This document shows, piece after piece, positions 1 to 64,000 of a stretch of DNA of 64,000 nucleotides. Both the position numbers and the translations under genes were made by a program. Location of the stretch: assembly GCA_965205975.1 (NCBI GenBank), contig OZ242195.1, positions 144,202-208,201 of the forward strand, given 5' to 3'. The notes below the pieces were generated by a model that was given only the letters and a program-made list of their open reading frames with translations, searched no databases and had not been told where the DNA came from. This stretch comes from Candidatus Latescibacterota bacterium. GTDB lineage: Bacteria; Latescibacterota; UBA2968. How positions within the stretch are numbered: the stretch's first letter is position 1; each line of letters opens with the position of its first letter.

Positions 1-149
1 TACGTAATCGCCTTCTAATAGCGTATCTTCCATCGAGCCCGAGGGAATGTGATACGCTTGCACCAGCGTTCCCCGGATCAAAATGGCTAAAAATATAGCG
101 ATTCCAAATTCTCGCAGCATGCTCCGTTTGCGCTTTTTTTTGATATTTC
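1..149 (-). CDS. lepB: signal peptidase I, N-terminal ~49 codons; the gene runs off the window start
   Basis: Reverse-strand translation from the ATG at 149..147 gives MLKRNIKKKRKRSMLREFGIAIFLAILIRGTLVQAYHIPSGSMEDTLLEGDYV. This is a basic N-terminus, one TM helix, then the SPase I catalytic-Ser box IPSGSM..TL..GD. A GGAAGG RBS lies 6 nt upstream. It is absent from the ORF track because it has no stop within the window. Confidence 0.65.
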
Positions 150-297
150 TTTTTAGCATAGGCCTTCCATTGTGAATTGAGTTGTTAGTAGTCAGTAGTC
201 AGTTACCCCCTCTTCCTCTGCACGCGCAGCACAACGAGGTAACGCGGGGTCGGGTGGTTGGGACTGGCAACTGGCAACCGACAACTGATCGCTTTCT

Positions 298-1275
298 TTA
301 ACGATTTTGTGAAAAATAAGTTCGCTCGGGTTGGCCCGTTTCAGCAGATTTGTTTGCCGCGAGTGAAATATCGAGGCTACGCAAACCGTCTTCAAAGTCA
401 GACAAGATTCCCGATCCATCTCCCGAACGAATTGCAGCCATAAATACTTCATCAATATCTTCCGATTCAAACATTTCGCCGACCTCAGCCGCACCGCCTG
501 GAAATACAGTTACACCATTTCCATCGACGGTCGCTCGCATATCGCGCATGATGATATCAATGCCATTTGAGCCGCCGCCATTGCGGAGAACGCAGGTAGA
601 ACTCAGCGTGCCCACAGCACCATTTTCAAATTGGAGCGATAGAGCATATACATCGGGGATATCGAGATTTTCGACATCGTTCAATGCGCGGGTGGCATAA
701 TACGCGTGTACTTCTGCAACATCGCCCACGAGGTAACGCAATAAGTCGATCTGGTGCGTGGTCTGTTCGACAATTTGCCCGCCCGACTGCGCCATGACGC
801 GCCACCACGGCGTGCCAGGCAACCCGCCCCAGCGATAGGCCAGGGCCATGGCGACGGGCTTGTCTTTCAAAAATTCACGCCCTTGTTTTGCCCATCCCGT
901 ATATCGCTGTTGATAGCCGACAGAGGTCAGTACACCTGATTTTTGAACGGCTTGCAGAATTTCCAATCCCTTTTCCATTGACGGCACTACGGGTTTTTCC
1001 AATAACATGTGTACGCCCTGTTGCGCCGCCAAGATCTCTGCATCATAATGTGCAAATGTCGGCACGACCACATACATCGCGGTCAAATTTTCACTGTCCA
1101 GCATCACGCGATAGTCGGTGTAAGCCGTACCACCAAATTCTGAAGTTGCGCTTTGCGCCGTTTCTTCTTTTATGTCGCAAATTGCAACGATATCGACATC
1201 TTCTATATTGGCTAACGCGCGCATATGAGACCGCGCACGTCCACCAGCACCCACAAAACCCACATTAATGCCCAT
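298..1275 (-). CDS. Gfo/Idh/MocA family NAD(P)-dependent oxidoreductase
   Basis: The N-terminus MGINVGFVGAGGRARSHMRAL is the Rossmann GxGxxG motif typical of the family, followed by a C-terminal alpha/beta domain. Length is 325 aa, with a GGAGGA RBS before the ATG at 1275. Confidence 0.8.
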   Translation of the reverse strand: MGINVGFVGAGGRARSHMRALANIEDVDIVAICDIKEETAQSATSEFGGTAYTDYRVMLDSENLTAMYVVVPTFAHYDAEILAAQQGVHMLLEKPVVPSMEKGLEILQAVQKSGVLTSVGYQQRYTGWAKQGREFLKDKPVAMALAYRWGGLPGTPWWRVMAQSGGQIVEQTTHQIDLLRYLVGDVAEVHAYYATRALNDVENLDIPDVYALSLQFENGAVGTLSSTCVLRNGGGSNGIDIIMRDMRATVDGNGVTVFPGGAAEVGEMFESEDIDEVFMAAIRSGDGSGILSDFEDGLRSLDISLAANKSAETGQPERTYFSQNR

Positions 1276-1378
1276 TTATATCCTCCATTCAAAAGGTGAG
1301 AGGTAAAAGGTAAGACGTAAGAGGTCCTCCCAACCATACACCAATAGGAACACCTCACACCTTGTATTCTCTCGTTCA

Positions 1379-1408
1379 AAAATAGACTGCATGACGGAAC
1401 GTGTCAAG
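1379..1408 (-). promoter_or_regulatory. putative sigma70-type promoter for the oxidoreductase gene
   Basis: On the minus strand there is TTGACA (1408..1403), a 17-18 nt spacer and CTATTT/TATTTT, about 100 nt upstream of the ATG at 1275. Confidence 0.3.
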
Positions 1409-1447
1409 AGGTACGCCCATTATTAAGCTGTGTTGTGACAAATTGTA

Positions 1448-3193
1448 TTATTTTTTTACCACTGGACCTGTAGGCGCTTCCTTGCTGTACAATGTACTGC
1501 CTCGCTCGTAAGACGAGACGACTGAACCGTCGGCAATTTCCAATCTGGGTACGTTTTTTTCGAATACATCGCGGTCGGGTCCGCGCATGACTGCCATCTG
1601 TTCGTCGGTCATGCCCGAGACGAGATCGCCCCACCGTTTTTCTGGATGGGTCAATTCTCCTCCGCTGCGATTGAAATTGCGCGATGAGTATTTGTGCAAA
1701 ATTCCCCGCCGCGAGATGTCGCTTTTCCACGCCAATGTGCCATGTGTGGTGCCTCCGTCCATGAAGAAGAGCACATCGCCCGCTTTCATTTCGACGTGTT
1801 TGACCAATCCCATGTGGTCATCGCAGGTGCGCACGCCCGGGGGGAGTGAATAATACGCTTTGTGCGATCCCGGCACACACGCAAACCCACCGTCGGCTTC
1901 GGTCACGTCGCGCAATTGCCATGTCACAGTTACGGCTTCGCAATAGCTTCGCCCATTTTGATAGATATATCCGCGCCCTGGATTGAGTGGCTCATTGGAG
2001 TCGTGCAGGGAATGGCCCGATGTGCCTTTGACCGCACAAAATGCCGTTCCTCCGCCCGTGCGACCACCACTGGCACCCATCCAGTTTAGCCGATGTTCAA
2101 CGGCCGGATGGGCGAGCATTCTTCGAAATGGGTCACAATGGGGACCGGGCAACTGAGTCAGTCCACTTAACAGGGGTCTGCCCGTGCCCGCGAGGCTTTT
2201 TGACCCGCGTGCGAGTTCGTCGCCAACGACGATTCGATCTTCAAATTTGTCAATGGCGGCATTGGCCTGTGTCAGCCATTCACCATCCATGATCCCGCGC
2301 AGTACCAGGTACCCGTTTAAGTCCCAAAAGTAAAATTCTTTTTCGTCAATGCCCGAATTTGGATTTTTAATCAGGTAAGATGGGTGAAAAATTTCGCGGG
2401 ATTCGTCCAATGTGATTGTCTCGCCATCTGTTTTCAAAGTCGGTGGCGGCGTTGTATTGCGATATCCGGGGCGATATAGTGATGCGCGCTGTTCAGGTGT
2501 TAGTTCTGCCATTGAGTCGGATACTGGCATTTTATCTGATTCAGGGCTAGGTCCCGCAGAACGGATCACACCGCGGCCTACATATTCGTAGGATAGTAAG
2601 CGTTGCAGTCCCTCGCCTTGCCACGGACGCATGCCCTGTACTACGCTCAGGCCAACGATGAGCATATCGCCCGCTTTTAATTCGGGTTGAAAAAGATAAT
2701 CCGAGTCATCTACACCGGTCAATATATCTTCTGGTGTTTCCACATTTGACTTGTGTGTACACGGTACGAATACAAATCCGCCGTCGCCAGCTTTTACGTC
2801 CGAGAGTGCCCAGATTACGCGCACGCCTTCGCAAAATCTTCGACCGTTCTGGTAATAATATGCGAGTGCGGGATCTCGCGGCTCATTGCCACCTGCCAGG
2901 GGGGCAGAGGTGTCACAGGTTTCGTTACACAGAATTTCGGGGGCGCGGTCGAGCCTGAAACCGTGTCCCACAATTTGATTCAGATACCACACGAGTTGGG
3001 GATGGATCAACAAATCGCGGAATGGCTCGCGCAAATCATCTTCCCATCCGAGCATGCCCTCGAGCGATCCCGCCCGATCAATCGCATCGTTCAACCGCGC
3101 GACTTCGGGACGGGTCAGGACCCCCGATATATGCAAATAGCCCGTTAAATCAAAGGCGTAATTCTCTTCGTTTGTCATCGTTTCCCGGTCCAT
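1448..3193 (-). CDS. tandem-duplicated phytanoyl-CoA dioxygenase (PhyH) family protein: a degenerate N-terminal copy plus an intact C-terminal copy
   Basis: Two homologous ~280-aa halves. Copy 1 has YAFDLTGYLHISGVLTRPEVARLNDAID ... YYYQNGRRFCEGVRVIWALSDVKAGDGGFVFVPCTHKS. Copy 2 has FYFWDLNGYLVLRGIMDGEWLTQANAAIDK ... YIYQNGRSYCEAVTVTWQLRDVTEADGGFACVPGSHKA. Copy 2 keeps the HD metal-ligand pair (SLHDSNEP) and the distal His (TTHGT); copy 1 has GG and no distal His. An AAGGAGG RBS precedes the ATG at 3193. Confidence 0.7.
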   Translation of the reverse strand: MDRETMTNEENYAFDLTGYLHISGVLTRPEVARLNDAIDRAGSLEGMLGWEDDLREPFRDLLIHPQLVWYLNQIVGHGFRLDRAPEILCNETCDTSAPLAGGNEPRDPALAYYYQNGRRFCEGVRVIWALSDVKAGDGGFVFVPCTHKSNVETPEDILTGVDDSDYLFQPELKAGDMLIVGLSVVQGMRPWQGEGLQRLLSYEYVGRGVIRSAGPSPESDKMPVSDSMAELTPEQRASLYRPGYRNTTPPPTLKTDGETITLDESREIFHPSYLIKNPNSGIDEKEFYFWDLNGYLVLRGIMDGEWLTQANAAIDKFEDRIVVGDELARGSKSLAGTGRPLLSGLTQLPGPHCDPFRRMLAHPAVEHRLNWMGASGGRTGGGTAFCAVKGTSGHSLHDSNEPLNPGRGYIYQNGRSYCEAVTVTWQLRDVTEADGGFACVPGSHKAYYSLPPGVRTCDDHMGLVKHVEMKAGDVLFFMDGGTTHGTLAWKSDISRRGILHKYSSRNFNRSGGELTHPEKRWGDLVSGMTDEQMAVMRGPDRDVFEKNVPRLEIADGSVVSSYERGSTLYSKEAPTGPVVKK

Positions 3194-3305
3194 GTCAGCC
3201 TCCTTGACCTCGATTTACCTGTTTGCCTGCCGGTATGCAGGCATGAATGTGGCGGTTTATTCATGAAATGTTCAAATTGATGCAAAAAACAAGTATAAAA
3301 TGAAA

Positions 3306-3333
3306 CCCCTCTTGACCGATTGCTTGACGCATC
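3306..3333. repeat. 28-bp direct repeat, copy 1 (cccctcttgaccgattgcttgacgcatc)
   Basis: Near-identical copy at 4375..4404 (ccccttcttgaaccgattgcttgacgtatc). Each lies about 110-150 bp upstream, in gene orientation, of a minus-strand gene (starts 3193 and 4225). Internally it contains GTCAAG-N6-GTCAAG on the minus strand. Confidence 0.6.
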
Positions 3334-3409
3334 CTCAAAACTATCTATACAAAAAAACTGCCCATATAAATAGAAATGGGCAGTTTGATGATTCATTCTG
3401 AAGTACAGT

Positions 3410-4225
3410 TTAGTTTCTTTTTTCGGGAATGCTCCCTTCCTTAATCATGCGATTTTCTGGAGGGGCAGGTCGCTCCGGTGGGGTCGATGGTGGGGGATTT
3501 GCTGGCGAATTAGATGGTGGGGGATTTGCTGGCGAATTAGATGGTGGGGTACTCTCGCGGTTCATCGTTTTTTCCTCCAATGAAGAAATTTCATGAAAAT
3601 TATCTATTCGAATCCGGTGGATTTTTTCTGGTTTATTAAGATCCGCATACAGGAAAGGCACGCTACACACCAAGGCACTACATAGCGTAAAAATAAGAAA
3701 TAAATTGGCCGAATGCAACCTTTCAGATTTTGAGTCATTATTCCAGGTATTTTCATTTGTCGCTGAAATATACTTTTGGGACAAAAATTCTTGGAAATCT
3801 TGTTCCGCTAACTCCTCAGGTTCTGGATAGTCCTTTTCCCTGGGTTCTACACCATAATATTCCTCTAAAGACTTATAGTAATCAGATAAATTTCTATGAT
3901 GCTGAAGCAATTCGTCGTAGTAGGTTTTGAGCTCTCCAGGTGTCTCAATAAAAGCGTACGTGCGTCCATAAAAAGATCGTATAAGATGGTAAACGGCTTT
4001 TAAAAAGAATATCGTTGATATCCCTAAAAAAAGTAAAAAAATGAACGTGGTAGGAGTTGAGAAATCATAGGGAAATTCTTTTACAAAAAATCCTAATAGA
4101 CCCCCCAAAACAATTAAAACTCCTGTGGGTAAATTGAGGGATGTTCTGAGTTGATTTTTGCGTTCTATTTCCAACAAATACTGATCTTTGATAAAATCAA
4201 AATCCATTCCTATAGATTTCCTCAC
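3410..4225 (-). CDS. hypothetical membrane protein (3 predicted TM helices) with a C-terminal PPSNSPANP tandem repeat
   Basis: 271-aa ORF with an AGGAAA RBS and hydrophobic segments LPTGVLIVLGGLLGFFV, TFIFLLFLGISTIFFL and LFLIFTLCSALVCSVPFLY. The C-terminus is PPSNSPANPPPSNSPANPPPSTPPERPAPPENR. The gene is about 38% GC against roughly 52% in the flanks. No family could be recognised. Confidence 0.5.
   Translation of the reverse strand: MRKSIGMDFDFIKDQYLLEIERKNQLRTSLNLPTGVLIVLGGLLGFFVKEFPYDFSTPTTFIFLLFLGISTIFFLKAVYHLIRSFYGRTYAFIETPGELKTYYDELLQHHRNLSDYYKSLEEYYGVEPREKDYPEPEELAEQDFQEFLSQKYISATNENTWNNDSKSERLHSANLFLIFTLCSALVCSVPFLYADLNKPEKIHRIRIDNFHEISSLEEKTMNRESTPPSNSPANPPPSNSPANPPPSTPPERPAPPENRMIKEGSIPEKRN
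3487..3549. repeat. 27-bp tandem repeat, 2.3 units (atggtgggggatttgctggcgaattag)
   Basis: Read directly in the sequence. The units are in frame and encode the PPSNSPANP repeats of the 3410..4225 protein. Confidence 0.8.
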
Positions 4226-4374
4226 CTAAGAACATTAGTATGGTTTAGAAGCTATTTTAAAATTTCTAACAGCGCAGACACTACCTGATGCCCAGTGTGG
4301 TGACTTTTCAGTAAATAATACGAGAGAAGGCAGTTCAATGCAACCTTGGATTCTTCATGGAAAGCCCAAACTGA

Positions 4375-4404
4375 GCCCCTTCTTGAACCGATTGCTTGAC
4401 GTAT
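4375..4404. repeat. 28-30 bp direct repeat, copy 2
   Basis: See copy 1 at 3306..3333. It lies in the divergent intergenic region between the membrane-protein gene and the PLD-helicase gene. Confidence 0.6.
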
Positions 4405-4489
4405 CTGATGGGTCTTTGTACATTGCCCTAATTCTTTTTGTGAATACCATGACTGAGTAACTTCATTTGATGATTTAAGGACACTATTT

Positions 4490-5443
4490 ATGACTACCCA
4501 TTCCGACCTCACATTCATCACAAATGAAAAAGGCCAAAATCTTCTTGAGCGGTTTAAGGTGCTGATCAAAGACACAGAATTTTTTGATGTCCTCGTCGGC
4601 TATTTTTATACCAGTGGTTTCCACGCGCTTTATCGATCACTGGAGAGAACGAAAAAGATCAGAATTCTCATCGGTATCAGCACGAATAGGCAAACACTCA
4701 ATCTGATTGAGCAGGCACGCCAGCAAGAGCTTCAATTTTCCCACGCGGAGACGAAGGAGCATTTTTCCGATCTACTTATTGGAGAGATGGCAAATGTTGA
4801 AGATAACAAGAAGGTTGAACAAGGAGTGACAAAGTTTTTGGAGTGGCTGAAAATCGGAAAGTTGGAGATTAAGGCGTATCCCACGGAGAATATCCATGCC
4901 AAGCTCTACATCATGTCTTTCGGTGAGGACGACCGTGACGTTGGGCGTGTGATCACCGGGTCGAGCAACTTCACGCAGTCCGGCCTGGTAGATAATCTTG
5001 AGTTCAATGTAGAACTCAAGATGCGCTCCGATTATGACTTTGCCAGGCAGAAGTTTGAATATCTCTGGGGAAATGCTGTTGATGTGAAAGATAAATATAT
5101 TGAGACCATTCAGAAAAACACATGGCTTAATAATGCTATTACTCCCTACGAGCTTTATCTCAAGTTTCTCTATGAATATTTCAAGGATGAGCTTCGCCAA
5201 ACCGATGAAGTGATCTTCAAGTACATTCCAACGGGGTTTAAGCGACTGGAATATCAGGAACAGGCCGTCCTGAACGCAAAAAAGATTCTTGAAGAGTACG
5301 GTGGGGTTTTTATTTCAGATGTCGTGGGACTTGGAAAAACTTATGTATCCGCCATGCTGGCAGGCCAATTGTGGAGTTACCCCGCTTCGGTGGAGAGTTT
5401 AGGGCTTGTGTATCAAGCCTGTGATAGATGCAACTTTTCATAA
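4490..5443 (+). pseudogene. 5' fragment of a PLD-family nuclease / SNF2-like SF2 helicase fusion gene, truncated after helicase motif I
   Basis: The HKD phospholipase-D nuclease motif is present (HAKLYIM..x..GSSNFTQSG). The helicase Q-motif and Walker A follow (YQEQAV ... DVVGLGKTYVSAML). The ORF then ends abruptly at 5443, where the IS3 remnant begins. Proteins of this architecture are usually around 1000 aa. The fragment is about 40% GC, with an AAGGA RBS. Confidence 0.65.
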
Positions 5444-5444
5444 G

Positions 5445-5906
5445 CTATCGGCGCATAGTAGGCGATGGAAGAATGCCTGCGATGCGGATTATACCATCCT
5501 TCCAAGTGGGTACATAAGTGATGTCAGCCACAGTGAGTTTATTGACCGTTGGCACAGTAAAGTCGCGCTTTACCAGATCAGGAGCCTTATCAGACCGTTG
5601 CGCCTTACGCGTCGTTTGCGTGCTCTTGCGGCGAGAAACGCCACAAATGCCCATCTCACGCATCAGACGCGCTACGCGCTTCTTACCTACAAGGATACCC
5701 ATATCCATCAGGTCTTTAAAGATGCGAGGGGCACCATAGGTGCTATCTGATCGGGTATGAAAGGTCTTGATATGCTTCTTCAAGTCTGCATCAACCTTTG
5801 CTCGTTTAGAGGGTGGACCTGCTCGCCAGGCATAATACCCACTGAGGGAAACACCCAGGACTCGGCATTGCGTGGCGATAGGCCAAAGGGCCTGGTGCGC
5901 TTTCAC
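5445..5906 (-). pseudogene. IS3-family transposase OrfB, N-terminal fragment only
   Basis: See the mobile element entry. The catalytic rve domain is absent. Confidence 0.7.
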
Positions 5907-6217
5907 GAACGCGAAGATTTTCCAGGGATCGCGTCGGTCTCCGCTGCGAACCAGGCCGCTGCTTTTGACAATATCTCGCGCTCGATGCGCAACTGCTTAT
6001 TCTCACGTCGAAGACGACGTAACTCTTCGCGCTCATCGCTCTTCAGACCATCTTCTCGAAGGCCCTCATCTCGATCAGCCTGGCGTATCCAGTTTTGGAT
6101 CGTCTGAGCGGTTGGCTCAAACTCTTTGGCCAACTCGGATGGAGAGCGACCAGCGCGCACAAGCTCAACGATCTGGCGCTTCAACTCGGATGGATAAGGC
6201 GGACGTGTTGGTGGCAT
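5903..6217 (-). CDS. IS3-family transposase OrfA (HTH)
   Basis: See the mobile element entry. 104 aa with a GAAAGGAG RBS. Confidence 0.75.
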   Translation of the reverse strand: MPPTRPPYPSELKRQIVELVRAGRSPSELAKEFEPTAQTIQNWIRQADRDEGLREDGLKSDEREELRRLRRENKQLRIEREILSKAAAWFAAETDAIPGKSSRS

Positions 6218-6620
6218 AGTGGGTCTCCTTTCTTACTACTCATAAGGTACCCACCGAAACGGGTCAAGTCCATCAGAAAGTTACTACTTAAAGATGAGAA
6301 GTTTGCTCACATCCGCTACCTTGATCCTGAGAATCAAAAAAGCCAAAAGAAGCAACTCTATAATCCCAACATTCTGCAAGAGTTGGATAAGTATTACCGG
6401 AAGCATGAGAAGTCTGATAAGCGCTCGTGATTTCTTGCTATATTCGCTATGCGTAGTGTTATTATCTCCTGATCCGGAACTATGGGTATCTTGATAGTGC
6501 CGAAACCAAACCCATTATGAAAAACCAAAATGTAATCGGAAGATCAGCAAATCGTGGATCTGTGGACTTGATAGATATTGCTGAACAAGGTGTGGATGAA
6601 TAGTTTTGATAGGTATCACA

Positions 6621-8054
6621 ATGGCAAGGTCTCGTCCCAATATCGTACTTGTAATGTGCGACCAGATGCGCTGGGATGCGGCTGGTTTTGCGGGTAGTTC
6701 TGTTGTTCACACGCCCCATCTGGATCGTCTATCCGAGGGTGGTGTGTGCTTTGAAAATGCCTATTGCGCTTCTCCTGTTTGTTCGCCCGCTCGGGCGAGT
6801 TGGTTAACCGGGTGCTATCCCCATGCTCACTTGCAATTGCGAAATTACGGGCCACAACGAGGAAAAGACTGGGGGAGTTATCTGCCGCAGGACCGCGTTA
6901 CAATGGGGGATGTTTTGAAACGCGCGGGATATCGCTGTGGCATGGTTGGTCCGTGGCATCTGGGCGATGATCATGCCCCGCAACACGGGTTTGAGGATTT
7001 CTGGCAGACCTATCGATATCTCGGCGACGAATATACAGATCCTCTTTTCGATTATTTCGAACGCGAGGGGGTACCCAATCTCTACAGCGATAAGGAAGCC
7101 GTCACGCAATACGGAAATATTCTGGCGTTTACGACACTTACAGATCCGCGACAGCAGCGTACGACCTGGACGGTTGACCGCGCGATTGATTTTTTGCGCC
7201 AGCGAGAAGATGACCCGTTTTTTCTTTTTGTGAGTGTTAAGGATCCGCATCCCCTCATCGTTATCCCACCCGAATTGCTTGAACTCTATCCGGTAGATCA
7301 AATGCCCTTGCCTGATTCTCTGCGAGACCCACTTGAGGGTAAACCGGATTTTCAAACCCGCACAAAATTTCGCATGCCCAATACAGTGACAGATCGGCAG
7401 TTCCGCGAGATGATGGCGTACTATTACGCCCTGATCACCCATATTGATGCGGAGGTCGGGCGTCTGATTGGCGTTCTTGAAGAACAGAATATGCGCGACA
7501 ATACGCTCGTGGTTTTTATGAGCGATCACGGCGAACTGCTCGGCGATCACGGTTGCACAGAAAAGTGTCTGATGTACGAAGCCTCGGTCAGAGTTCCTTG
7601 TCTGCTTTCGTGGCCGCGTGCGCTCCCAATGGGTTTGCGCGTGACGACCCCGCTTGCCGGTGTTGATTTGATGCCGACTTTGCTCGATCTGGCAAACGAG
7701 GCGTTGCCCGAGAAAATCGATGGTCGTTCCGTTGCGGACGCGATCCTGAATGGTCGGCAGCCGAAACCTCAGCCCATTTTTGCCGAAATAGCCAGCCAGG
7801 AAGCCATTTATTGGGGGTCAACAGAAAGGGAGCAGTTTGCCGCGCATGTGATGAATTTCGATGGTCGCTGGAAGTATATTCGCAATCGTTTTGATATCGA
7901 TGAATTGTACGATTTAGAGACAGATCCGGGCGAAATGCAAAATCTCGCGCAGCTTTCCGAATATCAACCGCGCATTATAGCTATGCGCCAGCAAATCGCC
8001 GAGATGATTTGCCATACAGGCCCTGGTCCCTACGACTGGTGTTTGCAAGTGTAG
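6621..8054 (+). CDS. sulfatase (formylglycine-dependent arylsulfatase family), no signal peptide
   Basis: N-terminus MARSRPNIVLVMCDQMRWD and the sulfatase signature C-S-P-A-R in AYCASPVCSPARASWLTG. The C-terminal GDHG motif is also present (SDHGELLGDHG). Confidence 0.85.
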   Translation: MARSRPNIVLVMCDQMRWDAAGFAGSSVVHTPHLDRLSEGGVCFENAYCASPVCSPARASWLTGCYPHAHLQLRNYGPQRGKDWGSYLPQDRVTMGDVLKRAGYRCGMVGPWHLGDDHAPQHGFEDFWQTYRYLGDEYTDPLFDYFEREGVPNLYSDKEAVTQYGNILAFTTLTDPRQQRTTWTVDRAIDFLRQREDDPFFLFVSVKDPHPLIVIPPELLELYPVDQMPLPDSLRDPLEGKPDFQTRTKFRMPNTVTDRQFREMMAYYYALITHIDAEVGRLIGVLEEQNMRDNTLVVFMSDHGELLGDHGCTEKCLMYEASVRVPCLLSWPRALPMGLRVTTPLAGVDLMPTLLDLANEALPEKIDGRSVADAILNGRQPKPQPIFAEIASQEAIYWGSTEREQFAAHVMNFDGRWKYIRNRFDIDELYDLETDPGEMQNLAQLSEYQPRIIAMRQQIAEMICHTGPGPYDWCLQV

Positions 8055-8077
8055 ATAGCGCGCGAAAAGGAGGACTG

Positions 8078-9025
8078 ATGAGGGAATCAACAGATCTTGC
8101 GGAGGATGGTGCTATTCCATTTGAGGTGTTTGCGGGTTTTGAGCGGCTTGAGGATGTTAACCCTATCATTGCCTGCGAGCCGCCAGAGTGGGCAGCCGCA
8201 GCCCATGCATTTGTGATGGATGATACGGTGCACTATTTGTGGGGAAGAAGAAAAGAAGGCAATTATTGGGTTTTAATGCATAGCACAGCTCCGGTGAAAG
8301 ATCCCGCAAAGATCGCGCACGATTCGCGCAATCCCGTGCTTTTGCCTTCGGGCGAGGGGTTTGACGATTATACAATCGAATATCCTTTTCCGTTTTGGAA
8401 TCCCGCCGATGGCAGGTTTTATGTTTATTATTTGGGGCGACGACAAAAGCCGCCAAAGCAGACTGGTCTATTGGTGGGCGATGGCGATTTTGGCAAGTGG
8501 ACGCGCGTTTGTCAGACGCCTGTGATTGCCTCAGATACCGCGCATGAGCGGCAGGGTTCGTCGCATCCCTCGGTTGTGGTGGTAGATGATACCATACATA
8601 TCATTTATACGGGGGAGTCGGCAGAGCCGCCGACCTTATGCCACGCGACCGCGCCGACAAGCGATCCCGCGGCTGTTACCAAAGATTCCGCAAATCCCAT
8701 TTTTACGGGTAGCGGAGAAATGTGGGATAGTTGTGGTGTCCGAGAGGCTGAGATTTTTAAGGGTCCACAGTATTTCCATCTCTTTTACGGGGGGTCCGAT
8801 GGCGAGGCCTGGCGGATTGGGCATGTGCGAACGCGCGATTTTCGCACCTTTGAACCCAATCCACACAATCCAATTTTTTCGCCCTCGCCAGATCCCGATG
8901 CATGGGACTGCGACGGGATACTAACGCCTCAGGTGATTGAAATTGACAACCGCTACTACATGGTCTATGCGGGTATGCGGGGGCGTGAGTGGCAGACGGG
9001 ACTCGCGGTAACGCGATCTGTATGA
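8078..9025 (+). CDS. five-bladed beta-propeller glycoside hydrolase-like protein (GH43/GH130-like fold)
   Basis: Repeated blade-like segments, for example VHYLWGRR ... YWVLMHSTAP, RFYVYYLG, TIHIIYTGES, YFHLFYGGSD and RYYMVYAGM. An AAAAGGAGGA RBS precedes the ATG at 8078 and there is no signal peptide. Family assignment is tentative. Confidence 0.5.
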   Translation: MRESTDLAEDGAIPFEVFAGFERLEDVNPIIACEPPEWAAAAHAFVMDDTVHYLWGRRKEGNYWVLMHSTAPVKDPAKIAHDSRNPVLLPSGEGFDDYTIEYPFPFWNPADGRFYVYYLGRRQKPPKQTGLLVGDGDFGKWTRVCQTPVIASDTAHERQGSSHPSVVVVDDTIHIIYTGESAEPPTLCHATAPTSDPAAVTKDSANPIFTGSGEMWDSCGVREAEIFKGPQYFHLFYGGSDGEAWRIGHVRTRDFRTFEPNPHNPIFSPSPDPDAWDCDGILTPQVIEIDNRYYMVYAGMRGREWQTGLAVTRSV

Positions 9026-9026
9026 C

Positions 9027-10127
9027 TCAGTCTTTCAGAACGCGGTTGGGCGTGTACTGGTTTGTGTAGTGACGCATGTTTCCCACGGCGTTGTTCTGTT
9101 TGATGGCGTCAGCGGGGAAGGTATGGAGAAACCAGTTGTTGTAGATTTCAGCACTTTCCTGGGGGATACCCCGAATGACTACGGCGGGTACACTAACGGC
9201 GCGAAAGGTGTTGTGGTGGATTAACATAAGATCGCCAGCGATGTGCGTATCGTCACCGCGATCCCGGCCGCCGTGCATGTCAAAGCTGTGGCTGTTGGCA
9301 TTTTCCAAAATCAGGTTGTAACGGGCTTCGTAGCTGGTGCCAGGTCTTCCAGTGCCTGCAATGTGGTGGCGGCACCAGTCGAACAAATTGGCTTCGATAA
9401 GGGCGTTGGATTGGTCCAGCACCACGCCGTAGCCCAGGCCGTAGCGCTGATTGTGGTGAAAGTAGTTGTGATGGATGTGGTTGTCCGTTGAGCCTGCCCG
9501 CAGGAAGATCGCGGCGTGGCTCCAGCCCCAGAGTTCGCAGTTATCGACTTCGAGGTTGGGATATTCGGTCTGGATGGCGCGGGAGTTGGGTATGCTGTAG
9601 TAGCGCCCTTCGGCATGGAGTTGTCTCATTTGCTCGGTGCGTCTGAGGGTGTCCGGTCCCCGGAAGCGAAGGCCGGTGATGCGGATGTTGGGTCCGGCGG
9701 CGATAAAGAGGGGTATGGTTTCGAGTTGTTTGGAGTAGAGCAGGGCGCCCTGGGAGCCGGGTTTGCCCCGGCCGCTGGCGAGCGTGACGCCTCCGCGTAT
9801 GGTGATGTTCTGATGTCCAGTCAGGTCGATTCTGATGGTATCTACTATATAGACTATCTGGTTGGGACCGGCGAACTGGAGAGCGTCGAACAGTTCCATG
9901 CGGTTTGTGACCAGGAATACAGATGGGTCAACCAGGCGGTTATAGCCCTCGCCACCGCCGATGGGATTGCCAGTGGGGTTGATGTCGGCACCGAATTTGT
10001 CATCTGAAAGCAGGGGTTTTTCCTGCTGTCCGTTGCCATCTGATGTATCGGGATTGAGAGGTTTTTCTTTTTCAGAACAGGCAAACAGAAGGAGCAAGGC
10101 GGTGAGATATCTAAGCGTTCTTGACAT
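9027..10127 (-). CDS. right-handed parallel beta-helix repeat lipoprotein, polysaccharide lyase/hydrolase-like
   Basis: The N-terminus MSRTLRYLTALLLLFACSEKE carries a lipobox (L-F-A-C). Beta-helix repeat signatures follow (NHIHHNYFHHNQRYGLGYGVVLDQSNALIEANLFDWCRHHIAG ... LMLIHHNTF). A GGAG RBS lies 7 nt before the ATG at 10127. Confidence 0.6.
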   Translation of the reverse strand: MSRTLRYLTALLLLFACSEKEKPLNPDTSDGNGQQEKPLLSDDKFGADINPTGNPIGGGEGYNRLVDPSVFLVTNRMELFDALQFAGPNQIVYIVDTIRIDLTGHQNITIRGGVTLASGRGKPGSQGALLYSKQLETIPLFIAAGPNIRITGLRFRGPDTLRRTEQMRQLHAEGRYYSIPNSRAIQTEYPNLEVDNCELWGWSHAAIFLRAGSTDNHIHHNYFHHNQRYGLGYGVVLDQSNALIEANLFDWCRHHIAGTGRPGTSYEARYNLILENANSHSFDMHGGRDRGDDTHIAGDLMLIHHNTFRAVSVPAVVIRGIPQESAEIYNNWFLHTFPADAIKQNNAVGNMRHYTNQYTPNRVLKD

Positions 10128-10248
10128 GTCAATCTCCTTCTTTATTTCAAAATGATTGATCAATCAAAAACTACGGCAATTCAGCCGATTGATCAAGTCG
10201 AATAGAAGTCCTATCAACACGGGACCACTCAAGAGAAAGGAGTTCGCA

Positions 10249-11217
10249 ATGCGCGATATTGTGGTCTTTAGCGGGAACGCACATCGTCAATTGGCAGAGC
10301 ATATATGCCAGTATCTGAGCGTGCCTCTTAGTCAGAGCACGATTAACCGCTTCAGTAACGATTGCATTCAGGTGCAGTTAAACGCCAATTGTCGGGAGGC
10401 CGATGTCTTTCTGATTCAGCCTCTTGTGCCACTTGTCCAGGACCATCTCATGGAACTCCTGCAGATGCTGGACGCGGCACGCGGGGCATCGGCTGCCCGT
10501 ACGACGGCCGTTATTCCATACTACAGTTACGCGCGGTCAGATAAAAAGGATGCGCCTCGCATTTCTATTGCAGGGAGACTGGTGGCAGATTTGATTGATA
10601 CGGCAGGTGCAAATCGGGTGCTCACGATGACTCTCCACGCGCCGCAGGTACATGGATTTTTTCGCATTCCCGTCGATCATCTCAATGCTCTCCATGTGTT
10701 GGCGAGATATTTTCGGGGCAAAGACCTGGCGGATACGGTCGTTGTTTCACCCGATCTTGGAGGCGCAAAGGAGGCAACGCATTTTGCCCGCCTGCTCAAG
10801 TTGCCCGTAGCTGCCGGAATCAAACGCCGCATCAGTGATGAAAAAGTCGTGATTGATTCAATTGTCGGCGATGTAGATGGGAAGAAGGTGATTGTTCTGG
10901 ACGAGGAGATAGCTACGGGGGGAACACTTGTGGAGCTTGTTGATCGCCTTCGGGAGCGCGGCGTTAATCACATCACGGTATCCTGCACACATGGTCTTTT
11001 TACGGGACAGGCACTGCCGCGTTTGAGTGCAATTGCAGAAGTGAAGGAATTGGTGACGACAGATACGGTTCCGCTTCCTTCGCAGAGCCAATGTCCTCCC
11101 AATCTGACTACTCTATCCGTGGCACCTCTCCTGGGTGAGGCGATCCGCAGGATACACCACGGGGAATCGGTCAGCAGCCTGTTCACGGCTCCTGATTGGA
11201 TCGTGGATACGGGATAG
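10249..11217 (+). CDS. prs: ribose-phosphate pyrophosphokinase
   Basis: [23 protein letters not shown] ... the PRPP-binding loop [15 protein letters not shown] ... [11 protein letters not shown]. An AAGGAG RBS is present. Confidence 0.9.
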
Positions 11218-11227
11218 GAAAAAGATC

Positions 11228-11911
11228 ATGAAAAAGAAAGCAGTTGTCTTGCTCAGTGGTGGTTTGGATTCTACTACAACGCTGGCCATTGCGACAGACA
11301 AAGGGTACGCGTGTTATGCGATTACTTTTTGTTACGGGCAACGACACGAAACCGAACTCGATTGTGCGAAAAAAATTGCCGCTCATTTTGGCGTACGAGA
11401 TCACGTTATTGCCAATATTGATTCGCGCGCTTTTGGTGGTTCGGCATTAACCGATGATATCGATGTGCCCAAAAATCGAGACGAGAGCGAAATGTCCGAT
11501 GGTATCCCGGTCACTTATGTACCCGCTCGCAATACGATTTTTCTTTCTTACGCGCTTGCAATGGCCGAATCTCTCGATATCCGCGATATCTTTATCGGTG
11601 TCAATGCGATTGATTACAGTGGTTATCCCGATTGCCGCCCCGAATATATCGCCGCGTTTCAAAACATGGCGAATCTCGCCACCAAAGCCGGTGTTGAAGG
11701 GGATGCGTTCACCATTCACACGCCGCTTATTGATCTGACCAAGGTCGAGATTATCAAATGCGGGTTAGAACTCGGCGTTGATTACGCTATGACCTGCACC
11801 TGTTACGATCCCGATACAGAAGGTCGCGCGTGCGGGCAGTGCGACGCCTGCTTATTGCGCTTGCAGGGGTTTGCTCAGAATGATATGAAAGATCCGGTGG
11901 CTTATCGGTAA
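11228..11911 (+). CDS. queC: 7-cyano-7-deazaguanine synthase
   Basis: [17 protein letters not shown] is the PP-loop, followed by YGQRHETEL and the C-terminal zinc-binding cysteines [10 protein letters not shown]. Confidence 0.9.
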
Positions 11912-12011
11912 GAGGTGGTTCTTCATTGCCGCAATGTACGCTTGCTAAATACATGCGGATTTACGATCTTACAAAGTCGTTATCTCATTCACATTCAAAG
12001 AATTGTGTTTA

Positions 12012-13348
12012 TGCCACCTCTCTCACTCGATCAACTTATCGCCGATTATTGCGATCAAAACGCACACTCGCAACGTCTTTTCAAGCGTGCACAAGAAGTT
12101 TTGCCCGGCGGCAATACGCGCACCGGTGTTTTTGTCAATCCCTTCCCGATTTACGCGGACCGGGGTGAGGGTGTTTATATCGATGATGTCGATGGCAACC
12201 GCCGTCTCGACTTTGTCAATAACGCCACCGCCCTCATCCTGGGTCACGCGCATCCCGCTGTGAGCGATGCCCTGCGCGAGCGTATCAATAGTGGTACGGC
12301 CTTTTTTGGTCCTACCCAACTCGAAATCGAATGGGCAGAACTCCTGCGCGAGCGCGTTCCTTCTCTCGAACATCTGCGCTTTTGCAGTTCGGGTACCGAG
12401 TCTGTGGGCAATGCTCTGCGCGTTGCCCGCGCTTTTACGGGGCGTCAAAAAATTGCCAAATTCGAAGGTGCATATCACGGTATTGACGATCCGGCTCTCA
12501 TAAGCTATGTGCCACCTGTTACTCCCGATCTCGGTCCCGAAGAAGCGCCCAATTCGGTGCTTTCTTCTGCCGGTCTTGCACCCGCGACGGCTGAAAATGT
12601 CCTCGTTTTGCCCTTTAATAACGCGCGCGCTTGTGAACATCTCATTCGCCAACATGCGGAAGAACTCGCGTGCGTCATTATTGACCCGCTTTCTACGGCT
12701 GCTGGTATGGCTTTGCCGGATTCCGAGTTTCTCACGCTCTTGCGCAATGTGACGCGGGAACTTGAGATTCTTCTCATTTTTGACGAAATTGTCAGTTTTC
12801 GAATGACGTCGGGCGGCACACAGGCGGCGTATAATATCACGCCCGATATGACCTGTCTGGCGAAGGTCATTGCTGGCGGCACTCCGGCTGGTGCTTTTGG
12901 TGGTCGCAAAGATGTGATGGCGCTGTACGATCCCACTTCTGGATCACCTGCGATTCCTCAATCTGGCACGTATAATGGCAATCCTCTCGTGGCCATCGCT
13001 GGTCTTATGACTCTTAAAACCATGACTTCCGATGCATATCGCCACATCGACTCGCTCACCGAATACATTGCCGCTGGTCTCAAGGACGCTTTTAAAAGTG
13101 CCAGTATTCCGGCCACTATTGTCACTGCTGGCTCACTGTTTCGCATCTACTTTCTCGACCATACACCTGCCAATTATCGCCAGGCCGCACAAGACAGTAG
13201 CGAAAAACACCGCTGGCTCTATTTCTATCTTTTAAACCACGGTATTGTCATCCGCCAGGGTGGCTGTGTTTCTCTTCCCATGACGAGCAAACACGCCGAT
13301 GATTTGATCAACTGCGTGCGTGAGGGATTGCGCGTTTGGCCCTATTAA
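12012..13348 (+). CDS. class III PLP-dependent aminotransferase (glutamate-1-semialdehyde aminomutase-like)
   Basis: LPGGNTRTGVFVNPFPIYADRGEGVYIDDVDGNRRLDF ... IFDEIVSFRMTSGGTQAAYNITPDMTCLAKVIAGG. The start is assumed to be the ATG at 12012; an upstream in-frame start at 11915 cannot be excluded. Confidence 0.75.
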
Positions 13349-13359
13349 TCCAAAAATAA

Positions 13360-14082
13360 ATGTCCGTATCTATACCAGATGGCCTCGTTGTCCTCACCTT
13401 TGATGACGGCGTCAAATCACAATATACCTTTGCCGCACCCATCTTGCGCGAATGCGGATTCAACGCCACTTTTTATATTACTGAGGGATTGAACTTTCTC
13501 ACGGATAAGACGCGCTATCTCACCTGGGTAGAAGTGCGCGAATTACACGATCTGGGCTTTGAAATTGGGAATCACACGCGGCGACATAAAAGCGTTGCCA
13601 ACCAATCACGAGAGGAACTTTTATCCGATATCCGCTATATTGATCGGCAATGCAGCCACTACGGTATCCCAATTCCCACTACATTTTGTTACCCCGGCTA
13701 CACCAATACATCTGAAGCTGTTGATGTACTCAAAGAGCGCGGTTTTACTTATGCCCGACGTGGCACTGTACCCGAATATCCTTATGACCGGGAAGGTGGC
13801 CGTGGCTCGGCCTATAGTCCCGAGCAACACGATCCGCTTCTCATTCCAACTACGGGCGCGTCGGGACCGCACTGGAATTTCGACGATTTCTTGTGGTCGC
13901 TTGAGCAGGCGCAAAACGGTTGTGCCACAGTCCTCACCTTTCACGGGGTACCCGATCTCGATCATCCATGGGTGCATACCGAACCCGCATTTTTTGAACG
14001 CTGTATGCAGCATCTCACAGATAATGGACACAGAGTAATCGCCCTGCGCGATCTTACAAACTACATCGCTATGGAGTCCTGA
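13360..14082 (+). CDS. polysaccharide deacetylase (NodB homology) family protein
   Basis: LVVLTFDDGVKSQYTFAAPILRECGFNATFYI is the NodB motif 1 (TFDDG). The ORF is 240 aa, has no signal peptide, and its stop overlaps the next start (TGATATG). Confidence 0.7.
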   Translation: MSVSIPDGLVVLTFDDGVKSQYTFAAPILRECGFNATFYITEGLNFLTDKTRYLTWVEVRELHDLGFEIGNHTRRHKSVANQSREELLSDIRYIDRQCSHYGIPIPTTFCYPGYTNTSEAVDVLKERGFTYARRGTVPEYPYDREGGRGSAYSPEQHDPLLIPTTGASGPHWNFDDFLWSLEQAQNGCATVLTFHGVPDLDHPWVHTEPAFFERCMQHLTDNGHRVIALRDLTNYIAMES

Positions 14083-14083
14083 T

Positions 14084-14884
14084 ATGGTTGATCCTCTTCC
14101 CCTTGTTGCCTACGATACGCTTGCAGAGCAAACCGAAGCTCTATACCGCGATGGCTATGCGTATCTGCCAGGTGTATTGACGCCCGATCAAGTGGCAAAA
14201 CTCCGCGATTACATGGATGCGCTTACACCGATTTCGGAAAGTTTTGACAAAAATGGTCGCCCTGAAGATGTCGGTTTTATCAATAGACACATCAACAATG
14301 CGTTCAACCGGCACGCTCATTTTCTGCAATTTCTCGACCGTCCCGGTGTGATCGAGATTGCTGAAGCCATACACGGCGACGATTGCCACTGCATTGGTAT
14401 GACCGCATGGATGACCGGTCCCGGTCGTCCCGACCAGAATCTCCATACCGACTGGCTTCCCCTGAGTCTGCCCGCCGATATACTTGAGGATTCTCGGGTG
14501 CGCATCCCCATTTTTATTACTACGGCGCATTTCTATCTTGACGATATCAGCGAAGCGCTTGGTCCTACTAATTTTATCCCCGGCAGCCATCTTTCGGGCA
14601 GAAGCCCCAATGGCGATACAACGTGGAAAGGGCAGACTGAAAAATCCATTATGTGCAATGCAGGCGATGTGGTCATTTTTCGCAGTGAGGTCTGGCATCG
14701 CGGTACGGCCAATACGAGCGATAAAACGCGCTATTTGCTTCAAGTCCACTATGCGAAACGCATGATTACGCAAAAATATCCACCCTATCTCAACCGGTTT
14801 CAGTTCAATTCCAAAATTCTCGAGCAGGCGACGCCGCGCCAGCGCCGCCTGATGGGCGATCACAAAAGCAGCAATTACGATTGA
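14084..14884 (+). CDS. phytanoyl-CoA dioxygenase (PhyH) family Fe(II)/2-oxoglutarate oxygenase
   Basis: LYRDGYAYLPGVLTPDQVAKLRDYMD ... NLHTDW ... FIPGSHLSG ... VWHRGTAN. The HxD...H triad is present. Confidence 0.75.
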   Translation: MVDPLPLVAYDTLAEQTEALYRDGYAYLPGVLTPDQVAKLRDYMDALTPISESFDKNGRPEDVGFINRHINNAFNRHAHFLQFLDRPGVIEIAEAIHGDDCHCIGMTAWMTGPGRPDQNLHTDWLPLSLPADILEDSRVRIPIFITTAHFYLDDISEALGPTNFIPGSHLSGRSPNGDTTWKGQTEKSIMCNAGDVVIFRSEVWHRGTANTSDKTRYLLQVHYAKRMITQKYPPYLNRFQFNSKILEQATPRQRRLMGDHKSSNYD

Positions 14885-14894
14885 GGAGTACACT

Positions 14895-15329
14895 GTGACT
14901 TTCTTGATAGGATATTATCTTTGGCTAAAAGTTGTACATCTCATCGCCATGATTGGTTGGATGGTCGGTATTTTGTATTTGCCGCGGCTGTTTGCCTATC
15001 ACGCCGATGCCTCTGCTGATACGGATGAGACATTTCAACAGATGGAATACAATCTTATGCGGCTTCTGCTTATGCCCTGTATGATTGTCGTTTTTATTAC
15101 GGGCATTCTCTTGATTTTTGCAACAGGGAGCCTGACGAGCGGGTGGCTTCACACCAAATTTTTACTTGTTCTCATGCTCGCGGGATTGCACGGTATGATG
15201 TCGCGCCAGCGCAAGAATTTTCAACGCGGCGAAAATACCAGAAGCGCGGCGTACTTTCGCACATTTAGCCACGTTACAACGCTTATTGTGATTCTCGTTG
15301 TCGCGCTGGCTGTTCTGAAACCTTTTTAG
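14895..15329 (+). CDS. hemJ: protoporphyrinogen IX oxidase HemJ (CopD-like 4-TM protein)
   Basis: YLWLKVVHLIAMIGWMVGILYLPRLFAYHAD is the conserved HemJ N-terminus. There are 4 TM helices over 144 aa, a GTG start and a GAGGAG RBS. Confidence 0.75.
   Translation: MTFLIGYYLWLKVVHLIAMIGWMVGILYLPRLFAYHADASADTDETFQQMEYNLMRLLLMPCMIVVFITGILLIFATGSLTSGWLHTKFLLVLMLAGLHGMMSRQRKNFQRGENTRSAAYFRTFSHVTTLIVILVVALAVLKPF
15171..15194. repeat. direct repeat copy 1 inside hemJ (ctcatgctcgcgggattgcacggt; extended imperfect repeat about 15138..15194)
   Basis: A perfect 24-bp copy recurs at 16119..16142. With the upstream gagcgggtggct block, the similarity extends to about 55 bp. Confidence 0.8.
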
Positions 15330-15341
15330 TGGGAGTGAAAC

Positions 15342-16091
15342 ATGGCAAACGACGAATTTGTAATTCCGCGACGATTGATCAATTCGGACCGGGAGGAAAC
15401 ACCGAGGTCCTTGCTGGACCTGATTGAACAGGGGCCATTCGATTTGGACACGGCGGCGTGGTGGATGTCGCATGTGACGAATGGGGCTTCGTGGATCGTG
15501 GGGTCGGGTCCGGGTGGGATCGGGAAATCGACGACGATGCGTTCCTTTCTGAGCGTTGTACCCGGGGACCGGGTATTTGCGATCGCGATGCCAGGGGAGA
15601 TCCCACCGCTCGCGGATCAGAAACGCTGCACTATTGCGCTCGAGTTGAGCGATCATCGGCCGCCCGGCTACCTTTGGGACCAGGACCTGCGTGACTTCTT
15701 CGACCTATCGAAGGTGGGACACCAGCTTGTGGGGAATGTCCACGCGGATACTTTGGAAGAGACGCGTGAACAGATCGTCGGGGCGTGTAGCGTTCCCGAG
15801 GAACAGTTCCATCACATCAATATCATTGCATTCGTCTGGCTGGAAGGTTATGAACGCGGAAACAGCAGGCGGATCAGGGATCAGACGTCGCGGCGGTTTC
15901 TGACAAGCGTGCACTACACCGATGGTTCAGGTGCCCACGAGCAAGTCTATTCGGAAGGGTCAGGGCTCTCGCCCGACGCACCGAGGGATGTGGCGCACGA
16001 AGCAAAGTGCCGAACTTTTTTGGAGGAGGCATTGGGAGAAGCGTCGCGGGATATGGATGAATTGAGGGAGCGATATCTGGCCTGGCATTAG
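15342..16091 (+). CDS. P-loop NTPase of unknown function on a GC-rich insert (weak resemblance to the VirB11/CpaF-type secretion ATPase core)
   Basis: Walker A GSGPGGIGKSTTM at residues 54-66; a possible Asp-box DRVFAIAMPGE and a Walker B-like NIIAFVWLEG. The gene is about 60% GC against roughly 50% for its neighbours. A GGGAG RBS precedes the ATG at 15342. Confidence 0.55.
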   Translation: MANDEFVIPRRLINSDREETPRSLLDLIEQGPFDLDTAAWWMSHVTNGASWIVGSGPGGIGKSTTMRSFLSVVPGDRVFAIAMPGEIPPLADQKRCTIALELSDHRPPGYLWDQDLRDFFDLSKVGHQLVGNVHADTLEETREQIVGACSVPEEQFHHINIIAFVWLEGYERGNSRRIRDQTSRRFLTSVHYTDGSGAHEQVYSEGSGLSPDAPRDVAHEAKCRTFLEEALGEASRDMDELRERYLAWH

Positions 16092-16118
16092 GAGCGGGTG
16101 GCTCATACCAAAATTCTA

Positions 16119-16142
16119 CTCATGCTCGCGGGATTGCACGGT
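16119..16142. repeat. direct repeat copy 2 (extended about 16092..16142), a decayed duplicate of hemJ codons ~85-101
   Basis: See copy 1. Confidence 0.8.
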
Positions 16143-16151
16143 CAAGCGTAC

Positions 16152-16188
16152 ACAAAAAATCGCGACTTCTAAGAATGGAAGTCGCGAT
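16152..16188 (-). terminator. rho-independent terminator of ssrA
   Basis: Perfect 11-bp stem atcgcgacttc / gaagtcgcgat with an 8-nt loop, followed on the minus strand by TTTTTTGTG. It lies directly 3' of the tmRNA CCA end. Confidence 0.75.
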
Positions 16189-16197
16189 GCAAGTTAT

Positions 16198-16582
16198 TGG
16201 TGGAGGCGGCGGGAATCGAACCCGCGTCCGAAAGCAGTTTGATAACGGCATCTACGTGTGTAGTCTATTCACTTAGGATCTCGCATCTCGCGCCCCAACA
16301 GACAGGGTCGCTGAGATGCCAGCCCGATGGTTGGGGCTGTGGCCCGCTCTCATCCGGAGGCCCTCGAGCGGAAACCCCCGCACCAGCCTGCTCTCGTCGG
16401 CGCTCTGCCCAGACCACGCAGGCAAGGTCTGAGAGAACGGACTGCGTAACGGTTAGTTAGGCAGCCATTGCGTACGTGTTATCGTCCGCAGTTGCGTTTT
16501 TTCCCAATTGTTTTACGAGGTGATTGGGCACCTCGACACGCAGCTATTATCTCCCCACCCCCGTCGAAGCCGTGTCGCCCCC
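16198..16582 (-). ncRNA. ssrA: transfer-messenger RNA (tmRNA, SsrA)
   Basis: The 5' end is GGGGGCGACACGGCTTCGACGGGGGTG, the tmRNA tRNA-like 5' consensus. The 3' end is GCGGGTTCGATTCCCGCCGCCTCCACCA (T-arm plus acceptor/CCA). The internal tag reading frame is GCA ACT GCG GAC GAT AAC ACG TAC GCA ATG GCT GCC TAA, giving ...ATADDNTYAMAA-stop, matching the canonical ...YALAA degradation tag. Confidence 0.9.
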
Positions 16583-16594
16583 ATTACATTTAAA

Positions 16595-16623
16595 AATATA
16601 TCTAAGTTAATCCTTCCAGTCAA
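16595..16623 (-). promoter_or_regulatory. sigma70-type promoter of ssrA
   Basis: On the minus strand: TTGACT (16623..16618), an exact 17-nt spacer and TATATT (16600..16595), 12 nt upstream of the tmRNA 5' end. Confidence 0.6.
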
Positions 16624-16635
16624 GCTGTCCTCAGC

Positions 16636-17571
16636 CTAATTTTCTCTAAACCACTCTATTGTCTGTCGCAATCCCTGCTCTGGCGTCACTTTGGGTTCCC
16701 ATCCCAGGAGTTTTTTGGCCAGGGTGATATCGGGTTGTCGCATTTGGGGATCGTCGCCGATTTGCGCGTTGGGCATCAGCGCGATTTCGCTTTTGCTTTC
16801 GGTTAGTTCAACGATCTTTTTTGCCAGATCCAACATCGATGTTTCACTCGATGGATTGCCGATATTTACGGGCGCGTGATAATCCGTGTGCATCAATCGA
16901 TAGATCCCTTCAATCAGGTCTGAGACATAACAAATACTGCGCGTTTGACTGCCATCGCCATATACTTTTAGTGGTTCACCTGCCAGTGCCCGATTGACAA
17001 AATTGGGAATGGCCCGTCCATCGTTTTTGCGCATGCGGGGACCATAGGTATTAAAAATCCGGACAATCCGCGTATCGACCCCGCTTTCGCGGTGATAGGC
17101 CATTGTCATGGCTTCGGCAAAGCGCTTGGCTTCGTCATAGACGCCACGCACGCCCAGTGTATTGACATTGCCCAAATACGATTCTGGCTGAGGATGTACT
17201 AATGGATCGCCGTAAATTTCGGATGTTGAGGCCAAAAAAAACTTCGCCTTTTTTGCACGCGCCACACCGAGCGCGTTGTGCGTGCCATGTGCGCCTACTT
17301 TCAAGATGCGGATGGGATAGCGCGAAAAATCATCGGGGCTGGCCGGGCTGGCAAAATGCAATACATAATCCAATGGCCCCTTCACATAGATGTATTGCGT
17401 CACATCGTGTTTGATAAATGTAAAACCATCTCGTCCAAACAGGTGTGCGATATTTTTTGCACGTCCAGTCAATAGATTATCCATGACAATTAGTTCGTGC
17501 CCTTCACCCAGCAAACGGTCACACAAATGCGACCCCAAAAACCCCGCGCCACCTGTTAGTAAAATACGCAT
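16636..17571 (-). CDS. UDP-glucuronate decarboxylase / NAD-dependent sugar-nucleotide epimerase-dehydratase (UXS-like)
   Basis: [44 protein letters not shown] ... the YxxxK catalytic region and the C-terminus [14 protein letters not shown]. The ATG at 17571 has an AGGAA RBS. Confidence 0.8.
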
Positions 17572-17581
17572 ATAGTTCCTG

Positions 17582-18928
17582 TTATAATTTAAAGACGTGA
17601 TCTTTCTTTCCAGATACAGCCTGCGTGGCATTGCGCGTATCGACAATACAGCGCGCGTGCCTTACAATCCATTCATAATCCCAATCGCTGTGATGTGTCA
17701 CGATCACCACACAATGGGCATCAGTTATATTTTTTTTGTTTAAAGAGATACTTTTCAAGTCCAAACTTTCTGTCTGCAAGTGATCTACAAACGGATCGCA
17801 ATACGAGACCTTCGCGCCTTTCTCCTGAAGCATTTCTATAATATCCAATGCCGGTGACTCGCGAATATCGCGTACATCGGGTTTGTATGTCACGCCCAAT
17901 ATCAGGATGTTCGAGCCTTTCAAACACCGCTCGTGTTCGTTGAGGGCGTCGGTGATTTTTTCGACCACATAGCCCGGCATGCTGCGCGTCACTTCGCTGG
18001 CCAATTCGATAAAGCGCGCATTGTAATTCAAGGTCTTGAGCTTCCAGGCCAGAAAGTGAGGATCAACCGGGATGCAATGCCCGCCCAATCCAGGACCGGG
18101 ATAAAACGGCATAAATCCAAACGGCTTGGTCGCTGCGGCATCGATTACTTCCCAAACATCCACACCGAGGCGATCACACATCAGTGCCACTTCATTGACA
18201 AGGCCGATATTTACACTGCGAAATGTATTTTCCAGCAACTTGGTCATTTCTGCGGCCTGGGTCGATGAGACCGGTACGACTTCGCCGATTGATTGTCGGT
18301 AAAAATGTGTGCCTATTTCTGTGCAAGAAGGGGTAATACCACCCACGACTTTGGGCGTGTTGGTGATGGTATAAACCCTGTTGCCTGGATCGACGCGCTC
18401 TGGAGAAAATACCAGAAAAAAATCTCGACCGACCTTCAAGCCACTTTCTTCGAGCAGGGGCAATACCAGTTCATGGGTCGTGCCTGGATACGTCGTGCTT
18501 TCCAGAATTACCAGTTGTCCACAGCGCAGATGGTCTTTGATTGCACCACATGCCTGCAAAATAAACGAGACATCCGGGTCGCGTGTTTTATTTAAGGGTG
18601 TGGGCACGCATACCACAACCACATCGGCCTCATCGAGCACATCGCATTCTCGAGTTGCCGTCAATTTCCCCACAGCTTTGAGACCCGCTACTTCAAATTC
18701 CGATACACCCTGCACGTCGGACTTTCCCGATTCTACTATCTTTACTTTGCGTGCCGATATATCGATTCCCGTGACACAAAATCCCACCTTGCCCAATTCC
18801 ACGGATAGGGTCAATCCCACATACCCCAATCCCATCACCGCTATCCGCGCTTCGTGCGATGCGATCTTTTCTTCCAGTATCTGTCTGGGGTTGGCGATTT
18901 CTCGAGATAATCTTTCTGGTATAGCCAT
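17582..18928 (-). CDS. nucleotide-sugar dehydrogenase (UDP-glucose / UDP-N-acetyl-D-mannosamine 6-dehydrogenase family)
   Basis: [30 protein letters not shown] is the NAD-binding GxGxxG motif ... catalytic Cys region GGHCIPVDP. The start MAIPERL at 18928 forms a TAATG overlap with the upstream gene's stop. Confidence 0.8.
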
Positions 18929-19857
18929 TATGTTATCCGCTCTGGTCCAATCATTTGAAGCAATACGGCCTTTTGAACGTGCATGCGATTCTCTGCTTGA
19001 TCCACAGCAATGCATCGCTCGCTTGCCATGACTTCATCTGTCACTTCGTATCCCTTATGTGCTGGCAAGCAGTGCATCACATAAGCGTCGGTCTTTTTGA
19101 GCAAATCGCCATTGATCTGATATGGCATGAATACTTTGGTGCGTCGCTTTTTTTCTTCTGCAAATTCTGGATTGTTAAAAAATTCCATATCAATCCACGT
19201 ATCGGTATAAAGAAAATCTGCATCGGCAATAGCGGCTTCCAGATCCAGCGTTTCTTCAAATAACCCGGTTGCACGCGCTGCTTTGACCAGTTCGGGGTCT
19301 GCCGATGGTTTGTTGATCTCTGGCGTCACAGCCGTTATGCGTACGCCGGCTTTTGTACACGCTGTTACCAGCGAATTACACACATTGTTCCAGATGCCCA
19401 CATAAACCACATGCGTTCCCGCCAACTTGCCTCGCACTTCCAGGATTGATAGCAGATCGCCCAGGGCTTGACAGGGGTGATAACGGTCACAACATCCGTT
19501 GATTACAGGGACTTCGGAGCCAAGGGTCAGCCGCAGCAGATCTTCGTGTTTGAGCATGCGCGCCATAATCACATCTGCATATCGCGATAGGACCTGTGCT
19601 TCATCGCGCACATCGGCCAATCCAAAATTGGTGGTCATCCAGTCCAAAAACACGGCCTGCCCCCCCAATTGGTGCATGCCTACTTCAAAAGCTACGCGGG
19701 TGCGCGTTGATGTTTTCTGAAATAACATCGCCATAGTTTGTCCCGTTAGCAAACCTTCATAGCGCTCGGGATTCTTTTTGATCACCAGACCCATTTCTAC
19801 CGCACGCAAAATATCATCTGGCGACCACGTCTTCAGTGTCAAAAGATCCATATCCAT
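18928..19857 (-). CDS. ornithine-carbamoyltransferase-family transcarbamylase with a non-canonical second-substrate motif
   Basis: The carbamoyl-phosphate motifs STRTR and HPCQ, and HCLPAHKGYEVTDEV, are OTC-like. The ornithine-binding DxxxSMG motif is replaced by YTDTWIDMEF. The gene is translationally coupled to the nucleotide-sugar dehydrogenase. Confidence 0.65.
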   Translation of the reverse strand: MDMDLLTLKTWSPDDILRAVEMGLVIKKNPERYEGLLTGQTMAMLFQKTSTRTRVAFEVGMHQLGGQAVFLDWMTTNFGLADVRDEAQVLSRYADVIMARMLKHEDLLRLTLGSEVPVINGCCDRYHPCQALGDLLSILEVRGKLAGTHVVYVGIWNNVCNSLVTACTKAGVRITAVTPEINKPSADPELVKAARATGLFEETLDLEAAIADADFLYTDTWIDMEFFNNPEFAEEKKRRTKVFMPYQINGDLLKKTDAYVMHCLPAHKGYEVTDEVMASERCIAVDQAENRMHVQKAVLLQMIGPERIT

Positions 19858-19939
19858 TTCCTTTCTATTGAACCGCTGCTACAGCCTGCTCCTGCCGGAA
19901 TCGTGCAGGGGTTTGCCAGGCCTGGGGAGTTTCACCGAT

Positions 19940-20911
19940 TCACAATTGTTCGCGCACAAGAGATAGCAAACGCGCTTGCACTTGACCGACAGAGCCTTTA
20001 ATTTCGCATCCCGATGCGCGGATATGGCCGCCACCATCAAATTGACGGGCAATGCGATTGACATCCACTTTTCCCCGCGACCGCAAGCTCACGCGCTGTT
20101 GTCCCGGCTCTTGTTCTTTAAAAAATAGTGCGACTTCAACTCCGTCAATCGACATCGCGTGATCGACCACCCCGTCCAAATCGCCGTTCATCGCATGTGT
20201 TTTGTGATCAACGTACAATGTGCTGATCTGTCCGTTTTCGTGTAACATTAGATTCGACAGCGCGAACCCCAGGGTTTTCACTGTTTGATATGTCTGGTGC
20301 GAAAACATGTTCTCCGCAATTTGCTGCGGGTCAGCACCGTGCCCAACGAGTTCTGCGGCGGCGCGGAGTGCGCGTTCTGGATGCGAATGCTTAAATAGCT
20401 TTGTGTCAAATACAATTCCAGCATATAAACACGTCGCGATTTCGGGTGTAAATCTCGAATTACTACCATACCAGTTTATGAGCGAATAGATCAACTCACT
20501 GGCAGAGCTGGCATCTGTATCGATCACCCGTACATCGCTCACTTCATCTGCATCCACATGGTGATCGATAACCAGCGTTTTGGTTGCAGGCCCAATCAGC
20601 CTCGCGACATCGCCAATACGTTTTTCCGATGTTGTCGTATCCACCACCACGAGGCGCAGCACAGGGGTTGCCAGTCCAGAGTTGTACACCGACTCAATGC
20701 GATCATAGCCCGGTAAAAACCGATATTTGCGATCCGGTACCTCGTCCGCCACTACAATGCGGTGCTTTTGGTCCTGCCTCGTTAACCAATGGCTCAATCC
20801 CAACAGAGCACCGAGGCCATCGCCATCGGCATTCACATGCGTTGTTAGCACGAGTTCATCGCCGGATAATAAAAAATTCAGAGCCGCCTGAAAGTTCATT
20901 GTTATATCCAA
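19940..20911 (-). CDS. nrnA: DHH/DHHA1 family phosphoesterase (oligoribonuclease / pAp phosphatase NrnA)
   Basis: VLTTHVNADGDGLGALLGL ... LVIDHHVDADE is the DHH motif ... DHHA1 GGGH (FDGGGHIRASG). Confidence 0.8.
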   Translation of the reverse strand: MDITMNFQAALNFLLSGDELVLTTHVNADGDGLGALLGLSHWLTRQDQKHRIVVADEVPDRKYRFLPGYDRIESVYNSGLATPVLRLVVVDTTTSEKRIGDVARLIGPATKTLVIDHHVDADEVSDVRVIDTDASSASELIYSLINWYGSNSRFTPEIATCLYAGIVFDTKLFKHSHPERALRAAAELVGHGADPQQIAENMFSHQTYQTVKTLGFALSNLMLHENGQISTLYVDHKTHAMNGDLDGVVDHAMSIDGVEVALFFKEQEPGQQRVSLRSRGKVDVNRIARQFDGGGHIRASGCEIKGSVGQVQARLLSLVREQL

Positions 20912-20944
20912 ATGTACATATCAATGCAAGAGGATAGCTATTCT

Positions 20945-21535
20945 TCAATGTTTGAAAATCTGCTCGTACTGGCGTTTGCGTTGCAGCAAAATTTGCTGTC
21001 GCCGCTTCTGCGAACGGAGTATGGTGAACAGAATATTTACCCGTTTGCGCGCCGCTCGCAATACCTGAACATCCCGCTGGTCCTGATCCTTTAATCGGGA
21101 CAAATACAGCAGGCACTGGGCCGCATCTCGTAGCGACTTCGCCGAAAACAGTACTGATAGTATTCCCTGTCGTCCTATTTTGTATATTTCACGCACACGT
21201 TGTGCTATATTCTGTTCGCGATTTTTAAGTTGTGACTGAGCCTGTCGAAGCTGTTGCTCAGTACGGTCGATTTCATTATTCAGACTATTGACTTCTTCAG
21301 CCAGATTCAAAGATGTGTCCCGCGCCTTCTCACCCTCGCTTTCTGGTTGATTCTGTACCGATGCTTCAGATGAGGACCGGGAGTTTAAGTCACGCGCTTT
21401 TAAGCTGTCCATCGCAGCTTGCTCAGCTTTCAGACGCGCTTCCAGCGCTGTTATAGTCTGCGCGCTTCCATTGGGAGATAATGCGAGTAGAAAAGTTATT
21501 ATACACAATATATATTTTTGCACGCCATACCTCAA
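20945..21535 (-). CDS. secreted coiled-coil protein, possible FtsEX partner (EnvC-like coiled coil without an M23 domain)
   Basis: Signal peptide MRYGVQKYILCIITFLLALSPNGSAQ, then about 150 aa of heptad-rich, Q/E/R/L-rich sequence. It sits immediately downstream of ftsX on the same strand. Confidence 0.5.
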   Translation of the reverse strand: MRYGVQKYILCIITFLLALSPNGSAQTITALEARLKAEQAAMDSLKARDLNSRSSSEASVQNQPESEGEKARDTSLNLAEEVNSLNNEIDRTEQQLRQAQSQLKNREQNIAQRVREIYKIGRQGILSVLFSAKSLRDAAQCLLYLSRLKDQDQRDVQVLRAARKRVNILFTILRSQKRRQQILLQRKRQYEQIFKH

Positions 21536-21550
21536 TGGACAGGCACTGCC

Positions 21551-22408
21551 CTACGCGATTTCTCTTAACAGGCGGTTCAGAGATGCCCAACTACCTATCG
21601 CGCCGAGCACGGTGCCCAATACCACCAGACCGAATGCCAGTTCAATCGTTGGTGTGACCGTCAAGTCCGGTACGCGAACAGCCCACGAGGGTGATATATA
21701 AGCCATCATCAGAGGTGCCAAAAATCCACCGACAAAGCCCAATAGTGCCCCCCCAACTCCAAAGATCATCCACACAGTCGTATTTGTCGCGCCGACCAAC
21801 CGCATAATCTCAAGGGCATCGCGCTGCGCCAGCACCATCAACTTGGTTGCATGGCTCACTGCAAATACACACGCAAAACACAGCATACACCCAAGTGCGA
21901 GCCCAATTCCGGTGGTTACTTCAATAAAATGCTCTAAAGAATCCACCCAAACTTCACCTACGTTTACACCTTCTACAGCACTATGGCTGGCTACATATCT
22001 TGCAACGGCTCGAGCGCGGCGCGGCATATTCTCGCCGGGAGAAATGCGTACTCTAAGCGAAGCGGGCAATGGGTTGCTCGAAAGCGCATCGACCGTACCC
22101 AAACCAAATAGTGACCGAAATTCTTTGGCAGCCGCTTCCTGATCCATATACACAATCCCGCCTACCTCGGGTCTCGCTTCTAACCTGCGCCGCAACGCGA
22201 GTATTCGCTGAGATGAAACGCCATCTTTCAGGTAAATGTCTATCTCCACCCGCGTGCGCAATCGGTTAGCCAGAGCGTTTCCACTCTCGATCACCTGCCA
22301 AAAGAATCCCAATACCAGCAGTGAGGCTCCAATGGTCACCACTGAAATCACACCTGCGATTCCCGTGCGCCTGATCCCTTGCAATGCCTCGCGCAATACT
22401 AGATTCAT
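21551..22408 (-). CDS. ftsX: cell division ABC transporter permease FtsX
   Basis: MNLVLREALQGIRRTGIAGVISVVTIGASLLVLGFFW ... a periplasmic loop and three C-terminal TM helices (the FtsX/MacB 4-TM fold). The start is taken at the ATG at 22408; a TTG at 22429 is an alternative. Confidence 0.8.
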   Translation of the reverse strand: MNLVLREALQGIRRTGIAGVISVVTIGASLLVLGFFWQVIESGNALANRLRTRVEIDIYLKDGVSSQRILALRRRLEARPEVGGIVYMDQEAAAKEFRSLFGLGTVDALSSNPLPASLRVRISPGENMPRRARAVARYVASHSAVEGVNVGEVWVDSLEHFIEVTTGIGLALGCMLCFACVFAVSHATKLMVLAQRDALEIMRLVGATNTTVWMIFGVGGALLGFVGGFLAPLMMAYISPSWAVRVPDLTVTPTIELAFGLVVLGTVLGAIGSWASLNRLLREIA

Positions 22409-22425
22409 TTCACTTTTCCATTTGT

Positions 22426-23091
22426 TCAATTTGCAATCTGTTCAATGACCTCATTTTCCAATTGCAATATTCGCCGCGAATATCGGTCTTCTATCGCTGT
22501 ATTATGTGTCGCTATGATCACAGCTATTCCGCGTACATTCATTTTTTGAAAAATAGCCATCACCTGTTCTGTCGCTTCGGAATCCAAATTGGCGGTTGGT
22601 TCATCTGCCAACAAGATAAGGGGATCATTCACCAGTGCCCGCGCTATTGCTACCCGCAGCCGTTCATAAGCCGACAACTCATCTGGATACGCATTGCGTT
22701 TGTAAAGCAAATCCACATCTGATAATATCGCCTGAGTTTTGCGCTTGATCCTGCGCCGCGAAACGCCTTTTACTTCAAGCGCTAAGGCCACATTTTCAGA
22801 TACGGTGCGATGGTGCAATAATTTGAAGTCTTGAAATACTACGCCTACTTGCCTTCGCAACTGCGGGATATCTATTTTTCGAATTTGCTGCGAGTCGTAT
22901 TTTCCCACAGATACCACGCCCGAACTGGGTAATTCCTCAAATATAATCAGCCCGAATAGCGCGCGTTTTTCCGCCTCTGTGTGTCCAGTCAGATAGACGA
23001 ATTCGCCCTGATTGATCTCTAAGTTGGCATTGATCAATATCGGCTGACCTCGCTGCTCGACCCGCACGTTTTGTAATTTAATCACTGGCAT
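22426..23091 (-). CDS. ftsE: FtsE-like ABC ATPase with degenerate Walker A and signature motifs
   Basis: Overall FtsE-like: GEFVYLTG ... Q-loop VGVVFQDF ... Walker B ILLADEPT ... H-loop IIATHN. Walker A reads HTEAEKRALF instead of HSGAGKSTLL (both glycines changed to E, S/T changed to R/A). The ABC signature reads LSAYERLRV instead of LSGGEQQRV. The start at the ATG at 23091 (MPVIKLQ) is tentative. Confidence 0.75.
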   Translation of the reverse strand: MPVIKLQNVRVEQRGQPILINANLEINQGEFVYLTGHTEAEKRALFGLIIFEELPSSGVVSVGKYDSQQIRKIDIPQLRRQVGVVFQDFKLLHHRTVSENVALALEVKGVSRRRIKRKTQAILSDVDLLYKRNAYPDELSAYERLRVAIARALVNDPLILLADEPTANLDSEATEQVMAIFQKMNVRGIAVIIATHNTAIEDRYSRRILQLENEVIEQIAN

Positions 23092-23133
23092 GATGTACAA
23101 CTGCATCAGCAGTTCCAATATCCATTTCTTAAA

Positions 23134-23883
23134 CTATTTTTTTAGAACAAAATGCACCCGATCCGAAAATCTTGTCGGCGGTGCATATCCAAATCCCCCG
23201 TAAGCTCCTACCCTTTCAAAAGGCGATTTATCGACAATCTCTTCAATCGCTGCCAAAGAATAGATCCGCTGTTGATGTACTTCTTTGACCACTTCATCCG
23301 TGTCTTCAAAATGAATATCAAATTTGTTGTATTGTACACCCTCTTCGTAATAACTGTGCCGCCGATATGAAAATCCATCTCCCGAATCTTCTGACTCCAT
23401 ATTGCAGAAGTATTGCCTCGAATTGCTCTCTGTACAGATATCGACCACAAAAACCCCGTTGGGATTTACAATGCGATGCACTTCATTCAGAGCACGCGCG
23501 ATCATTTCAGGTGACATCAAATAGTTGATGCTATCGTACAAACACAACACCGCATCACACGGGGGCAAATCGTCTAAATCGAGCAAATTGCGATGGTAAA
23601 ATGGAATGGGATAGTGCAACTTACGCGCCTTTTCTATAGCCACATCCAGCATTTCTCGGCAACCATCTGCACCCATTACATCGAATTTCTGACGGTATAA
23701 CTCAATTGCCAGACTGCCCGTGCCGCAGGCCAGGTCCAATACGCGGTTGGGTTTCACTTTGTGTCGCACGAGCAGTGATGAGACATAATGCGCCCAATGC
23801 ACGTAATCCACATGTCGCATTACATAATCGTAAATGGTCGCCAAGCGGCTATACGGGGTTGCCTCAGTTTCGAAGTTTTGCAT
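23134..23883 (-). CDS. class I SAM-dependent methyltransferase
   Basis: VLDLACGTGSLAIEL is motif I, followed by DVMGADGCREMLDVA. Confidence 0.7.
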   Translation of the reverse strand: MQNFETEATPYSRLATIYDYVMRHVDYVHWAHYVSSLLVRHKVKPNRVLDLACGTGSLAIELYRQKFDVMGADGCREMLDVAIEKARKLHYPIPFYHRNLLDLDDLPPCDAVLCLYDSINYLMSPEMIARALNEVHRIVNPNGVFVVDICTESNSRQYFCNMESEDSGDGFSYRRHSYYEEGVQYNKFDIHFEDTDEVVKEVHQQRIYSLAAIEEIVDKSPFERVGAYGGFGYAPPTRFSDRVHFVLKK

Positions 23884-23952
23884 AAAATGAAAAACGGCCA
23901 GCCCGTGCCGGCCTTTGCCTTTCTATTTTTTTTGTTCTGGCGGGATCGCGTT

Positions 23953-24225
23953 TTAAAAAAACTCTGGTGCCTGTGCTTCATCTCGAATAATGCGATAATA
24001 TTCAGGTGCTCGTTTCCGCGATACATTACCTCGTGGAATCGCCAATACTTCAAATTCCAACAGACGATCGGAAAACGCAATGCTCACCCTTTGCCCTGCG
24101 CGCAAAACGCGACTCGCTTTGGCTTCTTGCCCATCTACTGTCACAATCCCATTGTCACACGCTCGTTTGGCTTCTGAACGCCGTCGCACCAGACAACATG
24201 TATTTAGATAGATATCTAATCTCAT
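23953..24225 (-). CDS. S4 RNA-binding domain protein (Hsp15 / RqcP-like)
   Basis: MRLDIYLNTCCLVRRRSEAKRACDNGIVTVDGQEAKASRVLRAGQRV matches the S4 domain consensus. Length is 90 aa. Confidence 0.7.
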   Translation of the reverse strand: MRLDIYLNTCCLVRRRSEAKRACDNGIVTVDGQEAKASRVLRAGQRVSIAFSDRLLEFEVLAIPRGNVSRKRAPEYYRIIRDEAQAPEFF

Positions 24226-24231
24226 ACTATC

Positions 24232-25473
24232 CTATTCCAACCGTACATCCACATATAATTTCGCCCGCGTTTCTGCCAGTTTCTCACGGAATAATTCCTG
24301 CAAGCGTTCCAGTCTGGCAATTTCCTCTAATGCAGTGGCCTCGTCATTGATCCGGAACAGATTCCAGCCGCCTTCCATTTTTACGGGTAAACTCACATCG
24401 CCCGGCTTGAGTGCCCGCACCACATCTGCAAATTGGGATGGGAGATCAGACCTGGGAATATTCTGCCAAAATCCGCCGCGCGATGCTGTTTCTTCAAAGT
24501 CGGAATGCTCGCGCGCAAGTTCGGCAAAGTCCGCCCCGTCTTGAATCTGTTGATACAATGCCATTGCCTTTTGCTGAGCGACTTTTTCGTCTTTTTGTAA
24601 TAAAAACAAAATATGACGCGCCCGCACCTGATCGCCCGAAATTTCCTCGACGAGAATAATGTGAAAGCCAAACTGCGATTGTACGAGGTCGCTCACTTCG
24701 CCGACTTTGAGACTAAAGGCAACGTCTTCAAATGCAGGCACCATGGTACCGCGTCCAAAAAAGCCCAAATCCCCGCCTTGAGACGCGCTGCCAGGATCTT
24801 GTGAGTATTCTTTTGCCAGCGCTGCAAAATCTTCACCTGCCCGAATGCGTTCCAAAACCGCTTCTGCCTGGGGGCGAATTTTGTCCTGCTGTTCTGTCGA
24901 TGCAGCAGGTTCAATAAAAATATGACTTAACGAAATAAAAACTGATTCACCGCGGCGGTATTTTTCTTGAAATTCCTTCATGTCCCGGGGCGACACACTG
25001 ACCTGTTGCACCAGCATTTGACGCATACTGTCTTCTAAATACTGATTGCGGATTTGCTCCCTGTATTGATCTCGCATCTGTCGCTCGGTCAATCCCTCCT
25101 TTTTTAGTTCTTCGGCAAATGTCGCCGCGCCAAACTGTTCCTTAACGTAGCGAATCTGCGCGCGCACCGTCTCTTCCACGCGCTCGTCATCTACCTCAAT
25201 GCTGTCTTCTCGCGCTCGGACCAGTAATAAGTTGCGTTGAATTTCATTTTCCAGAATCTTATTAAACATATTCTCAAGCTCTGCCTGTGGCACGGTTCTC
25301 ACATCAATTCTTCGAGTGACCAATTCCAGGCGTAGCTTGTTTTCCACATCGGATCGCAACACAATTTTGTCATCTACCACTGCTATAATTTTATCCAATA
25401 AGACAGGCTCTGCACGCGCTGTGCCCGCGAGCAGGAATAACCCAATTAGCACGTTGATCAATAGCGTTTTCAT
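24232..25473 (-). CDS. surA: periplasmic chaperone / parvulin-type PPIase SurA
   Basis: Signal peptide [21 protein letters not shown]; SurA N-domain ([20 protein letters not shown]); two parvulin segments ([20 protein letters not shown] ... [10 protein letters not shown]). Confidence 0.8.
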
Positions 25474-25518
25474 ATCGATAAATTCCTCGAAATTGGTGAG
25501 ACGTGAGAAGCCCAGTTC

Positions 25519-26376
25519 TCACTGTGCTCTATTCAATTGCTTCCAATCCACTGACCATTCAATCCGCTCTTTGAGTTCGGTCAGCAATTTGGCGCGTTGC
25601 TCGCGTCGTCGTTCGGTCAGGATGCGTTGCTGAATCTCGTTGCGCACATCGACCAAATCGCGTATTGAACCCTCGTTGTCCCGATCCATTACCTCAATGA
25701 TATGGTAGCCCAATTCAGTGCGTATGCGTATCCGGTGCCCCAGTTTGGCTTCCCGACAGGCCTCCCAGAAAGAGGTGGTGACCATATCTTCGGTAAAATA
25801 TCCCAGATCGCCGCCATTTACGGCCGACTGATCAATAGAAACTTCGCGTGCCACCTGTTCAAAAAACTCACCCTTTTGCAGCCGGTCCCACGCCCGATTC
25901 ATTGCATTCCTATCTGCCACAACGAGATGCCGCGCTCTGAGTTCGAGTTGATTGCGTTCAAAATCTGCTCGATGTTCTTCGTAATAGGCGAGAATTTTAT
26001 CCTCTGAGATTTCGGCGTCGCGTGCGTATGTGCGGGTCATTAATTCGTTTGCCAACAGTTGTCTAACAGCGCGATCAATGCGATCCGATAGTTCGGAATC
26101 CCGGTCGAGTTTTTGTCGCAGGGCTTCTTGGTGGAGGAGTTCTTCCTCAATCCAATTTTCGACCAATCTTTGTTTTTCTTTAGGCGAAAGTGTGCCTGCA
26201 AACGGGGCGGGAATACGCTTCTCCAATGCTTCTATGGTCAGATAGCGATTTCCCACTTGTGCCACGACGGAAGTTTTTTGTGGCCTCTCACAACCCCATA
26301 TGCCAATCAGGCAGATTATTAAGCTGATTTTCAAACACCGCGCTCGTTTCAAAACGCGATCCCCCATCGCGGTCAT
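25519..26376 (-). CDS. parvulin-type peptidyl-prolyl isomerase (PrsA/PpiC-like), exported
   Basis: An N-terminal hydrophobic segment, then the parvulin domain RARHLVVADRNAMNRAWDRLQKGEFFEQVAREVSIDQSAVNGGDLGYFTEDMV ... LGYHIIEVMDR. Confidence 0.7.
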   Translation of the reverse strand: MTAMGDRVLKRARCLKISLIICLIGIWGCERPQKTSVVAQVGNRYLTIEALEKRIPAPFAGTLSPKEKQRLVENWIEEELLHQEALRQKLDRDSELSDRIDRAVRQLLANELMTRTYARDAEISEDKILAYYEEHRADFERNQLELRARHLVVADRNAMNRAWDRLQKGEFFEQVAREVSIDQSAVNGGDLGYFTEDMVTTSFWEACREAKLGHRIRIRTELGYHIIEVMDRDNEGSIRDLVDVRNEIQQRILTERRREQRAKLLTELKERIEWSVDWKQLNRAQ

Positions 26377-26440
26377 ATCCCCGCATGTGGCTCTAAACTA
26401 TTGACAATAAAAAAGGTTCCGACTAATCGAATATACGCCT

Positions 26441-29400
26441 TCAAATTAGGCTCTGCAACACATTTTTAGCCGATTCTAACCGCGATTGTGGTCCCTTGCC
26501 CATTAGCGCGACTTCGATTTTTGGCGGATCTCCCAGGGCAAATTCCAGGGGAAGTGGTGATTGTGTCACCATCCGTTCAATATCCGTTCGCATCAGCGGT
26601 TTGTCTGGCGACAGGGTCATTGTCATGATCTGTCCAATTTGCAACTGCGACAACCTGAGTTGGCGTGCCAAGATTTTGACCTGTAAGATGTCTAATAATG
26701 CAGCTGTGGGATCGGGCAAAGGTCCAAAGCGGTCCGCGAGTTCTTCCTCTATTGCCAGGACTTCCACAGTTTGCCGTATCTGGCCCAATCGCTGATAAAA
26801 CTGCATTTTTTGATCTGTATCCGGAATATAGTCGTCCGGAATATACGCCGAAACGGATATCTGTACATCTGGCTCAATCGCGGGTTCGGTCTCATCGCCC
26901 TTAATTTGCCGCACGGCTTCGTCCAGCAATCGCGTGTATAAATCAAATCCCACGGCTGCGATATGTCCGTGTTGCTGTGATCCAAGCAAGTTGCCCGTGC
27001 CCCGAATTTCCATATCCCGCATTGAAATGTGGAAACCCGATCCCAAATCCGAAAATTCTTCGATGGCCCGCAATCGCCTTACCGCTGGTTTTCTGAGTGC
27101 TTGCCACGACGGTACAAATAAATACGCATACGCCCGCTTATTCGATCGTCCCACCCGGCCGCGCAATTGATACAACTGCGCCAATCCGAGGCGATCTGCC
27201 CGATTTACGATTAGCGTGTTCGCGTTGGGAATGTCCAGTCCGGATTCCACGATCATGGTGGAGACCAGAACATCGTATTTGTGCTCGAAAAAGTCCATCA
27301 TCACTTTTTCGAGTTGCCGTTCGGGCATCTGGCCGTGTCCCATACCAAAACGCACCTGTGGCAATAGGCGAGTAAGAAAACCCATCATCGCGTGCATGGA
27401 CTGGACCCGATTGTGTACAAAATAAACCTGTCCATTGCGATCTACTTCCCGTAAGATCGCTTCGGCTATGCGGTCTTCTTCAAAGGCCAGCACTTCAGTC
27501 TGAATTGGCAATCGGTCTTTGGGCGGGGTTTGTATGACCGACATATCGCGTGCGCCCATCAGCGACATGTGCAGGGTGCGCGGAATTGGCGTGGCGGTGA
27601 GCGTCAATACATCCACCAGACGCCGCATTTCTTTTAATCGCTCTTTGTGCCGCACCCCAAAGCGGTGTTCTTCGTCTATGACCAGAAGGCCGAGGGATTT
27701 GAAGTTGACATCTTTTGACAATAACCGATGCGTACCTACTACAATATCTACGGTACCTTTCTTCATCGCCTCAAGAGTTCGCACTTGTTCGGCCCGCGTA
27801 CGGAAGCGGCTCAATACCGCTACATGGATGGGAAATTCGGAAAACCGTTCGCAGAATGTGCGATAATGTTGCTGCGCCAAAATGGTTGTGGGGGCGAGTA
27901 CTGCTACTTGTTTGCCATCTAAGATCGCCTTAAACGCCCCGCGAATCGCCACTTCTGTTTTGCCATATCCCACATCGCCACAGATCAACCGGTCCATGGC
28001 GGACTGTGTTTCCATATCTTTTCGCACGGCGTCAATCGCTTCTTGTTGATCTCGGGTTTCGCGATAGGGGAACGAGGCTTCCAATGCGTTCATTTCTGAT
28101 CCATCAGGTGAAAATGCCGTGCCCGGTTGCGCTTTGCGTTCGGCGTATAATGACACGAGTTCTGCTGCCATTTTGAATATCGCTTTGCGCGTCTTTTCCT
28201 TTAGTCTCTCCCATGCTACTGTACCCAATTTGCTCAATACGGGTACTGCGCCATCTTGTCCGGAATATTTTTGCACCTGATTCATCTGATCTACCGGCAC
28301 AAAAACCCGATCTCCATCCCGATATCCAACGGTCAGACAATCGTTGGCTATGCGGCCTATTTCAATTCGCTCCACGCCTTCAAATCGACCGATTCCATGA
28401 TCTACATGCACGACAAAATCGCCGCGCTGAAGAGCGGACACTGTCTTGATGGGCTGTGCATCTTGAAAGCGGCGATACCGTCGTCTGCGATGTACGCGGC
28501 TGTAAATTTCGTGGTCATTGATCAAAAAGACTTTGCCGAGACGGTATGTAAATCCGGATTGTAGTGTGCCCACATACAGGGAGACGATATCGGCACTTTC
28601 TTCCAGAATTTCTTCCAATCGCGCTTTTTGCCCATCACTTTCACAAAGAATGACCACTTCATAAGCGTCCAACCAGTACTTTCGCAAATCTTCTTTTAAT
28701 AGCTGTACATAGCCTTCGTAGTGTCGCCCACTCTGCCCACCTAATTCTACCACTTCTTCAGATATTCCTCCCAGTGCGCGGTTCAAGACCCGGGGCATGT
28801 GTTCCAGTTGCCGAAGCATGATTTCCGGTTGTCGGAGTACGCACCGCGCTGGCAGGGGTTCTGTTTCCGCCCGCCGTTTTTTTTGTCGCTGCGCGATTTG
28901 CTCACATGCGCGCCATGCGTTATCTGCGGCAGTAGCGATGCCATCCGGGTCATCGAGGACGAGCCAGGATCCTTCGGGCACGTAATCCAACAGGCCCGTT
29001 CTCTCGCCGTATAACACACTCAGGTAATGTTCCTGTCCTTCAAAAATGCCTTCGCGCTCCAATAAGTTTCGCACCTCGGGCAACTCAATGCATAGCTCCC
29101 GTTCTGCTATTTCCAGATTTTCCAAATAAATATCTGCCATTGTCAGCGGGAGTACGCTTTCCCGACATGGCAAAATTCGCGTTTCTTCCAATTGCGCGAT
29201 AGACCGCTGGGTGCTCAAATCAAATGCCCGGATAGACGAGATTTCATCGCCCCAAAATTCCAGCCTGACCGGGTGTGCATTGCCAAATGAACAAATATCC
29301 AGGATGCCGCCGCGCATCCCGAATTGCCCCACACCTTCTACAGTTGTTACCCGTTCGTATCCGATTTCCACCAGATGGTCCGCGAGATCTAAAGGGGAAA

Positions 29401-29848
29401 CTTCCTGCTCCAGACGAAGCGTTTTTACACTCAAGTCAAAGAGGTCTGGAGGTAAGGTGTGTCCCATCAGGGCTTCGATGGATGTGACCACAATGCCACC
29501 GGCTTTTCGGTGCAACTGATCCAGCGCCTCCATTCGCAATCCCACCACATCGAGATGCGGAGAACGCCCGTCAAAATGAGCTACATCCCAACTCGGAAAG
29601 TAGCCCACATGTTCTTCGTCTAATAGCCGTTCCAAATCATTGCGCAATGCCTCGGCGCGGTCCTCATCTGCACTTATGACGACTACCGGGCCAGGTACGG
29701 TTTCTTCAATCCACGCGATGGCAAATGCCGATAGCGATCCGGATCCTCCGCGCATGGTTACGACCCGCTCTCCCGATTCCAGTTTTTGCGATAGGTCCTT
29801 AAATGGCGTCGAGTTTTTGATTCTGTTGTACAATCTATCAACGGACAT
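26441..29848 (-). CDS. mfd: transcription-repair coupling factor
   Basis: Length 1135 aa. UvrB-homology N-terminus; RNAP-interacting domain; SF2 helicase motifs (LICGDVGYGKTEVA, DEEHRFGV, TATPIPRT); TRG motif. The ATG at 29848 encodes MSVDRLYN. Confidence 0.9.
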   Translation of the reverse strand: MSVDRLYNRIKNSTPFKDLSQKLESGERVVTMRGGSGSLSAFAIAWIEETVPGPVVVISADEDRAEALRNDLERLLDEEHVGYFPSWDVAHFDGRSPHLDVVGLRMEALDQLHRKAGGIVVTSIEALMGHTLPPDLFDLSVKTLRLEQEVSPLDLADHLVEIGYERVTTVEGVGQFGMRGGILDICSFGNAHPVRLEFWGDEISSIRAFDLSTQRSIAQLEETRILPCRESVLPLTMADIYLENLEIAERELCIELPEVRNLLEREGIFEGQEHYLSVLYGERTGLLDYVPEGSWLVLDDPDGIATAADNAWRACEQIAQRQKKRRAETEPLPARCVLRQPEIMLRQLEHMPRVLNRALGGISEEVVELGGQSGRHYEGYVQLLKEDLRKYWLDAYEVVILCESDGQKARLEEILEESADIVSLYVGTLQSGFTYRLGKVFLINDHEIYSRVHRRRRYRRFQDAQPIKTVSALQRGDFVVHVDHGIGRFEGVERIEIGRIANDCLTVGYRDGDRVFVPVDQMNQVQKYSGQDGAVPVLSKLGTVAWERLKEKTRKAIFKMAAELVSLYAERKAQPGTAFSPDGSEMNALEASFPYRETRDQQEAIDAVRKDMETQSAMDRLICGDVGYGKTEVAIRGAFKAILDGKQVAVLAPTTILAQQHYRTFCERFSEFPIHVAVLSRFRTRAEQVRTLEAMKKGTVDIVVGTHRLLSKDVNFKSLGLLVIDEEHRFGVRHKERLKEMRRLVDVLTLTATPIPRTLHMSLMGARDMSVIQTPPKDRLPIQTEVLAFEEDRIAEAILREVDRNGQVYFVHNRVQSMHAMMGFLTRLLPQVRFGMGHGQMPERQLEKVMMDFFEHKYDVLVSTMIVESGLDIPNANTLIVNRADRLGLAQLYQLRGRVGRSNKRAYAYLFVPSWQALRKPAVRRLRAIEEFSDLGSGFHISMRDMEIRGTGNLLGSQQHGHIAAVGFDLYTRLLDEAVRQIKGDETEPAIEPDVQISVSAYIPDDYIPDTDQKMQFYQRLGQIRQTVEVLAIEEELADRFGPLPDPTAALLDILQVKILARQLRLSQLQIGQIMTMTLSPDKPLMRTDIERMVTQSPLPLEFALGDPPKIEVALMGKGPQSRLESAKNVLQSLI

Positions 29849-29882
29849 AATTTTTAACTTTTCCTCCCAAACAGTACACGCC

Positions 29883-29917
29883 AAAAAGCTCGACACATTG
29901 TATGCGTCGAGCTTTTT
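29883..29917 (-). terminator. rho-independent terminator downstream of tRNA-Asp
   Basis: Perfect 12-bp stem aaaaagctcgac / gtcgagcttttt with an 11-nt loop. T-runs lie on both sides, so it can act bidirectionally. Confidence 0.7.
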
Positions 29918-29924
29918 GGCAAAA

Positions 29925-30002
29925 TGGCGGGGTAGACGGGGCTCGAACCCGCGACCACCGGCGTGACAGGCCGGTACTCTAACCAGACTGAGCTACTACC
30001 CC
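29925..30002 (-). tRNA. tRNA-Asp (GTC)
   Basis: GGGGTAGTAGCTCAGTCTGGTTAGAGTACCGGCCTGTCACGCCGGTGGTCGCGGGTTCGAGCCCCGTCTACCCCGCCA folds into a cloverleaf with a 7-bp acceptor stem, anticodon loop CTGTCAC and an encoded CCA. Confidence 0.9.
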
Positions 30003-30234
30003 AATGTGTAAAACAATCTTCAAAATTCCATGAAGGACCGAAAATTTAACAAGGTGTCTTTGCAGTGTCAAGCAAATTTAACAAATCACAGAGTAATCAA
30101 CGGACAAGCCTCAAACTAACTATCTTTCAGCATAACAATTCACTATTTGTGTGCACCTTACTTGAGAATTGCGTAATATCAGTATCTTATTATGTTAAGA
30201 CGATTTTGCGCCAAAACTCTCAAAGGAGAATTTT

Positions 30235-33200
30235 ATGACTCGACGCGATGCTGTATGGGTTGTTTGCTTCCTGATCGCAGGTGCGCTCGGTCTCACCTGT
30301 TATATCCAGTTTTTTGACCGCGCGCAGCCCGTTGCCTCGCTCAATTTTCGCGTGGATCGCGAACAAGCACATCAGGCTGCCGAGGCGTATCTTCACCGCC
30401 TGGGTTACGATCTCACAGATTATGAAAGTGCTCAGGTTTTCTCTTACTCCAGTCTGCCCCAGGTCTTTCTCGAACGCACCCTGGGCCTTGAGGAAGCCAA
30501 CCGCCTCGTGCGCGAATGGGTCTCGGTATGGTACTGGAACATCCGCTGGTTTAAGCCGCTTCAAAAAGAAGAACTCCGCGTGCGTATTGATCCCGGCGGA
30601 AGAATTGTAGGGTTTACGCACAGCATTCTCGAATCTGACGAAGGCGCGAGTCTTTCAGAAGAAGATGCCCGTGTTATTGCGGAGGTTTTTTTGACCGATG
30701 TGCAGGGCTTTCAACTCGATGATTACGAATCCATCGAAGCGTCGAGTATTGAGCGTCCCAATCGGATGGATCACACCTTTACTTATCGAAAAAAAGATTT
30801 TGTCTTGGGCGATGATGGGCACTACCGTTTGAGCGTTACGGTTAAGGGTGATAAAGCAGGCTATTTTGCCGAATACCTCAAAGTGCCCGAAACATTTTCG
30901 CGCAATTATCGAGAAATTCGCTCGCGTGCGGGCTTACTTACAAATATTGCTTCGATTTTCTTTTTCGCACTGGGCATTGCAATGGTTGTCGTGCTCGTGC
31001 GAAAATATCGCCAGCACACATTGATATGGCGCGCTGCTCTCGCCGTAGGCATTCTCGTAGCCGCCACCAGTTTCCTCGGTGTCATCAATGGCTACCCGCT
31101 TACGCGCTTCGGTTACGATACCACGCAGTCATTTGTTTCCTTTATTCTTACCTTTATCTTCGGCGGTCTGTTGAGTGCCGTGCTCAGCGGGATTATTATC
31201 GCGCTGTCCGGCGCAGCCGGGGGGGCTGCCGCTCAGGATGTAGAAGGCTGGAAAAATCCACTCGCGCGACTGTCTCTGCGCGGCTGGCGATCGGCGAATT
31301 TTGCGCGCATTACCCTCATCGGTTACGGACTTGCATTTGCACACCTGGGATATGTCACCATCTTTTATATTTTGGGCAATGACTATCTGGGGGTCTGGTC
31401 TCCCGCGGCGATGACACAGTACAGCAATACGTATAGCACATACTTGCCGTGGATCTATCCTTTGCTTATCGGTCTCCTCGCCGCAACTATGGAAGAGTTT
31501 TTCTTTCGCCTGCTCGCCATTTCCCTGCTCATCCGGTATTTAAAAAGCACCTGGTTGGCCGTTCTCATCCCCGCGATTATATGGGCTTTTTTGCATGCGA
31601 ATTATCCGCAGGAGCCTATTTATATTCGCGGTCTTGAACTCACCGTAGTAGGGGTCATATTTGGTATTGTGTTTTTGCGCTACGGTGTTTGGGCAACCAT
31701 TATTTCGCATTATGTGTACAATTGCTTTCTCGGCATTTACCCGATGGTGCAGTCCGATAGTCTCTACTTCAAGGTCTCGGGCATTCTGGCGGTCGCGATT
31801 ATTTTTATTCCGGCCATTCCCGCTATTTTTGGTGTGATCACAGGGCGGTATAAAGAGGTAGAGGGGCCTGAAGAGGTGGCTCCCCCTGAGCTGCCAGAGG
31901 ATACAGCACCTGAAACAGCAATGCCCGAATCCGAACCACCCTCTGAACCCGAGGTCGAACGCAAAACCCCTTCGGATTATCTCATTCCCAAGAGTGGTCT
32001 CGTCGTTTTTGGCGTTCTGGGTCTGATCGGTTGGTCCGTGTATTTCATGTCCGACCTTCCGGGATTTGCCAAATACGCCCGCGAGTCCATTATCACGCGA
32101 GCCGAGGCGATTGAGAAGGCAGAGGATATCCGGCGTCAACTCGGACTCGATCTCGAAGGCTATCAACGCACCACATCGTTTTCCAGCAGTTTTAGATCCG
32201 GCCATTTTACACATCTCATCCGAAATGTCGATCTGGCGCGTGCAGATACGCTCGCTGCCGAGCACACAGCCTCCTGGCGCTGGAGGGTGCGATGGTTCAA
32301 ACCTCTGGAAAAGGAAGAAATCACCATCAGTATTGATGGCAATGGCGATTTTTGCCGCATATCGCATTATGTTCCCGAAAGTCGGGAGGGCGCAGAACTC
32401 AGTACGGAAGAAGCGCAAAAGATCGCCGGGGCTTTTCTGTCCGAATACTTACAGCGCGATGTGACAGATCCCGCACTTTACAAACGCCTTGAAGCCCGCT
32501 CGCAAAAGCGCGAAAACCGAATGGACCATAGCTTTGTGTGGGAGCGTACAGATATCAAAGTTGAAGAAGGAGAATTTCGTATTATCGCCTCTGTGCAGGG
32601 CGATCAGATTGGGCATGCATATAAAGCCTACAAAGCACCCGAAGAGTTTTTGCGCAAATTGCGAGAACGCACGGCCAAAAGTACGATTGTTTCTACTGTC
32701 TCGACAATCGCAGTTCTTGCCACCGCTGTGCTCGCCATTATTTTCTTTTTGCGCGCTTATCGCGATGGACATGTCAACTGGCAATTGCCCATTCGTGTTG
32801 GCATTCTGGCTGGTCTGTGTTTTTTCTTCGAAAGACTCAATAATCTACCTGTGTTCTATAGAGGTTATAATACCAGTGAAGCGATGAGTACCTTTCTCGG
32901 CGGTGAACTCATTGGTCTCGTCATAGATCTTGTTATTGCTGCGATTATGGCTTTTTTATTATGTGCATTTGGCGATACGATGTATCGCCGCGAACGCCCC
33001 CAAGAGATGCAAATTTCCGATTGGATCGATGTGCTTCGTTTGAAGATAAATAGCACAGCACTCTGGTGGCAGATTGTCTTTCTCGCTATCTGCTATTTTG
33101 GGATTACCAGAGGTAACAGTATTTTTTCGTCTTATGTCACCCTCACCTATCTCGGCGACTACCTCGGTGCGGGTGGTGGTGCGCCTCCCGAAATCAACAG

Positions 33201-33633
33201 CTATTTCCCCGCATTTGGCGAACTCATTGATGAAGTTGGCAGTATGCTCATAGCTCCCTTTGCCATTCTGGGTATTCTGTTTGTCTGGTGGCGTGTGATA
33301 GGCAAGATAAATCTGCTGATTCTCGGCGTAGTGCTCGTGCTTATCTTTCAATCTGTGGTCTCTCCAGCGAAAGACTTTTACCACGCAGGTATTCTTCTCG
33401 CTAAAAGCATTCCATATTGGATACTTATGGCTTTCCTCATTTTGAAATATATTCGCTTTAACTTTCTCTTTTACGCCGTAACCCTCTGGTGTTCAATTAT
33501 TTTTGTTGGCGTTCGCTATCTCAAATACGATCCCAGTATTTACCAGATCAATGGCATTCTCATGATTCTTTTTGGCTGCGTTCCCCTCATTCTCGCCGTT
33601 CTGGCCTGGTACAAAGCGCGATCTACGGCGTAA
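30235..33633 (+). CDS. 1132-aa membrane protein: tandem duplication of [extracytoplasmic domain + multi-TM CPBP (CAAX/Abi) intramembrane protease domain], second copy degenerate
   Basis: Copy 1 carries the CPBP motifs EEFFFR (EExxxR), AFLHA (FxxxH) and SHYVYN (HxxxN). The extracytoplasmic modules are homologous (WYWNIRWFKPLQKEELRVRIDPGGRIVGFTHSILESDEGASLSEEDARVIAEVFL against WRWRVRWFKPLEKEEITISIDGNGDFCRISHYVPESREGAELSTEEAQKIAGAFL). The second TM block keeps FYHA but reads GELIDEV where EExxxR would be and has no HxxxN. The two halves are joined by an acidic, Pro-rich linker. An AAGGAG RBS is present. Confidence 0.7.
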   Translation: MTRRDAVWVVCFLIAGALGLTCYIQFFDRAQPVASLNFRVDREQAHQAAEAYLHRLGYDLTDYESAQVFSYSSLPQVFLERTLGLEEANRLVREWVSVWYWNIRWFKPLQKEELRVRIDPGGRIVGFTHSILESDEGASLSEEDARVIAEVFLTDVQGFQLDDYESIEASSIERPNRMDHTFTYRKKDFVLGDDGHYRLSVTVKGDKAGYFAEYLKVPETFSRNYREIRSRAGLLTNIASIFFFALGIAMVVVLVRKYRQHTLIWRAALAVGILVAATSFLGVINGYPLTRFGYDTTQSFVSFILTFIFGGLLSAVLSGIIIALSGAAGGAAAQDVEGWKNPLARLSLRGWRSANFARITLIGYGLAFAHLGYVTIFYILGNDYLGVWSPAAMTQYSNTYSTYLPWIYPLLIGLLAATMEEFFFRLLAISLLIRYLKSTWLAVLIPAIIWAFLHANYPQEPIYIRGLELTVVGVIFGIVFLRYGVWATIISHYVYNCFLGIYPMVQSDSLYFKVSGILAVAIIFIPAIPAIFGVITGRYKEVEGPEEVAPPELPEDTAPETAMPESEPPSEPEVERKTPSDYLIPKSGLVVFGVLGLIGWSVYFMSDLPGFAKYARESIITRAEAIEKAEDIRRQLGLDLEGYQRTTSFSSSFRSGHFTHLIRNVDLARADTLAAEHTASWRWRVRWFKPLEKEEITISIDGNGDFCRISHYVPESREGAELSTEEAQKIAGAFLSEYLQRDVTDPALYKRLEARSQKRENRMDHSFVWERTDIKVEEGEFRIIASVQGDQIGHAYKAYKAPEEFLRKLRERTAKSTIVSTVSTIAVLATAVLAIIFFLRAYRDGHVNWQLPIRVGILAGLCFFFERLNNLPVFYRGYNTSEAMSTFLGGELIGLVIDLVIAAIMAFLLCAFGDTMYRRERPQEMQISDWIDVLRLKINSTALWWQIVFLAICYFGITRGNSIFSSYVTLTYLGDYLGAGGGAPPEINSYFPAFGELIDEVGSMLIAPFAILGILFVWWRVIGKINLLILGVVLVLIFQSVVSPAKDFYHAGILLAKSIPYWILMAFLILKYIRFNFLFYAVTLWCSIIFVGVRYLKYDPSIYQINGILMILFGCVPLILAVLAWYKARSTA

Positions 33634-33647
33634 ATTTGGAGGTATCT

Positions 33648-34862
33648 GTGACTCCTATCTGCACTGCCTGGCAGACTTCAGTAGAGGAGGAGGCTTACTG
33701 GCAGTCGATTCGCAAGCAGTACATGATTGCGCCAGATGAAGTTTATCTCAATACTGGCTCTTTTGGTTCGCAGCCCAGGCCCGTGTTTGAGAAGATGCTG
33801 GAAATATTGGAGGATGTTGAACGCAATCCTACGCGACATCGGGCGGAATACAACAGCGTTGTAGATAACTCTCGTGCCCACCTGGCAGCGTTTGTCAATG
33901 CGCCGGCAGAGGATATTGCTTTTGCCACCAATGTCACTATGGCTATCAACATGGTTGTGCATGGTCTGGATTGGCGGCCAGGCGATGAAATTCTGGCTTC
34001 AAATCAGGAATACGGCGCGATTGACAACTGTCTGCATCTGGCTGAACGCCGCTATGGCGTGGTGGTCAAGCGTGCCGAAATTCCCATTCCTCCCGAACAT
34101 CCCGAAGATATTCTGAACGCTTTTGAGGCTGAATTTACAGATCGTACAAGGCTGGTTTTTTGCAGCCATATTACCACTCGTACTGGTTTGATCACTCCGA
34201 TTAAAGCGCTGACCCGACTGGTACACGACCGCGGTGCGCTAATTGCAGTAGATGGCGCGCATGCCCCGGGGATGATCCCGCTGGATCTGCAGGACCTCGG
34301 TTGCGATTTTTACGGCGGCAACTGTCACAAATGGCTCTGTGCACCCAAAGGCACTGGTTTGCTTTATGCATCATCTTCAATGCAAGAGCGACTCAATCAC
34401 GTCGTTGTGAGTTGGGGATATAGCCAAGAAGGCGCGAAGAGAGGGGCAGACGGCATTCTGCGTATCAATGACCGTCCGTTTATGTGGGGGATTGAGAACT
34501 GGGGCACCCGAGATCAGGCGTGTTTTGCGGCTGTAGGGGCAGCGGTTGAATTTCAAGAGGCGGTTGGCAAAGATCGGATTCGAGAACGGGGGCAACAACT
34601 GGCGGCGTACCTGCGAGGTCGTTTGGCTGCAACTGGCTGGGCAAAACAGCTCACGCCTTCCGTGCCAGCTCTATCCGGATCGATCTCGGCTTTCCATCTT
34701 TCTGGATTCGACGATCTGGATCTTTATGAGCGATACCGGATCACTGTGCCGACTGCAAAGAGCGATGATGTTTACTGGATCCGCGTTTCTACCCATATTT
34801 GCAATGGCTTTGACCATGTAGATCGTCTGATAGATGCTTTACGCGAAGAGAGAAATGCCTGA
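33648..34862 (+). CDS. class V PLP-dependent aminotransferase (cysteine desulfurase / isopenicillin-N epimerase-like)
   Basis: MIAPDEVYLNTGSFGSQPRPVFEKM ... CSHITTRTGLITPIKAL ... GGNCHKWLCAPKGTG. The PLP-lysine is in HKW. The start is a GTG at 33648 with a GGAGGT RBS, 15 nt after the upstream stop. Confidence 0.7.
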   Translation: MTPICTAWQTSVEEEAYWQSIRKQYMIAPDEVYLNTGSFGSQPRPVFEKMLEILEDVERNPTRHRAEYNSVVDNSRAHLAAFVNAPAEDIAFATNVTMAINMVVHGLDWRPGDEILASNQEYGAIDNCLHLAERRYGVVVKRAEIPIPPEHPEDILNAFEAEFTDRTRLVFCSHITTRTGLITPIKALTRLVHDRGALIAVDGAHAPGMIPLDLQDLGCDFYGGNCHKWLCAPKGTGLLYASSSMQERLNHVVVSWGYSQEGAKRGADGILRINDRPFMWGIENWGTRDQACFAAVGAAVEFQEAVGKDRIRERGQQLAAYLRGRLAATGWAKQLTPSVPALSGSISAFHLSGFDDLDLYERYRITVPTAKSDDVYWIRVSTHICNGFDHVDRLIDALREERNA

Positions 34863-34874
34863 ATTGTTTTGTGT

Positions 34875-36668
34875 TTAAGAATTTACCTCGCGGAATCCTT
34901 TGGGCAAATCTTCTCCTTTCACAAGTGCGGCCTTCAATGCGCGTGAGTGCTGACAATTTCCTCTGTATTGAAATCCGCGGCAGGCACAGGACACGTCGTT
35001 TCCATCTACTTCTAATTCGTAAAAAGCCCCCGGTCGTGACGAACTTTCCGCGCGATACTTTGCAATTTTGGGTCCACTCAATACTCGTGCCAAAATCTCA
35101 ATAGCTTCTTGAGATGGTTGTTGTCGTTCAACTGGTTTACCTGTGCCAAATGCCTCTGCGTGCGTTTCCCGAAAGGCCGCGCTTGCCTCGCGCAATACAT
35201 CGCCCATTTTCGTCCCGTCCATATTTGCAGATAAAGCATCTACTCCGGGTTGCAATACATCCATAATGCGTCGCATTTCACCCATCACGTCACGATGGAA
35301 ATCTTCGGGTAGCGCGCTGCCTTCCACCATCTGATCGATCAAATTCGCTTTTGTTTCCAATACTGTGCGCACAAATGTATCAACTGTATCGCGTCCAACC
35401 ATGTACGTCACATTTACCGTACCGGTCTGACCAATGCGATAAGCCCGGTCTTCGGCTTGCCAGTGATTAACCGGTACCCAGTCCAGGTCGTTAAAAATGA
35501 CCTGGCGAGCTGCTGTCAGGTTTAGCCCCACGCCGCCTGCTGTGATATTTGCCAGTAATAATCGCACGTCATCGTCTTCCTGAAACCGATCCGCCCTTTC
35601 TTGCCGTTGTGCTACCGGCACTTCACCTGTAATGACCACGGCCTGGTCGCCAAATTTTGTTTTTAAAATTTCCAGTGGGCGCAAGAAGCACGAAAATACT
35701 ATCGCTTTTTCTCCTTGATCCACCACATTTTCTACAAAGGGCAATGTCGTTCGCACTTTGGATGTCGCCAGGCGAAGCCTTGCTCTTGTCAACTGTCCCA
35801 GCGCCTGCCCCCGTTCTTCAGATGAAGGGGATTCTTCTAAAGTCTCTCGCACTCCTCGTCGAGAATATTTCCGCAGGAGATCCAGAACGGCTGTGCTCAT
35901 TCGATGTGCGACCCGACTCGATACATCCACATCTAACCACGTCCGTATTTTGGGTGGCAAATCCAGGACCTGATTCTTTGTCCGCCGCAGCATTATTCCG
36001 TGCAAATGTACGGTTAATTCTTCGATATTACTCGCGCCATCTGTTATCCAGCCATATTCCCCCTTATGCGCATCGCAATACCGTTTTGCAAACCCCATAA
36101 AGCTGCGTCCCAGAGCGTGTCGAGCAAGTTGTAGCAATGGGAATAGATCTCTTGGCCGACTCGTCAGGGGGGTGCCTGTCAAGATATGCACCACTGTTTC
36201 TTCGGGTAATTGCTTTACCAGTTGCATGGAAAATTTGTGCCGCTGACTGCGGTGGTTTTTCAAATAATGCGCCTCGTCAAAGACAACGCCTTTCCAGTCC
36301 AGCGCGCATAATGTATTGATGTGCTTGCCCAGGATATCGTAATTGACAATCGCCCAGCCTTTAAACCCCGACCCGGGTGGATCGTCCGGTCCAATAATCC
36401 ATGTCTGTACACGCGGTAGAACAACCGCAATTTCTCTCGCCCAATTGCGTTTTACTGTTGCCGGACAAATCACCAGATACGGTCCTTTGGGTTCGGTTTG
36501 TGACATGGCAATCACGGACTGCCGCGTTTTGCCCAGTCCCATGTCATCGGCTAAGATCGATCGCCGCCGCCCCATCAAAAACGCGATGCCCTCTACTTGA
36601 TGTGGATAAAGTCCTTTGGCGATATCTGTTGCACGGTTGAGTATTGCTGTATCGAATGTTTCTGCCAT
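34875..36668 (-). CDS. SNF2-family helicase with a C-terminal SWIM zinc finger
   Basis: Helicase motif I ADDMGLGKTRQSVIAM, motif II DEAHYLKN and C-terminal helicase motifs. The C-terminus has a CxCx(n)CxH SWIM-type finger (VSCACRGFQYRGNCQHSRAL). The start is MAETFDT at 36668. Confidence 0.75.
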   Translation of the reverse strand: MAETFDTAILNRATDIAKGLYPHQVEGIAFLMGRRRSILADDMGLGKTRQSVIAMSQTEPKGPYLVICPATVKRNWAREIAVVLPRVQTWIIGPDDPPGSGFKGWAIVNYDILGKHINTLCALDWKGVVFDEAHYLKNHRSQRHKFSMQLVKQLPEETVVHILTGTPLTSRPRDLFPLLQLARHALGRSFMGFAKRYCDAHKGEYGWITDGASNIEELTVHLHGIMLRRTKNQVLDLPPKIRTWLDVDVSSRVAHRMSTAVLDLLRKYSRRGVRETLEESPSSEERGQALGQLTRARLRLATSKVRTTLPFVENVVDQGEKAIVFSCFLRPLEILKTKFGDQAVVITGEVPVAQRQERADRFQEDDDVRLLLANITAGGVGLNLTAARQVIFNDLDWVPVNHWQAEDRAYRIGQTGTVNVTYMVGRDTVDTFVRTVLETKANLIDQMVEGSALPEDFHRDVMGEMRRIMDVLQPGVDALSANMDGTKMGDVLREASAAFRETHAEAFGTGKPVERQQPSQEAIEILARVLSGPKIAKYRAESSSRPGAFYELEVDGNDVSCACRGFQYRGNCQHSRALKAALVKGEDLPKGFREVNS

Positions 36669-36767
36669 AGAGATGACCGGTTTAGTGAATTTAGTTGCTT
36701 TTAATAGAAGTCTTTTCTTTTTTAAATATAGTTTATACTTTGCTTTTTGCAATCGGCAAACTATTAA

Positions 36768-38267
<1,500 letters not shown>

Positions 38268-38292
38268 GCTGTCTGTTTTACGTACATGACAA

Positions 38293-38330
38293 AGCGCTGT
38301 GCAGAATGACCTGCACAGCGCTTTTTTTAA
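38293..38330. terminator. bidirectional rho-independent terminator between ilvC and the RND pump gene
   Basis: Stem aaagcgctgtgcag / ctgcacagcgcttt with loop aatgac, followed by TTTTTTT on the plus strand and preceded by an A-run. Confidence 0.7.
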
Positions 38331-38341
38331 TGTTGAAGCGT

Positions 38342-41300
38342 TCAGGCTCTTTTTGCCACGGCCACAATCCGCTTTGTATATCCCGACAGGTCATCCATGA
38401 GCGAATATATGGTGGGCAGGATGACGAGGGTGAGGATAGTAGAGATCGAGAGGCCAGAGATAATGACCAGACCAATTGGGCCCCAACGCCTGGCATTGCC
38501 TTCGACGTTGCCGTAAATCATCGGAATAACCAGCGGCGTAAGCCCCAGAATGGTCGTGGTTGCGGTCATCAAAATGGGACGCAGGCGGTCCTGTCCGCCG
38601 CGCAAGATCGCATCTCTTCGATATAGCCCCTGCTTGCGATAGCGATTGATGTGGTCGATTAATACAATGCCGTTGTTGACCACAATGCCAAATAAAATGA
38701 GTAGCCCATAGGTCGCATTGCTGTCCAGCGCAATGCCGAATATGTAAAGTCCCAATGCGACGCCTATAAACGCGAAGCTGATAGAAAACATGATGGTAAA
38801 TGGATGGACATAAGATTCAAATAGGGAAGCCATGATCAGATAAATGAGCAAGGCAGCGAAGATCATGGTGAAATTTGTTTCGCCCTCTTCTGAAGCCATA
38901 TAGCGGAATCGTCGATCCATCTGCCAACTATACCCCTGGGGCAATGGGATGGCATCCATGCGGTCGCGCATTTCATAACCGACCGCTTGGACTTCCGATG
39001 CTTCCGTATTTGCGAACACGGTTACTGTTGACATCCGATCCTGACGTTCGATGGATTGGGGACCTTTGGTTAATTCAAAATCGGCCAGGCTGGCAAATGC
39101 AATCATAGTACCCCGGTTGTTTTCAAACGAGAGGGTTTTGAGCTGGTCCAGCGTGGCGCGGTCCTCTTCTCGCAGTTGCAGCGCGATATCGATTTCTCCA
39201 TCCGGCGTTTTGAATTTGCTATTTCCGCGTGCTCCCAATGCCGTGGCAACAGTTGAAGCTATTTGCTGAGGTGAAAGGCCGTATTGTTGCGCGCGTTCTC
39301 TCCTCACCGAGACCCTGATTTCTTCTGTGCCACTTTCCAGGCTGGTTTCCACGTCGTGAATGCCCTCAATATCGTCCATTCGCAGCCGGATATCTTCGGC
39401 TAAAATCGCCAGCACTTCGGGATTTCGCCCTTTGATTTCTACCCCGACGCCCGTGCCACTGCTGCCACCTCGCTGGAAGCCCGCCTTAAAACGCACGCCA
39501 GGGATGTCTTTGGGCAGCAAAGCACTTACCCGTTTTTTCACATCGTCTGTGCTAAGTGGGCTTTCTTCGACGGGTTTTAAGTACAGATAAATCCTATTGC
39601 CTCGCCGAGTGCTATATCGCGTTTTCATGGCTTCGATATCCAGTTCTTCCTTGTGTGGGAGAATAACGGTTTCAACCTGTTTGAATAGCGCGAGTGCGTC
39701 GTCAATATCGTATGTCCGCGGCATTTCCACTACATAGCCCACCATTCGGTCGGGTTGGTAACGATAGCGCTGTACTTCAATTTTGGTAAAGATGTATATG
39801 CCGCCAAAGAGGATAAATGTCGCAACGACAACGGTGGTCCAGCGATAGTGCAGCGTGGTGCTGATTACGCGCGTGTAAACGCCTTTGAGGCCGAGATGCC
39901 GAAACCGGAAATAGAGATAGCCGATTGTGGCGACAAATACGCCCAGCGCGACCCAGGCCAATATTGGCACGGTTGAAAGCCCGCCCAAAATCCACAGCGT
40001 ATTGTCTTTGAGCCAGGTGGCCGATTCGATAATGCCCTCCTGGTAAATGAGATACGCCGCGCCTGCGGCAAACAAAGTACCCAATCCAATTTTTAAAAAG
40101 AGATCAACTCGGGTACCCGCATTTGAAAATGCCCGGGAGCAGGCCAGCGGTATGAGTGTTAAAGCCACGCATAGTGCCGCTACGACTGCAATACATACGG
40201 TGATGGCAAAATCGCGCATCCACATTGTATTGTACGAGCCAGAAATAAAGATGAGGGGTACAAATACGCATATTGTCGTCAGTGCCGCCGCCAGTACGGG
40301 TATGCCGATTTCGCGGCTGCCTTCAATCGCTGCGGTTCTCGTGCCATCGCCTACATCAAAACGCCTGCGATAAATATTTTCCAGTGCCACGACCGCTGGA
40401 TCGACCAGCATTCCAATGGCGACCATCAGACCCATCATCGAGATCATGTTCAGCGTGATAGTCGAGCCAAATACTTGCCGCATTAGATACATGATCATAA
40501 AAACGCACAATACCGAAATGGGAATGGCGGATCCCACAATGAGCGTGCTGCGGAAGTTTCGCAAAAAAATAAAAATGATGCCAATAGCGAGCATGCCTCC
40601 CAGCATGGCGGATTGCCCCAGACTGGCGATGCCCCTTACCACGGCTTCTGATTGGTCTCGGCGCAAGTGCAATCGCAATTTGTCGCGCCCAATTTCATCT
40701 TGTAGAGCTTCTAACTCTGCCCGGACCAATCGGCAGGTTTCTACCAGATTGGCAGTCGAGGTTTTGCGAATTTCCATAGAGACCACATCGCGCCCGTCCA
40801 TGCGTTCAAAATATCGCTTTTCCGGATAGTCGTAACTCACTTTTGCCACATCTTTTATTTCCAGACCATTGGGAAGTGTGAGATCGCGTATTTGATCCAC
40901 TTCGTCAAATTCGCCTACTGCCCGAACGGCGAGGCGTTTGTCGCCTTCAGTGACATAACCGCCAGAAATGTTGATGTTGTTGGAGCGTATTGTTCTGTTG
41001 AGGGTGCGAATGTCCAGGCCATGGGCGTGCATGCGATTTTTATCGACATCGACTCTGAGTATTCTTTCATCGGCGCCTTCCATTTCGACATTGCCCACCC
41101 CGGGGATGCGTTGCAAGCGCGGCACGATCGTATTTTTATACACTGTGGCGAGTTCGGATTGATTATCGCCCAGCCAGACCATATTGTAGTCCAGAATTTC
41201 CCAATCAGACGAGTCCCATCTGCGCATCTCAATGCGTTCGAGGTCTTCAGGGAGTTGGTTCCGAACTTGATCGACGCGATCCCGAACCTGAATAGATTTG

Positions 41301-41608
41301 AGATCCATGTCGGTACCGTAGTCAAATTCGATGTACACATAACCCCGACTGCCATAGGATCGCGCGCGGAGTGATTCAACGCCGGGAATCGTGCCCAGTA
41401 TCTCTTCGATTGGCTTGGTAATTTTCTTTTCGATTTCTTCGGGAGATGACGAGGGATATGAAAAGCTCACATACATCCTGGGATACTGTAAGTCGGGTGC
41501 GTATTCGAGGGGCAATCTGAATAGGGAAATGAATCCCATGACTATGAGACTGAGCGCTACCATTACAGCAGTAATGGGTTTTTTAATCGCGTATTCCGAG
41601 AGTTTCAT
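38342..41608 (-). CDS. RND family efflux transporter permease (AcrB/HAE1-like, 12 TM)
   Basis: Length 1088 aa, with two large periplasmic loops and the characteristic TM4 region (GLMVAIGMLVDPAVVALENI). No adaptor or outer-membrane-factor gene is adjacent within the window. Confidence 0.85.
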   Translation of the reverse strand: MKLSEYAIKKPITAVMVALSLIVMGFISLFRLPLEYAPDLQYPRMYVSFSYPSSSPEEIEKKITKPIEEILGTIPGVESLRARSYGSRGYVYIEFDYGTDMDLKSIQVRDRVDQVRNQLPEDLERIEMRRWDSSDWEILDYNMVWLGDNQSELATVYKNTIVPRLQRIPGVGNVEMEGADERILRVDVDKNRMHAHGLDIRTLNRTIRSNNINISGGYVTEGDKRLAVRAVGEFDEVDQIRDLTLPNGLEIKDVAKVSYDYPEKRYFERMDGRDVVSMEIRKTSTANLVETCRLVRAELEALQDEIGRDKLRLHLRRDQSEAVVRGIASLGQSAMLGGMLAIGIIFIFLRNFRSTLIVGSAIPISVLCVFMIMYLMRQVFGSTITLNMISMMGLMVAIGMLVDPAVVALENIYRRRFDVGDGTRTAAIEGSREIGIPVLAAALTTICVFVPLIFISGSYNTMWMRDFAITVCIAVVAALCVALTLIPLACSRAFSNAGTRVDLFLKIGLGTLFAAGAAYLIYQEGIIESATWLKDNTLWILGGLSTVPILAWVALGVFVATIGYLYFRFRHLGLKGVYTRVISTTLHYRWTTVVVATFILFGGIYIFTKIEVQRYRYQPDRMVGYVVEMPRTYDIDDALALFKQVETVILPHKEELDIEAMKTRYSTRRGNRIYLYLKPVEESPLSTDDVKKRVSALLPKDIPGVRFKAGFQRGGSSGTGVGVEIKGRNPEVLAILAEDIRLRMDDIEGIHDVETSLESGTEEIRVSVRRERAQQYGLSPQQIASTVATALGARGNSKFKTPDGEIDIALQLREEDRATLDQLKTLSFENNRGTMIAFASLADFELTKGPQSIERQDRMSTVTVFANTEASEVQAVGYEMRDRMDAIPLPQGYSWQMDRRFRYMASEEGETNFTMIFAALLIYLIMASLFESYVHPFTIMFSISFAFIGVALGLYIFGIALDSNATYGLLILFGIVVNNGIVLIDHINRYRKQGLYRRDAILRGGQDRLRPILMTATTTILGLTPLVIPMIYGNVEGNARRWGPIGLVIISGLSISTILTLVILPTIYSLMDDLSGYTKRIVAVAKRA

Positions 41609-41864
41609 AAACAGACCTCAAAAAGATAAAAGTTGAAGTAAGAAGTGAGACGCGAATCTCAGTGTCATCCATCAGCAGCTAAGACGAATTTTGCTAAGTA
41701 ACCATTTACTTACTTATGGATAATATACAACATTTCATCACAAAAGCAACCGCAGTTTTTTAAAAATTTCACCATTACAGAAAAGACTTGCAAATTTGTT
41801 TCAATAGATATTTCATGCTGAAGTCTGGGCATAATCACACATTTACTTTCTAAAGGAGACTCCA

Positions 41865-42746
41865 ATGGGCAATCGGGTCAATCGCGCAGTTGAGTTGCTT
41901 TCAGAAGATCAACCGATCTATTATACAGGGGCACATACAGGGCATGTGCTTACGTTTGAACAGGGACAGAATGACGCCAGTACCTGGGCGGATTATATCA
42001 ATGTGGGTATGGAACACGGGGCTTTTAATCTGGGAGGGCTTGACGACTATATGCGCGGTCTGGTCAGCGGGGGACCTACAAATAGCGGGCACAGGACGCC
42101 CGCTGTTATTGTTGAAGCTCCTGTGGAGGGCGCGTCGGAAAATATTGTGCGCTACAATGCCTGGCAATTTCGGCAGATTCTCGCGCGCGGTGTACACGGC
42201 ATTTTGCTCTGTCAGGCGGAATCGCCCGATGCGATACGCGCTTTTGTCGAGTCGTGTCGCTATCCCATCAACAAAATCGGTGTTGGCCACGGCCTCAGTA
42301 CAGGTACGCGAGGCGTGGGGTCCGAATCGTCTGCAACAGCGATATGGGGGATTAGCCGCGATGAGTATATTCAGAAGGCAGATCCCTATCCGCTAAATCC
42401 CGATGGCGAACTGTTGCTGGGCATCAAGATTGAGAATGTGCGCGGTGCATCCAATATCGAACAGATTCTCAAGGTGCCCGGTATTGGGTTTGCCGAAATG
42501 GGTCCGGGCGATTTGAGTATGTCGATGGGGTATTTGCACCGTCCAACGCCTTTTTCTCCCGAAATGCAAGAGGTGAGGGATCGCGTGAAGGCCGCGTGTG
42601 CAGAAAACGGCGTTGCTTTTCTCGAGGGAGGTAGTCCCGAGACGGTTGCCGCAAAAATAGACGAGGGTGTGCGCGTGGTTTCCGGTGGCAGGGAAGAAAT
42701 CGCACGTGTTGGGCGCGAATATTCAGGCCGTCGCATGCCGGTTTAA
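41865..42746 (+). CDS. HpcH/HpaI aldolase / citrate-lyase beta family (PEP/pyruvate TIM-barrel) protein
   Basis: LLGIKIENVRGASNIEQILKVPGIGFAEMGPGDLSMSMGY is the family signature. AAGGAG RBS. Confidence 0.65.
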   Translation: MGNRVNRAVELLSEDQPIYYTGAHTGHVLTFEQGQNDASTWADYINVGMEHGAFNLGGLDDYMRGLVSGGPTNSGHRTPAVIVEAPVEGASENIVRYNAWQFRQILARGVHGILLCQAESPDAIRAFVESCRYPINKIGVGHGLSTGTRGVGSESSATAIWGISRDEYIQKADPYPLNPDGELLLGIKIENVRGASNIEQILKVPGIGFAEMGPGDLSMSMGYLHRPTPFSPEMQEVRDRVKAACAENGVAFLEGGSPETVAAKIDEGVRVVSGGREEIARVGREYSGRRMPV

Positions 42747-42781
42747 TAAAAAAATAGGGCTGTGCGATGTTTGCACAGCCC
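42747..42781 (-). terminator. rho-independent terminator of the MORN-repeat lipoprotein gene
   Basis: Stem gggctgtgc / gcacagccc with loop gatgttt, followed on the minus strand by TATTTTTTTATT. Confidence 0.65.
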
Positions 42782-42804
42782 CGAGTATTCGATTTAATAC
42801 GTGC

Positions 42805-43278
42805 TTAAAATGGATTGCCCTGGCGCGCCAGTTCAAATTTTCGCCAGCCGACTTGTTTGCCATTTTCGAACACTTTTTCCAGTGTGTAAAAGGAGGATGG
42901 GTCGTATTCTCGCCAGACGCCCGTTTTTTTATTTTTTAGGTATAGACCTTCTTCTTTTTTTACACCGTTTCTAAAATAAGATATCCAGTGTCCGTCTATT
43001 ACACCATTTGTCCAGTTGCCTTCTGTTTTTTTCTGTCCGTTGCTGTAAAATGTGATTTCAAGCCCGTCTTGCATGACGCCATTTTTGTATGTGCCCTGCC
43101 CGTGTACGTTGCCCGCGGCATCGTAATATGTCCAAACCCCAGTGCGGGCACCGCTGTCGTATTGCCCTTTTGCCACTACGCGGCCGTATTGTTTTATTTC
43201 CGTCTGTCCTTCAAATAGCGAGGGCATCTGACACCCGGCTGTTAGGATTCCCACGAGAAGAATTGTAATTTTGTTCAT
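42805..43278 (-). CDS. MORN-repeat-variant lipoprotein (YwqK-like antitoxin family fold)
   Basis: Lipobox LTAGC; repeated G-x-W-x-x-Y/F motifs (GVWTYYDAAGNV, GLEITFYSNGQK, GHWISYFRNGVK, GVWREYDPSS). AGGAG RBS. Confidence 0.65.
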   Translation of the reverse strand: MNKITILLVGILTAGCQMPSLFEGQTEIKQYGRVVAKGQYDSGARTGVWTYYDAAGNVHGQGTYKNGVMQDGLEITFYSNGQKKTEGNWTNGVIDGHWISYFRNGVKKEEGLYLKNKKTGVWREYDPSSFYTLEKVFENGKQVGWRKFELARQGNPF

Positions 43279-43511
43279 TTTTTACTCCTGTGTTGTTCTT
43301 TGGATATTTTATGTGATAAACTAATATACAAAACTGTTTTCATAAGGCAAAGACCGAAATGACAAATGATTCATTTAATACTTGTGAGTGTGCATAAATT
43401 GGACCTGACCTCAACTACAAAGCGATTGCACTCAACGACACCTTTATTGTTACCACCGTCCTCTCATAGTATTTTGTAAACAGTTCGCTTATCGTGGACA
43501 AAGAGTCCAAT

Positions 43512-44237
43512 ATGTTACTCATTGAACTGGGCCAACGCCTTCGCGCTCAGCGGGAACGCCTTGGCCTCAAGCAAAACGACGTTGCCAATGCCCTGCAGGT
43601 AAGTCCACAGGCCGTTTCCAAGTGGGAAAGGGGTGAAAACGGTCCCGACATTGCTACTCTGGGACCTCTTGCCAGATTGCTCGGCGTTTCGACGGACTGG
43701 CTTTTGGATGCACATGGCGAAAATCAAGATGTTTTTGATGCTACTATCTTTACCTCTACCGTCGTCGGTGCATATCAAAAATCATTACAAATGGAGGCGC
43801 GGGAGTTTGCAGCATGGGCAAATGGTATTTTGTTTCAACTGACCGAAGCTGTTTTGCGCCACGATGGCGTTCCGCTCAGATATATGGGTGACGCATTTTT
43901 GTGTTTTTTTTCCGGTGTTCACCATCAGCTTCGCGCTGCTCAAGCAGCGGCATTTTCCCAGCGGCTCATCAGCGAAGACCTGGTCATTGGTTTGAGCAGT
44001 GGTGAGATTTATTTGGGCGCAATGGGGCATCCCGATTACGCTCATCCCGATGTGACGGGAGAAGTGGTCAACATCGCGTTTATTGTTCGAGAATGGGCAG
44101 AAACAAATGTCCGCAAAGGAATTGCAGCAACGACATCTGTGTCGAACAATCTCGATGAAGTTTTTGATATTTCCCAACCCACAGAAATCAATTTTCGCGG
44201 CATTGAGACGCCCATCTCAATTTGTCAGATCAGATAG
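43512..44237 (+). CDS. XRE-family HTH fused to a class III nucleotidyl cyclase homology domain
   Basis: The N-terminus LGQRLRAQRERLGLKQNDVANALQVSPQAVSKWERGENGPDIATLGPLARLLGVSTDWLL is a Cro/C1 HTH. The C-terminus aligns to the cyclase core: VFDATIFTST (metal Asp), RYMGDAFLCFF (second Asp), GLSSGEIYLGAMG and DVTGEVVNIAF (Asn present, Arg shifted). An upstream GTG at 43494 is an alternative start. Confidence 0.6.
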   Translation: MLLIELGQRLRAQRERLGLKQNDVANALQVSPQAVSKWERGENGPDIATLGPLARLLGVSTDWLLDAHGENQDVFDATIFTSTVVGAYQKSLQMEAREFAAWANGILFQLTEAVLRHDGVPLRYMGDAFLCFFSGVHHQLRAAQAAAFSQRLISEDLVIGLSSGEIYLGAMGHPDYAHPDVTGEVVNIAFIVREWAETNVRKGIAATTSVSNNLDEVFDISQPTEINFRGIETPISICQIR

Positions 44238-44282
44238 GGGTGTTCCTTGTCCGCGTGTGCCAACCGAGAGAAAGGATAAAAT

Positions 44283-45734
44283 ATGGCCGATGTAGTGTTG
44301 CCCGATAGCGCGATTGATATTCAAATTCCCGATTATTCGCATCTGCCCTATAAAGTCGCCGATATGTCTCAGGCAGATTTTGGACGAAAAGAGATCACAA
44401 TTGCCGAGCAAGAGATGCCCGGTTTGATGGCTGTGCGCGAAAAATACGCAGATCAGAAACCTCTGAAGGGTGCCCGCATAATGGGTTCGCTTCACATGAC
44501 GATTCAGACCGCTGTGTTGATCGAGTCGCTCAGGGTGTTGGGGGCCGATGTGCGCTGGGCGTCGTGCAATATTTTTTCTACCCAGGACCACGCAGCCGCC
44601 GCTATTGCAGAAACGGGTACGCCGGTTTATGCGTGGAAGGGCGAGTCGCTGGAAGAATATTGGGAATGCACTTTGCAAGCACTCAATTTTGTGGAGGGTG
44701 GACCGACACTTATTGTCGATGATGGAGGAGATGCGACGTTGCTGGTTCACCGGGGGTATCAGGCTGAAGACGATCCTTCGATTCTCGATGAGCCAACCGA
44801 TAATCGCGAATTGGAGATTGTCAATGCCGTGCTGAGGCGGCAACTCGAGCGCGATCCGCGTTTTTGGCACAGTATGGCTGCGGATATTCAGGGCGTGTCA
44901 GAGGAGACTACAACAGGTGTTCACCGCCTGTATCAGATGCGGGATGACGGCACGCTTCTTTTTCCCGCGATCAATGTCAATGATTCGGTGACCAAATCGA
45001 AATTTGATAATCTCTATGGCTGCCGCGAATCGCTTGCCGACGGTATTAAGCGCGCGACGGATGTTATGGTCGCTGGCAAGGTCGTTTGCGTGTGTGGTTA
45101 CGGCGATGTGGGCAAGGGATGTGCCCAATCTATGCGGGGATTTGGCGCGCGTGTGTTGGTGACGGAGATCGATCCGATATGTGCTTTGCAGGCGGCGATG
45201 GAGGGTTTTGAAGTGACGACTGTGGAGGATGCCCTTTCCGAAGCCAATATTTTTGTTACGACGACGGGAAATACGGATATTATCCGCATTGAGCACATGG
45301 TAAATATGCTCGACCAATCCATTGTGTGCAATATCGGGCATTTTGACAATGAGATTCAGGTCGATAAGCTGGTCGATTATCCGGGTATTGTGCACGAAAA
45401 TATCAAGCCGCAGGTCGATAAATACACGTTTCCAGATGGGCAGGCGATTTTTTTGCTCGCGGAAGGCCGTCTGGTCAATCTCGGTTGTGCAACCGGGCAT
45501 CCTTCTTTTGTGATGTCCAATTCGTTTACCAATCAGGTGCTGGCGCAGATGGATCTGTGGGCACAACAACGCGAAGTCGGCGTTTATACGTTGTCCAAAC
45601 ACCTCGACGAGGAGGTTGCGCGCCTTCATCTTGAAAAACTGGGTGTAAAGTTGACCCAACTCACGCAGAAGCAGGCCGATTATATTGGCGTGTCTGTCGA
45701 AGGTCCGTATAAACCCGGTCATTACCGGTATTAA
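44283..45734 (+). CDS. ahcY: adenosylhomocysteinase
   Basis: [33 protein letters not shown] ... NAD-binding [33 protein letters not shown] ... C-terminal [11 protein letters not shown]. Length 483 aa. Confidence 0.9.
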
Positions 45735-45741
45735 CGATTAG

Positions 45742-45777
45742 GGGACTGGGAGCTTATCCCCAGTCCCAACCTTTTTT
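45742..45777 (+). terminator. rho-independent terminator after ahcY
   Basis: Stem gggactggg / cccagtccc with an 8-nt loop, followed by AACCTTTTTTA. Confidence 0.65.
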
Positions 45778-46656
45778 ATGCGATTTTTAGACTATTTTAC
45801 CGGCAATCAATCGGTCATTTCGTTTGAGATTTATCCGCCGCAGACGTCGGGTGGTATGCGCGCGCTCAAAGCGCGGGTTGTTCCCAATTTGCTCAAGCTG
45901 AATCCCAGCTATATGACGGTTACGTATGGCGCAGGTGGCTCGACACGCGCCAAGACGCTGGAGATTGCCTCGCTTATTCAGAATGAATTTGGGCTGACTG
46001 CGGCGTGTCATCTCACCTGTGTGGGGTCGTCCCGGACAGATATCGATGATATTTTGCAGGCGATTCGCGCAGAGGGTATCCGCAATATTGTTGCGCTTCG
46101 CGGCGATCCCCCGCGTGGCGAAGATACTTTTGTGCCCGCGAAGGATGGATTTGCTTATGGCAATGAGCTTGTGGCGCATATTCGCAGTACAGAACCGAAA
46201 GACGATGGGTTTGGGTTGGCTGTTGCGGGGTATCCCGAGAAACACCTCGAAGCGCCCGATTTTGATACGGATATTGCAAATTTGAAGCGGAAAGTTGAGT
46301 CAGGTGGGGATATTGTTATTACGCAGCTTTTTTATAATAACGATCACTTTTTTCGTTTTGTCGATCGCGTGCGTGCAGCCCATATCACAGCACCTGTTGT
46401 TCCGGGTCTGATGCCGATTCTCGCGGCGGGACAGATCCAGCGCATCGCATCTTTGTGTGGGGCTGAGATTCCGGGGGATTTGCAGGATCAACTCAAGGGG
46501 GCTGTGGATGATGAAGACAAGGCGATGAAAATTGGGGTAGATCAGTGCATCGAGCAGGCAACCGAATTGCTCGAACAGGGCGTGCCGGGTATTCACTTTT
46601 ACGTGCTGAACAAATCCACTCACATGCGCCGGATTATCAGCGCGCTTCCTCTCTAA
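45778..46656 (+). CDS. metF: 5,10-methylenetetrahydrofolate reductase
   Basis: SFEIYPPQTSGGMRAL ... VTYGAGGSTRAKTLEIASLIQNEFGLTAACHLTC ... ALRGDPP. No SD sequence precedes the ATG at 45778, so the start is tentative. Confidence 0.85.
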   Translation: MRFLDYFTGNQSVISFEIYPPQTSGGMRALKARVVPNLLKLNPSYMTVTYGAGGSTRAKTLEIASLIQNEFGLTAACHLTCVGSSRTDIDDILQAIRAEGIRNIVALRGDPPRGEDTFVPAKDGFAYGNELVAHIRSTEPKDDGFGLAVAGYPEKHLEAPDFDTDIANLKRKVESGGDIVITQLFYNNDHFFRFVDRVRAAHITAPVVPGLMPILAAGQIQRIASLCGAEIPGDLQDQLKGAVDDEDKAMKIGVDQCIEQATELLEQGVPGIHFYVLNKSTHMRRIISALPL

Positions 46657-47167
46657 GTGGAAATTTCTCAGTGATTAGCATAATTGGCTTTTTATTGGCG
46701 AGCACTCTGTAGGTGCGGCTGAGTAGTGGTTCCCCTTCAAGATGCGCAATGGCTTCCGGCAGATCCCGTGCGGTTTCACAGCAGCACCACAACAATTCAC
46801 GGCGGGTTTCCAGTCCGCTGTTTTGCAAAATCCCTCCCAATCCCGCAGGATCTGATTCCAATTCGTCCAAAATGCCTTTTGGCAAGTGTTGCGGTACAAT
46901 GAGGGATGTGGCATACGCCTGAATTTTTGGCGTATCTTTGCCGATTGAGGGCGTTTGTAGTACTGCTTGTCGTGCTATGACGTGTGCCCCTGCTGGCAGT
47001 TCAAGCCAGATATGTTCTGTGCAGAGCGTCTGTTCCGTCTGGTGGAGGATCGCGACTTCCACCGGCGCGAGTGTATAGGCTTCGATGAGTCTTGTGACGG
47101 TGCCGTCGGTGACGATTAATGCCCGCTGGAATGGCGTTAATTGCGCGATGTTGATTTCTCCAGACAT
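46637..47167 (-). CDS. hypothetical protein, chorismate-lyase (UbiC)/DUF98-like fold
   Basis: LIVTDGTVTRLIEAYT resembles the UbiC-family LxxxDGSxTxxLE motif. A GAAAGG RBS precedes the ATG at 47167. The longer ORF extending to 47254 is an alternative. The assignment is weak. Confidence 0.4.
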   Translation of the reverse strand: MSGEINIAQLTPFQRALIVTDGTVTRLIEAYTLAPVEVAILHQTEQTLCTEHIWLELPAGAHVIARQAVLQTPSIGKDTPKIQAYATSLIVPQHLPKGILDELESDPAGLGGILQNSGLETRRELLWCCCETARDLPEAIAHLEGEPLLSRTYRVLANKKPIMLITEKFPLREEAR

Positions 47168-47376
47168 CGCTGGCCTTTCGGCCTGTGCGACAAATATATT
47201 TTTTACGTGTGTGTCAATAAAGGTTGTCGAATTGAAAATTGAATCTGTCTTCATCGAGCTATTGTCCTTTCATATATACAGTCGTTGCGCAACGCACTTT
47301 AGACACATAAGGACAAAAAAAGTTCTGAAACATTGCATGTGTGATTCTAATCCGTTATTTTGATGGGAAGAGCGCA

Positions 47377-48141
47377 ATGAGAATAGTTACATGGAATGTA
47401 AATGGATTGCGGGCTGCACTTCGCAAGGGGTTTATGGATCATATTAAAACGCTAAACCCCGATGTGATCCTTTTGCAAGAAATTCGCGTTTTGCCCGAGC
47501 AACTATCTGCGAGAGAACGCAACCCCGAGGGATGGCATGTTATCTGGCATCCAGCCGAGCGCAAGGGCTATGCGGGTACAGCGGTATGGTCTCGTACGCC
47601 TTTAGGAGAAGAAGAACGCGGTGTGGGCGGGACCGATTCTGAAGGTCGGATTTTGCGGGTGAACACTCGAGGTATTCAATTCGTCAGTGTGTACCTGCCC
47701 TCGGGGTCATCCGGCGAGGAGCGCCAGGCGATCAAGGAGTGCTGGATGGATCGCTTTCGCCCCTGGGCCGATGGCCTGGTGAAAAAACGGGTTCCTACAA
47801 TTATGGGCGGTGATTTTAATATCGCGCATACCGAACGCGATATTTATTATGCTAAGAGCAATGAAAAAAATTCGGGTTTTTTGCCGCATGAACGCGCGTG
47901 GATGGGCGATTTCATCGCTTCTGGCTGGCGCGATTTTACGCGAGAACACTACGGCGATATTCAGGGTCCGTATTCCTGGTGGTCCAATCGGGGAAGAGCC
48001 AGGGAATTGGACCGAGGTTGGCGCATCGACTATTTGTTGGGTAATGCAGCCGCCGCAAAGCGCGTTCAATCTGCCCGTGTTGACCGCGAAGGCGGTTTGA
48101 CCATATCTGATCACGCACCGGTTGTTGTAGATTTGAAATAG
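47377..48141 (+). CDS. xth: exodeoxyribonuclease III (AP endonuclease)
   Basis: MRIVTWNVNGLRA ... VILLQEIRV ... GGDFNIAHTERDI ... WRIDYLL ... ISDHAPVVVDL. Confidence 0.9.
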   Translation: MRIVTWNVNGLRAALRKGFMDHIKTLNPDVILLQEIRVLPEQLSARERNPEGWHVIWHPAERKGYAGTAVWSRTPLGEEERGVGGTDSEGRILRVNTRGIQFVSVYLPSGSSGEERQAIKECWMDRFRPWADGLVKKRVPTIMGGDFNIAHTERDIYYAKSNEKNSGFLPHERAWMGDFIASGWRDFTREHYGDIQGPYSWWSNRGRARELDRGWRIDYLLGNAAAAKRVQSARVDREGGLTISDHAPVVVDLK

Positions 48142-48163
48142 CTAATATACACAGGAGATTTCT

Positions 48164-49594
48164 ATGCACACTCTTGAAACACATCCTTTTGCAGCGTTAT
48201 TTGGCATTGATGAAAGTGTGTCCGCGCAGGCATTGTCCGAAGCGATGTGCCGAGGTGCCGAATTTGCCGATCTGTATTTTCAGTATGTGCGTACGACGTC
48301 TCTCAGTTTAGAAGATGGCATTATTTCCAGTGCCAATACAGGTATTGATCAAGGCGTGGGGATTCGCGCGGTGATTGGAGATCAGGTTGGCTATGCTTTT
48401 TCCGAGAGTTTAGAAGCAGATGCGATTTATAAGGCTGCTCGGATAGCTGCTGCAATAGCAGAGGGCACAAAGAATATGCCGCCACAACACTTGCAGAGTA
48501 GTGAGGTTGATAATTATTACGAGATTGATCGCGATTGGGATGAGGTCAATATTACCGAACGTCTGCCATTGGTGCAAAGTGCAGAGACGATGACTCGCGC
48601 AATGGATCCCTCAATAGAAAAAGTGTCTGTGGGATGGATGGACAGGGATGAGCGCGTGCTCATTGTGACCAGCGATGGTGTTTTCAGTACGGATCGGCGG
48701 CCTATGGCGACGCTGTATTGCTCGGTGACTGCGAACAAGAATGGCGTGCGGCAGAGCAATGGGGCTTCGGTCTCCCGGCGCGAGGGGATTGGCTATTTTA
48801 CCGAAGAGAATATCAGGGCGGTCTGTCAAAAGGCAGTTGATCGCACGATGATTCTCTTTGAGGCGCAGCGCCCGCCCGCAGGTGAAATGCCGGTGGTGCT
48901 TGCAGCAGGTGCTTCGGGTATTTTGCTCCACGAAGCGATAGGGCACGGCCTGGAAGCGGATTTCAACCGCAAGGGTACGTCCATTTATGCGACGATGATG
49001 AATGAAAAAGTCGCCCCGGATTTTGTAACGATCGTCGATGATGGTTTGCAGGAAAATGATCGTGGGGCTCTCAATGTAGATGACGAGGGTCAGGCTACTG
49101 CGTGTACGACGCTTATTGAAAACGGCGTCTTAAAAAGCTATCTGCACGACCGTATTTCGGCAAAACACTACGGGGTCTCACCCACGGGATCGGGGCGCCG
49201 CGAAAGTTTTCGGCATGTTCCTATGCCGCGTATGCGATCTACGTATATGCTCGACGGACCCCACTCCCGAGACGAGATTATTCGCGCTGTCGATTACGGC
49301 ATTATTGCCGATACGTTTACCAATGGACAGGTGCAAATAGGCGCGGGAGATTTTACTTTTTATATCAAGAATGGATGGCTTATCGAAGGCGGCAAAATCA
49401 CTGCGCCGATCAAGGATGTCAATATTATCGGCAATGGTCCCGAGGCTTTGAAAAATGTGGTTATGGCAGCAGGCGATGCCGTGTTGGACGATGGTAGCTG
49501 GACGTGTGGAAAAAATGGACAGGGCGTGCCCGTTTCGATGGGTGTTCCGACGATGCTGGTGGAAAAGAGTATGACTGTGGGTGGGGTGAACTAA
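48164..49594 (+). CDS. tldD: metalloprotease TldD
   Basis: TldD/PmbA fold with the HExxxH motif (LLHEAIGHGLE). Length 476 aa, AGGAG RBS. Confidence 0.85.
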   Translation: MHTLETHPFAALFGIDESVSAQALSEAMCRGAEFADLYFQYVRTTSLSLEDGIISSANTGIDQGVGIRAVIGDQVGYAFSESLEADAIYKAARIAAAIAEGTKNMPPQHLQSSEVDNYYEIDRDWDEVNITERLPLVQSAETMTRAMDPSIEKVSVGWMDRDERVLIVTSDGVFSTDRRPMATLYCSVTANKNGVRQSNGASVSRREGIGYFTEENIRAVCQKAVDRTMILFEAQRPPAGEMPVVLAAGASGILLHEAIGHGLEADFNRKGTSIYATMMNEKVAPDFVTIVDDGLQENDRGALNVDDEGQATACTTLIENGVLKSYLHDRISAKHYGVSPTGSGRRESFRHVPMPRMRSTYMLDGPHSRDEIIRAVDYGIIADTFTNGQVQIGAGDFTFYIKNGWLIEGGKITAPIKDVNIIGNGPEALKNVVMAAGDAVLDDGSWTCGKNGQGVPVSMGVPTMLVEKSMTVGGVN

Positions 49595-50911
49595 ATGGAA
49601 CGAGAACTTTTCGAACAAGCCGAGCAGGCGATTGCGCAAGCGCGCAGAGCAGGTGCGAATGATGCGATAGCGCGGGTGCGGGATGAAAACAGCACGGAGT
49701 ACACGTATCGCGATGGTAATATTGAGCAGGTTCAACAAAGTGCTACCCGCGGCTTGAGCATTCAATTGTATGTCAATGGGCGGTATTCAACACACCAGAC
49801 CTCGGATTTGCGCGCGACATCAGTTGCCCGATTTGTCGAAGATGCGGTTGCGCTGACGCAGCATCTGGCCGAAGATCCGCATCGCGTTATTCCCGATGCC
49901 GCGCTGTATGAAAATCGGCCGGATACCGATCTTCAATCCGACGATGTTGTGGTGCGCGATTTGCCCCGCGAGGCGTGTATTGATTGGCTAAAAAAAATGG
50001 ATGCTATCACCCATACAGATGACCGCGTGGTGAGTGCTACCGCTGATGTTTATTATGGTTGGCATACGTCGGCTCGGGTGAGTTCAAATGGATTTTCGGG
50101 GATACAGAGCGGGACTTCGATAGGCTATGGCGCGAGTGTGACGCTAAAAGAGGGCGAGCATGGGCGTCCCGAAGATCATCGCTATGTGCGGGCGCATCAT
50201 TTGTCGGATTTGCCCAATCCTGAGACGGTTGCGCGCGAAGGGCTCGACCGCGCGATTTCCCGATTGGGCAGCGAAAAAGCGCCGAGCGGGCGGGCGACTA
50301 TGGTGGTTGATCCCGAAGCGGGCGGGCGTTTGATTGGCGCGATATGGGGCGCATTGCAGGCGCGTAGCATTCAGCAGAACCGGTCTTTTCTCGCTGATAA
50401 AAAGGACGCGCAAATTGCCAGTTCGCTCCTGACGGTGACAGATGATCCTCTGATGGTACGCGGTCTCGCATCTCGGCATTACGATGGCGAGGGAATTTCG
50501 GCAAAGCGCAGGTGCGTCGTTGATCAGGGCGTCTTGCAAATGTATTATGTCGATACGTATTACGGGCGCAAACTCGGCTGGGATCCTACAACTGGAATGT
50601 CGTCTAATCTCGTTTTTGTGCCGGGTGAGAAAGATCTCAATGGTCTGATTGCAGAGATTAAAGAAGGCTTTCACGTCACGTCTTGGCTCGGTGGCAATGC
50701 CGATACGACGACTGGGGATTTTTCTTATGGTTTTCGCGGCTTTCGCATTGCCAATGGGCAGAAAATGGGTGCGGTATCGGAAATGAATATCGCCGGCAAT
50801 TTTCTCGATTTGTTGCAAAATCTCGTCGCCGTGGGCAATGATCCCAATGTCTATTCCAGCATGCAAACACCTACTCTAATTTTTGACAATGTGGCGTTTA
50901 GCGGGAAGTAA
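49595..50911 (+). CDS. pmbA: metalloprotease PmbA/TldE
   Basis: Homologous to TldD without the HExxxH motif. The gene is translationally adjacent to tldD. Confidence 0.8.
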   Translation: MERELFEQAEQAIAQARRAGANDAIARVRDENSTEYTYRDGNIEQVQQSATRGLSIQLYVNGRYSTHQTSDLRATSVARFVEDAVALTQHLAEDPHRVIPDAALYENRPDTDLQSDDVVVRDLPREACIDWLKKMDAITHTDDRVVSATADVYYGWHTSARVSSNGFSGIQSGTSIGYGASVTLKEGEHGRPEDHRYVRAHHLSDLPNPETVAREGLDRAISRLGSEKAPSGRATMVVDPEAGGRLIGAIWGALQARSIQQNRSFLADKKDAQIASSLLTVTDDPLMVRGLASRHYDGEGISAKRRCVVDQGVLQMYYVDTYYGRKLGWDPTTGMSSNLVFVPGEKDLNGLIAEIKEGFHVTSWLGGNADTTTGDFSYGFRGFRIANGQKMGAVSEMNIAGNFLDLLQNLVAVGNDPNVYSSMQTPTLIFDNVAFSGK

Positions 50912-50938
50912 AAAGAGTGGCGTTAGAGAGGGAAAATA

Positions 50939-52225
50939 ATGTCTGCCGCGTCAAAAACGCCGCGCCATATTGCATTGGATATCCTCTGTCGCGTTGAACG
51001 GGGCGCTTATCTCGACCGTTTGCTCGACGCGCAGCGCGAACATATTCGCGGTCCCGATGGCGATTTGCTTCAGCATCTCGTTCGGGGTACGCTGACCAAT
51101 CGGGCGCGGCTTGATCATATCTTGACGCCCTATCTCAAAAAACCCCTGTCCAGACAGCACGCCAAACTCCGCAATCTCCTGCGCCTCGGTGTTTATCAAC
51201 TCCAGTATCTCGACCGCGTGCCATCTTATGCGGTTGTTTCTGAAGCTGTTATTCTCGCTCGTCATATTCTCGGGGAGCCGATTGCGAAATTGGTCAATGC
51301 TGTGTTGCGCGGTGTGGCCGAAGATCGCAAGCCTGTTGTTTTTCCCGATTTTGATAGCGATCCCGTCGAATATCTCGCCATTGCGACATCACATCCCCAA
51401 TGGCTCGTCACGCGGTGGATCAAACGCTATGGCATAGATGAGACACGCGCCCTGTGTGAATTTGACAATGCCCAACCCGCCCTCACTATTCGTCCCAATG
51501 CGTTGCGAACGACGCCCGATGCCCTGCGCGAGCAACTCGCTATTGAGGGGATTGACACTGAATTTGCAACATCCGATCTCCTCGCCGTATCCCATGTGGG
51601 CCACCTTTTTCAGAGCAGGGCTTATTGCGCTGGTCTCTTTAGCGTTCAAGGCGCGGGGGCTGCAATGGTTGTTCCACTGCTCGATCCGCAACCCGGCGAG
51701 GCTGTTCTCGATTTGTGTAGTGCGCCCGGCGGCAAAACCACTGCTATGGCGGAGCGCATGAAGAATCGGGGTTTTATTCTTGCTACAGATCTCTATCCGC
51801 GCCGTCTCGAAATAGTAAAACAAAACACGCATCGGCTCGGAGTTTCATGTGTTTATCCACTCGCTGCCGATGCGTGTTATTTGGCTGTCAACCGCTTATT
51901 TGATCGGGTTCTGGTCGATGTGCCCTGTTCCTCGCTGGGTATTCTGAATCACCATCCCGACCTGCGCTGGCGGAAGTGTGATATTCAGGACCTTGCGCGC
52001 TTGCAACGCGCCCTTATCGAACGCGCTGCCGATTACGTCTGTCCAGGTGGTGTTCTCGTCTATAGTACTTGTACCCTCGAACCCGAAGAAAATGAGCGCG
52101 TTGTCGAAGCTTTTTTAAGCGATCATCCGGGCTTTCGAGTTACCCATCCCTATCTGCAATTGCTACCCCATCAAACTGGTAATGACGGTGTTTTTGCCGC
52201 GCGGTTGCATAAGACGGCTTCTTAG
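50939..52225 (+). CDS. rsmB: 16S rRNA (cytosine967-C5)-methyltransferase RsmB/Sun
   Basis: NusB-like N-terminus; SAM motif LDLCSAPGGKTTAMAE; catalytic DVPCSSLG and TCTLEPEENE. Confidence 0.85.
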   Translation: MSAASKTPRHIALDILCRVERGAYLDRLLDAQREHIRGPDGDLLQHLVRGTLTNRARLDHILTPYLKKPLSRQHAKLRNLLRLGVYQLQYLDRVPSYAVVSEAVILARHILGEPIAKLVNAVLRGVAEDRKPVVFPDFDSDPVEYLAIATSHPQWLVTRWIKRYGIDETRALCEFDNAQPALTIRPNALRTTPDALREQLAIEGIDTEFATSDLLAVSHVGHLFQSRAYCAGLFSVQGAGAAMVVPLLDPQPGEAVLDLCSAPGGKTTAMAERMKNRGFILATDLYPRRLEIVKQNTHRLGVSCVYPLAADACYLAVNRLFDRVLVDVPCSSLGILNHHPDLRWRKCDIQDLARLQRALIERAADYVCPGGVLVYSTCTLEPEENERVVEAFLSDHPGFRVTHPYLQLLPHQTGNDGVFAARLHKTAS

Positions 52226-53721
52226 GCCAACTCGTAGTGCCTGCGGTCAGGCTGAGGCACTGGCCGGGCATCTTCGGTGTTTATGCTCCAGTCGGCGAGT
52301 CGCAGTCGCATGTCGGCGAGGGCGTCGCGATGTTGTTCTTCGTCGATCACATTGACCAACTCGCCTGGGTCGGCGACGAGGTCGTAGAGTTCGTCGCGAT
52401 CTCCCATGGGGTCGTGGACGTACTTCCACTGGCGGGTGCGGACCATCTTGCACCGACCGGCTGCCTCGCGCCACTGCAAGGTGTCAATCAGGGTCTTGCG
52501 GCCCCAGGGTTGAGGTAGCTTTTCCAGGTCGGACATGGTAAAGAGCGGTCCTCCACTTCCGTATTCGGAAAAAGTCGCGTCCCGAGGTGCGGCTGCAGTC
52601 ACAGTGGGCAGTGGTATTCCGTGCATGGAATTCGGTTGGGCCATTCCTTGCAAGTGCAACAGCGTGGGTACCACGTCGATCAGATTGGCCATGCTTTGAT
52701 CGCGCACCCCGGCGGTGACCTGCCCGGGCCAGGAGACGATCAGCGGCACCCGAGTCAGGCTGTCGTAGAAGACTCCGCCTTTGCACTGCATGGCGTGTTC
52801 CCCCATAAAGTCGCCGTGGTCCGAACAAAAGACGACAATCGTCTGCTCTCGCAGCCCCAGTGCATCGAGTTTGTCGAGTATTTGGCCGAGTGCGTCGTCG
52901 ATAAAGCGCACCATACCAAAATACGAGGCCATAACGCCATAGAGATCTTCAGTCGAATCGCGGCGCATTCCCAGCATCTGGTAGAGCGCGCGGTTGCGCT
53001 CGGGGGCGCGTTCGTCGTCAAATTCGTCGTCGCGCCAGGGGGGAAGGTCAATGTTTTCGGGCGGAAACAAGGCTGCATACTCGGCCGGGCACAGCCACGG
53101 TTCGTGTGGATCGGGAAAAGAAACCCACAGGGCAAAGGGCTGGTCCTGGTGCTTTTCGATAAAGCGCGTCGTCTGTCCAGCGATCAGGCCGGTGGAGTGG
53201 TCCTCTAAGGGTAGTTCGGAGGTGCCGTAGCTGAAGCGGGGGTTCTGATGGGCGAGCTGGCGATTTTCGGCGGCGACCTTGCGGCGGCCTTCTGCCGGGC
53301 GGAACCAGTCCATGCCCCGCGTCTCTTCGCCGCTACCGCCGTGGGTACCGGGGTTCCACACATCGAAGAGGGCCAAATCCTCTTCCTGTTCGAAGCAGTG
53401 GTTTTTGCCGATCAGGCCCGTGGCGTAGCCCGCCGCTTTCCAGAGTTGCCAGGCGTGTTCGGCACCGGCTGGCATCAAGGTCTGGTTGCGTCGGCCCCCG
53501 TGCGAGTGGGGAAACTGCGAGGTCCAAAATGAGATGCGTGCTGGCACACAGAGTGGGTGCGGGGTGATGGCGTTTTCAAAGAGGACTCCGCTGGCGGCCA
53601 GGCGTTCCATCGACGGGGTTTGGCAAAAGGTGTTGCCGTAGAGATGGCTGGCTGTGGCGCGCTGTTGGTCAGTCATGATTACGAGGATGTTGGGGCGGTC
53701 AGTCATGGTGTTTTTGCTCAT
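52222..53721 (-). CDS. sulfatase (formylglycine-dependent), no signal peptide, GC-rich
   Basis: NILVIMTDQQR ... the sulfatase signature C-V-P-A-R in HPLCVPARISFWTS ... CSDHGDFMGEH. About 58-60% GC. It starts 5 nt downstream of sat. Confidence 0.85.
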   Translation of the reverse strand: MSKNTMTDRPNILVIMTDQQRATASHLYGNTFCQTPSMERLAASGVLFENAITPHPLCVPARISFWTSQFPHSHGGRRNQTLMPAGAEHAWQLWKAAGYATGLIGKNHCFEQEEDLALFDVWNPGTHGGSGEETRGMDWFRPAEGRRKVAAENRQLAHQNPRFSYGTSELPLEDHSTGLIAGQTTRFIEKHQDQPFALWVSFPDPHEPWLCPAEYAALFPPENIDLPPWRDDEFDDERAPERNRALYQMLGMRRDSTEDLYGVMASYFGMVRFIDDALGQILDKLDALGLREQTIVVFCSDHGDFMGEHAMQCKGGVFYDSLTRVPLIVSWPGQVTAGVRDQSMANLIDVVPTLLHLQGMAQPNSMHGIPLPTVTAAAPRDATFSEYGSGGPLFTMSDLEKLPQPWGRKTLIDTLQWREAAGRCKMVRTRQWKYVHDPMGDRDELYDLVADPGELVNVIDEEQHRDALADMRLRLADWSINTEDARPVPQPDRRHYELA

Positions 53722-53725
53722 TTCT

Positions 53726-54988
53726 TTATGCGGTTGCCGACATGGCTTTGCTCAATATTTCCGATGTGCTCGGGCGCATGATGCGGGGATCGACTTGTTC
53801 TCCGGCGCTGAGTGTGTCGCGCACTTGAGAGCCTGAAATAAAGACCGGTTGTTCATCGGGGTGATGTTCCATTAAATCCACGCGTCCAAGTGATTCGTAA
53901 TAGGCGGCAAACCCAACGTTCACGGGCTGAATTTGGAGGTCGCCATTTAGATTTTCAAAAATCTCCTGTGCATCGAAGTCCCCCCAGATCGCGCTGCCGT
54001 CGTGATAGGGGGCATCGGCGTGTTTGCGGCCGATGATGATGTCGGTGAATCCAAAGTTCTGGCGGTAAATGGCGTGCATGACGGCTTCTTTGGGTCCGGC
54101 GTAAAACATTTTGATATCCAGTCCGAGCAAAATGACTCTGTCCGGTACAGATTCTCCGCGTTTTTGCCACAGGTCCGCGTCGCTATCCCCTTCGCCCAGT
54201 CCCCGAGATGCGATGAGTGCTTCGTAAGTTTGCATGCGAATTTCTGCGCGCACGTCGTCCGATTTGGTTTCGCCCACGAGGGGATTTAAGCACGCGCCTG
54301 CGTTGTGTCCCTGGCGCAGGAGGGTTTCCAAGCCATATACCAGTGCATATTCGTGTGCGCGATGCAGGGCATTGCGCGTTTGAAATGCCACAACGCGGTT
54401 CCAGCCTTTTTGGACCAGGAGGGGCCTGACTTCTCGCGGGCTGAGTACGTATTGTCCAAAATGTGGATTTTTGGGTTGGGGTAGTACTTGTATTTCACCG
54501 CCTATGAGATGGGTTTTGTCGCCGTCGCCATTGAGGACCATATCGGCACCGGGGTGGTCTGTACGATCCGTTAAATATACGCGCTGGAGGTATTGGGTTT
54601 TATCCCATTCAAAGATGTCGCTGATGTCCAGCACCGCCACTATTTCGCCAGATGTGTTTTCCAATGCGACTTTCTGGCCAATCGAAAGTGTTTGGGCAAG
54701 ATTGGGACTCACGGGTAGTGATATTGGGATCGTCCAGGCATAGCGCTTGCCATCTACTTTGATGACGGATTCGTCGAGCACTCGATGATATGTTTGTGCA
54801 TCCATCGGTCCTGTAAGCGGACTCAATCCGCCGTCGCCAAAACGATAGACCGAGGATAGATCTGCATCGCTGACCGGGACGCGCGTCAGTCCGTTTGCTC
54901 TGGATAAAAATGTTTCAACATCTGCTACCATGCGATTGACCGGTTCGGATAGACCACCGTGGGGTGCAATCAGGGGTGTATCGGACAT
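53726..54988 (-). CDS. sat: sulfate adenylyltransferase (ATP sulfurylase)
   Basis: LIAPHGG ... [11 protein letters not shown] ... [10 protein letters not shown] (the GRDHAG equivalent) ... the HH motif. Confidence 0.85.
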
Positions 54989-55107
54989 TTGGGTAAACCT
55001 CCTATTATTATGATATTCTTGATTTACTAAGTAATGAATATATATTTGACCTGTTTTCTGTCAAGAAAGAAAGCGGTTTTGGGCCTTGACCTTTTTAAGC
55101 TGGCTTC

Positions 55108-55440
55108 TCATCGCGTTTTTTGCGCTTCCATATATGCCCGTAGGACCGCATTCATTCGAGTTTGATATCCCCTGCCGAACGATTGAAAAAAGTCAACAAC
55201 ATCGTTATCAATTCGCAGCGAGATTTGTTTCTTTCTTTTTGGCATTACAACCCGTAGTTGTGTCAGGTCGCAGTCTTCTAAGCGCAGTGAGTCGGGGTCT
55301 TCGCGGGCGTTGCGCTCAATTTCCTCTTCGGTCATTGTGTCCAACCGATGCCAATCGGTTTTGTCTTTCTTGCTGCCTACTGGCACACCTTGGGAAACAG
55401 AAGTTATTTTGTCTTTCTTTTTGTTTGTGATCCTGCTCAT
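55108..55440 (-). CDS. brnA: BrnA antitoxin (ribbon-helix-helix, type II TA)
   Basis: TDWHRLDTMTEEEIERNAREDPDSLRL ... KKQISLRIDNDVVDFFQSFGRGYQTRMNAVLRAYMEA matches the BrnA family consensus. Confidence 0.8.
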   Translation of the reverse strand: MSRITNKKKDKITSVSQGVPVGSKKDKTDWHRLDTMTEEEIERNAREDPDSLRLEDCDLTQLRVVMPKRKKQISLRIDNDVVDFFQSFGRGYQTRMNAVLRAYMEAQKTR

Positions 55441-55450
55441 TATCGCCTCC

Positions 55451-55714
55451 TCATGTGTTTAACTCAAACACGTTCCTCTCTTTTCTACTCGCTTTTCGTG
55501 CCGAAATGATCCTCCGGGCCTCGTCACGCCAGGTATAAACAACGGCAATTACGTGATTGTTGAGCATGCCAAGTGCAAGTATCCGAGCTTCGCCATGTCG
55601 CCTTTGGGGAATCTCTACAACTGTATTTTCAAAGATGTTTATAGCGACTCGAAAGTCGTAGCCGTGTTTCTCAATATTGGCAAGCCGCTTATTTATATCC
55701 CATTCAAATTTCAC
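55451..55714 (-). CDS. brnT: BrnT toxin (DUF497 ribonuclease, type II TA)
   Basis: VKFEWDINKRLANIEKHGYDFRVAINIFEN ... ARILALGMLNNHVIAVVYTWRDEARRIISARKASRKE matches the BrnT consensus (KFEWDxxKxxxNxxKHG). The start is taken at the GTG at 55714, but the ORF is open upstream to 55777. The gene lies 10 nt upstream of brnA. Confidence 0.7.
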   Translation of the reverse strand: MKFEWDINKRLANIEKHGYDFRVAINIFENTVVEIPQRRHGEARILALGMLNNHVIAVVYTWRDEARRIISARKASRKERNVFELNT

Positions 55715-55810
55715 ATAATGAATATACAAAATGTAGATACATTTATCAATACAAACAATACAAAATAAAACAGGCACTTGCGAGAAGTACGTAAGTGCCT
55801 GTTCGGATTA

Positions 55811-55886
<76 letters not shown>

Positions 55887-55930
55887 GTTTTTTCAGGTGA
55901 TTGGAAATGTAAAGAAGCCTTTGCGCGATG

Positions 55931-56404
55931 TCAAGTCTTGCGAATATAAGTTCCGCTGCGTCCACCGCTTTTTTGCAAGAGACAGATTTCTCCGATGACC
56001 ATGCCGCGATCTACTGCTTTGCACATGTCGTAAATGGTCAACAGAGCGACACTGACCGCGGTGAGGGCTTCCATTTCGACACCTGTGCGGTCGGGTACGC
56101 GCACAGTTGCACGCGCTGTAATGCTCGTATTTTCGGCTTCAAAATTGAGTTCAACGCCCGTAATGCCCAGCGGGTGACACATTGGGATGAGGTCAGATGT
56201 GCGTTTGGTGGCCATGATGCCCGCAATGCGCGCTGTTTCCAGCACGTTGCCTTTGGGCATATTTCCTCTGGTGACGAGTTGCAGGGTTTCGGGCTGCATT
56301 TCAATTTTGCCCGATGCGATTGCCTCGCGGTCTGTCACGTCTTTGTCTGTGACATCCACCATCTTCACGGATCCCTGTTCGTCAATATGTGTCAATTTTG
56401 CCAT
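55931..56404 (-). CDS. moaC: cyclic pyranopterin monophosphate synthase accessory protein
   Basis: LTHIDEQGSVKMVDVTDKDVT ... GNVLETARIAGIMATKRTSDLIPMCHPL. Confidence 0.9.
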   Translation of the reverse strand: MAKLTHIDEQGSVKMVDVTDKDVTDREAIASGKIEMQPETLQLVTRGNMPKGNVLETARIAGIMATKRTSDLIPMCHPLGITGVELNFEAENTSITARATVRVPDRTGVEMEALTAVSVALLTIYDMCKAVDRGMVIGEICLLQKSGGRSGTYIRKT

Positions 56405-56410
56405 GATCTT

Positions 56411-57634
56411 TTACCAGCTATTTAATAAAATGAGGTCCAATTCGGTTCCCGCAGGTACATGGGCATCTTCGGCGTTGACTACGAATAAGCTGTTTGCGCG
56501 GGCCATTGAAAACAGATCAGCCGAGCCGTGGTGCCCGACCCAGGTGCTTTCCCAAATGCCTTTTTTGTCCTGAACACTGTGCGCGGGTACAAATTGCTTT
56601 CGCCCGGGCGTTTGTCGAAAATCTGCACTGAGTACTGTGCGGACGGTGGGGAGATGCAAATCCGTCATGCACTGCATTTTTCTGATTGCAGGACGCATGA
56701 GCAATTCCAGGCCGACTACAGAAGATACCGGATTGCCGGGCAATCCAAAGACCTGTCGCGCGCCTTTTACGCCAAATGTCAGGGGTTTGCCGGGTTTCAT
56801 GCGGATGCGGTCAAATAGTACTTCGACACCCAGATCTCGCATGCCGTCTTGTACCAGATCGTATTCGCCAGCAGAGACACCACCAGATAGGGCGACGATA
56901 TCACAGGTCTCCAGACCTTCGCCGATGGTTTGTATCAAGGCATGGATGTCGTCTTCTACAATGCCGAAATAACGCGCTTGCGCCCCTGAGCGCAAGACTT
57001 GAGCCATCATTGAGTATCCATTGCTGTTTCGTATTTGCCCGGGTTTGGGTTTGTTGTGTGGTTCAACAACTTCGCTGCCGGTTGCCACAATGCCAACTAC
57101 TGGTTGGCGATAGACCTCGACATGGATATGTCCCACAGCGGCGAGAATGCCAACTTCGAGGGGGCGTATGACTGTGTTGGCTTGCAATACGACCTGATTG
57201 ACGCGCACATCTTCGCCGAGGCGGGCGATATTTCTGCCTGTTTCCGTGGTGTCGAGTACCTGCACTTTTTGGGCGTCTGTATGTGGTAAGGTATCTTCTA
57301 CCATAATTACCGTGTCTGCGCCATCGGGTACGGGTGCGCCCGTCATAATTTGAGAGGCTTGCCCACATTCCACGCGCTTTTGCGGCACGGTGCCCGCTGG
57401 AATTTCTTCGATCACATCGAGTATGACCGGTGTATTTTGGGATGCGGATGCGATATCTGCTCCCTGAAGGGCATAACCATCCATGAGGGCTTTGTCAAAG
57501 GGTGGCATGTCGATATCCGAATGCACATCTTCGGATAAAACGCGCCCGAGTACATCGTCCAATCCAACGCGAATTTTGTCAATTTTCTGTGTGTTTTCCA
57601 TTACTATGCGAATGGCATCATCCATTTCAATCAT
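56411..57634 (-). CDS. moeA: molybdopterin molybdotransferase
   Basis: MoeA N-terminal, linker and MoCF-biosynthesis domains (DIVALSGGVSAGEYDLV ... GLPGNPVSS). Length 407 aa. Confidence 0.85.
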   Translation of the reverse strand: MIEMDDAIRIVMENTQKIDKIRVGLDDVLGRVLSEDVHSDIDMPPFDKALMDGYALQGADIASASQNTPVILDVIEEIPAGTVPQKRVECGQASQIMTGAPVPDGADTVIMVEDTLPHTDAQKVQVLDTTETGRNIARLGEDVRVNQVVLQANTVIRPLEVGILAAVGHIHVEVYRQPVVGIVATGSEVVEPHNKPKPGQIRNSNGYSMMAQVLRSGAQARYFGIVEDDIHALIQTIGEGLETCDIVALSGGVSAGEYDLVQDGMRDLGVEVLFDRIRMKPGKPLTFGVKGARQVFGLPGNPVSSVVGLELLMRPAIRKMQCMTDLHLPTVRTVLSADFRQTPGRKQFVPAHSVQDKKGIWESTWVGHHGSADLFSMARANSLFVVNAEDAHVPAGTELDLILLNSW

Positions 57635-57765
57635 AACTTTACTCCTTGTTTTATTTTCATTAATCGCGCATAATATACGTAAACTTGCCCGAAGTATCTG
57701 AGATTTTTTTTGTATTTTTTATGGGAAAGATCGCGATAGAGCGTATTTTAACTATAAGGAGTAAT

Positions 57766-58485
57766 ATGTCCAAAACAGCAATTATTACTGGCGCAGGTAC
57801 CGGAATTGGTGCGAGTATTGCCATTGCATTTGCCGAAGCGGGCTATAATCTGGTGCTCGCGGGGCGGCGCGTAGAACCTTTGGAAGAGACAGCACGGCAA
57901 TGCGGCACTGCCAATATCGAGATCTGTGCTACCGATGTTGCCGACCGCGAGGCGGTTCAAGTGCTCGCCGAACAGACGGTCGCGGTTTTTGGGCGCATTG
58001 ATATTTTGGTGAACAACGCGGGTATCAATAGTAAAAAACGCCACTTGATCGATATTGCGGATGAGGACTGGGATCGCGTTATGGAGATCAATCTCACGGG
58101 TGCTTTTAATGCGTTTCGCGCTGTTTTGCCGCAAATGAAAGTGCAAAATGACGGTCTGGTTATCAATATCTCATCTATGGCTGGCAAAAGAGCGGGTATG
58201 ATCAGTGGTGTGGCTTATAGCGCGTCCAAATTTGGCATGGCCGCGCTGAATCAATCGATCAATGTTGAGTTTCGAGAGGCGGGCATTCGCGCCTGCTGTA
58301 TTTATCCCGGTGAAGTCGATACACCTATCTTAGATCACCGTCCCAATCCCGTCTCAGATGAAAAACGCGCCGCTGCACTTTTGCCCGAAGATATTGCTGC
58401 CGCCGCACTTATGGTCGCTCAGATGCCGGACCGCGTCATTGTCGAAGAAATTACCATTTTTCCACGCCGGGTGGTTGGGAGATAG
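57766..58485 (+). CDS. short-chain dehydrogenase/reductase (SDR)
   Basis: TAIITGAGTGIGASIA is the TGxxxGxG motif, followed by NNAG and a catalytic YSASK. AAGGAG RBS. Confidence 0.8.
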   Translation: MSKTAIITGAGTGIGASIAIAFAEAGYNLVLAGRRVEPLEETARQCGTANIEICATDVADREAVQVLAEQTVAVFGRIDILVNNAGINSKKRHLIDIADEDWDRVMEINLTGAFNAFRAVLPQMKVQNDGLVINISSMAGKRAGMISGVAYSASKFGMAALNQSINVEFREAGIRACCIYPGEVDTPILDHRPNPVSDEKRAAALLPEDIAAAALMVAQMPDRVIVEEITIFPRRVVGR

Positions 58486-58542
58486 TATGTCCGTGATATC
58501 CACTTATGTGCGTGCATTAGAATTAGTAAGGATAAAAATAAA

Positions 58543-60084
58543 ATGAAAACGGAAATCATTATCAATGTCGCGTCACACGAGTCGAGAATTGCCATTCTCG
58601 AAGATGGTCGGCTTGCAGAAATTCTCGTTGAACGCGCTGAAAAAGAACGCATGGTTGGCGATATTTACCAGGGGGTTGTAACCGCTGTTTTGCCTGGCTT
58701 ACAGGCAGGTTTTGTCGATATAGGACAGGAAAAAGCGGCTTTTTTACACGTTTCTGATATGCCTGGCTCGCCCGGCTCAATGGTCGAACTCGATTCGGAA
58801 ATTCTCGAGGATATCCGGGATCAGACCAATGGGCAGGGCAAATTCTCTATTGATGAGCTGTTGCACAAAGGCCAGGAGATCATTGTGCAGATTAAAAAAG
58901 AGTCCATCAATACAAAAGGACCGCGCATTACTGCCGTGCCATCACTCGCCGGTCGGTTTATGGTGCTGGTACCCGATGGCGATAAAGTGGGGGTGTCGCG
59001 CAAAATTACCAATTGGCGCGAAAAGCGGCGTCTTCGGGATATCGGGGGCAATATCAAGCCCGAGGGTTTTGGCCTTATTGTGCGTACCGAAGCCCGTGGC
59101 AAGGGCGAGCGGGAACTCAGGCGCGATCTCAAGCAGCTTTTGACAACGTGGAGACGAATTCAGAAACAAGGGATGAAAAATAGTGGTCCCAAATTGCTGC
59201 ACAAAGAAGTGGGCATGACATCTGGCCTTATCCGCGATTTGTTCACGGAGGATGTTCATCGTCTCGTCGTTGATTCGAAACGCGAATACAAGGAAATCCA
59301 GGCATATCTCAAAGGGGTCTCGCCAGAGTTGCGCCAGACTGTCGAATACTACGGCGATACGCGACCAATTTTTGACGCTTTTGGCATTGAAGCCGAAATT
59401 GAAAAATTCACCGAACGCAAAATCTGGTTCAGGGGTGGTGGTTATCTGGTTATTGATCCGACAGAAGCGCTGGTTGCCATCGATGTCAACAGTGGGCGCA
59501 GCGTGGGTAAAGGACGCGCCAAACAGGATGAGACCGTGCTTAAGACCAATTTGGAAGCCGCTCGAGAAGTTGCTCGTCAACTTCGCTTACGCGATATGGG
59601 CGGGCTTGTGGTTGTCGATTTTATCGATATGGACCATGCGCGAGACCGCAAGCGCGTTGAAGAAGAAATGCGTCAGGCTATTCGCCGCGACCGGTCCAGG
59701 ATCCGGTATTCGCGCATTACACAGTTTGGTCTAATGGAGATGACCCGCCAGCGGGTGCGTCCCAGTTTGATGTCCACTTATTCTGCGCCCTGTCCGCAAT
59801 GCCATGGTACGGGTCATATCCCGAGCCAGGAAACCGTGCTGTCGCGCATCGAACGCTGGCTCAAACGATCTCGCGCAGCCGCGCTCGAACGACGTCTCAC
59901 TGTGCAGGTTCACCCCACGCTCGGGTTTTATTTGCTCGAGAATCGCAGAGAACGCCTCAAAGCCATTCGCAAATCTACCCGGGTTTGGCTCGATGTTGAA
60001 TCGGCTCCGGATTTGCGCGAAGAAGATTATCGCGTTTTTTCTCGGAAGCGAAAGATCGATGTGACAAATGAAGTTCAAACTTGA
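58543..60084 (+). CDS. rng: ribonuclease G/E family endoribonuclease
   Basis: S1 domain (GDIYQGVVTAVLPGLQAGFVDIG); DNase I-like and Zn-link region (CPQCHGTG). Length 513 aa. Confidence 0.85.
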   Translation: MKTEIIINVASHESRIAILEDGRLAEILVERAEKERMVGDIYQGVVTAVLPGLQAGFVDIGQEKAAFLHVSDMPGSPGSMVELDSEILEDIRDQTNGQGKFSIDELLHKGQEIIVQIKKESINTKGPRITAVPSLAGRFMVLVPDGDKVGVSRKITNWREKRRLRDIGGNIKPEGFGLIVRTEARGKGERELRRDLKQLLTTWRRIQKQGMKNSGPKLLHKEVGMTSGLIRDLFTEDVHRLVVDSKREYKEIQAYLKGVSPELRQTVEYYGDTRPIFDAFGIEAEIEKFTERKIWFRGGGYLVIDPTEALVAIDVNSGRSVGKGRAKQDETVLKTNLEAAREVARQLRLRDMGGLVVVDFIDMDHARDRKRVEEEMRQAIRRDRSRIRYSRITQFGLMEMTRQRVRPSLMSTYSAPCPQCHGTGHIPSQETVLSRIERWLKRSRAAALERRLTVQVHPTLGFYLLENRRERLKAIRKSTRVWLDVESAPDLREEDYRVFSRKRKIDVTNEVQT

Positions 60085-60221
60085 CATAAAGTGATACTTC
60101 GGATACATTCTGTGTTCTTTGATTTCCCGGCCACACCGGGTCGGGAAGTCTGTTTGTAAATGGCAAATGTGGGGCTGGGGACTGGAGGTTGAGGACTGGG
60201 ACAGTTTCTGGAGGTTTAAAT

Positions 60222-60533
60222 ATGTATGCAGTAGTCGATATCGCTGGCAGCCAATATAAGGTGGAAGCGGGCGATAATATCCGCGTTGCTCGGCTCGATG
60301 CCGAGGAGGGGGATTCACTTACTTTGCCCGATGTGTTGCTCGTAGGTGGCAGCGATGAAATCAAAGTGGGCACGCCCCAGGTTGAAGGGGCTGTTGTCGA
60401 AGCTCTTGTCAAAGGACATGGTCGCGCAGATAAAATTACGGTTTTTAAGATGAAGCGCCGAAAAAATTATCGCCGAAAAAATGGGCATCGGCAATCTTAT
60501 ACCGAACTTCAGATTGAAAAAATTGTAGCGTGA
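60222..60533 (+). CDS. rplU: 50S ribosomal protein L21
   Basis: MYAVVDIAGSQYKVEAGDNI. GGAGGT RBS. Confidence 0.9.
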   Translation: MYAVVDIAGSQYKVEAGDNIRVARLDAEEGDSLTLPDVLLVGGSDEIKVGTPQVEGAVVEALVKGHGRADKITVFKMKRRKNYRRKNGHRQSYTELQIEKIVA

Positions 60534-60557
60534 GAGCTAAAATCAAGGAGGCTTTTC

Positions 60558-61746
<1,189 letters not shown>

Positions 61747-61764
61747 AATAGAATTATGATTGTC

Positions 61765-61790
61765 ATTGCGGCATGATTTTGAGCCGCAAT
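61765..61790 (+). terminator. hairpin terminator after mdh
   Basis: Perfect 8-bp stem attgcggc / gccgcaat with a 10-nt U-rich loop. The trailing T-run is weak. Confidence 0.45.
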
Positions 61791-61832
61791 CCAGTGGTTT
61801 TGAGCCGCCATACGCGTATAGCGGTTCCTGAG

Positions 61833-61878
61833 TCAGCCCGTTCAATCTCCCCAATAGAAGGGTAGTTGGACGGGCTGA
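61833..61878. other. long hairpin (9-bp perfect stem tcagcccgt / acgggctga enclosing a partly paired 28-nt loop) 37 nt upstream of the methyltransferase gene
   Basis: Read directly in the sequence; function unknown. Confidence 0.5.
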
Positions 61879-61914
61879 TTATCTTATGTGTAAAAAATGG
61901 GAGGACGGTCAAAT

Positions 61915-64000
61915 GCAAGATAGCCAGGTCAATCGCATTCCCAGATTTATATGGGGCATTGCCGACGATGTGTTGCGCGACCTGTACGTGCGGGGCAAGT
62001 ACCGCGATATTATTCTGCCGATGACGGTGATTCGGCGGCTGGATGCGGCGCTTGAGCCGACCAAGCAAGCTGTTCTCGCTATGCGAACCAGACTCGACGA
62101 GGATGGCGTGATTGAACAGGAAGCCGCTTTGAAGCAGGCCGCCGGGCACGCTTTTTACAATGCTTCGCCATTCACGTTGCGCGATCTTCGCGCCCGCGCC
62201 AACCGGCAGCAACTTCGGGCTGATTTTGAGGCGTACCTGGATGGGTTTTCGGCCAATGTGCAGGATATTTTGAAGAATTTTGAGTTTCGCAACCAGATTC
62301 CGCGTTTGTCCGATGCCGATGCGCTCGGCGCGCTGATTGAAAAATTTCTGTCGCCGGATATCAATTTAAGTCCCTATCCGGTGGAGAATGGCGATGGCTC
62401 TGTGCGGTTTTCCGGTCTGGACAATCACGCAATGGGTACGATTTTCGAGGAATTGGTGCGGCGATTTAACGAAGAGAATAACGAGGAGGCTGGCGAGCAC
62501 TGGACGCCGCGCGACGCGGTCAAGTTGATGGCGAATCTCATTTTTCTACCGGTTGCTGACGAGATTGAGTCGAGTACCTATTTGCTCTACGATGGTGCTT
62601 GCGGCACGGGTGGCATGCTGACTGTCGCAGAGGAGACGCTTCGAGATCTCGCCCAGGAGCGTGACAAGCAGGTTTCCACGCATCTTTACGGTCAGGAGAT
62701 CAATGCCGAGACCTATGCGATTTGCAAGGCGGACCTGTTGCTGAAGGGCGAGGGCAGCGCGGCGGATAATATTGTCGGGGGACCGGAGTATTCGACGCTT
62801 TCCAATGATGCTTTTCCATCCCACAAGTTTGACTTTATGCTGAGTAATCCGCCTTATGGCAAGAGTTGGAAGAACGATCTGGCACGCCTGGGTGGCAAGA
62901 GCGGCTTATCTGATCCGCGATTTCTTATTGCTCATGACGGCGATGCGGAGTATTCCCTGCTCACCCGCTCCAGCGATGGGCAGATGCTGTTCCTCGCCAA
63001 TCTGCTTTCCAAGATGAAGCGCGATACCACGCTGGGTAGCCGCATTGCCGAGGTTCACAATGGGAGTTCTTTGTTCACGGGCGATGCCGGGCAGGGGGAG
63101 AGCAATATCCGCCGCTGGATTATCGAAAACGACTATCTGGAGGCGATTGTCGCGCTGCCGCTTAATATGTTCTACAATACCGGTATCGCTACGTACATCT
63201 GGGTGTTGACCAATCGCAAGCCAGCGCACCGGCAGGGCAAGGTGCAACTCATCGATGCGACCGAGTGGTATAATCCCTTGCGTAAGAATCTGGGTGCCAA
63301 GAACTGCGAGTTGTCCAATGACGACATCCGCCGCATCTGCGACGCTTTTCTGGCGTTTGAGGAGACGGAGCAGTCGAAGATTTTTCCCAATAAAGCATTC
63401 GGATACTATAAGGTGACGGTTGAGCGACCACTGCGGCTCGCTGTGGATTTGTCGCCAGAGCAACGGACGCGATTTCGGGATGCCTGTCGAGAAGCAGATG
63501 AAGAGCCGCTCGCCGATGTGGTTGATCGGATGGCGGAGACTATCGGTAATGGTCTCCATCTCGATTTCAACAGTTTCATGGATGTAGTTGCAGCAGAGGC
63601 GTCTGAACAGGGCGTCAAGCTGATCGCCAAACGAAAAAAGCTGTTGCAAACGTCGCTGGCATTTCGGGACGAAGCCGCCGAACCTGTGATTAAAAGGGTC
63701 CACAAATTGGGCAATAGGGAGCCAGATCCGATTCGCGGTCCGGTAGAGGCGACTGTGAACGGCCAGTGCGTTATCGTCGAATATGAGCCAGACAGCGAGT
63801 TGCGCGATACCGAACAGGTGCTCCTGCTTGAAGAGGGCGGTATTGAGGGTTTCTTGAGACGCGAGGTGCTGCCCTACTCTCCCGACGCCTGGTACGTCCC
63901 GACGAGTGTTAAAATCGGCTATGAGATCAGCTTTACTCGCCATTTCTACAAGCCACAACCCATGCGTTCACGAGAAGAAATCCGCGCTGATATAATGGCG
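61915..64000 (+). CDS. hsdM: N6-adenine DNA methyltransferase of a restriction-modification system (type I HsdM-like); 3' end lies beyond the window
   Basis: GGGAGG RBS 8 nt before the ATG at 61915. The N-terminal region is HsdM_N-like (FIWGIADDVLRDLYVRGKYRDIILPMTVIRRLDAALEP). Methyltransferase motif I is YDGACGTGGML and motif IV is SNPPYGKSW. The frame is open for 695 codons to the window end. It is absent from the ORF track because no stop falls within the window. Confidence 0.8.

Follow-up and report, generated by a model that had tools for sequence, protein, structure and literature searches.

Remnants of a restriction-modification-type cassette, very probably inactivated by an IS-associated 6.4-kb deletion, at a strain-variable hot spot of a Latescibacterota bacterium

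Results

Gene content and base composition of the locus

The window (the whole 64,000-nucleotide stretch analyzed here, OZ242195.1:144202-208201, from a Candidatus Latescibacterota bacterium) has its deepest GC dip at a locus that holds a gene for a three-transmembrane (3-TM) protein, a truncated PLD-SNF2 helicase-nuclease gene, and an IS3-family element. In 1200-bp windows, the GC content falls there to 38.2%, whereas the entire 64 kb averages 50.5% (sd 3.1) and the flanks of the segment 51 to 52%; the recomputed values thus agree with a preliminary description of this DNA, which had recognized a low-GC accessory island. Within the locus, the GC content is 38 to 39% at 3201-4489, 44% at 4490-5380, 54% in the IS part, and 39 to 40% at 6266-6605. 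The features are listed below (positions in the window; strand in parentheses).

3410..4225 (-): gene for a conserved membrane protein with three TM segments; 271 aa when read from GTG, but the start is probably ATG at 4207 (265 aa)
4472..4489 (+): start of the mobile cassette, an upstream leader that also precedes the cassette of a Latescibacterota MAG (L015, OZ242311.1), where the genomic surroundings are unrelated
4490..5371 (+): 5' remnant of the PLD(HKD)-SNF2 helicase-nuclease gene, codons 1-294 of 1064 (Pfam, PADLOC, and NCBIfam matches; identity to the intact genes of L008 and L010)
5372..5443 (+): IS-derived ORF extension, 23 codons WSYPASVESLGLVYQACDRCNFS plus stop (sequence beyond 5371 is the right end of the IS)
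5372..6272 (-): IS3-family IS, 901 bp, internally deleted non-autonomous copy (alignment to the 1256-bp full copies L044 and L045)
5372-5393: IS right inverted repeat, IRR (18/22 match with IRL, TG end)
5413-5510 (-): C-terminal remnant of IS orfB (peptide matches IS3 profile positions 348-369 of 369)
about 5502-5510: junction of the internal IS deletion (alignment to full copies)
5445-5906 (-): ORF with the N-terminal part of IS orfB, HTH_21; the N-part itself 5493-5906 (NCBIfam IS3 profile positions 95-238 of 369)
5903-6217 (-): IS orfA, HTH_Tnp_1 (profile match)
6251-6272: IS left inverted repeat, IRL (18/22 match with IRR)
6271..6430 (+): 3' remnant of a DUF3644/HEPN gene (PADLOC PDC-S19), last 52-53 codons plus stop (PDC-S19 profile; identity to the L010 gene)
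6431..6605 (no strand): low-GC spacer between the cassette and a conserved sulfatase gene at 6606-8054 (blastn against relatives)

The helicase-nuclease gene is truncated by an IS

The ORF at 4490-5443 (+) encodes 317 amino acids, of which the last 23 codons come from the IS inverted repeat. It contains a PLD domain, detected with Pfam PLDc_2 (residues 30-193, E 2.7e-11) and RE_NgoFVII (E 2.7e-07), whose HKD signature consists of HxK at 136 (H136-A-K) and GSSNFT, followed by a Q-like helicase motif (LEYQ) at about residue 255 and motif I (GLGKT) at 280, as had been described previously. These two motifs are all that the window retains of the ATPase, whereas the SNF2-rel_dom and Helicase_C domains are complete at the related loci L008 and L010. 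The native part of the ORF corresponds to residues 1-294 of the intact 1064-aa proteins of L008 and L010 (96.6-96.9% amino acid identity), and the fragment is therefore a truncated protein and not a normal short one. DNA homology to L008, L010, and L011 ends exactly at 5371. The helicase/IS junction, read from the assembly sequence, is consequently at 5371/5372 and not at 5440-5450, where the preliminary description had put it while correctly recognizing a helicase gene cut off by an IS3 element. No intact helicase paralogue was found within the 64-kb window.

The 294 native codons contain neither a frameshift nor a stop. Lineage-specific codon changes in the fragment amount to 13 synonymous and 3 non-synonymous, compared with 20:3, 18:4, and 11:5 in intact relatives, and judged from its sequence the truncation looks recent. 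The lack of a non-synonymous excess would also fit continued selection on the fragment. Remnants of the same gene that likewise retain the 5' end occur elsewhere (L002, L005, and L038-L041), a count skewed toward such cases, as two of the six patterns used in the search fall in the N-terminal 200 residues of the helicase. Remnants in other genomes stop at residues 111, 117, 141, 196, 346, and 458, so that no domain boundary is favored. Two natural remnants lie in other complete MAG chromosomes, one beside a transposase (L038) and the other with helicase residue 141 fused to methylase residue 900 (L039).

The IS is an internally deleted IS3-family copy with both ends

The window IS aligns to the full 1256-bp copies L044 and L045 on either side of a 355-bp internal gap, which corresponds to full-copy positions 771-1125 and includes the DDE core. 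The full copies retain this core (rve) and encode an OrfA identical to that of the window, whereas no rve domain was detected in the window copy by profile search; with its DDE core missing, the copy is therefore non-autonomous. Its 22-nt imperfect inverted repeats with TG...CA ends, TGGAGTTACCCCGCTTCGGTGG (5372-5393) and the reverse complement of TGGACTTGACCCGTTTCGGTGG (6251-6272), are identical at 18 of 22 positions, and the full copies, from which it diverges by 8-10%, are bounded by the same ends. The earlier view of a decayed IS3 element thus holds for the missing catalytic half of orfB but not for the supposed loss of one terminus.

The orfA with HTH_Tnp_1, the orfB with HTH_21 (plus rve in the full copies), the TG...CA termini, and a 4-bp GTAA duplication on both sides of L044 are all shared with the IS3 family, from whose typical members the window copy differs by its lack of a DDE core. 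These results indicate that the window IS derives by deletion from a true IS3 member. The 355 bp were lost at a short microhomology, and the copy would be mobile only with transposase supplied in trans. No target-site duplication was found at the window IS (flanks CAATTG| and |TCAGAA), which is explained by the associated 6.4-kb deletion described below; non-contiguous flanks without a duplication are also seen after IS-mediated deletions.

The low-GC tail belongs to a DUF3644/HEPN gene

The low-GC tail beyond the IS, 6266-6430 in the preliminary description, is real, but it is not the C-terminus of the helicase as had been suggested. It matches positions 283-328 of 330 of the PADLOC PDC-S19 profile (E 2.8e-14) and is 94-96% identical in amino acids and 93.9% in nucleotides to the end of the 333-aa DUF3644 gene of L010, which itself matches PDC-S19 from end to end (E 1.3e-134) and is the last gene of the L010 cassette. 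DUF3644 belongs to the HEPN superfamily and is found in restriction-modification (R-M) operons (PMC3710099); the L010 gene, like the EC042_2821 family described there, stands at the end of such an operon. HEC-08, a DUF3644 protein, acts in phage defense in a manner dependent on its Rx4-6H motif (bioRxiv 10.1101/2024.01.29.577857). Compared with full-length proteins of this kind (HEC-08; PDC-S19, ~330 aa), the window keeps the last 52-53 codons only; the deletion took the N-terminal HEPN part and, with it, the place of any Rx4-6H motif.

Intact relatives reveal the ancestral cassette and the extent of the loss

The ancestral cargo, as kept in L010, comprises three co-directional genes, which encode a 1064-aa PLD-SNF2 helicase-nuclease, a type IIG-like N6-adenine methyltransferase of about 1090 aa, and a 333-aa DUF3644/HEPN protein. 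The L010 methylase is split into ORFs of 214 and 874 aa, so L010, the model of the ancestor, may not be intact either, through damage or misassembly. In L008, a 1064-aa PLDc_2 + SNF2-rel_dom + Helicase_C protein is followed by a 955-aa Eco57I/N6_Mtase/MmeI_Mtase protein. The window aligns to L008 over 1409-5371 and to L010 over 2322-5371 (88-91% identity), and homology past 5371 picks up at 6604 and 6271, respectively. Between these points, the window lacks L010 positions 596-7028 (6,433 bp) and has the 901-bp IS3 copy in their place, a far larger loss than the ~0.7 kb of coding sequence estimated previously. The missing DNA begins at helicase codon 295, extends to about DUF3644 codon 281, and comprises 770 helicase codons, the entire methyltransferase, and about 281 HEPN codons; 28% of the helicase gene is retained. 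No methylase homologue was detected by tblastn in the whole 64-kb window.

A methylase homologue lies directly downstream of the helicase in all 22 loci from more than 10 phyla, a count that covers the helicase loci in other phyla with enough sequence. The pair is 65-95% identical across these phyla, and on a Parabacteroides plasmid its two genes bear the annotations 'SNF2-related protein' and 'N-6 DNA methylase'. The C-terminal, target-recognition part of the methylase is variable in the cassette, and L021 and L031 carry inverted extra copies of it downstream. Judged from gene order, the real partner of the helicase is an Eco57I/MmeI-type N6-adenine methyltransferase.

In L015, homology begins at window position 4472 and ends at 5371, with unrelated flanks. 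Synteny with all relatives examined by blastn (L006, L008, L009, L010, L012, and L013) picks up again at 6567-6611, where the sulfatase gene follows. Other cargo at the same position includes a 147-aa ORF (L006), an IS with DDE_Tnp_1 (L009), a 215-aa ORF (L012), and 159- and 47-aa ORFs (L013). The locus is thus a strain-variable integration hot spot between the conserved 3-TM membrane-protein gene and the sulfatase gene.

The intact cassette resembles Cj0031-like type IIG systems

A Cj0031-like type IIG R-M gene with an adjoining PLD + SNF-helicase gene has been listed (PMC9881135), and intact relatives show the same two-gene layout, with the PLD-SNF2 gene immediately upstream of the Eco57I/MmeI-type methylase. 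The L008 helicase matches PADLOC C3a139 'HKD+Snf2' (E 3.4e-42), and the methylase matches PADLOC REase_MTase_IIG PDLC03596 with 1114 bits. The inverted methylase copies are as expected for programmed inversions. The window differs from this module in that it has no methylase and only part of the helicase, and L010 differs by its additional DUF3644 HEPN gene. Relatives carry intact orthologues of the truncated gene, and the type of module to which these belong has already been catalogued.

Other systems with similar components were considered and rejected. Class 1 DISARM (DrmA, DrmB, DrmC, DrmD, and DrmMI) likewise combines a SNF2 helicase (DrmD) with a PLD nuclease (DrmC) and an N6A methylase of large size (DrmMI), but here a single protein carries both PLD and SNF2. 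Intact relatives gave matches to DrmD (PADLOC E 2.1e-34; NCBIfam E 9e-37) and DrmMI (E 1.7e-35), all far under the NCBIfam cut-offs (DrmD, 127 vs 610 bits), and neither DrmA nor DrmB/DUF1998 was found in L008 or L010, where the conserved flanks enclose no more than 2-3 genes. Type-2 BREX-related systems share an N-terminal HKD endonuclease-Swi2/Snf2 helicase effector and self-protection by an N6-methylase but also require a DUF499 ATPase and DUF3780 (PMC12839542); the genes of L008 and L010, as listed and scanned with Pfam, include neither. The domain order PLD, SF2 helicase N-lobe, and Helicase_C is common to PbeA of DndCDEA-PbeABCD (PMC6459918), which the window fragment partially matches (PADLOC, E 2.8e-14, residues 16-296). 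The neighbors in the window, L008, and L010 are the 3-TM gene, methylase, DUF3644, and sulfatase, with no dnd, pbeB, pbeC, or pbeD gene among them. The type IV enzyme SauUSI has this domain order as well and carries a C-terminal DUF3427 as a reader of modified DNA; a Pfam scan detected no DUF3427 in the 1064-aa L008 protein. The helicase here also differs from PbeA and SauUSI in being of the SNF2 type. Since the partner is a methylase, the system would be modification-protected and not modification-dependent.

The 3-TM gene flanks the hot spot

The 271-aa protein has three hydrophobic segments (30-48, 60-78, and 175-193), and its gene contains a 27-nt tandem duplication (3486-3539), in agreement with its earlier description as a 3-TM protein with a repeat. 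It is 80-91% identical in eight syntenic relatives, whatever the adjoining cargo. The gene is adjacent to and divergent from the helicase gene in the window, L008, L010, and L011, is kept at the hot spot without a helicase in L006, L009, L012, and L013, and has no homologue in the 22 full helicase+methylase loci of other phyla. On these comparisons, it is a positional neighbor outside the restriction cassette and not the module partner proposed initially.

The family comprises 1320 representatives (E<=1e-3, clusters at 50% identity) whose shared layout is a pair of TM helices at the N-terminus, the conserved motifs RSYxGxxYxYIP and NxxNNDxKS, and one further TM helix. A Pfam search of the window protein gave no match, and comparison of its AF2 model (pLDDT 87) with the PDB gave generic helical bundles only. 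We found a faint but recurrent similarity of the family to Pycsar PycTM, RT-associated SLATT, and CBASS 2TM effectors: the window protein matches PycTM weakly (E 2e-4), as do seven of 32 family members (best 4e-6), and two of the 32 match RT-associated SLATT. No cyclase adjoins the gene in the window or the syntenic loci. It is possible, though rather unlikely, that the protein acts, on its own or after activation in trans, as a membrane-disrupting effector of abortive infection, marks a defense-island integration site, and represents an uncatalogued defense family.

Discussion

The segment is very probably a dead R-M-type defense cassette at a strain-variable hot spot, left by an IS-associated 6.4-kb deletion, and the preliminary description was right in regarding the PLD-SNF2 helicase remnant with its decayed IS3 as an inactivated defense-type module. 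In the intact cassette, as domains and gene order suggest, the methylase would mark host DNA at recognition sites, and unmarked incoming DNA would be the target of the PLD nuclease and its ATP-driven SNF2 motor; the HEPN RNase may serve as an embedded back-up effector. The IS now joins helicase codon 294 on one side to about HEPN codon 281 on the other, and the 6,433 bp gone between these junctions, together with the lack of a target-site duplication, are the signature of an IS-mediated deletion. The route may have been recombination of two directly oriented IS copies or an intramolecular adjacent deletion, as the sequence fits both. A single event would have taken the helicase motor, methylase, and HEPN catalytic region together, and a cell can survive losing a restriction system in this joint manner, since no restriction activity is left behind once host DNA is no longer shielded by methylation.

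We weighed three other explanations. The PLD-helicase and the divergent 3-TM protein could form one defense module in which an inserted IS lost one end and ~0.7 kb, leaving the helicase C-terminus as the tail. The adjacent, divergent arrangement of the two genes at four loci and the weak PycTM resemblance would suit this, but it is extremely improbable given that the tail comes from the 3' end of a DUF3644 gene, that 6.4 kb is gone with both IS ends present, and that the 3-TM gene persists without the helicase and is missing where the helicase has its conserved methylase partner. An assembly artefact, in which two IS copies flanking or interrupting a full cassette were collapsed into one, appears very improbable. 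IS copies are classic collapse points and the junctions were read from the assembly, but the window lies on a 5.56-Mb contig of the size of a complete chromosome, which suggests, and does not establish, long reads that usually span 1.3-kb repeats. The retained copy moreover has a private 355-bp internal deletion and its own divergence from the full copies, and other complete MAG chromosomes contain comparable remnants of natural origin.

We also consider it improbable, if somewhat less so, that the 317-aa fragment is retained by selection, as a stand-alone dimeric PLD nuclease (like Nuc or the BfiI N-domain) or a regulator expressed from the intact cassette promoter. The complete PLD domain, the undisturbed native codons, a substitution pattern as conservative as that of intact genes, and the recurrence of N-terminal remnants in other genomes are compatible with this idea, but a recent deletion predicts the same pattern, the detection of 5' remnants is biased, and their end points are scattered. 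Folding is also unlikely with 23 IS-encoded residues after half a RecA lobe. Most likely, the ORF, with its PLD domain, motifs Q and I, and IS-encoded end, is a non-functional leftover of the recent event.

In practice, these findings bear mainly on annotation. The 317-aa 'HKD family nuclease', 100-aa 'transposase', and short hypothetical ORF are better read as pseudogene fragments that stem from a single restriction cassette and a defective IS, and the 317-aa ORF and its neighboring pieces should not be counted as a defense system. The locus represents an ordinary kind of genome decay in which a known kind of system was inactivated, and neither the helicase+methylase pair nor the 3-TM family would surprise a specialist. 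Further work could start from the pair, known from sequence in more than 10 phyla and for which we found no biochemical study, or from the unnamed 3-TM family; the latter, large and unannotated, is the only open lead of the locus. The locus provides a clean, fully reconstructible case of one IS-associated deletion that takes restriction and modification genes together, and it documents a strain-variable defense hot spot in marine Latescibacterota-like symbionts.

Truncated helicase–nuclease gene and its intact relatives

The low-GC patch of the window holds, at a variable hot spot, what an IS-associated deletion has left of a restriction-modification (R-M)-like cassette, one of a kind already catalogued. 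Its features are as follows.

3410–4225, −, divergent ORF for a membrane protein with three hydrophobic segments (3-TM)
4490–5443, +, 317-aa PLD-SNF2 fragment ORF; Pfam PLDc_2 at residues 30–193 (E 2.7e-11)
5906–5445, −, N-terminal part of orfB; HTH_21; NCBIfam IS3 transposase positions 95–238 of 369
6217–5903, −, orfA; HTH_Tnp_1
6266–6430, +, tail encoding 54 aa

The 317-aa ORF also matched an NgoFVII-type PLD domain, and a ResIII match spanned motif I. The motifs H136-A-K, GSSNFT, LEYQ (around residue 255) and GLGKT (residue 280) are present in its sequence, in agreement with the PLD (HKD) nuclease and helicase motifs Q and I named in a preliminary description made from the sequence alone. 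Its final 23 codons come from the IS end. The truncation proposed there is confirmed by intact 1064-aa proteins in L008, L010 and L015–L042 (contigs of relatives and loci of other genomes), and the homologues in relatives for which it suggested a search were found beside the 3-TM gene, intact in L008 and L010 and running off the contig in L011. These intact proteins led us to reject a gene that is naturally split or always truncated, an idea that arose from the first homologue list, in which all proteins were ≤552 aa and long proteins were missing. The helicase is split into ORF pairs in two metagenome contigs, L001 (552 + 480 aa, 10001–13128) and L004 (477 + 494 aa, 10001–13352), and several database proteins stop at 551–552 aa. 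The two pairs may be a genuine split form of the gene or may stem from a frameshift in sequencing; for L004, whose contig name is labeled as low coverage (3.40x), the split may be an assembly frameshift. The 625-aa ORF at 34875–36752 (−), which resembles the cassette helicase weakly (26%) in the SNF2 N-lobe, is an unrelated helicase and no intact paralogue.

Over 294 shared codons, private changes in the window number 13 synonymous to 3 non-synonymous, and the corresponding ratios in intact relatives are 20:3, 18:4, and 11:5. By these counts the lineage spent most of its history under purifying selection and the deletion looks recent; a less likely reading is that the fragment itself is still under selection.

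IS3-family element and the deletion

Two other contigs (L044 and L045) encode an identical OrfA, in each case as part of a complete element whose orfB has an rve domain. By profile search, rve is absent from the IS genes in the window, which retain HTH_Tnp_1 and HTH_21, in line with the reported lack of the catalytic half of orfB. The full IS is 1256 bp long, starts with TGGAC and ends with CTCCA, and a GTAA duplication flanks the L044 copy. The window IS (5372–6272, −) aligns to the full copy on either side of a 355-bp gap (full-copy positions 771–1125), which takes out the DDE core from just past DITYVPTW to just ahead of EGWYNPHRRHS and has a few bases of microhomology at its junction. The C-terminal peptide THLEGWYNPHRRHSSIAYYAPIAYEKLHLSQA corresponds to IS3 profile positions 348–369 of 369, and both 22-nt inverted repeats are kept (5372–5393 and 6251–6272; 18/22 identical); the loss is internal, and the terminus thought to be missing is in place. 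No further copies of the IS were found in the window. Its divergence from L044 2946–4201 is mosaic, with 7/315 nt differing in orfA (all synonymous) and 45/402 nt in the orfB N-part, a pattern that points to exchange by recombination among IS variants or to unequal constraints on the two parts.

In nucleotide comparisons, window 1409–5371 aligned to L008 and 2322–5371 to L010 at 88 to 91% identity, and homology with L008, L010, and L011 stops at exactly 5371. It picks up again at 6271–6497 with L010 (93.9%) and at 6567–6611 with all loci. Relative to L010, positions 596–7028 (6,433 bp) are missing, rather than the approximately 0.7 kb of coding sequence first estimated. The sequences abutting the IS, CAATTG before it and TCAGAA after it, show no duplication and are 6.4 kb apart in the ancestor, which is the hallmark of an IS-mediated deletion. 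The deletion could have arisen by recombination between two direct IS copies or by intramolecular adjacent deletion; the sequence fits both.

Origin of the tail

The 54-aa tail matches the C-terminal 46 positions of the PADLOC model PDC-S19 (E 2.8e-14) and is 94 to 96% identical to the final 52 to 53 residues of the L010 333-aa protein, which is itself an end-to-end PDC-S19 match (E 1.3e-134) with the Pfam call DUF3644. These matches identify the tail as what is left of the third cassette gene at its 3′ end, and not as the helicase C-terminus that had been suggested. An origin as the methylase C-terminus was also rejected, since tblastn and blastn against L008 gave no match and the L010 DUF3644 gene did match. 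Searching a word index for homologues of the 54-aa tail returned no candidates. DUF3644 belongs to the HEPN superfamily and has been noted in R-M operons (PMC3710099), and phage defence by the DUF3644 protein HEC-08 depends on its Rx4-6H motif (bioRxiv 10.1101/2024.01.29.577857).

Hot spot and the 3-TM protein

Close homologues of the 3-TM protein form only nine clusters (72–91% identity), and their contigs are syntenic with the window. One flank consists of Gfo/Idh/MocA, PhyH-family dioxygenase, and 3-TM genes, and the other of sulfatase, GH130-like, and beta-helix protein genes. The interval between the 3-TM and sulfatase genes, window ~4232–6605, is a strain-variable hot spot in L006–L013, with content that differs contig by contig.

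Hot-spot cargo in syntenic contigs
L006: 147-aa ORF
L008: 1064-aa PLDc_2 + SNF2-rel_dom + Helicase_C protein, then 955-aa Eco57I/N6_Mtase/MmeI_Mtase protein
L009: DDE_Tnp_1 IS + 90-aa ORF
L010: same helicase as L008, methylase read as 214 + 874 aa, 333-aa DUF3644 gene
L011: helicase, continuing past the contig end
L012: 215-aa ORF
L013: 159- and 47-aa ORFs

The small ORFs (147, 215, and 159 + 47 aa) had no Pfam or PADLOC match. In L010, the best model of the ancestral cassette, the methylase (1434–4699) reads as two overlapping ORFs, for which a frameshift, faulty assembly, or true inactivation of the methylase in that strain could account. A 40- to 60-nt intergenic repeat, in a single orientation throughout, is found in all syntenic relatives and is nearly confined to the gaps separating PhyH, the 3-TM gene, and the hot-spot cargo genes. 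It occupies 3297–3333 and 4368–4405 in the window (core ACCGATTGCTTGACG at 3315 and 4387; 4 matches at ≤2 mismatches versus 0.14 expected), L006 8946, 9774, 10855, and 12799, and one or two sites in L008–L014; possible roles are regulation as a shared site or recombination at the hot spot.

The 3-TM protein is kept at 80 to 91% in all syntenic relatives irrespective of cargo. An exact 27-nt tandem duplication (3486–3539) encodes PPSNSPANP twice in its proline-rich C-terminal tail; the duplication is common to P0121 and P0123, and the version in other relatives has diverged and is one residue shorter. Exhaustive phmmer gave 1,320 cluster representatives at E ≤ 1e-3, of which 417 reach E ≤ 1e-10; most have 170 to 270 aa. 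No Pfam model covers this large, unnamed family, in line with the preliminary description, which recognised no family for the protein. PADLOC on 32 sampled members gave weak PycTM matches in seven (best 4e-6), RT-associated SLATT in two, and a CBASS 2TM effector in one. The AF2 model is of high confidence (pLDDT 87) but matched only generic helical bundles. No cyclase or other sensor gene adjoins the 3-TM gene. For distant family members, viral and metagenome contigs scanned with single proteins yielded nothing, and tblastn against plasmids gave one weak match. An imperfect palindrome at 3355–3386 (ACTGCCCAT...ATGGGCAGT), just 3′ of the stop codon, is possibly the terminator of the gene; a consensus terminator scan made no call there.

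The reported GC dip was reproduced on recomputation: 38 to 39% at 3201–4489, 44% in the helicase fragment (4490–5380), 54% in the IS interior, 39 to 40% at 6266–6605, and 51 to 52% in the flanks. Over the full 64 kb, 1200-bp windows averaged 50.5% (sd 3.1) with a minimum of 38.2% at 3501, and those <44% all fell within 2901–4401 except one at 22401. The region contains no Rfam families, and its promoter and terminator scans gave signals no higher than shuffled background. No tRNA adjoins the island; the tmRNA (16198–16582, −; tag ADDNTYAMAA), tRNA-Asp (29925–30002, −), and tRNA-Lys (55811–55886, −) genes all lie elsewhere.

Intact cassette in other genomes

When a single genome of each species was scanned, the 1064-aa protein was found at 65 to 95% identity in Latescibacterota, Nitrospirales, Bacteroidota, several CPR lineages, and Dehalococcoidia among others, and also in Bdellovibrionales, Thermodesulfobacteriota, Opitutaceae, and Gammaproteobacteria; the copies in Rhodothermales and Methanobacteriaceae (MAG, 55–68%) are more distant. 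The PLD-SNF2 protein of L015–L042 spans >10 phyla, CPR bacteria included. Such identities across >10 phyla imply very recent, broad horizontal transfer. The closest named copy, in the Candidatus Latescibacterota MAG OZ242311.1 (L015; 95% aa), matches the window over 4472–5371 only and is flanked by unrelated sequence, which shows that the cassette is mobile. An integrase gene lies near the L038 locus.

Of the loci in which the helicase is complete and the sequence extends far enough past it, 22/22 have a homologue of the L008/L010 methylase directly after the helicase on the same strand, a 3-TM homologue occurs in 0/22, and DUF3644 is found only in L010. The proposed defence module stands as an inactivated, IS-interrupted PLD-helicase cassette, but the partner of the helicase is the methylase; the 3-TM protein is a hot-spot neighbour and not a cassette component. 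The preliminary description was largely right in observation and partly right in interpretation.

The helicase best matched PADLOC “C3a139, HKD+Snf2” (E 3.4e-42), above DrmD, BrxH, HmaA, and DpdE, and the methylase matched “REase_MTase_IIG” PDLC03596 (1114 bits); scores for NCBIfam DrmD, PglX, and “phospholipase D-like anti-phage protein” were all far under the cut-offs. A Parabacteroides plasmid carries genes annotated “SNF2-related protein” then “N-6 DNA methylase”. A Cj0031-like type II R-M CDS with one adjacent PLD + SNF helicase CDS, described among programmed-inversion loci (PMC9881135), has exactly this layout. Consistent with such inversions, L021 (14558–14977, 16079–16873) and L031 (14496–15308) carry, downstream of the methylase gene and on the opposite strand, additional copies of its C-terminal (target-recognition) part, which suggests that inversion makes the specificity phase-variable. 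The L008 and L010 methylases are alike to about residue 700 to 740 and then diverge, as would fit a swappable target-recognition part.

Proposed mechanism and loss

From its domains, the strict linkage of its genes, and its likeness to DISARM, BREX-related systems, and CglI/NgoAVII-type enzymes, we infer that the intact cassette would be an ATP-dependent R-M system. The N6-adenine methylase would mark host sites, the SNF2 translocase with its PLD nuclease would cut unmarked DNA, and the HEPN protein may be an embedded back-up RNase. The BREX-related systems used as an analogue are described in PMC12839542.

The window copy no longer encodes the motor, the methylase, or the HEPN N-terminal domain, so the system is dead. 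Since restriction does not outlast the end of methylation, a viable cell would be expected to lose such a system through a deletion that spans R and M together. In other genomes, 5′ helicase remnants end at residues 111 to 458 (L002 10001–13579, L005 10001–11056, L038 8001–9922, L039 8001–9436, L040, and L041), an apparent preference for 5′ remnants that is biased by the search patterns. Comparable cases are L039, in which helicase residue 141 is joined directly to the methylase 3′ end at residue 900; L038, which ends at residue 196 beside a DUF4372 + DDE_Tnp_1 transposase; and L002, which ends at residue 458 and has an IS3 element 1 kb further on. The window cassette is an inactivated example of an R-M-like kind already catalogued.

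Follow-up and report, generated by a model that had tools for sequence, protein, structure and literature searches.

What does a GC-odd gene beside ssrA, bracketed by two copies of sequence from the gene next door, say about how it arrived? In a 64-kb stretch of Latescibacterota DNA, hereafter the window, an ATPase gene lies between hemJ and ssrA in this way, and the sequence-only reading took it for the single cargo of an eroded integrative island. Such an arrangement need not mean an integrase island. Comparison with 16 congeners and four outgroups appears to separate an old, fixed acquisition from a later scar of illegitimate recombination. The intact hemJ, the Walker-A ORF, the hemJ-derived fragment, the ssrA terminator and ssrA itself are all where that reading placed them, and the locus is laid out as follows.

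14895..15329, plus strand: intact hemJ, encoding a HemJ/UPF0093-family protoporphyrinogen oxidase of 144 aa (full-length PF03653 match, E 6.6e-43)
15130..15194, plus strand: segment within hemJ (nt 236-300) that resembles the downstream fragment (repeat families D1/D2, 24-mer search, outgroup alignment)
15330..15341, plus strand: hemJ-ATPase spacer of 12 nt with a Shine-Dalgarno-like GGGAG, read from the sequence
15342..16091, plus strand: 249-aa ATPase ORF, predicted to be a stand-alone GspE/FlaI-type C-terminal ATPase domain; contains GSGPGGIGKSTTM
16085..16142, plus strand: putatively dead hemJ fragment (hemJ nt 236/241-300, with indels of -1 and -6 nt)
16143..16158, no strand: pre-terminator spacer, CAAGCGTACAC plus an A-run, connecting the hemJ fragment with the terminator
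16159..16188, minus strand: ssrA intrinsic terminator, an 11-bp stem followed by TTTTTT on the minus strand
16198..16582, minus strand: ssrA (tmRNA; ARAGORN; Rfam RF00023, 189.7 bits), its 3' end toward the insertion
16595..16623, minus strand: candidate sigma-70-like promoter 5' of ssrA, TTGACT-17-TATATT, a consensus match only

The surroundings of the ATPase gene are conserved. Orthologues of hemJ are 92-97% identical across 15 close Latescibacterota loci, ARAGORN reads the ssrA tag peptide as ADDNTYAMAA, and the ssrA terminator hairpin is kept in outgroups L020, L023 and L024 as well as in relatives with type A and type C alleles. Beyond ssrA lie four genes (an epimerase, UDP-glucose dehydrogenase, OTCase and a DHH protein) in the same order as in outgroup L024. 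We saw no promoter-like site between hemJ and the ATPase gene, and the two are probably co-transcribed.

The ATPase gene is a compositional outlier, though not the only one in the window. Its GC content is 0.575 and its GC3 0.664, against 0.46-0.52 and 0.50-0.53 for six neighbors, and GC peaks at 0.61 in 300-nt windows over the region; at least three other long ORFs of the window have a similar GC3 (0.63-0.73). The atypical composition noted from the sequence thus holds (GC3 0.66 against about 0.51 for the neighbors), while the figure of about 60% GC was too high for the whole ORF, at 57.5%. The excess is moderate, at +7 points, and in other genomes the GC content of this ATPase family tracks that of the host, 0-6 points above it.

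The age of the insertion follows from a comparison of 16 congeners (the window, L001/L002 counted as one, and 14 more loci, L007-L019 and L021) with four outgroup loci (L020, L023, L024 and L025). Outgroups L023 and L024 share the window's QueC-aminotransferase-deacetylase-PhyH-hemJ synteny, and their hemJ stop codon lies 70-97 nt from the CCA end of ssrA, a gap that holds the terminator and lacks the ATPase gene. With so tight a gap in syntenic outgroups, the ATPase gene is therefore an insertion, and the earlier claim of a departure from the ancestral arrangement is borne out by comparison. It is very improbable that the gene was instead ancestral at this site and lost from L020, L023 and L024, its GC excess being an amino-acid or codon preference of the family. 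The family is indeed widespread in Latescibacterota, Poribacteria and Handelsmanbacteria, and its tendency to run slightly above host GC would suit such a history, but loss would also have to account for the tight hemJ-terminator-ssrA junction of L023 and L024, the 608-nt hemJ-ssrA spacer of L020 with neither the gene nor a detectable remnant, and the unrelated genes in this position in L025. It sits uneasily, too, with the unrelated contexts in which family members elsewhere are all found and with the 88%-identical homologue of L003, which lies at another place in its genome.

Within the clade, the ATPase gene occupies the identical site in 16/16 genus-level genomes examined and is therefore not a recent or strain-specific island. 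The sequence-only reading had named a gene shared by relatives in the same place as the observation that would overturn it, and this is largely what we find. In the clade the gene is under purifying selection, at a dN/dS of 0.09; its dS is 0.21, against 0.26-0.44 for flanking core genes.

As to its source, the nearest homologue outside the clade is in L003, where a gene 88% identical at the amino acid level lies in unrelated context within a 57%-GC locus. DNA similarity between L003 and the window covers the gene only, with BLAST stopping about 6 nt beyond the stop codon, and alignment by hand extends the match to some 17-25 nt past the stop codon (GCGGTGGA..CCCTTCGA). The outgroup contigs appear at 86-87% among the aminotransferase matches listed, and L023 and L024 at 73% and 74% among the hemJ matches listed; they are not among the ATPase matches listed, and it is from these hit lists that the family was judged to be missing there. 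The L003 contig shows the reverse pattern, which bears indirectly on where L003 stands relative to the clade. The gene was probably gained by horizontal transfer from a higher-GC relative. The postulated recipient, a hemJ-ssrA site free of the ATPase gene, was not found in any extant genome of the clade. A search for flanking repeats in L003 and L004 yielded a single item, a short GGTGGACGG-type motif near the gene in L003.

Could the gene nevertheless have come in on a site-specific integrative element that targeted the hemJ/ssrA region, with the hemJ copies as attL and attR or as a target-site duplication, and with the integrase since lost and the ATPase left as sole cargo? Its appeal is plain: direct repeats surround a compositionally odd segment beside ssrA, variable DNA abuts the CCA end of ssrA in relatives and makes the gap a hotspot, and ssrA is a known integration target (PMC3146451). 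The comparison nonetheless largely refutes this model, and we regard it as the most improbable of the histories considered here. The gene is fixed in the clade instead of varying in presence or absence among close relatives, and it stands without the hemJ repeat in 10/16 genomes, so that the repeats fail as a signature of insertion; a repeat pair around the gene in every carrier is what an element would have left, and the copy is present in 6/16. Nor does the repeat behave like a conserved att core, since on the left it begins at a microhomology with the flank of the gene itself and the copy is imperfect, differing in length and indels among genomes. No integrase had been seen in the original reading, and rightly so: among the hemJ-ssrA ORFs and the four genes past ssrA, none is a recombinase, and none adjoins the interval in the relatives' versions as far as these are annotated. 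The neighbors are core genes syntenic with the outgroups.

Insertion directed by ssrA, as the sequence-only reading had suggested, fares no better, given that the repeated sequence is hemJ. A 24-mer (at up to 3 mismatches) and a 15-mer (at up to 2) from the ssrA 3' end each occur once in the 64-kb window, and BLAST of ssrA against 22 loci returned the gene itself only. The ssrA genomic islands of Dehalococcoides (PMC3146451) resemble this locus in having variable or foreign DNA directly downstream of the tmRNA 3' end and several cargo sets at one locus among relatives. Those islands, however, are bounded by ssrA and a direct repeat of about 20 bp of its 3' end and carry a recombinase module, whereas here there is no such repeat or module, the insert of the window is on the far side of the terminator, and it is hemJ that supplied the repeated sequence.

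The repeat itself points to another process. Its core is a perfect 24-nt match (15171-15194 and 16119-16142). Allowing up to 3 mismatches, the 64-kb window has no other copy, and 100 shuffles gave no match of any kind (0/100). Wider similarity joins 16085-16142 to 15130-15194 through two indels (-1 nt and -6 nt); the perfect 24 bp thus stand as first described, and the extent is corrected from codons ~85-101 to hemJ nt 236-300 (codons 79-100). The left end overlaps the final 7 nt of the ATPase ORF, and just past the stop codon a 10-nt stretch (16092-16101, GAGCGGGTGG, which recurs at 15137-15146 within the hemJ segment) forms a microhomology junction with the native 3' flank. This microhomology, GAGCGG(G)TGG, is 9-10 nt long and common to the native 3' flank of the ATPase gene and hemJ nt 241. 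In 10/16 genomes the gene runs through TAG-GAGCGGTGGATCCCCTTCGAC... into native flank without any hemJ fragment; in 6/16 it reads TAG-GAGCGGGTGGCT... and continues into hemJ nt 251 onward. Besides the window (58 nt), the carriers are L001, L007, L009, L017 and L019, with fragments ranging from 28 to about 95 nt. All share the same 6-nt deletion, and the fragment therefore has a single origin. Given a start at microhomology and truncations that differ among genomes, it looks like a displaced, dead piece of the hemJ 3' end. We infer that it has no function and is decaying by different internal deletions in each genome. Compared with L009, the window shows 88% identity in the fragment, 94% in the ATPase gene and 98% in the terminator. 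What the repeats bracket is the hemJ 3' end plus the ATPase gene, probably brought in by illegitimate recombination.

The history we lean towards, at a little better than even confidence, has two events of different age, the old insertion of the ATPase gene and a later illegitimate-recombination scar. The first is shown by the comparison: in the ancestor of one genus-level Latescibacterota clade, the gene entered the narrow space separating the convergent hemJ and ssrA, bringing along some 25 nt or more of its native 3' flank, and was then fixed and selected. For the secondary event we infer a mechanism in which homologous recombination, in PhyH or the 5' portion of hemJ, anchored the left side of a DNA stretch that ended just past the ATPase gene, while its right side was joined illegitimately at the 9-10 nt microhomology. 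The previous hemJ 3' end would thereby have been stranded between that gene and the terminator of ssrA, to decay since, down to 58 nt in the window. To our knowledge, natural scars that are homologous on one side and joined at a microhomology on the other have rarely been documented outside laboratory transformation.

The locus shows homology across PhyH-hemJ-ATPase on one side and a junction in the 3-10 bp range of microhomology on the other, which is the pattern of homology-facilitated illegitimate recombination (HFIR). As PMC6382021 describes it, citing de Vries & Wackernagel 2002, this process relies on a single homologous anchor, with the other end joined at a microhomology of 3-10 bp. 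The long homology on one side is common to that process, as presented there, and to this locus (de Vries & Wackernagel 2002; Prudhomme 2002; Meier & Wackernagel 2003; PMC6382021), as are a GC-rich junction, whose 9-10 nt fall inside the documented 3-10 bp, and a net gain of non-homologous DNA (PMC6382021). Relative to HFIR as summarized there (PMC6382021), the present case differs in that the recipient sequence was kept as a displaced fragment rather than deleted, and in that the event is read from a natural scar in uncultured bacteria.

Parsimony, together with the ~17-25 nt of flank similarity to one outside genome, L003, is the basis for this order of events. The same junction would be produced by tandem duplication followed by deletion, or by templated insertion at a deletion junction. 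Tandem duplication is possible though unlikely. On this account GAGCGGGTGG in hemJ and GAGCGGTGG downstream of the ATPase gene would have paired in an unequal crossing-over that duplicated the hemJ 3' end with the ATPase gene, and the second copy would have been mostly deleted to leave the 58-nt hemJ piece. The junction, unit end to unit start at the microhomology, is exactly as this predicts, and the fragment is closer to in-clade than to outgroup hemJ alleles; some relatives also hold a duplicated snippet of the ATPase 5' end. Yet no genome has a remnant of a second ATPase directly after the fragment, and in L019, which has the longest fragment, it runs into terminator-like sequence. The fragments of L009 and L019, moreover, keep two outgroup-like bases missing from every resident hemJ allele, and in allele types C and D the ATPase snippet lies on the far side of a hydrolase gene, which duplication of a simple unit does not predict.

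That snippet, the ATPase ribosome-binding site plus 31 nt (-20..+31), lies beside the terminator in relatives and is the second duplicated piece at this locus; the simple two-event model does not explain it.

Polymorphism among the congeners is limited to the DNA between the ATPase gene and ssrA. In relatives this gap holds an esterase-like hydrolase, an SF1 helicase-nuclease and other genes, while the PhyH-hemJ-ATPase stretch is 92-99% identical among alleles, and we propose that the gap is a hotspot at which alleles with other cargo are exchanged by recombination. The comparison brings to light, in a phylum without cultured members, a candidate hotspot for swaps driven by recombination, with a fixed gene on one side and ssrA on the other. 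The window has the minimal allele of this gap. Neighbor-joining trees are star-like, with allele types scattered and left and right flank trees incongruent, and do not resolve the history of the alleles. Mutator-type IS transposases are present in the L001/L039 loci.

It is on these alleles that a third account of the scar must be weighed, in which the window allele derives by deletion from a large island allele (helicase, hydrolase and others) and repair of the break by microhomology-mediated template switching copied some 60-95 nt of nearby hemJ into the junction. Rearrangement junctions in this hotspot do carry two short snippets whose sources, hemJ nt 241-335 and ATPase -20..+31, lie 1-2 kb upstream, and the helicase insertion of L001, L007, L019 and L040 is bordered on its left by the hemJ fragment. 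We nonetheless judge this account improbable. The fragment, of single origin, is common to island-bearing and island-free alleles, and L017, itself island-free, looks more like a forerunner of the helicase alleles than like a product of them. We also set aside a simple deletion from the L007 or L040 island alleles, for the terminator and pre-terminator content differ: L007 lacks the terminator, and L040 has it without the CAAGCGTA spacer. A match of the window's pre-terminator spacer to L023 (CAAGC...ACAAAAAATCGC) was considered as ancestral pre-terminator sequence and dropped, as it is weak, 5 nt long and may be due to chance.

What, then, was inserted? The protein has a Walker A motif (G54-T64), an invariant E101 and a His-box-like GHxLVGNVHAD, and Walker A, E101 and NxHxD are invariant in the family alignment. 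E101 ends the strand at 95-102, where distant members read hhhHEIG, and is the putative Walker B Glu, placed by position; it is followed by a family-specific insert, SDHxPPxYLW. No Asp box could be recognized or aligned in the protein. Its AF2 model (pLDDT 88.9) has a Foldseek E of 6e-10, with TM-scores normalized to target of 0.34-0.38, and a PDB profile search matches it to FlaI (E 2e-4), the alignment starting at about residue 224-233 of 500-aa targets, that is, in the C-terminal half. The distant likeness to VirB11/CpaF/FlaI-type ATPases read from the sequence is thereby upheld, the fold being that of a RecA-like C-terminal ATPase with Walker A and His box. Nothing significant came from scanning the protein against Pfam, NCBIfam, PADLOC and PHROGs, and a viral-contig scan returned no relatives; the window protein has no match to PF00437 (T2SSE) at E<=1, and distant family members reach 15-17 bits against a gathering cut-off of 24.9.

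The closest known systems are archaeal-type GspE (PDB 2OAP), FlaI (4II7/4IHQ) and the PilB/PilT/VirB11/CpaF T2SSE superfamily. In GspE/FlaI motors an N-terminal, PAS-like domain is paired with the C-terminal domain, whereas the window protein has no N-domain; nearly all listed family members are of similar size, about 225-275 aa. The N-terminal domain is required by GspE/FlaI motors for the hexameric clamp cycle. The family further differs from GspE/FlaI in its sub-threshold T2SSE score, its SDHxPPxYLW insert and its want of adjacent platform, pilin or secretin genes, none of which occurs in at least 10 independent neighborhoods of family genes. No orthologous neighbor recurs in these surroundings either. 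A GFO/IDH/MocA oxidoreductase lies directly downstream at 4-5 loci, and was rejected as a partner because the copies are 23% identical paralogues except for one related pair.

Judging from fold and motifs, the protein most likely forms oligomers and is active as a P-loop ATPase, and does so independently of any pilus or secretion machinery. The family, a large one that lacks annotation, comprises 375 clusters at 50% identity (E<=1e-10); its members, in Latescibacterota, Poribacteria and relatives, are predicted to be stand-alone mini-ATPases of FlaI/GspE-like type. It is doubtful, though conceivable, that the protein is the founder of a family of FlaI/GspE type that lacks the N-domain and acts alone, possibly as a DNA-handling or anti-phage motor. 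Three observations would fit this reading: the gene lies in the tmRNA-adjacent hotspot, which elsewhere has GmrSD and an SF1-helicase/DUF559 nuclease, the ATPase gene hops between unrelated contexts as a single gene, and one relative in the family is fused to an excisionase-type HTH_17 domain.

An intact hemJ, a Walker-A ORF, a hemJ-like copy, a terminator and the tmRNA gene follow one another in the order described by the sequence-only reading:

14895-15329, + strand: intact hemJ, full-length PF03653 match (E 6.6e-43)
12-nt hemJ-ATPase spacer, with a Shine-Dalgarno-like GGGAG motif
15342-16091, + strand: ATPase ORF, 249 aa, containing GSGPGGIGKSTTM
16085-16142: hemJ-like stretch, resembling hemJ 15130-15194
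16188-16159, - strand: terminator hairpin
16582-16198, - strand: tmRNA gene (ssrA)

The hemJ duplicate after the ORF is as had been claimed except in its extent, which is codons 79-100, beginning 7 nt within the ORF. Perfect copies of the 24-mer singled out in that reading lie at the hemJ site (15171-15194) and the downstream site (16119-16142), with no further copy in the window, and 0 of 100 shuffles gave one. The ORF is indeed GC-rich (GC 0.575, GC3 0.664, against 0.46-0.52 and 0.50-0.53 in six neighbors and a window-wide GC of 0.505), at 57.5% over its whole length rather than the 60% first quoted. Raised GC3 also marks three long minus-strand ORFs elsewhere in the window, at 9027-10163 (0.668), 52222-53721 (0.726) and 60757-61854 (0.628), over a background of about 0.51; these are possibly further acquired genes.

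Scanning species-representative genomes for HemJ gave 15 Latescibacterota loci with HemJ 92-97% identical, and one extra genome was represented by two near-identical metagenome contigs (ATPase 95% identical). The order PhyH-hemJ-ATPase is common to all these genomes, followed beyond the ATPase gene by ssrA-epimerase-UDP-glucose dehydrogenase in loci that extend far enough. Four more distant outgroup loci (L020, L023, L024, L025) retain the upstream QueC, aminotransferase, deacetylase, PhyH and hemJ synteny, with HemJ 64-75% identical, and none has the ATPase gene at its hemJ-ssrA site. From the hemJ stop to the ssrA CCA end there are 70 nt in L023 and 97 nt in L024, with the terminator alone in between; the L020 spacer is 608 nt, and the L025 gap holds about 4 kb of unrelated genes. 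Because outgroups with this upstream synteny lack the gene, the ancestral arrangement is convergent hemJ, terminator and ssrA, and by this comparison the ATPase gene is derived, having been inserted at the root of a single genus-level clade. Among clade members it has a dN/dS of 0.09, indicating purifying selection, and a dS of 0.21, somewhat lower than the 0.26-0.44 of flanking core genes. The insertion proposed earlier is thus borne out by empty outgroup sites, but not as a recent event: it is real but old, and selection acts on a gene now fixed in the genus. In L024 the region of the hemJ stop codon (5436-5450) reads TTTTTGAGCGGTGCA, sharing GAGCGGTG with the native 3’ flank of the ATPase gene, which may be microhomology of the primary insertion, or chance. 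One congener alone (L010, 8437-8644) carries an additional insert of about 170 nt in the hemJ-ATPase spacer, whose inverted ends GTCATTCTGAGCG...CGCTCAGCATGAC make it look like a MITE or REP-type element.

The ATPase family is not an orphan. We found 132 homologues, about 250 aa long and 45-57% identical, in MAGs of Latescibacteria, Poribacteria and Handelsmanbacteria, every one annotated hypothetical, and a profile search gave 375 clusters (50% identity, E<=1e-10), nearly all of 225-275 aa. GC of family genes in other genomes follows the host (0.41-0.74), mostly slightly above it. The nearest out-of-clade sequence (88% protein identity, 82% DNA, dS 1.05) lies in a 57%-GC locus of a 7.4-Mb contig, L003, with alcohol dehydrogenase and aldo-keto reductase genes on either side. 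DNA similarity to L003 by BLAST covers the gene and stops about 6 nt past the stop codon, and hand alignment of the printed flanks adds about 17-25 matching nt (GCGGTGGA..CCCTTCGA). The L023 and L024 contigs turn up in the aminotransferase hit list (87% and 86%) and the HemJ list (73% and 74%) and are absent from the ATPase list, whereas L003 is in the ATPase list and in neither of the other two; these opposite patterns point indirectly to a relative of higher GC as the source of a horizontally acquired gene. Short GGTGGACGG-type repeats lie on both sides of the L003 gene (5882-5896 and 6798-6812).

The sequence after the ATPase stop codon splits the 16 congeners into two classes. Ten read TAG-GAGCGGTGGATCCCCTTCGAC..., running into an opposite-strand hydrolase gene, and since this resembles the L003 flank, we take GAGCGGTGGATCCCCTTCGAC to be the gene’s native flank. 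The other six (the window, L001/L002, L007, L009, L017 and L019) read TAG-GAGCGGGTGGCT... and then hemJ from nt 251 on; hemJ nt 239-255 reads GCGAGCGGGTGGCTTCA, and the junction therefore falls within 9-10 nt of microhomology between ATPase flank and hemJ. The presence of the gene does not require the fragment. All six fragments share an identical 6-nt deletion. The L019 fragment is the longest, at about 95 nt; those of the window and L009 measure 58-59 nt, and those of L001, L007 and L017 measure 28 nt. Two bases (GGCTACACGCC) in the L009 and L019 fragments occur in outgroup hemJ and in no resident allele, and window and L009 are 88% identical in the fragment, 94% in the ATPase gene and 98% in the terminator. 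The common deletion, the outgroup-like bases and this lower identity argue that the fragment is a neutral, single-origin, non-functional remnant of the hemJ 3’ portion.

Between the two hemJ copies lie hemJ nt 251-435 and the ATPase gene. The simplest route to the junction would be one-sided homologous recombination, in which DNA from an allele already bearing hemJ-ATPase pairs in PhyH or the hemJ 5’ part, its far end joins at the GAGCGG(G)TGG microhomology within the recipient hemJ, and the recipient’s hemJ 3’ end, terminator and ssrA remain downstream; later internal deletions in the dead hemJ piece would give the differing fragment lengths. The pattern matches homology-facilitated illegitimate recombination, in which the junctions are 3-10 bp (PMC6382021). 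Alignment of the post-stop regions, with fragment, pre-terminator, terminator and ssrA in succession in the window, L009 and L017, supports part of the route. An identical junction would come from a tandem duplication, made when unequal crossing-over took place at the microhomology and later trimmed by deletion, which we think unlikely, or from template switching in repair, which is more doubtful still. By the one-sided route or another, the direct repeat is a mark of illegitimate recombination later than the insertion and not the att site or target duplication first supposed, 10 of the 16 gene carriers having no fragment. As the sequence-only reading had noted for the window, no integrase was seen beside the interval there, nor in the versions carried by relatives as far as these are annotated, and no repeat of the ssrA 3’ end was found; the locus thus lacks what defines ssrA islands of the integrase type (PMC3146451), and we consider that assignment very unlikely. 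Mutator-type IS transposases are present in the L001 and L039 loci.

The ATPase-ssrA interval behaves as a hotspot.

Contents of the ATPase-ssrA interval
Window, L009, L017: empty
7 genomes: hydrolase alone, adjoining the ssrA CCA end without terminator
L010, L012: hydrolase, second copy of the ATPase ribosome-binding site and of the gene’s first 31 nt, terminator
L011: the L010/L012 arrangement plus a binding-protein-like ORF
L007: fragment, helicase, hydrolase
L040: ~9-kb island of helicase, 3-4 unannotated genes, hydrolase, ATPase snippet, terminator

Allele types are dispersed across neighbor-joining trees and left- and right-flank trees conflict, which indicates exchange of alleles by homologous recombination. 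The hydrolase, a 376-aa AXE1-like alpha/beta-hydrolase (GC 0.64, opposite strand; L013 9267-10394, - strand, with counterparts in 11 relatives), has a dS of 0.19, lower than any other gene of the locus; type B alleles lack the ssrA terminator, and in them the region upstream of the hydrolase gene adjoins the ssrA CCA end. The copied ribosome-binding site and 31 nt (L010 10705-10752, L011 11640-11687, L012 10530-10576, L040 19535-19585) form a second displaced snippet, lying past the hydrolase gene and immediately ahead of the ssrA terminator. Upstream of an SF1 helicase-DUF559 gene, L001 (6782-6829), L007 (9226-9274) and L019 (~1156-1201) have a degenerate ssrA-terminator-like stretch ending GTTGATGG. 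Its counterpart GTTGTTGG adjoins the ssrA CCA end elsewhere, and from this correspondence the helicase island appears to have entered an L017-like allele at a point after the terminator and ahead of the ssrA 3’ end. The helicase start codon and the GTTGATGG boundary overlap, and the gene may rely on read-through from hemJ-ATPase. About 2 kb upstream, the deacetylase-PhyH point is a second small hotspot: relative to the window, L001/L002 (1638-4682; also L039/L040, 5638-8682) carry an IS (Transposase_mut) and a GmrSD_N-type gene there, and L021 carries about 1.8 kb of inserted sequence at the same point (~5370-7146).

The genomic feature is an ordinary kind of event, well resolved here; the part possibly worth follow-up is the mini-ATPase family. 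A confident AlphaFold2 model from a 39-sequence alignment (pLDDT 88.9, pTM 0.89), a concordant Foldseek match (E 6e-10) and a PDB profile match to FlaI (E 2e-4) aligning the pre-P-loop helix, Walker A and His box agree with the faint resemblance to VirB11/CpaF-type ATPases noted earlier, the protein comprising the C-terminal ATPase domain only. Invariant positions are the Walker A motif, E101-x-S-D-H, Y110, W112, N132-x-H134-x-D136, R177 and R185; we read E101 as the putative Walker B glutamate, after which comes an insert peculiar to the family, and an Asp box is not recognizable. Pfam, NCBIfam, PADLOC and PHROG offer no family that applies, and a search for viral relatives found none. Pilus or secretion genes never occur in the family-member neighborhoods examined, which differ in every lineage; a GFO/IDH/MocA neighbor recurs, yet is not orthologous between lineages, and was dismissed as a conserved partner. 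From model and conservation, the protein is most likely an active, probably oligomeric, stand-alone NTPase. The only pointer to a DNA-related role is a hint from one distant family member outside the window (P0341), in which the mini-ATPase carries a fused HTH_17 (excisionase/MerR-type) domain at its N-terminus.

Follow-up and report, generated by a model that had tools for sequence, protein, structure and literature searches.

The ftsE-ftsX-envC operon of the lineage described here has lost the ATP-site motifs of FtsE and, in the same genomes, the hydrolase-activating head of the coiled-coil partner EnvC, and all three genes are kept under purifying selection. The loss of both the ATP-binding residues and the head suggests that the operon has a role for which ATP and hydrolase activation are both dispensable, and we consider it probable that a pseudo-ATPase FtsEX together with a headless EnvC plays an ATP-independent scaffold role. 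This reading is favoured by the vertical and lineage-wide inheritance of the degeneracy, the concomitant loss of the EnvC head, the independent decay of the ATP site and the purifying selection. The operon lies in a 64-kb window (the whole stretch of DNA that was analysed), whose initial annotation had offered two interpretations of the degenerate FtsE, an ATP-independent scaffolding variant or one that works together with another, canonical FtsE-like ATPase; our analysis favours the scaffold and disfavours the second ATPase.

Three co-oriented open reading frames on the minus strand occupy positions 20945-23118, in the order ftsE, ftsX and coiled-coil partner. The mechanical open reading frame of ftsE spans 22426-23118 and opens at a TTG at 23118; the start is probably the ATG at 23091 (MPVIKLQ...), which most relatives use, and the gene thus defined (22426..23091, minus strand) encodes a 221-aa predicted pseudo-ATPase orthologous to FtsE. 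The ftsE stop codon lies 17 nt from the start of ftsX (21551..22408, minus strand), an intact gene with an ATG start and 285 codons for amino acids. The headless EnvC orthologue (20945..21535, minus strand) is a secreted protein of 196 aa, with an alternative GTG start at 21523; it stops at residue 196, and the next gene is 33 nt away. Promoter and terminator scans returned nothing beyond shuffled expectation, and no rRNA was found within the 64-kb window. The context of the window is rich in sulfatases; from this and from the naming of the assembly, a sponge-symbiont origin is suspected.

The first protein, FtsE, matches Pfam ABC_tran (PF00005) at 2.7e-21 over model positions 3-137 of 137, and its best NCBIfam model is TIGR02673 (FtsE) at 226.8 bits, with the runner-up family at 146 bits; the score lies below the curated equivalog cut-off of 264.85. 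The closest solved structures are all FtsE, with 6Z4W in first place (1.5e-47) and an end-to-end alignment. The ATP-site motifs, read from the sequence and all encoded on the minus strand, have departed from this family. The Walker A or P-loop (22960..22986) is G36-H-T-E-A-E-K-R-A44 instead of GxxGxGK[ST][ST], which means that the two invariant glycines have become glutamate, Ser/Thr43 has become arginine and Thr44 alanine, with Lys42 kept. The ABC signature (22651..22677) is L139-S-A-Y-E-R-L-R-V147 instead of LSGGEQQRV. The Walker B motif ILLADEPT (22594..22617) is retained and is followed by an intact D-loop (ANLD), and both the Q-loop Gln87 (22831..22833) and the H-loop His196 (22504..22506) are present in the window.

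The same lesions recur in 102 cluster representatives that are 74-92% identical to the window protein, in the patterns G[HQ]T[ED]AEKRA and LS[GA][YED]E[RQ]LRV. Across the core clade, G39 is replaced by Glu or Asp in 98%, G41 by Glu in 97%, Ser/Thr43 by Arg in 97% and Thr44 by Ala in 97%, and the signature replacements G142 to Tyr, Glu or Asp and Q145 to Leu reach 100%. Lys42 and the D-loop are conserved at 100% in the core clade, as are D163 and E164 of Walker B, which are equally constant in canonical FtsE. In 93 canonical FtsEs, by comparison, G39, G41, G142, Q145 and H196 are all 100% invariant. A conservation of at least 90% among those 93 proteins marks 55 positions, seven of which are replaced in the clade; six of these seven fall in ATP-site motifs (Fisher p = 0.0097); 33 of the 34 conserved non-ATP positions are kept. 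The degenerate Walker A and signature described in the initial annotation are confirmed. The Q-loop and H-loop that it calls intact are so in the window, as is Walker B; across the clade, however, 73% of the sequences have Arg in place of H196 and 10% have Arg in place of Q87.

With a P-loop filled by Glu and Arg and a signature that lacks Gly-Gly and Gln, the clade FtsE is predicted from its sequence neither to bind nor to hydrolyse ATP; the retained Lys42, Walker B Asp-Glu and D-loop could serve a residual role in ligand binding or dimer contact. An AF2 model built on a 32-sequence alignment has a mean pLDDT of 60, is below 50 at residues 1-71 and is confident only at residues 80-200, so that the geometry of the P-loop is not readable from it. 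For this low confidence, the shallow alignment is as plausible a cause as real disorder. The case also calls for caution in annotation, where these proteins now go by the names 'ATP-binding cassette domain-containing protein' and 'cell division transport system ATP-binding protein'.

The initial annotation left two questions on which related taxa bear, namely whether the degeneracy is lineage-wide and whether close relatives are canonical. Among the matches listed, no relative more than 68% identical has canonical motifs, and the relatives at 59-67% identity, labelled Latescibacteria, are fully canonical; the degeneracy is lineage-wide. NCBI labels the clade members 'Gemmatimonadota bacterium' and the sister MAGs 'Ca. 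Latescibacteria', and of the more than 100 protein clusters with these lesions at 77-92% identity, some sit on contigs of 4.7-10.3 Mb. The canonical comparison set includes 80 FtsE/FtsX loci of other phyla at 39-51% identity, among the matches listed. In a search of 1.84 billion representatives, the clade and its sisters fall in a single 50% cluster (P0030), and the other 149 nearest representatives all carry a canonical Walker A.

At the level of loci, we compared the window and eight further degenerate loci from six FtsE clusters (L081-83, L087, L088, L091-93) with three complete canonical sister loci (L084, L086, L089). Synteny is identical in the two groups over 12 genes, in the order mfd, PPIase, surA, S4, methyltransferase, ftsE, ftsX, partner, DHH, OTCase, UDPG dehydrogenase and epimerase; the degenerate FtsE is thus no paralogue but the ancestral orthologue. 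The trees of FtsE and FtsX are congruent with the one built from neighbouring genes, with the degenerate genomes monophyletic, and the degeneracy has a single vertical origin. It coincides with the loss of the restraining arm and LytM head of EnvC: the partner is a protein of 187-209 aa with a coiled coil only and no M23 in 9/9 degenerate loci (window included), and a protein of 379-413 aa with CC_PcsB and Peptidase_M23 in 3/3 canonical sister loci. The sister partner is of the EnvC type, with a coiled coil, a restraining arm and a degenerate LytM domain that lacks the HxxxD motif, and its best solved matches are the EnvC chains of FtsEX-EnvC complexes (8TZK_E, 4e-25). In the part of the literature covered, we found neither a naturally degenerate FtsE nor a LytM-less EnvC orthologue.

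FtsX retains its architecture, with an extracellular domain, a C-terminal permease-like domain and four transmembrane segments (Pfam FtsX_ECD, PF18075, 3.7e-14; FtsX, PF02687, 2.2e-6). It scores 185.1 bits against TIGR00439, under the cut-off of 255, with a full-length match at 4-292. We looked for FtsX changes tied to the FtsE degeneracy and found five positions that depart from the pan-bacterial consensus; the canonical sisters share all five, and these candidates were rejected. The N-terminus of FtsX is short and lacks an extension of about 50 residues, the part that binds FtsA in E. coli (PMC11627006). This means that the best-documented ATP-independent contact of FtsX is not obviously available here.

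The partner consists of a signal peptide and a predicted antiparallel coiled-coil hairpin only. As the initial annotation had noted, it is without an M23/LytM domain: Pfam gives a weak CC_PcsB match and no Peptidase_M23 (PF01551), NCBIfam gives a weak match to the N-terminal part of EnvC, and the homologues in 67/67 clusters are 129-223 aa long and likewise lack M23. That this absence is a loss, shared with the ATP site of FtsE, had been missed and is the most informative result of the present analysis. The partner aligns to the N-terminal half of a sister 413-aa protein with coiled coil and M23 at 44% identity over 195 aa (blastp 1.6e-44). Its AF2 model (pLDDT 77.5) has helices at 66-123 and 135-195, and the two best Foldseek hits in the PDB are EnvC 6TPI_A (E = 0.14) and RipC 8JIA_E, neither of them significant; a profile of the partner searched against PDB sequences found tropomyosin-like noise only. 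The most conserved segment covers residues 113-165 (REIYKIGRQGILSVLFSAKSLRDAAQ...DQDQRD; 21041..21199, minus strand), at the predicted hairpin tip, with a mean majority-residue fraction of 0.90 vs 0.61-0.83 elsewhere. E. coli EnvC contacts FtsX at its hairpin tip through residues 114-128 and 141-160 (PMC7668044), and from an alignment through the sister protein to V. cholerae EnvC we infer that residues 113-165 of the partner correspond to the two FtsX-binding sites of EnvC. The partner stops where the EnvC restraining arm would start, and it thus has neither the arm nor the LytM domain. When the C-terminal half of the sister EnvC was used as a query for a displaced M23 half, close matches were found only on short contigs of the sister lineage and none on the Mb-size contigs of the clade.

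The order of events within FtsE can be read from its deep branches. G41E and T44A are common to all three sublineages (L087, L088 and the core), which means that the Walker A lesion was shared first; decay of the signature, Q-loop, H-loop and Walker B followed, separately in each sublineage. The P-loop is GQTGVENRA in L087 and GQTSAETSA in L088, in which the Walker A lysine is replaced by Asn and Thr, respectively. The signature is still canonical (LSGGEQQRV) in L087, is LSGRERQRV in L088 and is LSxxExLRV in the core. Arg replaces Q87 in L087, L088 and L093; at H196, part of the core has Arg and L088 has Gly; and the Walker B of L088 has become LLIDDPT, with Glu replaced by Asp.

All three genes are under purifying selection, with dN/dS of 0.22 for ftsE, 0.27 for ftsX and 0.23 for the partner, across synonymous divergences of up to about 1 substitution per site. 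The neighbouring genes have values of 0.075 to 0.205, and the elevated dN/dS indicates that part of the constraint has been lost. The non-synonymous rate of FtsE, FtsX and the partner is 2-3x that of most neighbouring genes; relative to neighbours, FtsE evolves at 3-5x its pace in the canonical sisters, and FtsE dN divided by OTCase dN gives 5.1 within the clade vs 1.1 between canonical sisters. No frameshift or premature stop was found among the FtsE sequences examined, and all three open reading frames are intact in the window and the eight other loci.

Four other explanations have to be weighed against a nucleotide-independent scaffold. There is hardly any chance that a sequencing, assembly or frame error in the window produced the lesions, as more than 100 independent clusters (NCBI, ENA, JGI and Logan), including long-read contigs of Mb scale, carry these residues too, and as FtsE aligns end to end in a continuous frame with solved FtsE, contrary to the mis-framed N-terminal region that the initial annotation had listed among the refuting cases; the artefact is refuted. 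The accelerated evolution of the three proteins, and of FtsE above all, would suit a decaying remnant, in which the operon is a set of pseudogenes in the making without function in a symbiont-like genome. We reject this reading and regard it as very improbable, because dN/dS stays far below 1, the reading frames are intact in the nine loci and in more than 100 FtsE and 67 partner clusters, the conserved non-ATP positions of FtsE are retained, and the best-conserved part of the partner is its predicted FtsX-binding tip. Asymmetry is familiar among ABC dimers, in which one of the two sites can be degenerate, and the core clade conserves Walker B, the D-loop and Lys42; the system may then still be ATP-driven, by another FtsE-like ATPase, a canonical one with its gene elsewhere, which would either form a heterodimer with the degenerate FtsE on FtsX or take its place. 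Such a system is improbable for several reasons. In an ABC dimer, each composite ATP site is built from halves of both subunits (PMC11627006). Here one and the same chain has a dead Walker A and a dead signature, and, judged by these motifs, any dimer that includes this subunit would thus have no consensus ATP site. Furthermore, the degenerate gene is the ancestral syntenic ftsE just upstream of ftsX, neither the 64-kb window nor the +/-10 kb flanks of the eight degenerate loci encode a further ABC ATPase, the effector of the power stroke is absent, and the ATP-site residues are still decaying independently.

A rather doubtful but more serious alternative is that FtsE has become a non-canonical ligand or nucleotide switch, which either binds without hydrolysis or uses a P-loop that mimics the nucleotide, thus locking FtsX and the coiled coil 'on' or 'off'. 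The near-invariance of the replacement residues in the core clade (E/D39, E41, R43 and A44, and L145 without exception), together with the full conservation of Lys42, Asp163 and Glu164, resembles new constraint more than random drift. The core clade is of modest divergence, with a mean identity of 84%, and conservation of 97% at four sites is therefore weak evidence. In addition, the P-loops of L087 and L088 differ and lack the lysine, and in L088 the Glu of Walker B and the His of the H-loop are gone as well; a switch is thus not common to the whole degenerate group.

For the preferred scaffold, we propose the following. An ancestral ftsE-ftsX-envC operon, inherited vertically, would have had its ATP-powered output arm dismantled at both ends. 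At the cytoplasmic end, FtsE would have turned into a pseudo-ATPase whose P-loop is filled by acidic and basic side chains and presumably no longer binds ATP; at the periplasmic end, EnvC is reduced to the coiled-coil hairpin predicted to dock on FtsX and has lost both the restraining arm, which is autoinhibitory, and the LytM domain, which activates amidases. The FtsE2-FtsX2-coiled-coil complex would most likely be a static, nucleotide-independent scaffold of the divisome. It is possible that FtsE links FtsX to FtsZ, and the FtsX-bound coiled coil may be a structural element or docking site in the periplasm. The splitting of septal peptidoglycan would then be controlled by another route, for example an NlpD-type activator. 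There is precedent in E. coli, where a mutant of the FtsEX ATPase rescues ftsEX phenotypes if it is unable to block division and NlpD is present (PMC7343993). As a tentative and less likely extension, an ancient nucleotide-independent function of FtsEX might alone suffice to keep all three genes under selection, and evolution would have isolated this function in the lineage. In the boldest form of this idea, the Glu/Arg P-loop and the remodelled signature could be a built-in mimic of the nucleotide that fixes the FtsE dimer in a single conformation and, by way of FtsX, the coiled coil with it; the bare coiled coil could itself be the effector, for instance a spacer in the periplasm or a rod on which some other envelope factor docks.

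FtsEX is the textbook ABC 'mechanotransmitter', in which cytoplasmic ATP binding shifts a coiled coil in the periplasm, frees the LytM domain of EnvC and activates the septal amidases. What else FtsEX does has been asked for a long time. E. coli genetics points to ATP-independent roles of FtsEX in the divisome, which are hard to separate from hydrolase activation. The lineage described here is a natural separation-of-function experiment, as the motor residues and the effector head are lost together and the three-protein scaffold is kept. It provides evidence for the value of an EnvC coiled coil retained without LytM, and a rare case of an ABC nucleotide-binding domain, presumably homodimeric, that has become a pseudoenzyme. 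The clade sequences and their canonical sister orthologues (60-67% identity) form a test set for a nucleotide-free FtsEX-coiled-coil complex.

Among the closest known systems is the amidase-activating FtsEX-EnvC of Gram-negative bacteria, namely E. coli as well as P. aeruginosa and V. cholerae (6TPI, 8I6O, 8TZK, 8HD0). The three-gene module and its order are alike, as are the FtsE ABC nucleotide-binding-domain fold, the FtsX_ECD and permease domains of FtsX and a secreted partner with a predicted FtsX-docking hairpin, and the sister lineage of the clade has the complete EnvC architecture. The difference is that the clade FtsE appears, from its motifs, to lack a functional Walker A and signature, and that the partner lacks the restraining arm and LytM, to our knowledge the sole output of the ATP power stroke of FtsEX. 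Heterodimeric exporters such as TM287/288, TAP1/2 and CFTR have one degenerate nucleotide-binding site, with non-consensus residues in the signature, the H-loop or Walker B. In these exporters, however, the degenerate site still binds ATP and the consensus site does the work, whereas the clade FtsE is a presumed homodimer in which both half-sites are degenerate, including Walker A. In PcsB of S. pneumoniae, RipC of M. tuberculosis and CwlO of B. subtilis, a coiled coil docks on the extracellular domain of FtsX, and the clade partner matches CC_PcsB weakly; these proteins bear a catalytic CHAP or NlpC/P60 domain, whereas the clade partner has no second domain. In the established FtsEX-EnvC output, ATP-driven release of LytM activates AmiA/AmiB (PMC7668044); with no LytM and with FtsE motifs that look dead, this output would not be able to occur in the clade. 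The E. coli FtsE mutants D162N and E163Q show that ATPase-dead FtsEX assembles and supplies non-hydrolytic functions under some conditions (PMC7343993). Those mutants keep ATP binding and block septal peptidoglycan synthesis, whereas in the clade the P-loop itself is destroyed; and in contrast to an engineered mutation, the state of the clade is natural, ancient, fixed in the lineage and paired with the truncation of EnvC.

The operon at 20945-23118 consists of three ORFs in the same orientation on the minus strand. The ABC ATPase gene, ftsE, was listed at 22426-23118 with a TTG start; the ATG at 23091 (MPVIKLQ..., 221 aa) is the likelier start, judging by most relatives and by the sequence context. 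The FtsX ORF (21551-22408) begins 17 nt past the ftsE stop codon, and the third gene (20945-21535) encodes a 196-aa partner protein that has a signal peptide at its N-terminus and is predicted to form long helices. Pfam assigns ABC_tran to the first protein, FtsX_ECD and FtsX to the second, and a sub-threshold CC_PcsB to the partner. FtsE is by far the top NCBIfam family of the ATPase (226.8 bits versus 146 for the runner-up), at a score below the curated cut-off of 264.85, and FtsE chains are 12 of its 12 best solved relatives, led by 6Z4W (1.5e-47).

Read from the DNA, Walker A is GHTEAEKRA and the signature LSAYERLRV, while Walker B (ILLADEPT), Q87 and H196 are present; the initial annotation, which reported the first two motifs as degenerate and Walker B, Q-loop and H-loop as intact, was right in all details. 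Homologue alignment shows that the degeneracy is lineage-wide and that close relatives are not canonical: among 5.8 billion proteins searched, some 100 clusters match at 77-92% identity; they stem from NCBI, ENA, JGI and Logan assemblies, several on contigs of 4.7-10.3 Mb, and all have the same lesions. The next relatives down, at 59-67% identity, have GQTGSGKST, LSGGERQRV and ATHD, under the source names 'Ca. Latescibacteria' or 'cell division ATP-binding protein FtsE'. The degenerate Walker A is an unusual state; among 1.84 billion proteins represented at 50% identity, each of the 149 other nearest representatives has a canonical one.

We set 102 clade sequences against 93 canonical FtsEs (13 sister, 80 from other phyla), in which G39, G41, G142, Q145 and H196 are 100% invariant. 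In the clade, G39 is Glu or Asp (98%), G41 Glu (97%), G142 Tyr, Glu or Asp, Q145 Leu (100%) and H196 Arg (73%), and S/T43 and T44 are Arg and Ala (97% each). Among the 55 positions at least 90% conserved in canonical FtsE, the majority residue is changed at seven, six of them in ATP-site motifs (Fisher p ~0.01), and 33 of 34 conserved positions outside the ATP site are kept; thus, the lesions target the nucleotide site and the remainder of FtsE is preserved. In several clade clusters (P0102, P0006-P0012; relatives of 22426-23091), G36, the first Walker A glycine, is Glu, Lys or Val (LTEHTEAEKRA, LTKHTEAEKRA, LIVHTELKKHA), so even this residual glycine is not kept throughout. In the AlphaFold2 model of FtsE, pLDDT is below 50 over residues 1-71 (22879-23091, minus strand), the whole N-terminal beta-subdomain and P-loop helix, and 75-96 over residues 90-190; the low values may stem from the shallow alignment or reflect a genuine loosening of the nucleotide-binding subdomain.

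The loci fetched were eight degenerate ones, which represent six FtsE clusters, and five canonical ones, of which three include a complete partner gene. All have one gene order: mfd, PPIase, surA, S4-domain gene, methyltransferase, ftsE, ftsX, partner, DHH phosphoesterase, ornithine carbamoyltransferase (OTCase), UDP-glucose dehydrogenase and epimerase. This identical order in canonical and degenerate loci marks the degenerate gene as the ancestral ftsE rather than a paralogue. At one degenerate locus (L083, 12189-13143), the DHH/DHHA1 phosphoesterase, a single gene of 317-324 aa elsewhere, is split between two overlapping ORFs of 132 and 204 aa, reflecting either a frameshift or an assembly error. 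The mechanical call of the dehydrogenase ORF (17582-19015, minus) overlaps OTCase (18928-19857, minus) by 88 nt; with the start that relatives use, the ATG at 18928 (448 aa), the OTCase stop and dehydrogenase start codons barely overlap, as in L081-L093. Next to mfd, and in divergent orientation, lies the gene (30235-33633, plus) for a protein of 1132 aa that combines an Rce1-like CAAX protease domain with DUF4901 repeats; it is kept at this position in all core-clade loci (window, L081-L083, L091-L093) and missing from it in the deep branches L087 and L088. The epimerase and dehydrogenase genes are closely followed by a full-length tmRNA gene (16198-16582, minus; Rfam RF00023, 189.7 bits), and tRNA genes lie at 29928-30002 and 55814-55886 (both minus). 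The window's lowest-GC 2-kb bin (4001-6000, GC 0.444) contains an ORF with a PLD-like/NgoFVII-type nuclease domain (4490-5443, plus), which could represent a small inserted mobile or defence element. Sulfatase and GH130 genes (6606-9025, plus) are found in the window, and L088 has three sulfatases and one arylsulfotransferase directly upstream of surA (1652-7332); this content fits a lifestyle of sulfated-glycan degradation, possibly in a sponge host.

In every degenerate locus, the partner measures 187-209 aa and shows no more than CC_PcsB; in canonical L084, L086 and L089, it measures 379-413 aa and has both CC_PcsB and Peptidase_M23. The top matches of the full-length sister protein are EnvC chains of solved FtsEX-EnvC complexes (8TZK_E, 4e-25, full length; also 8I6O_E, 4BH5 and 6TPI); its LytM domain has NRGIN in place of the HxxxD of catalytic M23 enzymes, and it is thus an EnvC-type amidase activator. 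The window partner is 44% identical to the N-terminal half of the sister protein, and its AF2 model (pLDDT 77.5) is a helical hairpin of residues 66-123 and 135-195; in agreement with the initial annotation of a coiled-coil protein without M23, Pfam finds no Peptidase_M23 in it. Its top two PDB fold matches, neither with a significant E-value, are 6TPI_A (FtsX-bound EnvC) and 8JIA_E (RipC of the FtsEX-RipC complex). In E. coli EnvC, residues 40-123 and 152-214 form long helices I and II, FtsX contacts the hairpin tip (114-128 and 141-160), and the restraining arm (222-278) and LytM (278-419) follow (PMC7668044). By this layout, the window partner is the coiled-coil domain only, ending where the restraining arm would start, and its best-conserved stretch, residues 113-165, is the predicted hairpin tip, so that the putative FtsX-docking site is kept. 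M23 is found in none of 67 homologous clusters of the truncated partner (129-223 aa). Close relatives of the missing C-terminal half lie solely on short sister-lineage contigs and on none of the clade's Mb-scale contigs, which, given the limited sensitivity of this search, argues for loss rather than relocation of arm and LytM, in the same lineage as the FtsE motifs.

A neighbour-joining tree of four flanking genes, congruent with the FtsE and FtsX trees, places the degenerate genomes in one clade (the core group plus L087 and L088), with canonical L089 as sister and L084 as outgroup. G41E and T44A of Walker A are common to all three sublineages, whereas other motif sites differ. Walker A is GQTGVENRA in L087 and GQTSAETSA in L088, both without the lysine, and G[HQ]T[ED]AEKRA in the core clade; the signature is, respectively, LSGGEQQRV (intact), LSGRERQRV and LS[GA][YED]E[RQ]LRV; Walker B is LLADEPT, LLIDDPT and LLADEPT; the H-loop is ATHD, ATGD and ATHD or ATR[DN]; and the Q-loop residue is Arg, Arg and Gln (Arg in the L093 subgroup). 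From sublineage to sublineage, the C-termini of the truncated partners vary as well. The simplest reading is a single ancestral P-loop inactivation, together with or near the EnvC truncation, after which the unconstrained ATP-site residues decayed independently in each sublineage. Such decay is to be expected if nucleotide use was truly lost, and is hard to reconcile with continued ATP binding.

In the core clade, Nei-Gojobori dN/dS is 0.22 for ftsE, 0.27 for ftsX and 0.23 for the partner, and 0.075-0.205 for eight flanking genes. Divided by the dN of OTCase and of the methyltransferase, FtsE dN gives 5.1 and 2.2 in the clade, and 1.1 and 0.6 for the canonical sister pair. Constraint is relaxed, yet all three genes are clearly under purifying selection. 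These dN/dS values (0.22-0.27) and the lack of any disrupted copy of the three genes among the sequences examined rule out pseudogene decay.

We propose that clade FtsE can probably neither bind nor hydrolyse ATP, because the Gly that allows the P-loop to enclose the phosphates is now Glu, the Ser/Thr pair that coordinates Mg has become Arg and Ala, and the Gly-Gly of the signature is gone. The complex would have given up amidase activation, and its remaining role would be that of a static scaffold. There is precedent in E. coli, where an FtsEX ATPase mutant, kept from blocking division, rescues ftsEX phenotypes with NlpD present (PMC7343993); FtsE also binds the FtsZ tail (reviewed in PMC11627006). 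A second canonical FtsE-like ATPase elsewhere in the genome working with FtsX, also suggested at first, is unlikely: the 64-kb window and the DNA within 10 kb of the eight degenerate loci contain no further gene for an ABC ATPase, FtsX or an M23 protein, and with Walker A and signature dead on the same chain, each composite site of any dimer that includes degenerate FtsE has a dead half. It is possible that FtsE is held in a locked, nucleotide-mimic state, as the core clade shows hardly any variation at the replacement residues, K42 and D163/E164, but these residues are not common to the deep branches L087 and L088. The scaffold pseudo-ATPase is our preferred reading.

The literature searched describes no naturally degenerate FtsE and no EnvC orthologue without LytM. 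The operon is a natural separation-of-function case for FtsEX, and its presumably homodimeric FtsE a rare predicted pseudoenzyme among ABC NBDs. As a caveat to the scaffold precedent, the window FtsX lacks the ~50-residue N-terminal extension through which E. coli FtsX contacts FtsA (reviewed in PMC11627006). The module is clearly derived from FtsEX-EnvC, from which it differs in the degenerate FtsE motifs and in a partner without the restraining arm and LytM domain that E. coli EnvC possesses.

Follow-up and report, generated by a model that had tools for sequence, protein, structure and literature searches.

A conserved double-module CPBP protein that joins a catalytic-type and a degenerate module, each with a PepSY-like ectodomain

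Prokaryotic CPBP proteins are abundant and largely uncharacterised (PMC11980579). The reference enzyme, Rce1/CPBP (type II CAAX prenyl endopeptidase, PF02517; MmRce1, PDB 4CAD), consists of one 8-TM domain, measures about 250-330 aa and lacks an ectodomain. Some CPBP proteins are enzymes and others are scaffolds, it is seldom clear which, and to our knowledge proteolysis has never been demonstrated for most prokaryotic members. Bacterial CPBP proteases include the Mrt-type sorting proteases (myxosortase MrtX, MrtS) and an ABC-permease/CPBP fusion, with demonstrated activity in the case of MrtX (PMC11980579). CPBP/Abi proteins are also known to work via TM-TM contacts with partners, such as SpdC with WalK and Abx1 with CovS (PMC5854430), and LnsB, a CPBP protein without catalysis of its own, is a partner that an enzyme requires (PMC13559823). 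SpdC (LyrA) of Staphylococcus aureus is, through its CPBP/Abi domain, a partner of both the glucosaminidase SagB (PDB 6U0O) and the kinase WalK.

Here we describe a gene from a 64-kb stretch of Latescibacterota DNA (hereafter the window) whose product is a 1132-residue membrane protein built from two copies of one module, in each of which an N-terminal TM helix is followed by a tandem PepSY-like ectodomain, predicted to be periplasmic, and then by nine TM helices (Table 1). The ORF opens at the first start codon past a stop, the N-terminus is common to homologues, and the GGAG of the Shine-Dalgarno sequence is identical in 13 relatives. An initial annotation made from the sequence had proposed an internal duplication of ectodomain and CPBP domain, and this is borne out: aa 1-572 and aa 573-1132 align collinearly over 555 residues with 28% identity (BLASTP, E=6e-49). 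Profile-profile comparison (hhalign) likewise pairs ectodomain 1 with ectodomain 2 at E=1e-63, membrane domain 1 with membrane domain 2 at E=3e-25, and the CPBP core of module 1 collinearly with the module-2 core at E=1.6e-9 to 2.2e-9 (96% probability), compared with E=1e-3 to 0.3 for mismatched and reversed controls. The acidic, proline-rich linker described between the copies is also present (about aa 540-582), counting 12 Glu and 10 Pro among its 43 residues, and keeps this Glu/Pro bias throughout the family, where it is 33-60 aa long with 18% E and 18% P; aa 545-571 form the sole disordered stretch (pLDDT below 50) of the AlphaFold2 (AF2) model.

The full-length AF2 model reaches pLDDT 90 and pTM 0.85, close to the value for module 2 alone (0.86), and gives module 2 the same helix count as module 1. 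The fold of module 1 resembles solved CPBP structures; a PDB sequence-profile search with alignment A1 returned no relative (best E=0.39). The module-1 N-terminus (MTRRD) is predicted to be cytoplasmic, the short Lys/Arg-rich loops are placed on the cytoplasmic side by positive-inside count, and the number of helices in module 1 is even; both ectodomains should therefore be periplasmic, consistent with an N-in topology and a cytoplasmic linker. Going by pTM, the two modules would be physically packed, and the same score is what a placement of the inter-module interface, or of the side giving access to the active site, would draw on. We also considered loop conservation as a clue to the active-site side and set it aside, since periplasmic loops are just slightly better conserved than cytoplasmic loops, a difference too small to use.

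Table 1. Features of the double-module CPBP locus, in window coordinates
Feature	Position	Strand	Details
tRNA-Asp	29925-30002	-	divergent from CPBP gene
Direct repeat AAATTTAACAA, two exact copies	30042-30052, 30074-30084		32 bp start to start
Promoter-like TTGACA-17-TAAATT	30071..30043	-	sigma-70-like, 10/12 match plus TG extension; points at tRNA-Asp
Shine-Dalgarno AAGGAG	30223..30228	+	6 nt 5' of ATG
Double-module CPBP protein, complete ORF	30235..33633	+	1132 aa plus stop
TM1 of module 1	30241..30324	+	aa 3-30; hydropathy, positive-inside count, AF2 helix 3-30
Periplasmic ectodomain 1 (predicted)	30325..30930	+	aa 31-232; tandem PepSY-like pair, Pfam DUF4901
Membrane domain 1	30931..31854	+	aa 233-540; nine helices
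CPBP/Rce1-like core in membrane domain 1	31447-31728	+	aa 405-498
Motif 1, E420-E421-F-F-F-R425 (EExxxR)	31492..31509	+	E, E, R invariant 89/89
Motif 2, W450-A-F452-L-H454	31582..31596	+	W, F, H invariant 89/89
Motif 3, H492-Y-V-Y-N496 (HxxxN/D)	31708..31722	+	H 88/89; N 67/89, D 22/89
Cytoplasmic Glu/Pro-rich disordered linker (predicted)	31855..31974	+	aa 541-580; composition, pLDDT below 50
TM1' of module 2	31975..32052	+	aa 581-606; hydropathy, positive-inside count, AF2
Periplasmic ectodomain 2 (predicted)	32053..32670	+	aa 607-812; tandem PepSY-like pair, paralogue of ectodomain 1
Membrane domain 2	32671..33630	+	aa 813-1132; degenerate paralogue of membrane domain 1

The two modules differ sharply in their catalytic residues. 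Module 1 matches PF02517 at aa 405-498 (E=1.1e-13; 51.7 bits vs. a gathering score of 22.4), and the catalytic set ascribed to copy 1 is complete, except that motif 2 strictly reads WxFxH rather than FxxxH; EExxxR occurs at this position in 227 of 230 full-length relatives. Judged by these residues, module 1 is predicted to be a catalytically competent CPBP/Rce1-type glutamic intramembrane endopeptidase. For module 2, PF02517 has no match in the second half of the protein at E<=1; at E<=10 it also misses the module-2 core in each of 10 diverse relatives. The CPBP identity given to copy 2 thus fails by PF02517 but stands by homology to the module-1 CPBP core, and by that comparison module 2 descends from a bona fide CPBP domain. 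It has neither HxxxN nor the catalytic Glu-Glu/Arg: hydrophobic residues occupy the Glu-Glu position in 89/89 sequences, and EExxxR is found at the equivalent helix in 0/230 full-length relatives. The only member of the catalytic set that it keeps is, as first noticed, the FxxxH histidine (H1050, in DFYH; present in 64/89). Conserved residues of its own (R1074 in 74/89, N1076 in 79/89 and Y1080 in 82/89), together with 92% identity to relative P0001 across module 2, indicate that this module is under purifying selection. Module 2 lost catalysis prior to the radiation of the family, and is best explained as a dead copy retained for a non-catalytic role.

Both ectodomains give an HMM match to DUF4901 (PF16244) and show an alpha plus four-stranded-beta PepSY fold in tandem, with M4/M36 propeptides and YpeB among their matches; neither matches Pfam PepSY (PF03413) as such. 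PepSY domains are peptidase-inhibitory or regulatory modules, occurring for instance in M4/M36 propeptides and YpeB. The duplicated, sensor-like ectodomains of the initial annotation are thus indeed duplicated, and are more exactly described as tandem PepSY-like domains. Their column conservation of 0.64 and 0.54, vs. 0.41 in membrane domain 2, is the highest outside the catalytic parts of the protein.

A profile search recovered 1683 cluster representatives at E<=1e-30, the best 150 of which are double modules and their fragments, nearly all covering profile positions 1-1130 in one stretch. Full-length homologues measure about 1120-1150 aa, and more than 200 of them, from independent assemblies including complete chromosomes, carry the double-module architecture without interruption. 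The family occurs in Latescibacterota (the source of the window), Gemmatimonadota, Acidobacteriota and other phyla, and the double-module form is retained across at least 8 phylum-level labels. The size and architecture, which had been called unusual, are so relative to typical CPBP proteins of 200-300 aa, but the protein is no one-off. Literature searches on DUF4901, on CPBP proteins with PepSY domains and on tandem or pseudoenzyme CPBP proteins turned up no account of this architecture. The double-module CPBP proteins are a large, conserved and unstudied family of mostly uncultured bacteria.

Within the window, the gene lies among mfd, tRNA-Asp, a class-V aminotransferase, an SNF2 helicase and ilvC. 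The co-varying neighbour genes envisaged for other genomes did not emerge: all-against-all BLAST of ORFs at 80 loci detected synteny within lineages only, with context varying between lineages and no neighbour gene conserved across phyla. One group of loci (A) shares mfd, the class-V aminotransferase and ilvC, another (B) a Zn-dependent alcohol dehydrogenase and an Ldh_2-family protein, and none of these is common to Acidobacteriota or other phyla at the 80 loci. No substrate or partner candidate was found among adjacent genes. A search for anti-phage defence systems (PADLOC) returned 0 families at E<=0.01, and we rejected a place for the protein among such systems.

The upstream intergenic region (30003-30234, 232 bp) is bordered on its other side by tRNA-Asp. 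It does contain the reported direct-repeat pair, and the two exact copies of AAATTTAACAA are its only occurrences in the 64-kb window (0.07 expected). The copies flank or overlap a promoter-like site on the minus strand, and the repeat/promoter block is conserved in 11 of 13 close relatives. We rejected the repeat as a regulator site of the CPBP gene; it is better explained as part of a putative divergent tRNA-Asp promoter.

We propose, with a probability of roughly 0.55, that the protein is a single-chain pseudo-heterodimer, with an active CPBP module 1, a dead module 2 and PepSY ectodomains. In this proposal the two membrane domains would pack side by side, and module 1 would cleave a membrane-embedded or juxtamembrane segment of some envelope protein. 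The inactive module 2 and the paired periplasmic PepSY ectodomains may dock, select or gate the substrate, or auto-inhibit the enzyme, and a docking or gating role for these parts is the one we infer. A competing and rather unlikely reading is that no part of the protein is proteolytic and that it serves as a scaffold or chaperone in the manner of SpdC, Abx1 and LnsB; it would bind and regulate partner enzymes or kinases through their TM helices while its PepSY ectodomains hold a periplasmic enzyme (e.g., a cell-wall hydrolase) inactive, the "catalytic" residues serving binding or structure. Known non-catalytic CPBP proteins, however, show eroded motifs, with motif conservation in LnsB being marginal (PMC13559823). 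In this family the catalytic residues of module 1 persist in 88-89 of 89 sequences and EExxxR almost throughout the full-length relatives, across phyla, while the sister module has lost all but H1050—the pattern expected from selection for catalysis in module 1.

Regulated intramembrane proteolysis would be a special case of the pseudo-heterodimer, in which the PepSY ectodomains respond to a ligand in the periplasm or to the state of the envelope by lifting auto-inhibition, so that module 1 cuts an anti-sigma factor or other membrane-anchored regulator. The inhibitory or regulatory character of PepSY domains and the strong conservation of the ectodomains speak for it, but genes for sigma or anti-sigma factors, kinases or regulators are not among the conserved neighbours at the 80 loci, the surroundings in the source lineage are housekeeping genes (mfd, tRNA-Asp, class-V aminotransferase, ilvC), and no ligand-binding feature was identified in the protein; we consider this version improbable. 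That the ORF is instead an artefact, in which mis-assembly or a sequencing error ran two adjacent genes together, or that it arose by accident in one lineage and its second half is functionless, has its unusual length in its favour and nothing else. It is refuted as a fusion artefact by the more than 200 full-length proteins in many phyla, and purifying selection on module 2 argues against it, as does the position of the shorter relatives examined, which sit at or near contig ends (P0087, and P0164 on a 2.5-kb contig); we regard it as extremely improbable.

The proposed pseudo-heterodimer would hold both CPBP states in one chain, with the invariant catalytic module and its non-catalytic paralogue forming a natural internal control that separates the contributions of catalytic motifs and scaffold surface. 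PepSY domains are tied to the inhibition or regulation of envelope hydrolases, and their fusion here in pairs suggests that the protein carries its own regulatory lid. With a model of high confidence (pLDDT 90), structure-guided mutagenesis is feasible. Since the family has many members, drawn from several major environmental phyla, assigning its function would annotate thousands of genes. If a single-chain gated pair is the true reading, these proteins would represent a new class of envelope proteases under gated control, widespread in Latescibacterota, Acidobacteriota, Gemmatimonadota and further phyla that have been little studied.

Compared with described systems, the protein resembles several in part. 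Unlike in Rce1, the core here lies inside a module that has 10 TM helices and a PepSY pair of 200 aa on the periplasmic side, a dead paralogous module is joined to it in the same chain, and a prenylated or lipidated substrate is not implied. The Mrt-type proteases and the ABC-permease/CPBP fusion resemble module 1, and NF040589 (MrtS) and NF041647 (ABC permease/CPBP fusion) are its closest curated NCBIfam matches, but scores fall far below the cut-offs (20.9 vs. 130 bits, and 26.5 vs. 435 bits with only the CPBP end of the profile covered), and neither a CTERM-tagged substrate gene nor an ABC ATPase gene adjoins the CPBP gene. Nor is this a bacteriocin-immunity/Abi-type CPBP protein (200-300 aa, beside bacteriocin or processing genes), given its 1132 aa and the neighbours listed above, none of them conserved across the 80 loci. 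For the ectodomains, the nearest known systems are YpeB and other PepSY-domain proteins (PDB 5BOI; M4/M36 protease propeptides; FoxB). YpeB keeps an envelope hydrolase inactive (bioRxiv 10.64898/2026.06.01.729290), but it is bitopic and regulates a separate lytic enzyme, SleB, whereas the PepSY pairs of the present protein share one chain with polytopic CPBP domains. Conceptually, the closest parallel is gamma-secretase, whose APH-1 subunit has reportedly been proposed as a catalytically inactive CPBP relative, i.e., an inactive CPBP-derived polytopic domain acting as scaffold or docking partner in an intramembrane protease assembly. We tentatively suggest, as a possibility of which we are far from sure, that the double-module protein is a bacterial single-chain counterpart of such multi-subunit intramembrane proteases, in which the two copies left by an ancient duplication would have become an obligate pair, the dead CPBP domain serving as a substrate-docking exosite and the PepSY lid inhibiting or gating the active site. 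In gamma-secretase itself, catalysis is carried out by an aspartyl protease that is no relative of the inactive subunit, and each subunit is a chain of its own, whereas here the active and inactive domains are paralogues within one polypeptide.

The CPBP gene is a single uninterrupted reading frame with AAGGAG 6 nt upstream of its ATG, and relatives keep both the N-terminus and the ribosome-binding site. Aligning the two halves of the protein (module 1, residues 1-572; module 2, residues 573-1132) with BLASTP yields a single collinear alignment that covers 555 residues with 28% identity (E=6e-49). Because BLASTP of the membrane domains by themselves matched only locally, across their first helices (E=4e-8), we generated family alignments A1 (26 sequences) and A2 (89 sequences) and compared half-vs.-half sub-profiles using hhalign. 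These comparisons gave E=1e-63 for ectodomain 1 vs. ectodomain 2, 3e-25 for the whole membrane domains, 2e-22 for their N-terminal four helices and about 2e-9 (96% probability, collinear) for the CPBP core region of both modules, compared with 1e-3 to 0.3 in controls with mismatched regions or reversed sequences. At the profile level, this indicates a duplication covering the entire module, far above chance similarity from membrane-protein composition, in line with the two tandem ectodomain-plus-CPBP copies proposed in the initial annotation. The acidic, proline-rich linker proposed between them is also present (residues about 540-582; 12 Glu and 10 Pro in 43 residues), remains Glu/Pro-rich across the family at 33-60 aa, and is the sole disordered part of the AlphaFold2 model.

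The catalytic residues are distributed unevenly between the modules, as the sequence-only reading had described. In module 1, all 89 homologues share E420, E421, R425, W450, F452 and H454, while H492 is kept in 88/89 and N/D496 in 89/89, giving a full catalytic set. Module 2 has hydrophobic residues in place of Glu-Glu in 89/89, no HxxxN was found in the same alignment, and the sole survivor of the set is H1050 (64/89), alongside a module-specific conserved pattern of R1074 (74/89), N1076 (79/89) and Y1080 (82/89). EExxxR occupies the module-1 site in 227 of 230 full-length family proteins and the equivalent module-2 helix in none of the 230, which indicates, on these counts, that the active/dead asymmetry is ancestral to the family. 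The three exceptions include one protein with EExxxR displaced by an N-terminal truncation and another with E-D. P0248, a family representative from the profile search, carries E-D in place of E-E, and P0252 (1120 aa) has no recognisable EExxxR, WxFxH or HxxxN, module 1 included, and may be a fully inactive variant.

An AlphaFold2 model of the full chain, built from the 89-sequence alignment, reproduced the expected two-module order (pLDDT 90.0, pTM 0.85; module 2 alone, 92.8 and 0.86). Elements follow an identical order in both modules: one TM helix, an ectodomain of two alpha + beta-sheet sub-domains, and nine long helices. The pTM over 1132 residues implies that the modeled modules hold a defined mutual arrangement. 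Hydropathy and Lys/Arg distribution are compatible with 10 TM helices in each module and an N-in topology, which would put the two ectodomains on the periplasmic side of the membrane and the acidic linker on the cytoplasmic side. The ectodomains, originally called sensor-like, are indeed duplicated, and their identity can be narrowed to tandem PepSY-like domains of the DUF4901 family, in agreement with Pfam DUF4901 matching both.

Module 1 belongs to the CPBP/Rce1-like family by HMM (PF02517 matches residues 405-498 only, E=1e-13), by motif and by its recognisably CPBP predicted fold. Two curated equivalogs, for Mrt sorting proteases and for ABC-permease/CPBP proteins, were rejected for module 1, with scores far under cut-off. 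Module 2 fails the defining HMM and motif tests of the family and appears to have diverged in modeled structure as well as in sequence; searching PF02517 against 10 diverse module-2 cores returned no match at E<=10. It is the end-to-end paralogy with module 1 that marks module 2 as CPBP-derived, and it should fittingly be named a CPBP-derived pseudo-protease domain.

Upstream, the direct repeat reported before the CPBP gene is real, with AAATTTAACAA occurring exactly twice in the window (expected 0.07), but its simplest reading is as part of the tRNA-Asp promoter. One copy supplies the -10 hexamer of a minus-strand TTGACA-17-TAAATT site with TG extension (10/12 match), about 40 nt upstream of the tRNA-Asp gene, and the other sits immediately upstream of the -35 hexamer, in the position expected for an A/T-rich UP-like element. 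This block is kept in 11/13 close relatives, while the stretch from it to the CPBP ribosome-binding site shows large indels.

Features of the CPBP locus and of the wider window
Feature	Position	Strand	Remarks
tmRNA	16198-16582	-	Rfam RF00023, 189.7 bits; tag peptide ADDNTYAMAA
Hairpin, 20-bp stem	29921..29879		follows tRNA-Asp
mfd, listed GTG start	29896
tRNA-Asp (GTC)	29925-30002	-
tRNA-Asp with near-consensus sigma-70-like promoter	29925-30090	-
AAATTTAACAA copies	30042; 30074
TTGACA-17-TAAATT	30071..30043	-
CPBP gene	30235..33633	+	1132 aa
Antisense ORF	31540-32418	-	292 aa, wholly within CPBP gene; most likely spurious
Aminotransferase ORF as listed	from 33489		457 aa, overlaps CPBP gene; probably too long
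Class-V aminotransferase region	33634-34862	+	GGAGG 33638-33642; most likely start GTG 33648
SNF2-family helicase	34875-36752	-	625 aa
tRNA-Lys (CTT)	55811-55886

In the window lineage, the 5' side of the CPBP gene holds the divergent tRNA-Asp gene and mfd. The hairpin overlaps the listed mfd start, so the true start may lie further downstream; the product is 1151 aa in the window and 1146 aa in the close relative L001. On the 3' side, the class-V aminotransferase GTG lies 14 nt past the CPBP stop with its own GGAGG, and no terminator-like site was found between the two. This pairing is almost confined to Latescibacterota loci (16/17). The helicase gene between the aminotransferase and ilvC encodes Pfam SNF2-rel_dom and Helicase_C domains, with a core resembling PADLOC ZorD and DpdE models; it looks like a variable insertion, as in L001 ilvC follows the aminotransferase directly. 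All-against-all ORF comparison of 80 loci revealed no neighbour common to several phyla. PADLOC returned no defence-system match for the CPBP protein, and no pointer to a substrate or partner was found among nearby genes.

This clean two-module architecture is both ancient and widespread. The window protein is 93% identical to proteins encoded on OZ244847.1 and OX638329.1 (Latescibacterota), and more than 120 proteins that share its Pfam pair, each about 1120-1150 aa long, came up in a word-indexed search; their sources call them 'CPBP family intramembrane metalloprotease/glutamic endopeptidase' or 'type II CAAX endopeptidase family protein'. When 1.84 billion cluster representatives were searched exhaustively with a profile, 4243 matched at E<=1e-3, of which 1683 reached E<=1e-30; among the best 150 of the 4243, nearly all are about 1100-1230 aa and match in one stretch over profile positions 1-1130, the remainder being shorter fragments. 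Record labels span Latescibacterota, Gemmatimonadota, Acidobacteriota/Terriglobia, Firestonebacteria, Verrucomicrobiia, Methylomirabilota, Handelsmanbacteria and Chloroflexota. The fused form is thus unusual among CPBPs, as first thought, yet not rare. Some Latescibacterota chromosomes carry two paralogues (e.g., OZ242180.1, L029/L036; OZ220733.1, L025/L041), and on each of these chromosomes the two copies have diverged, with identities to the window protein of about 68% for one and about 47% for the other; one paralogue group adjoins mfd and the other a Zn-dependent alcohol dehydrogenase, and both retain the active/dead asymmetry. A truncated form, P0087 (673 aa), occurs identically on three independent metagenome contigs (L004, L005, L006), each stopping about 100 bp past its stop codon, which suggests that an insertion element or repeat breaks gene and assemblies at one point.

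With a complete, invariant catalytic set in a CPBP fold in module 1, a dead but conserved module 2, a tandem PepSY ectodomain in each, conservation across the family and a model that folds confidently as one body, we infer that module 1 would be an active glutamic intramembrane endopeptidase whose substrate module 2 and the PepSY pairs may dock, select or gate. The main rival, that the whole protein is a non-proteolytic scaffold, is less probable, given that module-1 catalytic residues are invariant whereas module 2 has lost its set completely. Full-text literature searches, incomplete in coverage, turned up no account of either a tandem active/dead CPBP or a CPBP-PepSY fusion, and public records carry generic annotation only. 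Known systems offer precedents: the bacterial CPBP protein MrtX is an active protease (PMC11980579), SpdC and Abx1 work by contacting their partner proteins TM to TM (PMC5854430), the non-catalytic CPBP LnsB is the essential partner of an enzyme (PMC13559823), and the PepSY protein YpeB keeps the lytic enzyme SleB inactive (bioRxiv 10.64898/2026.06.01.729290).
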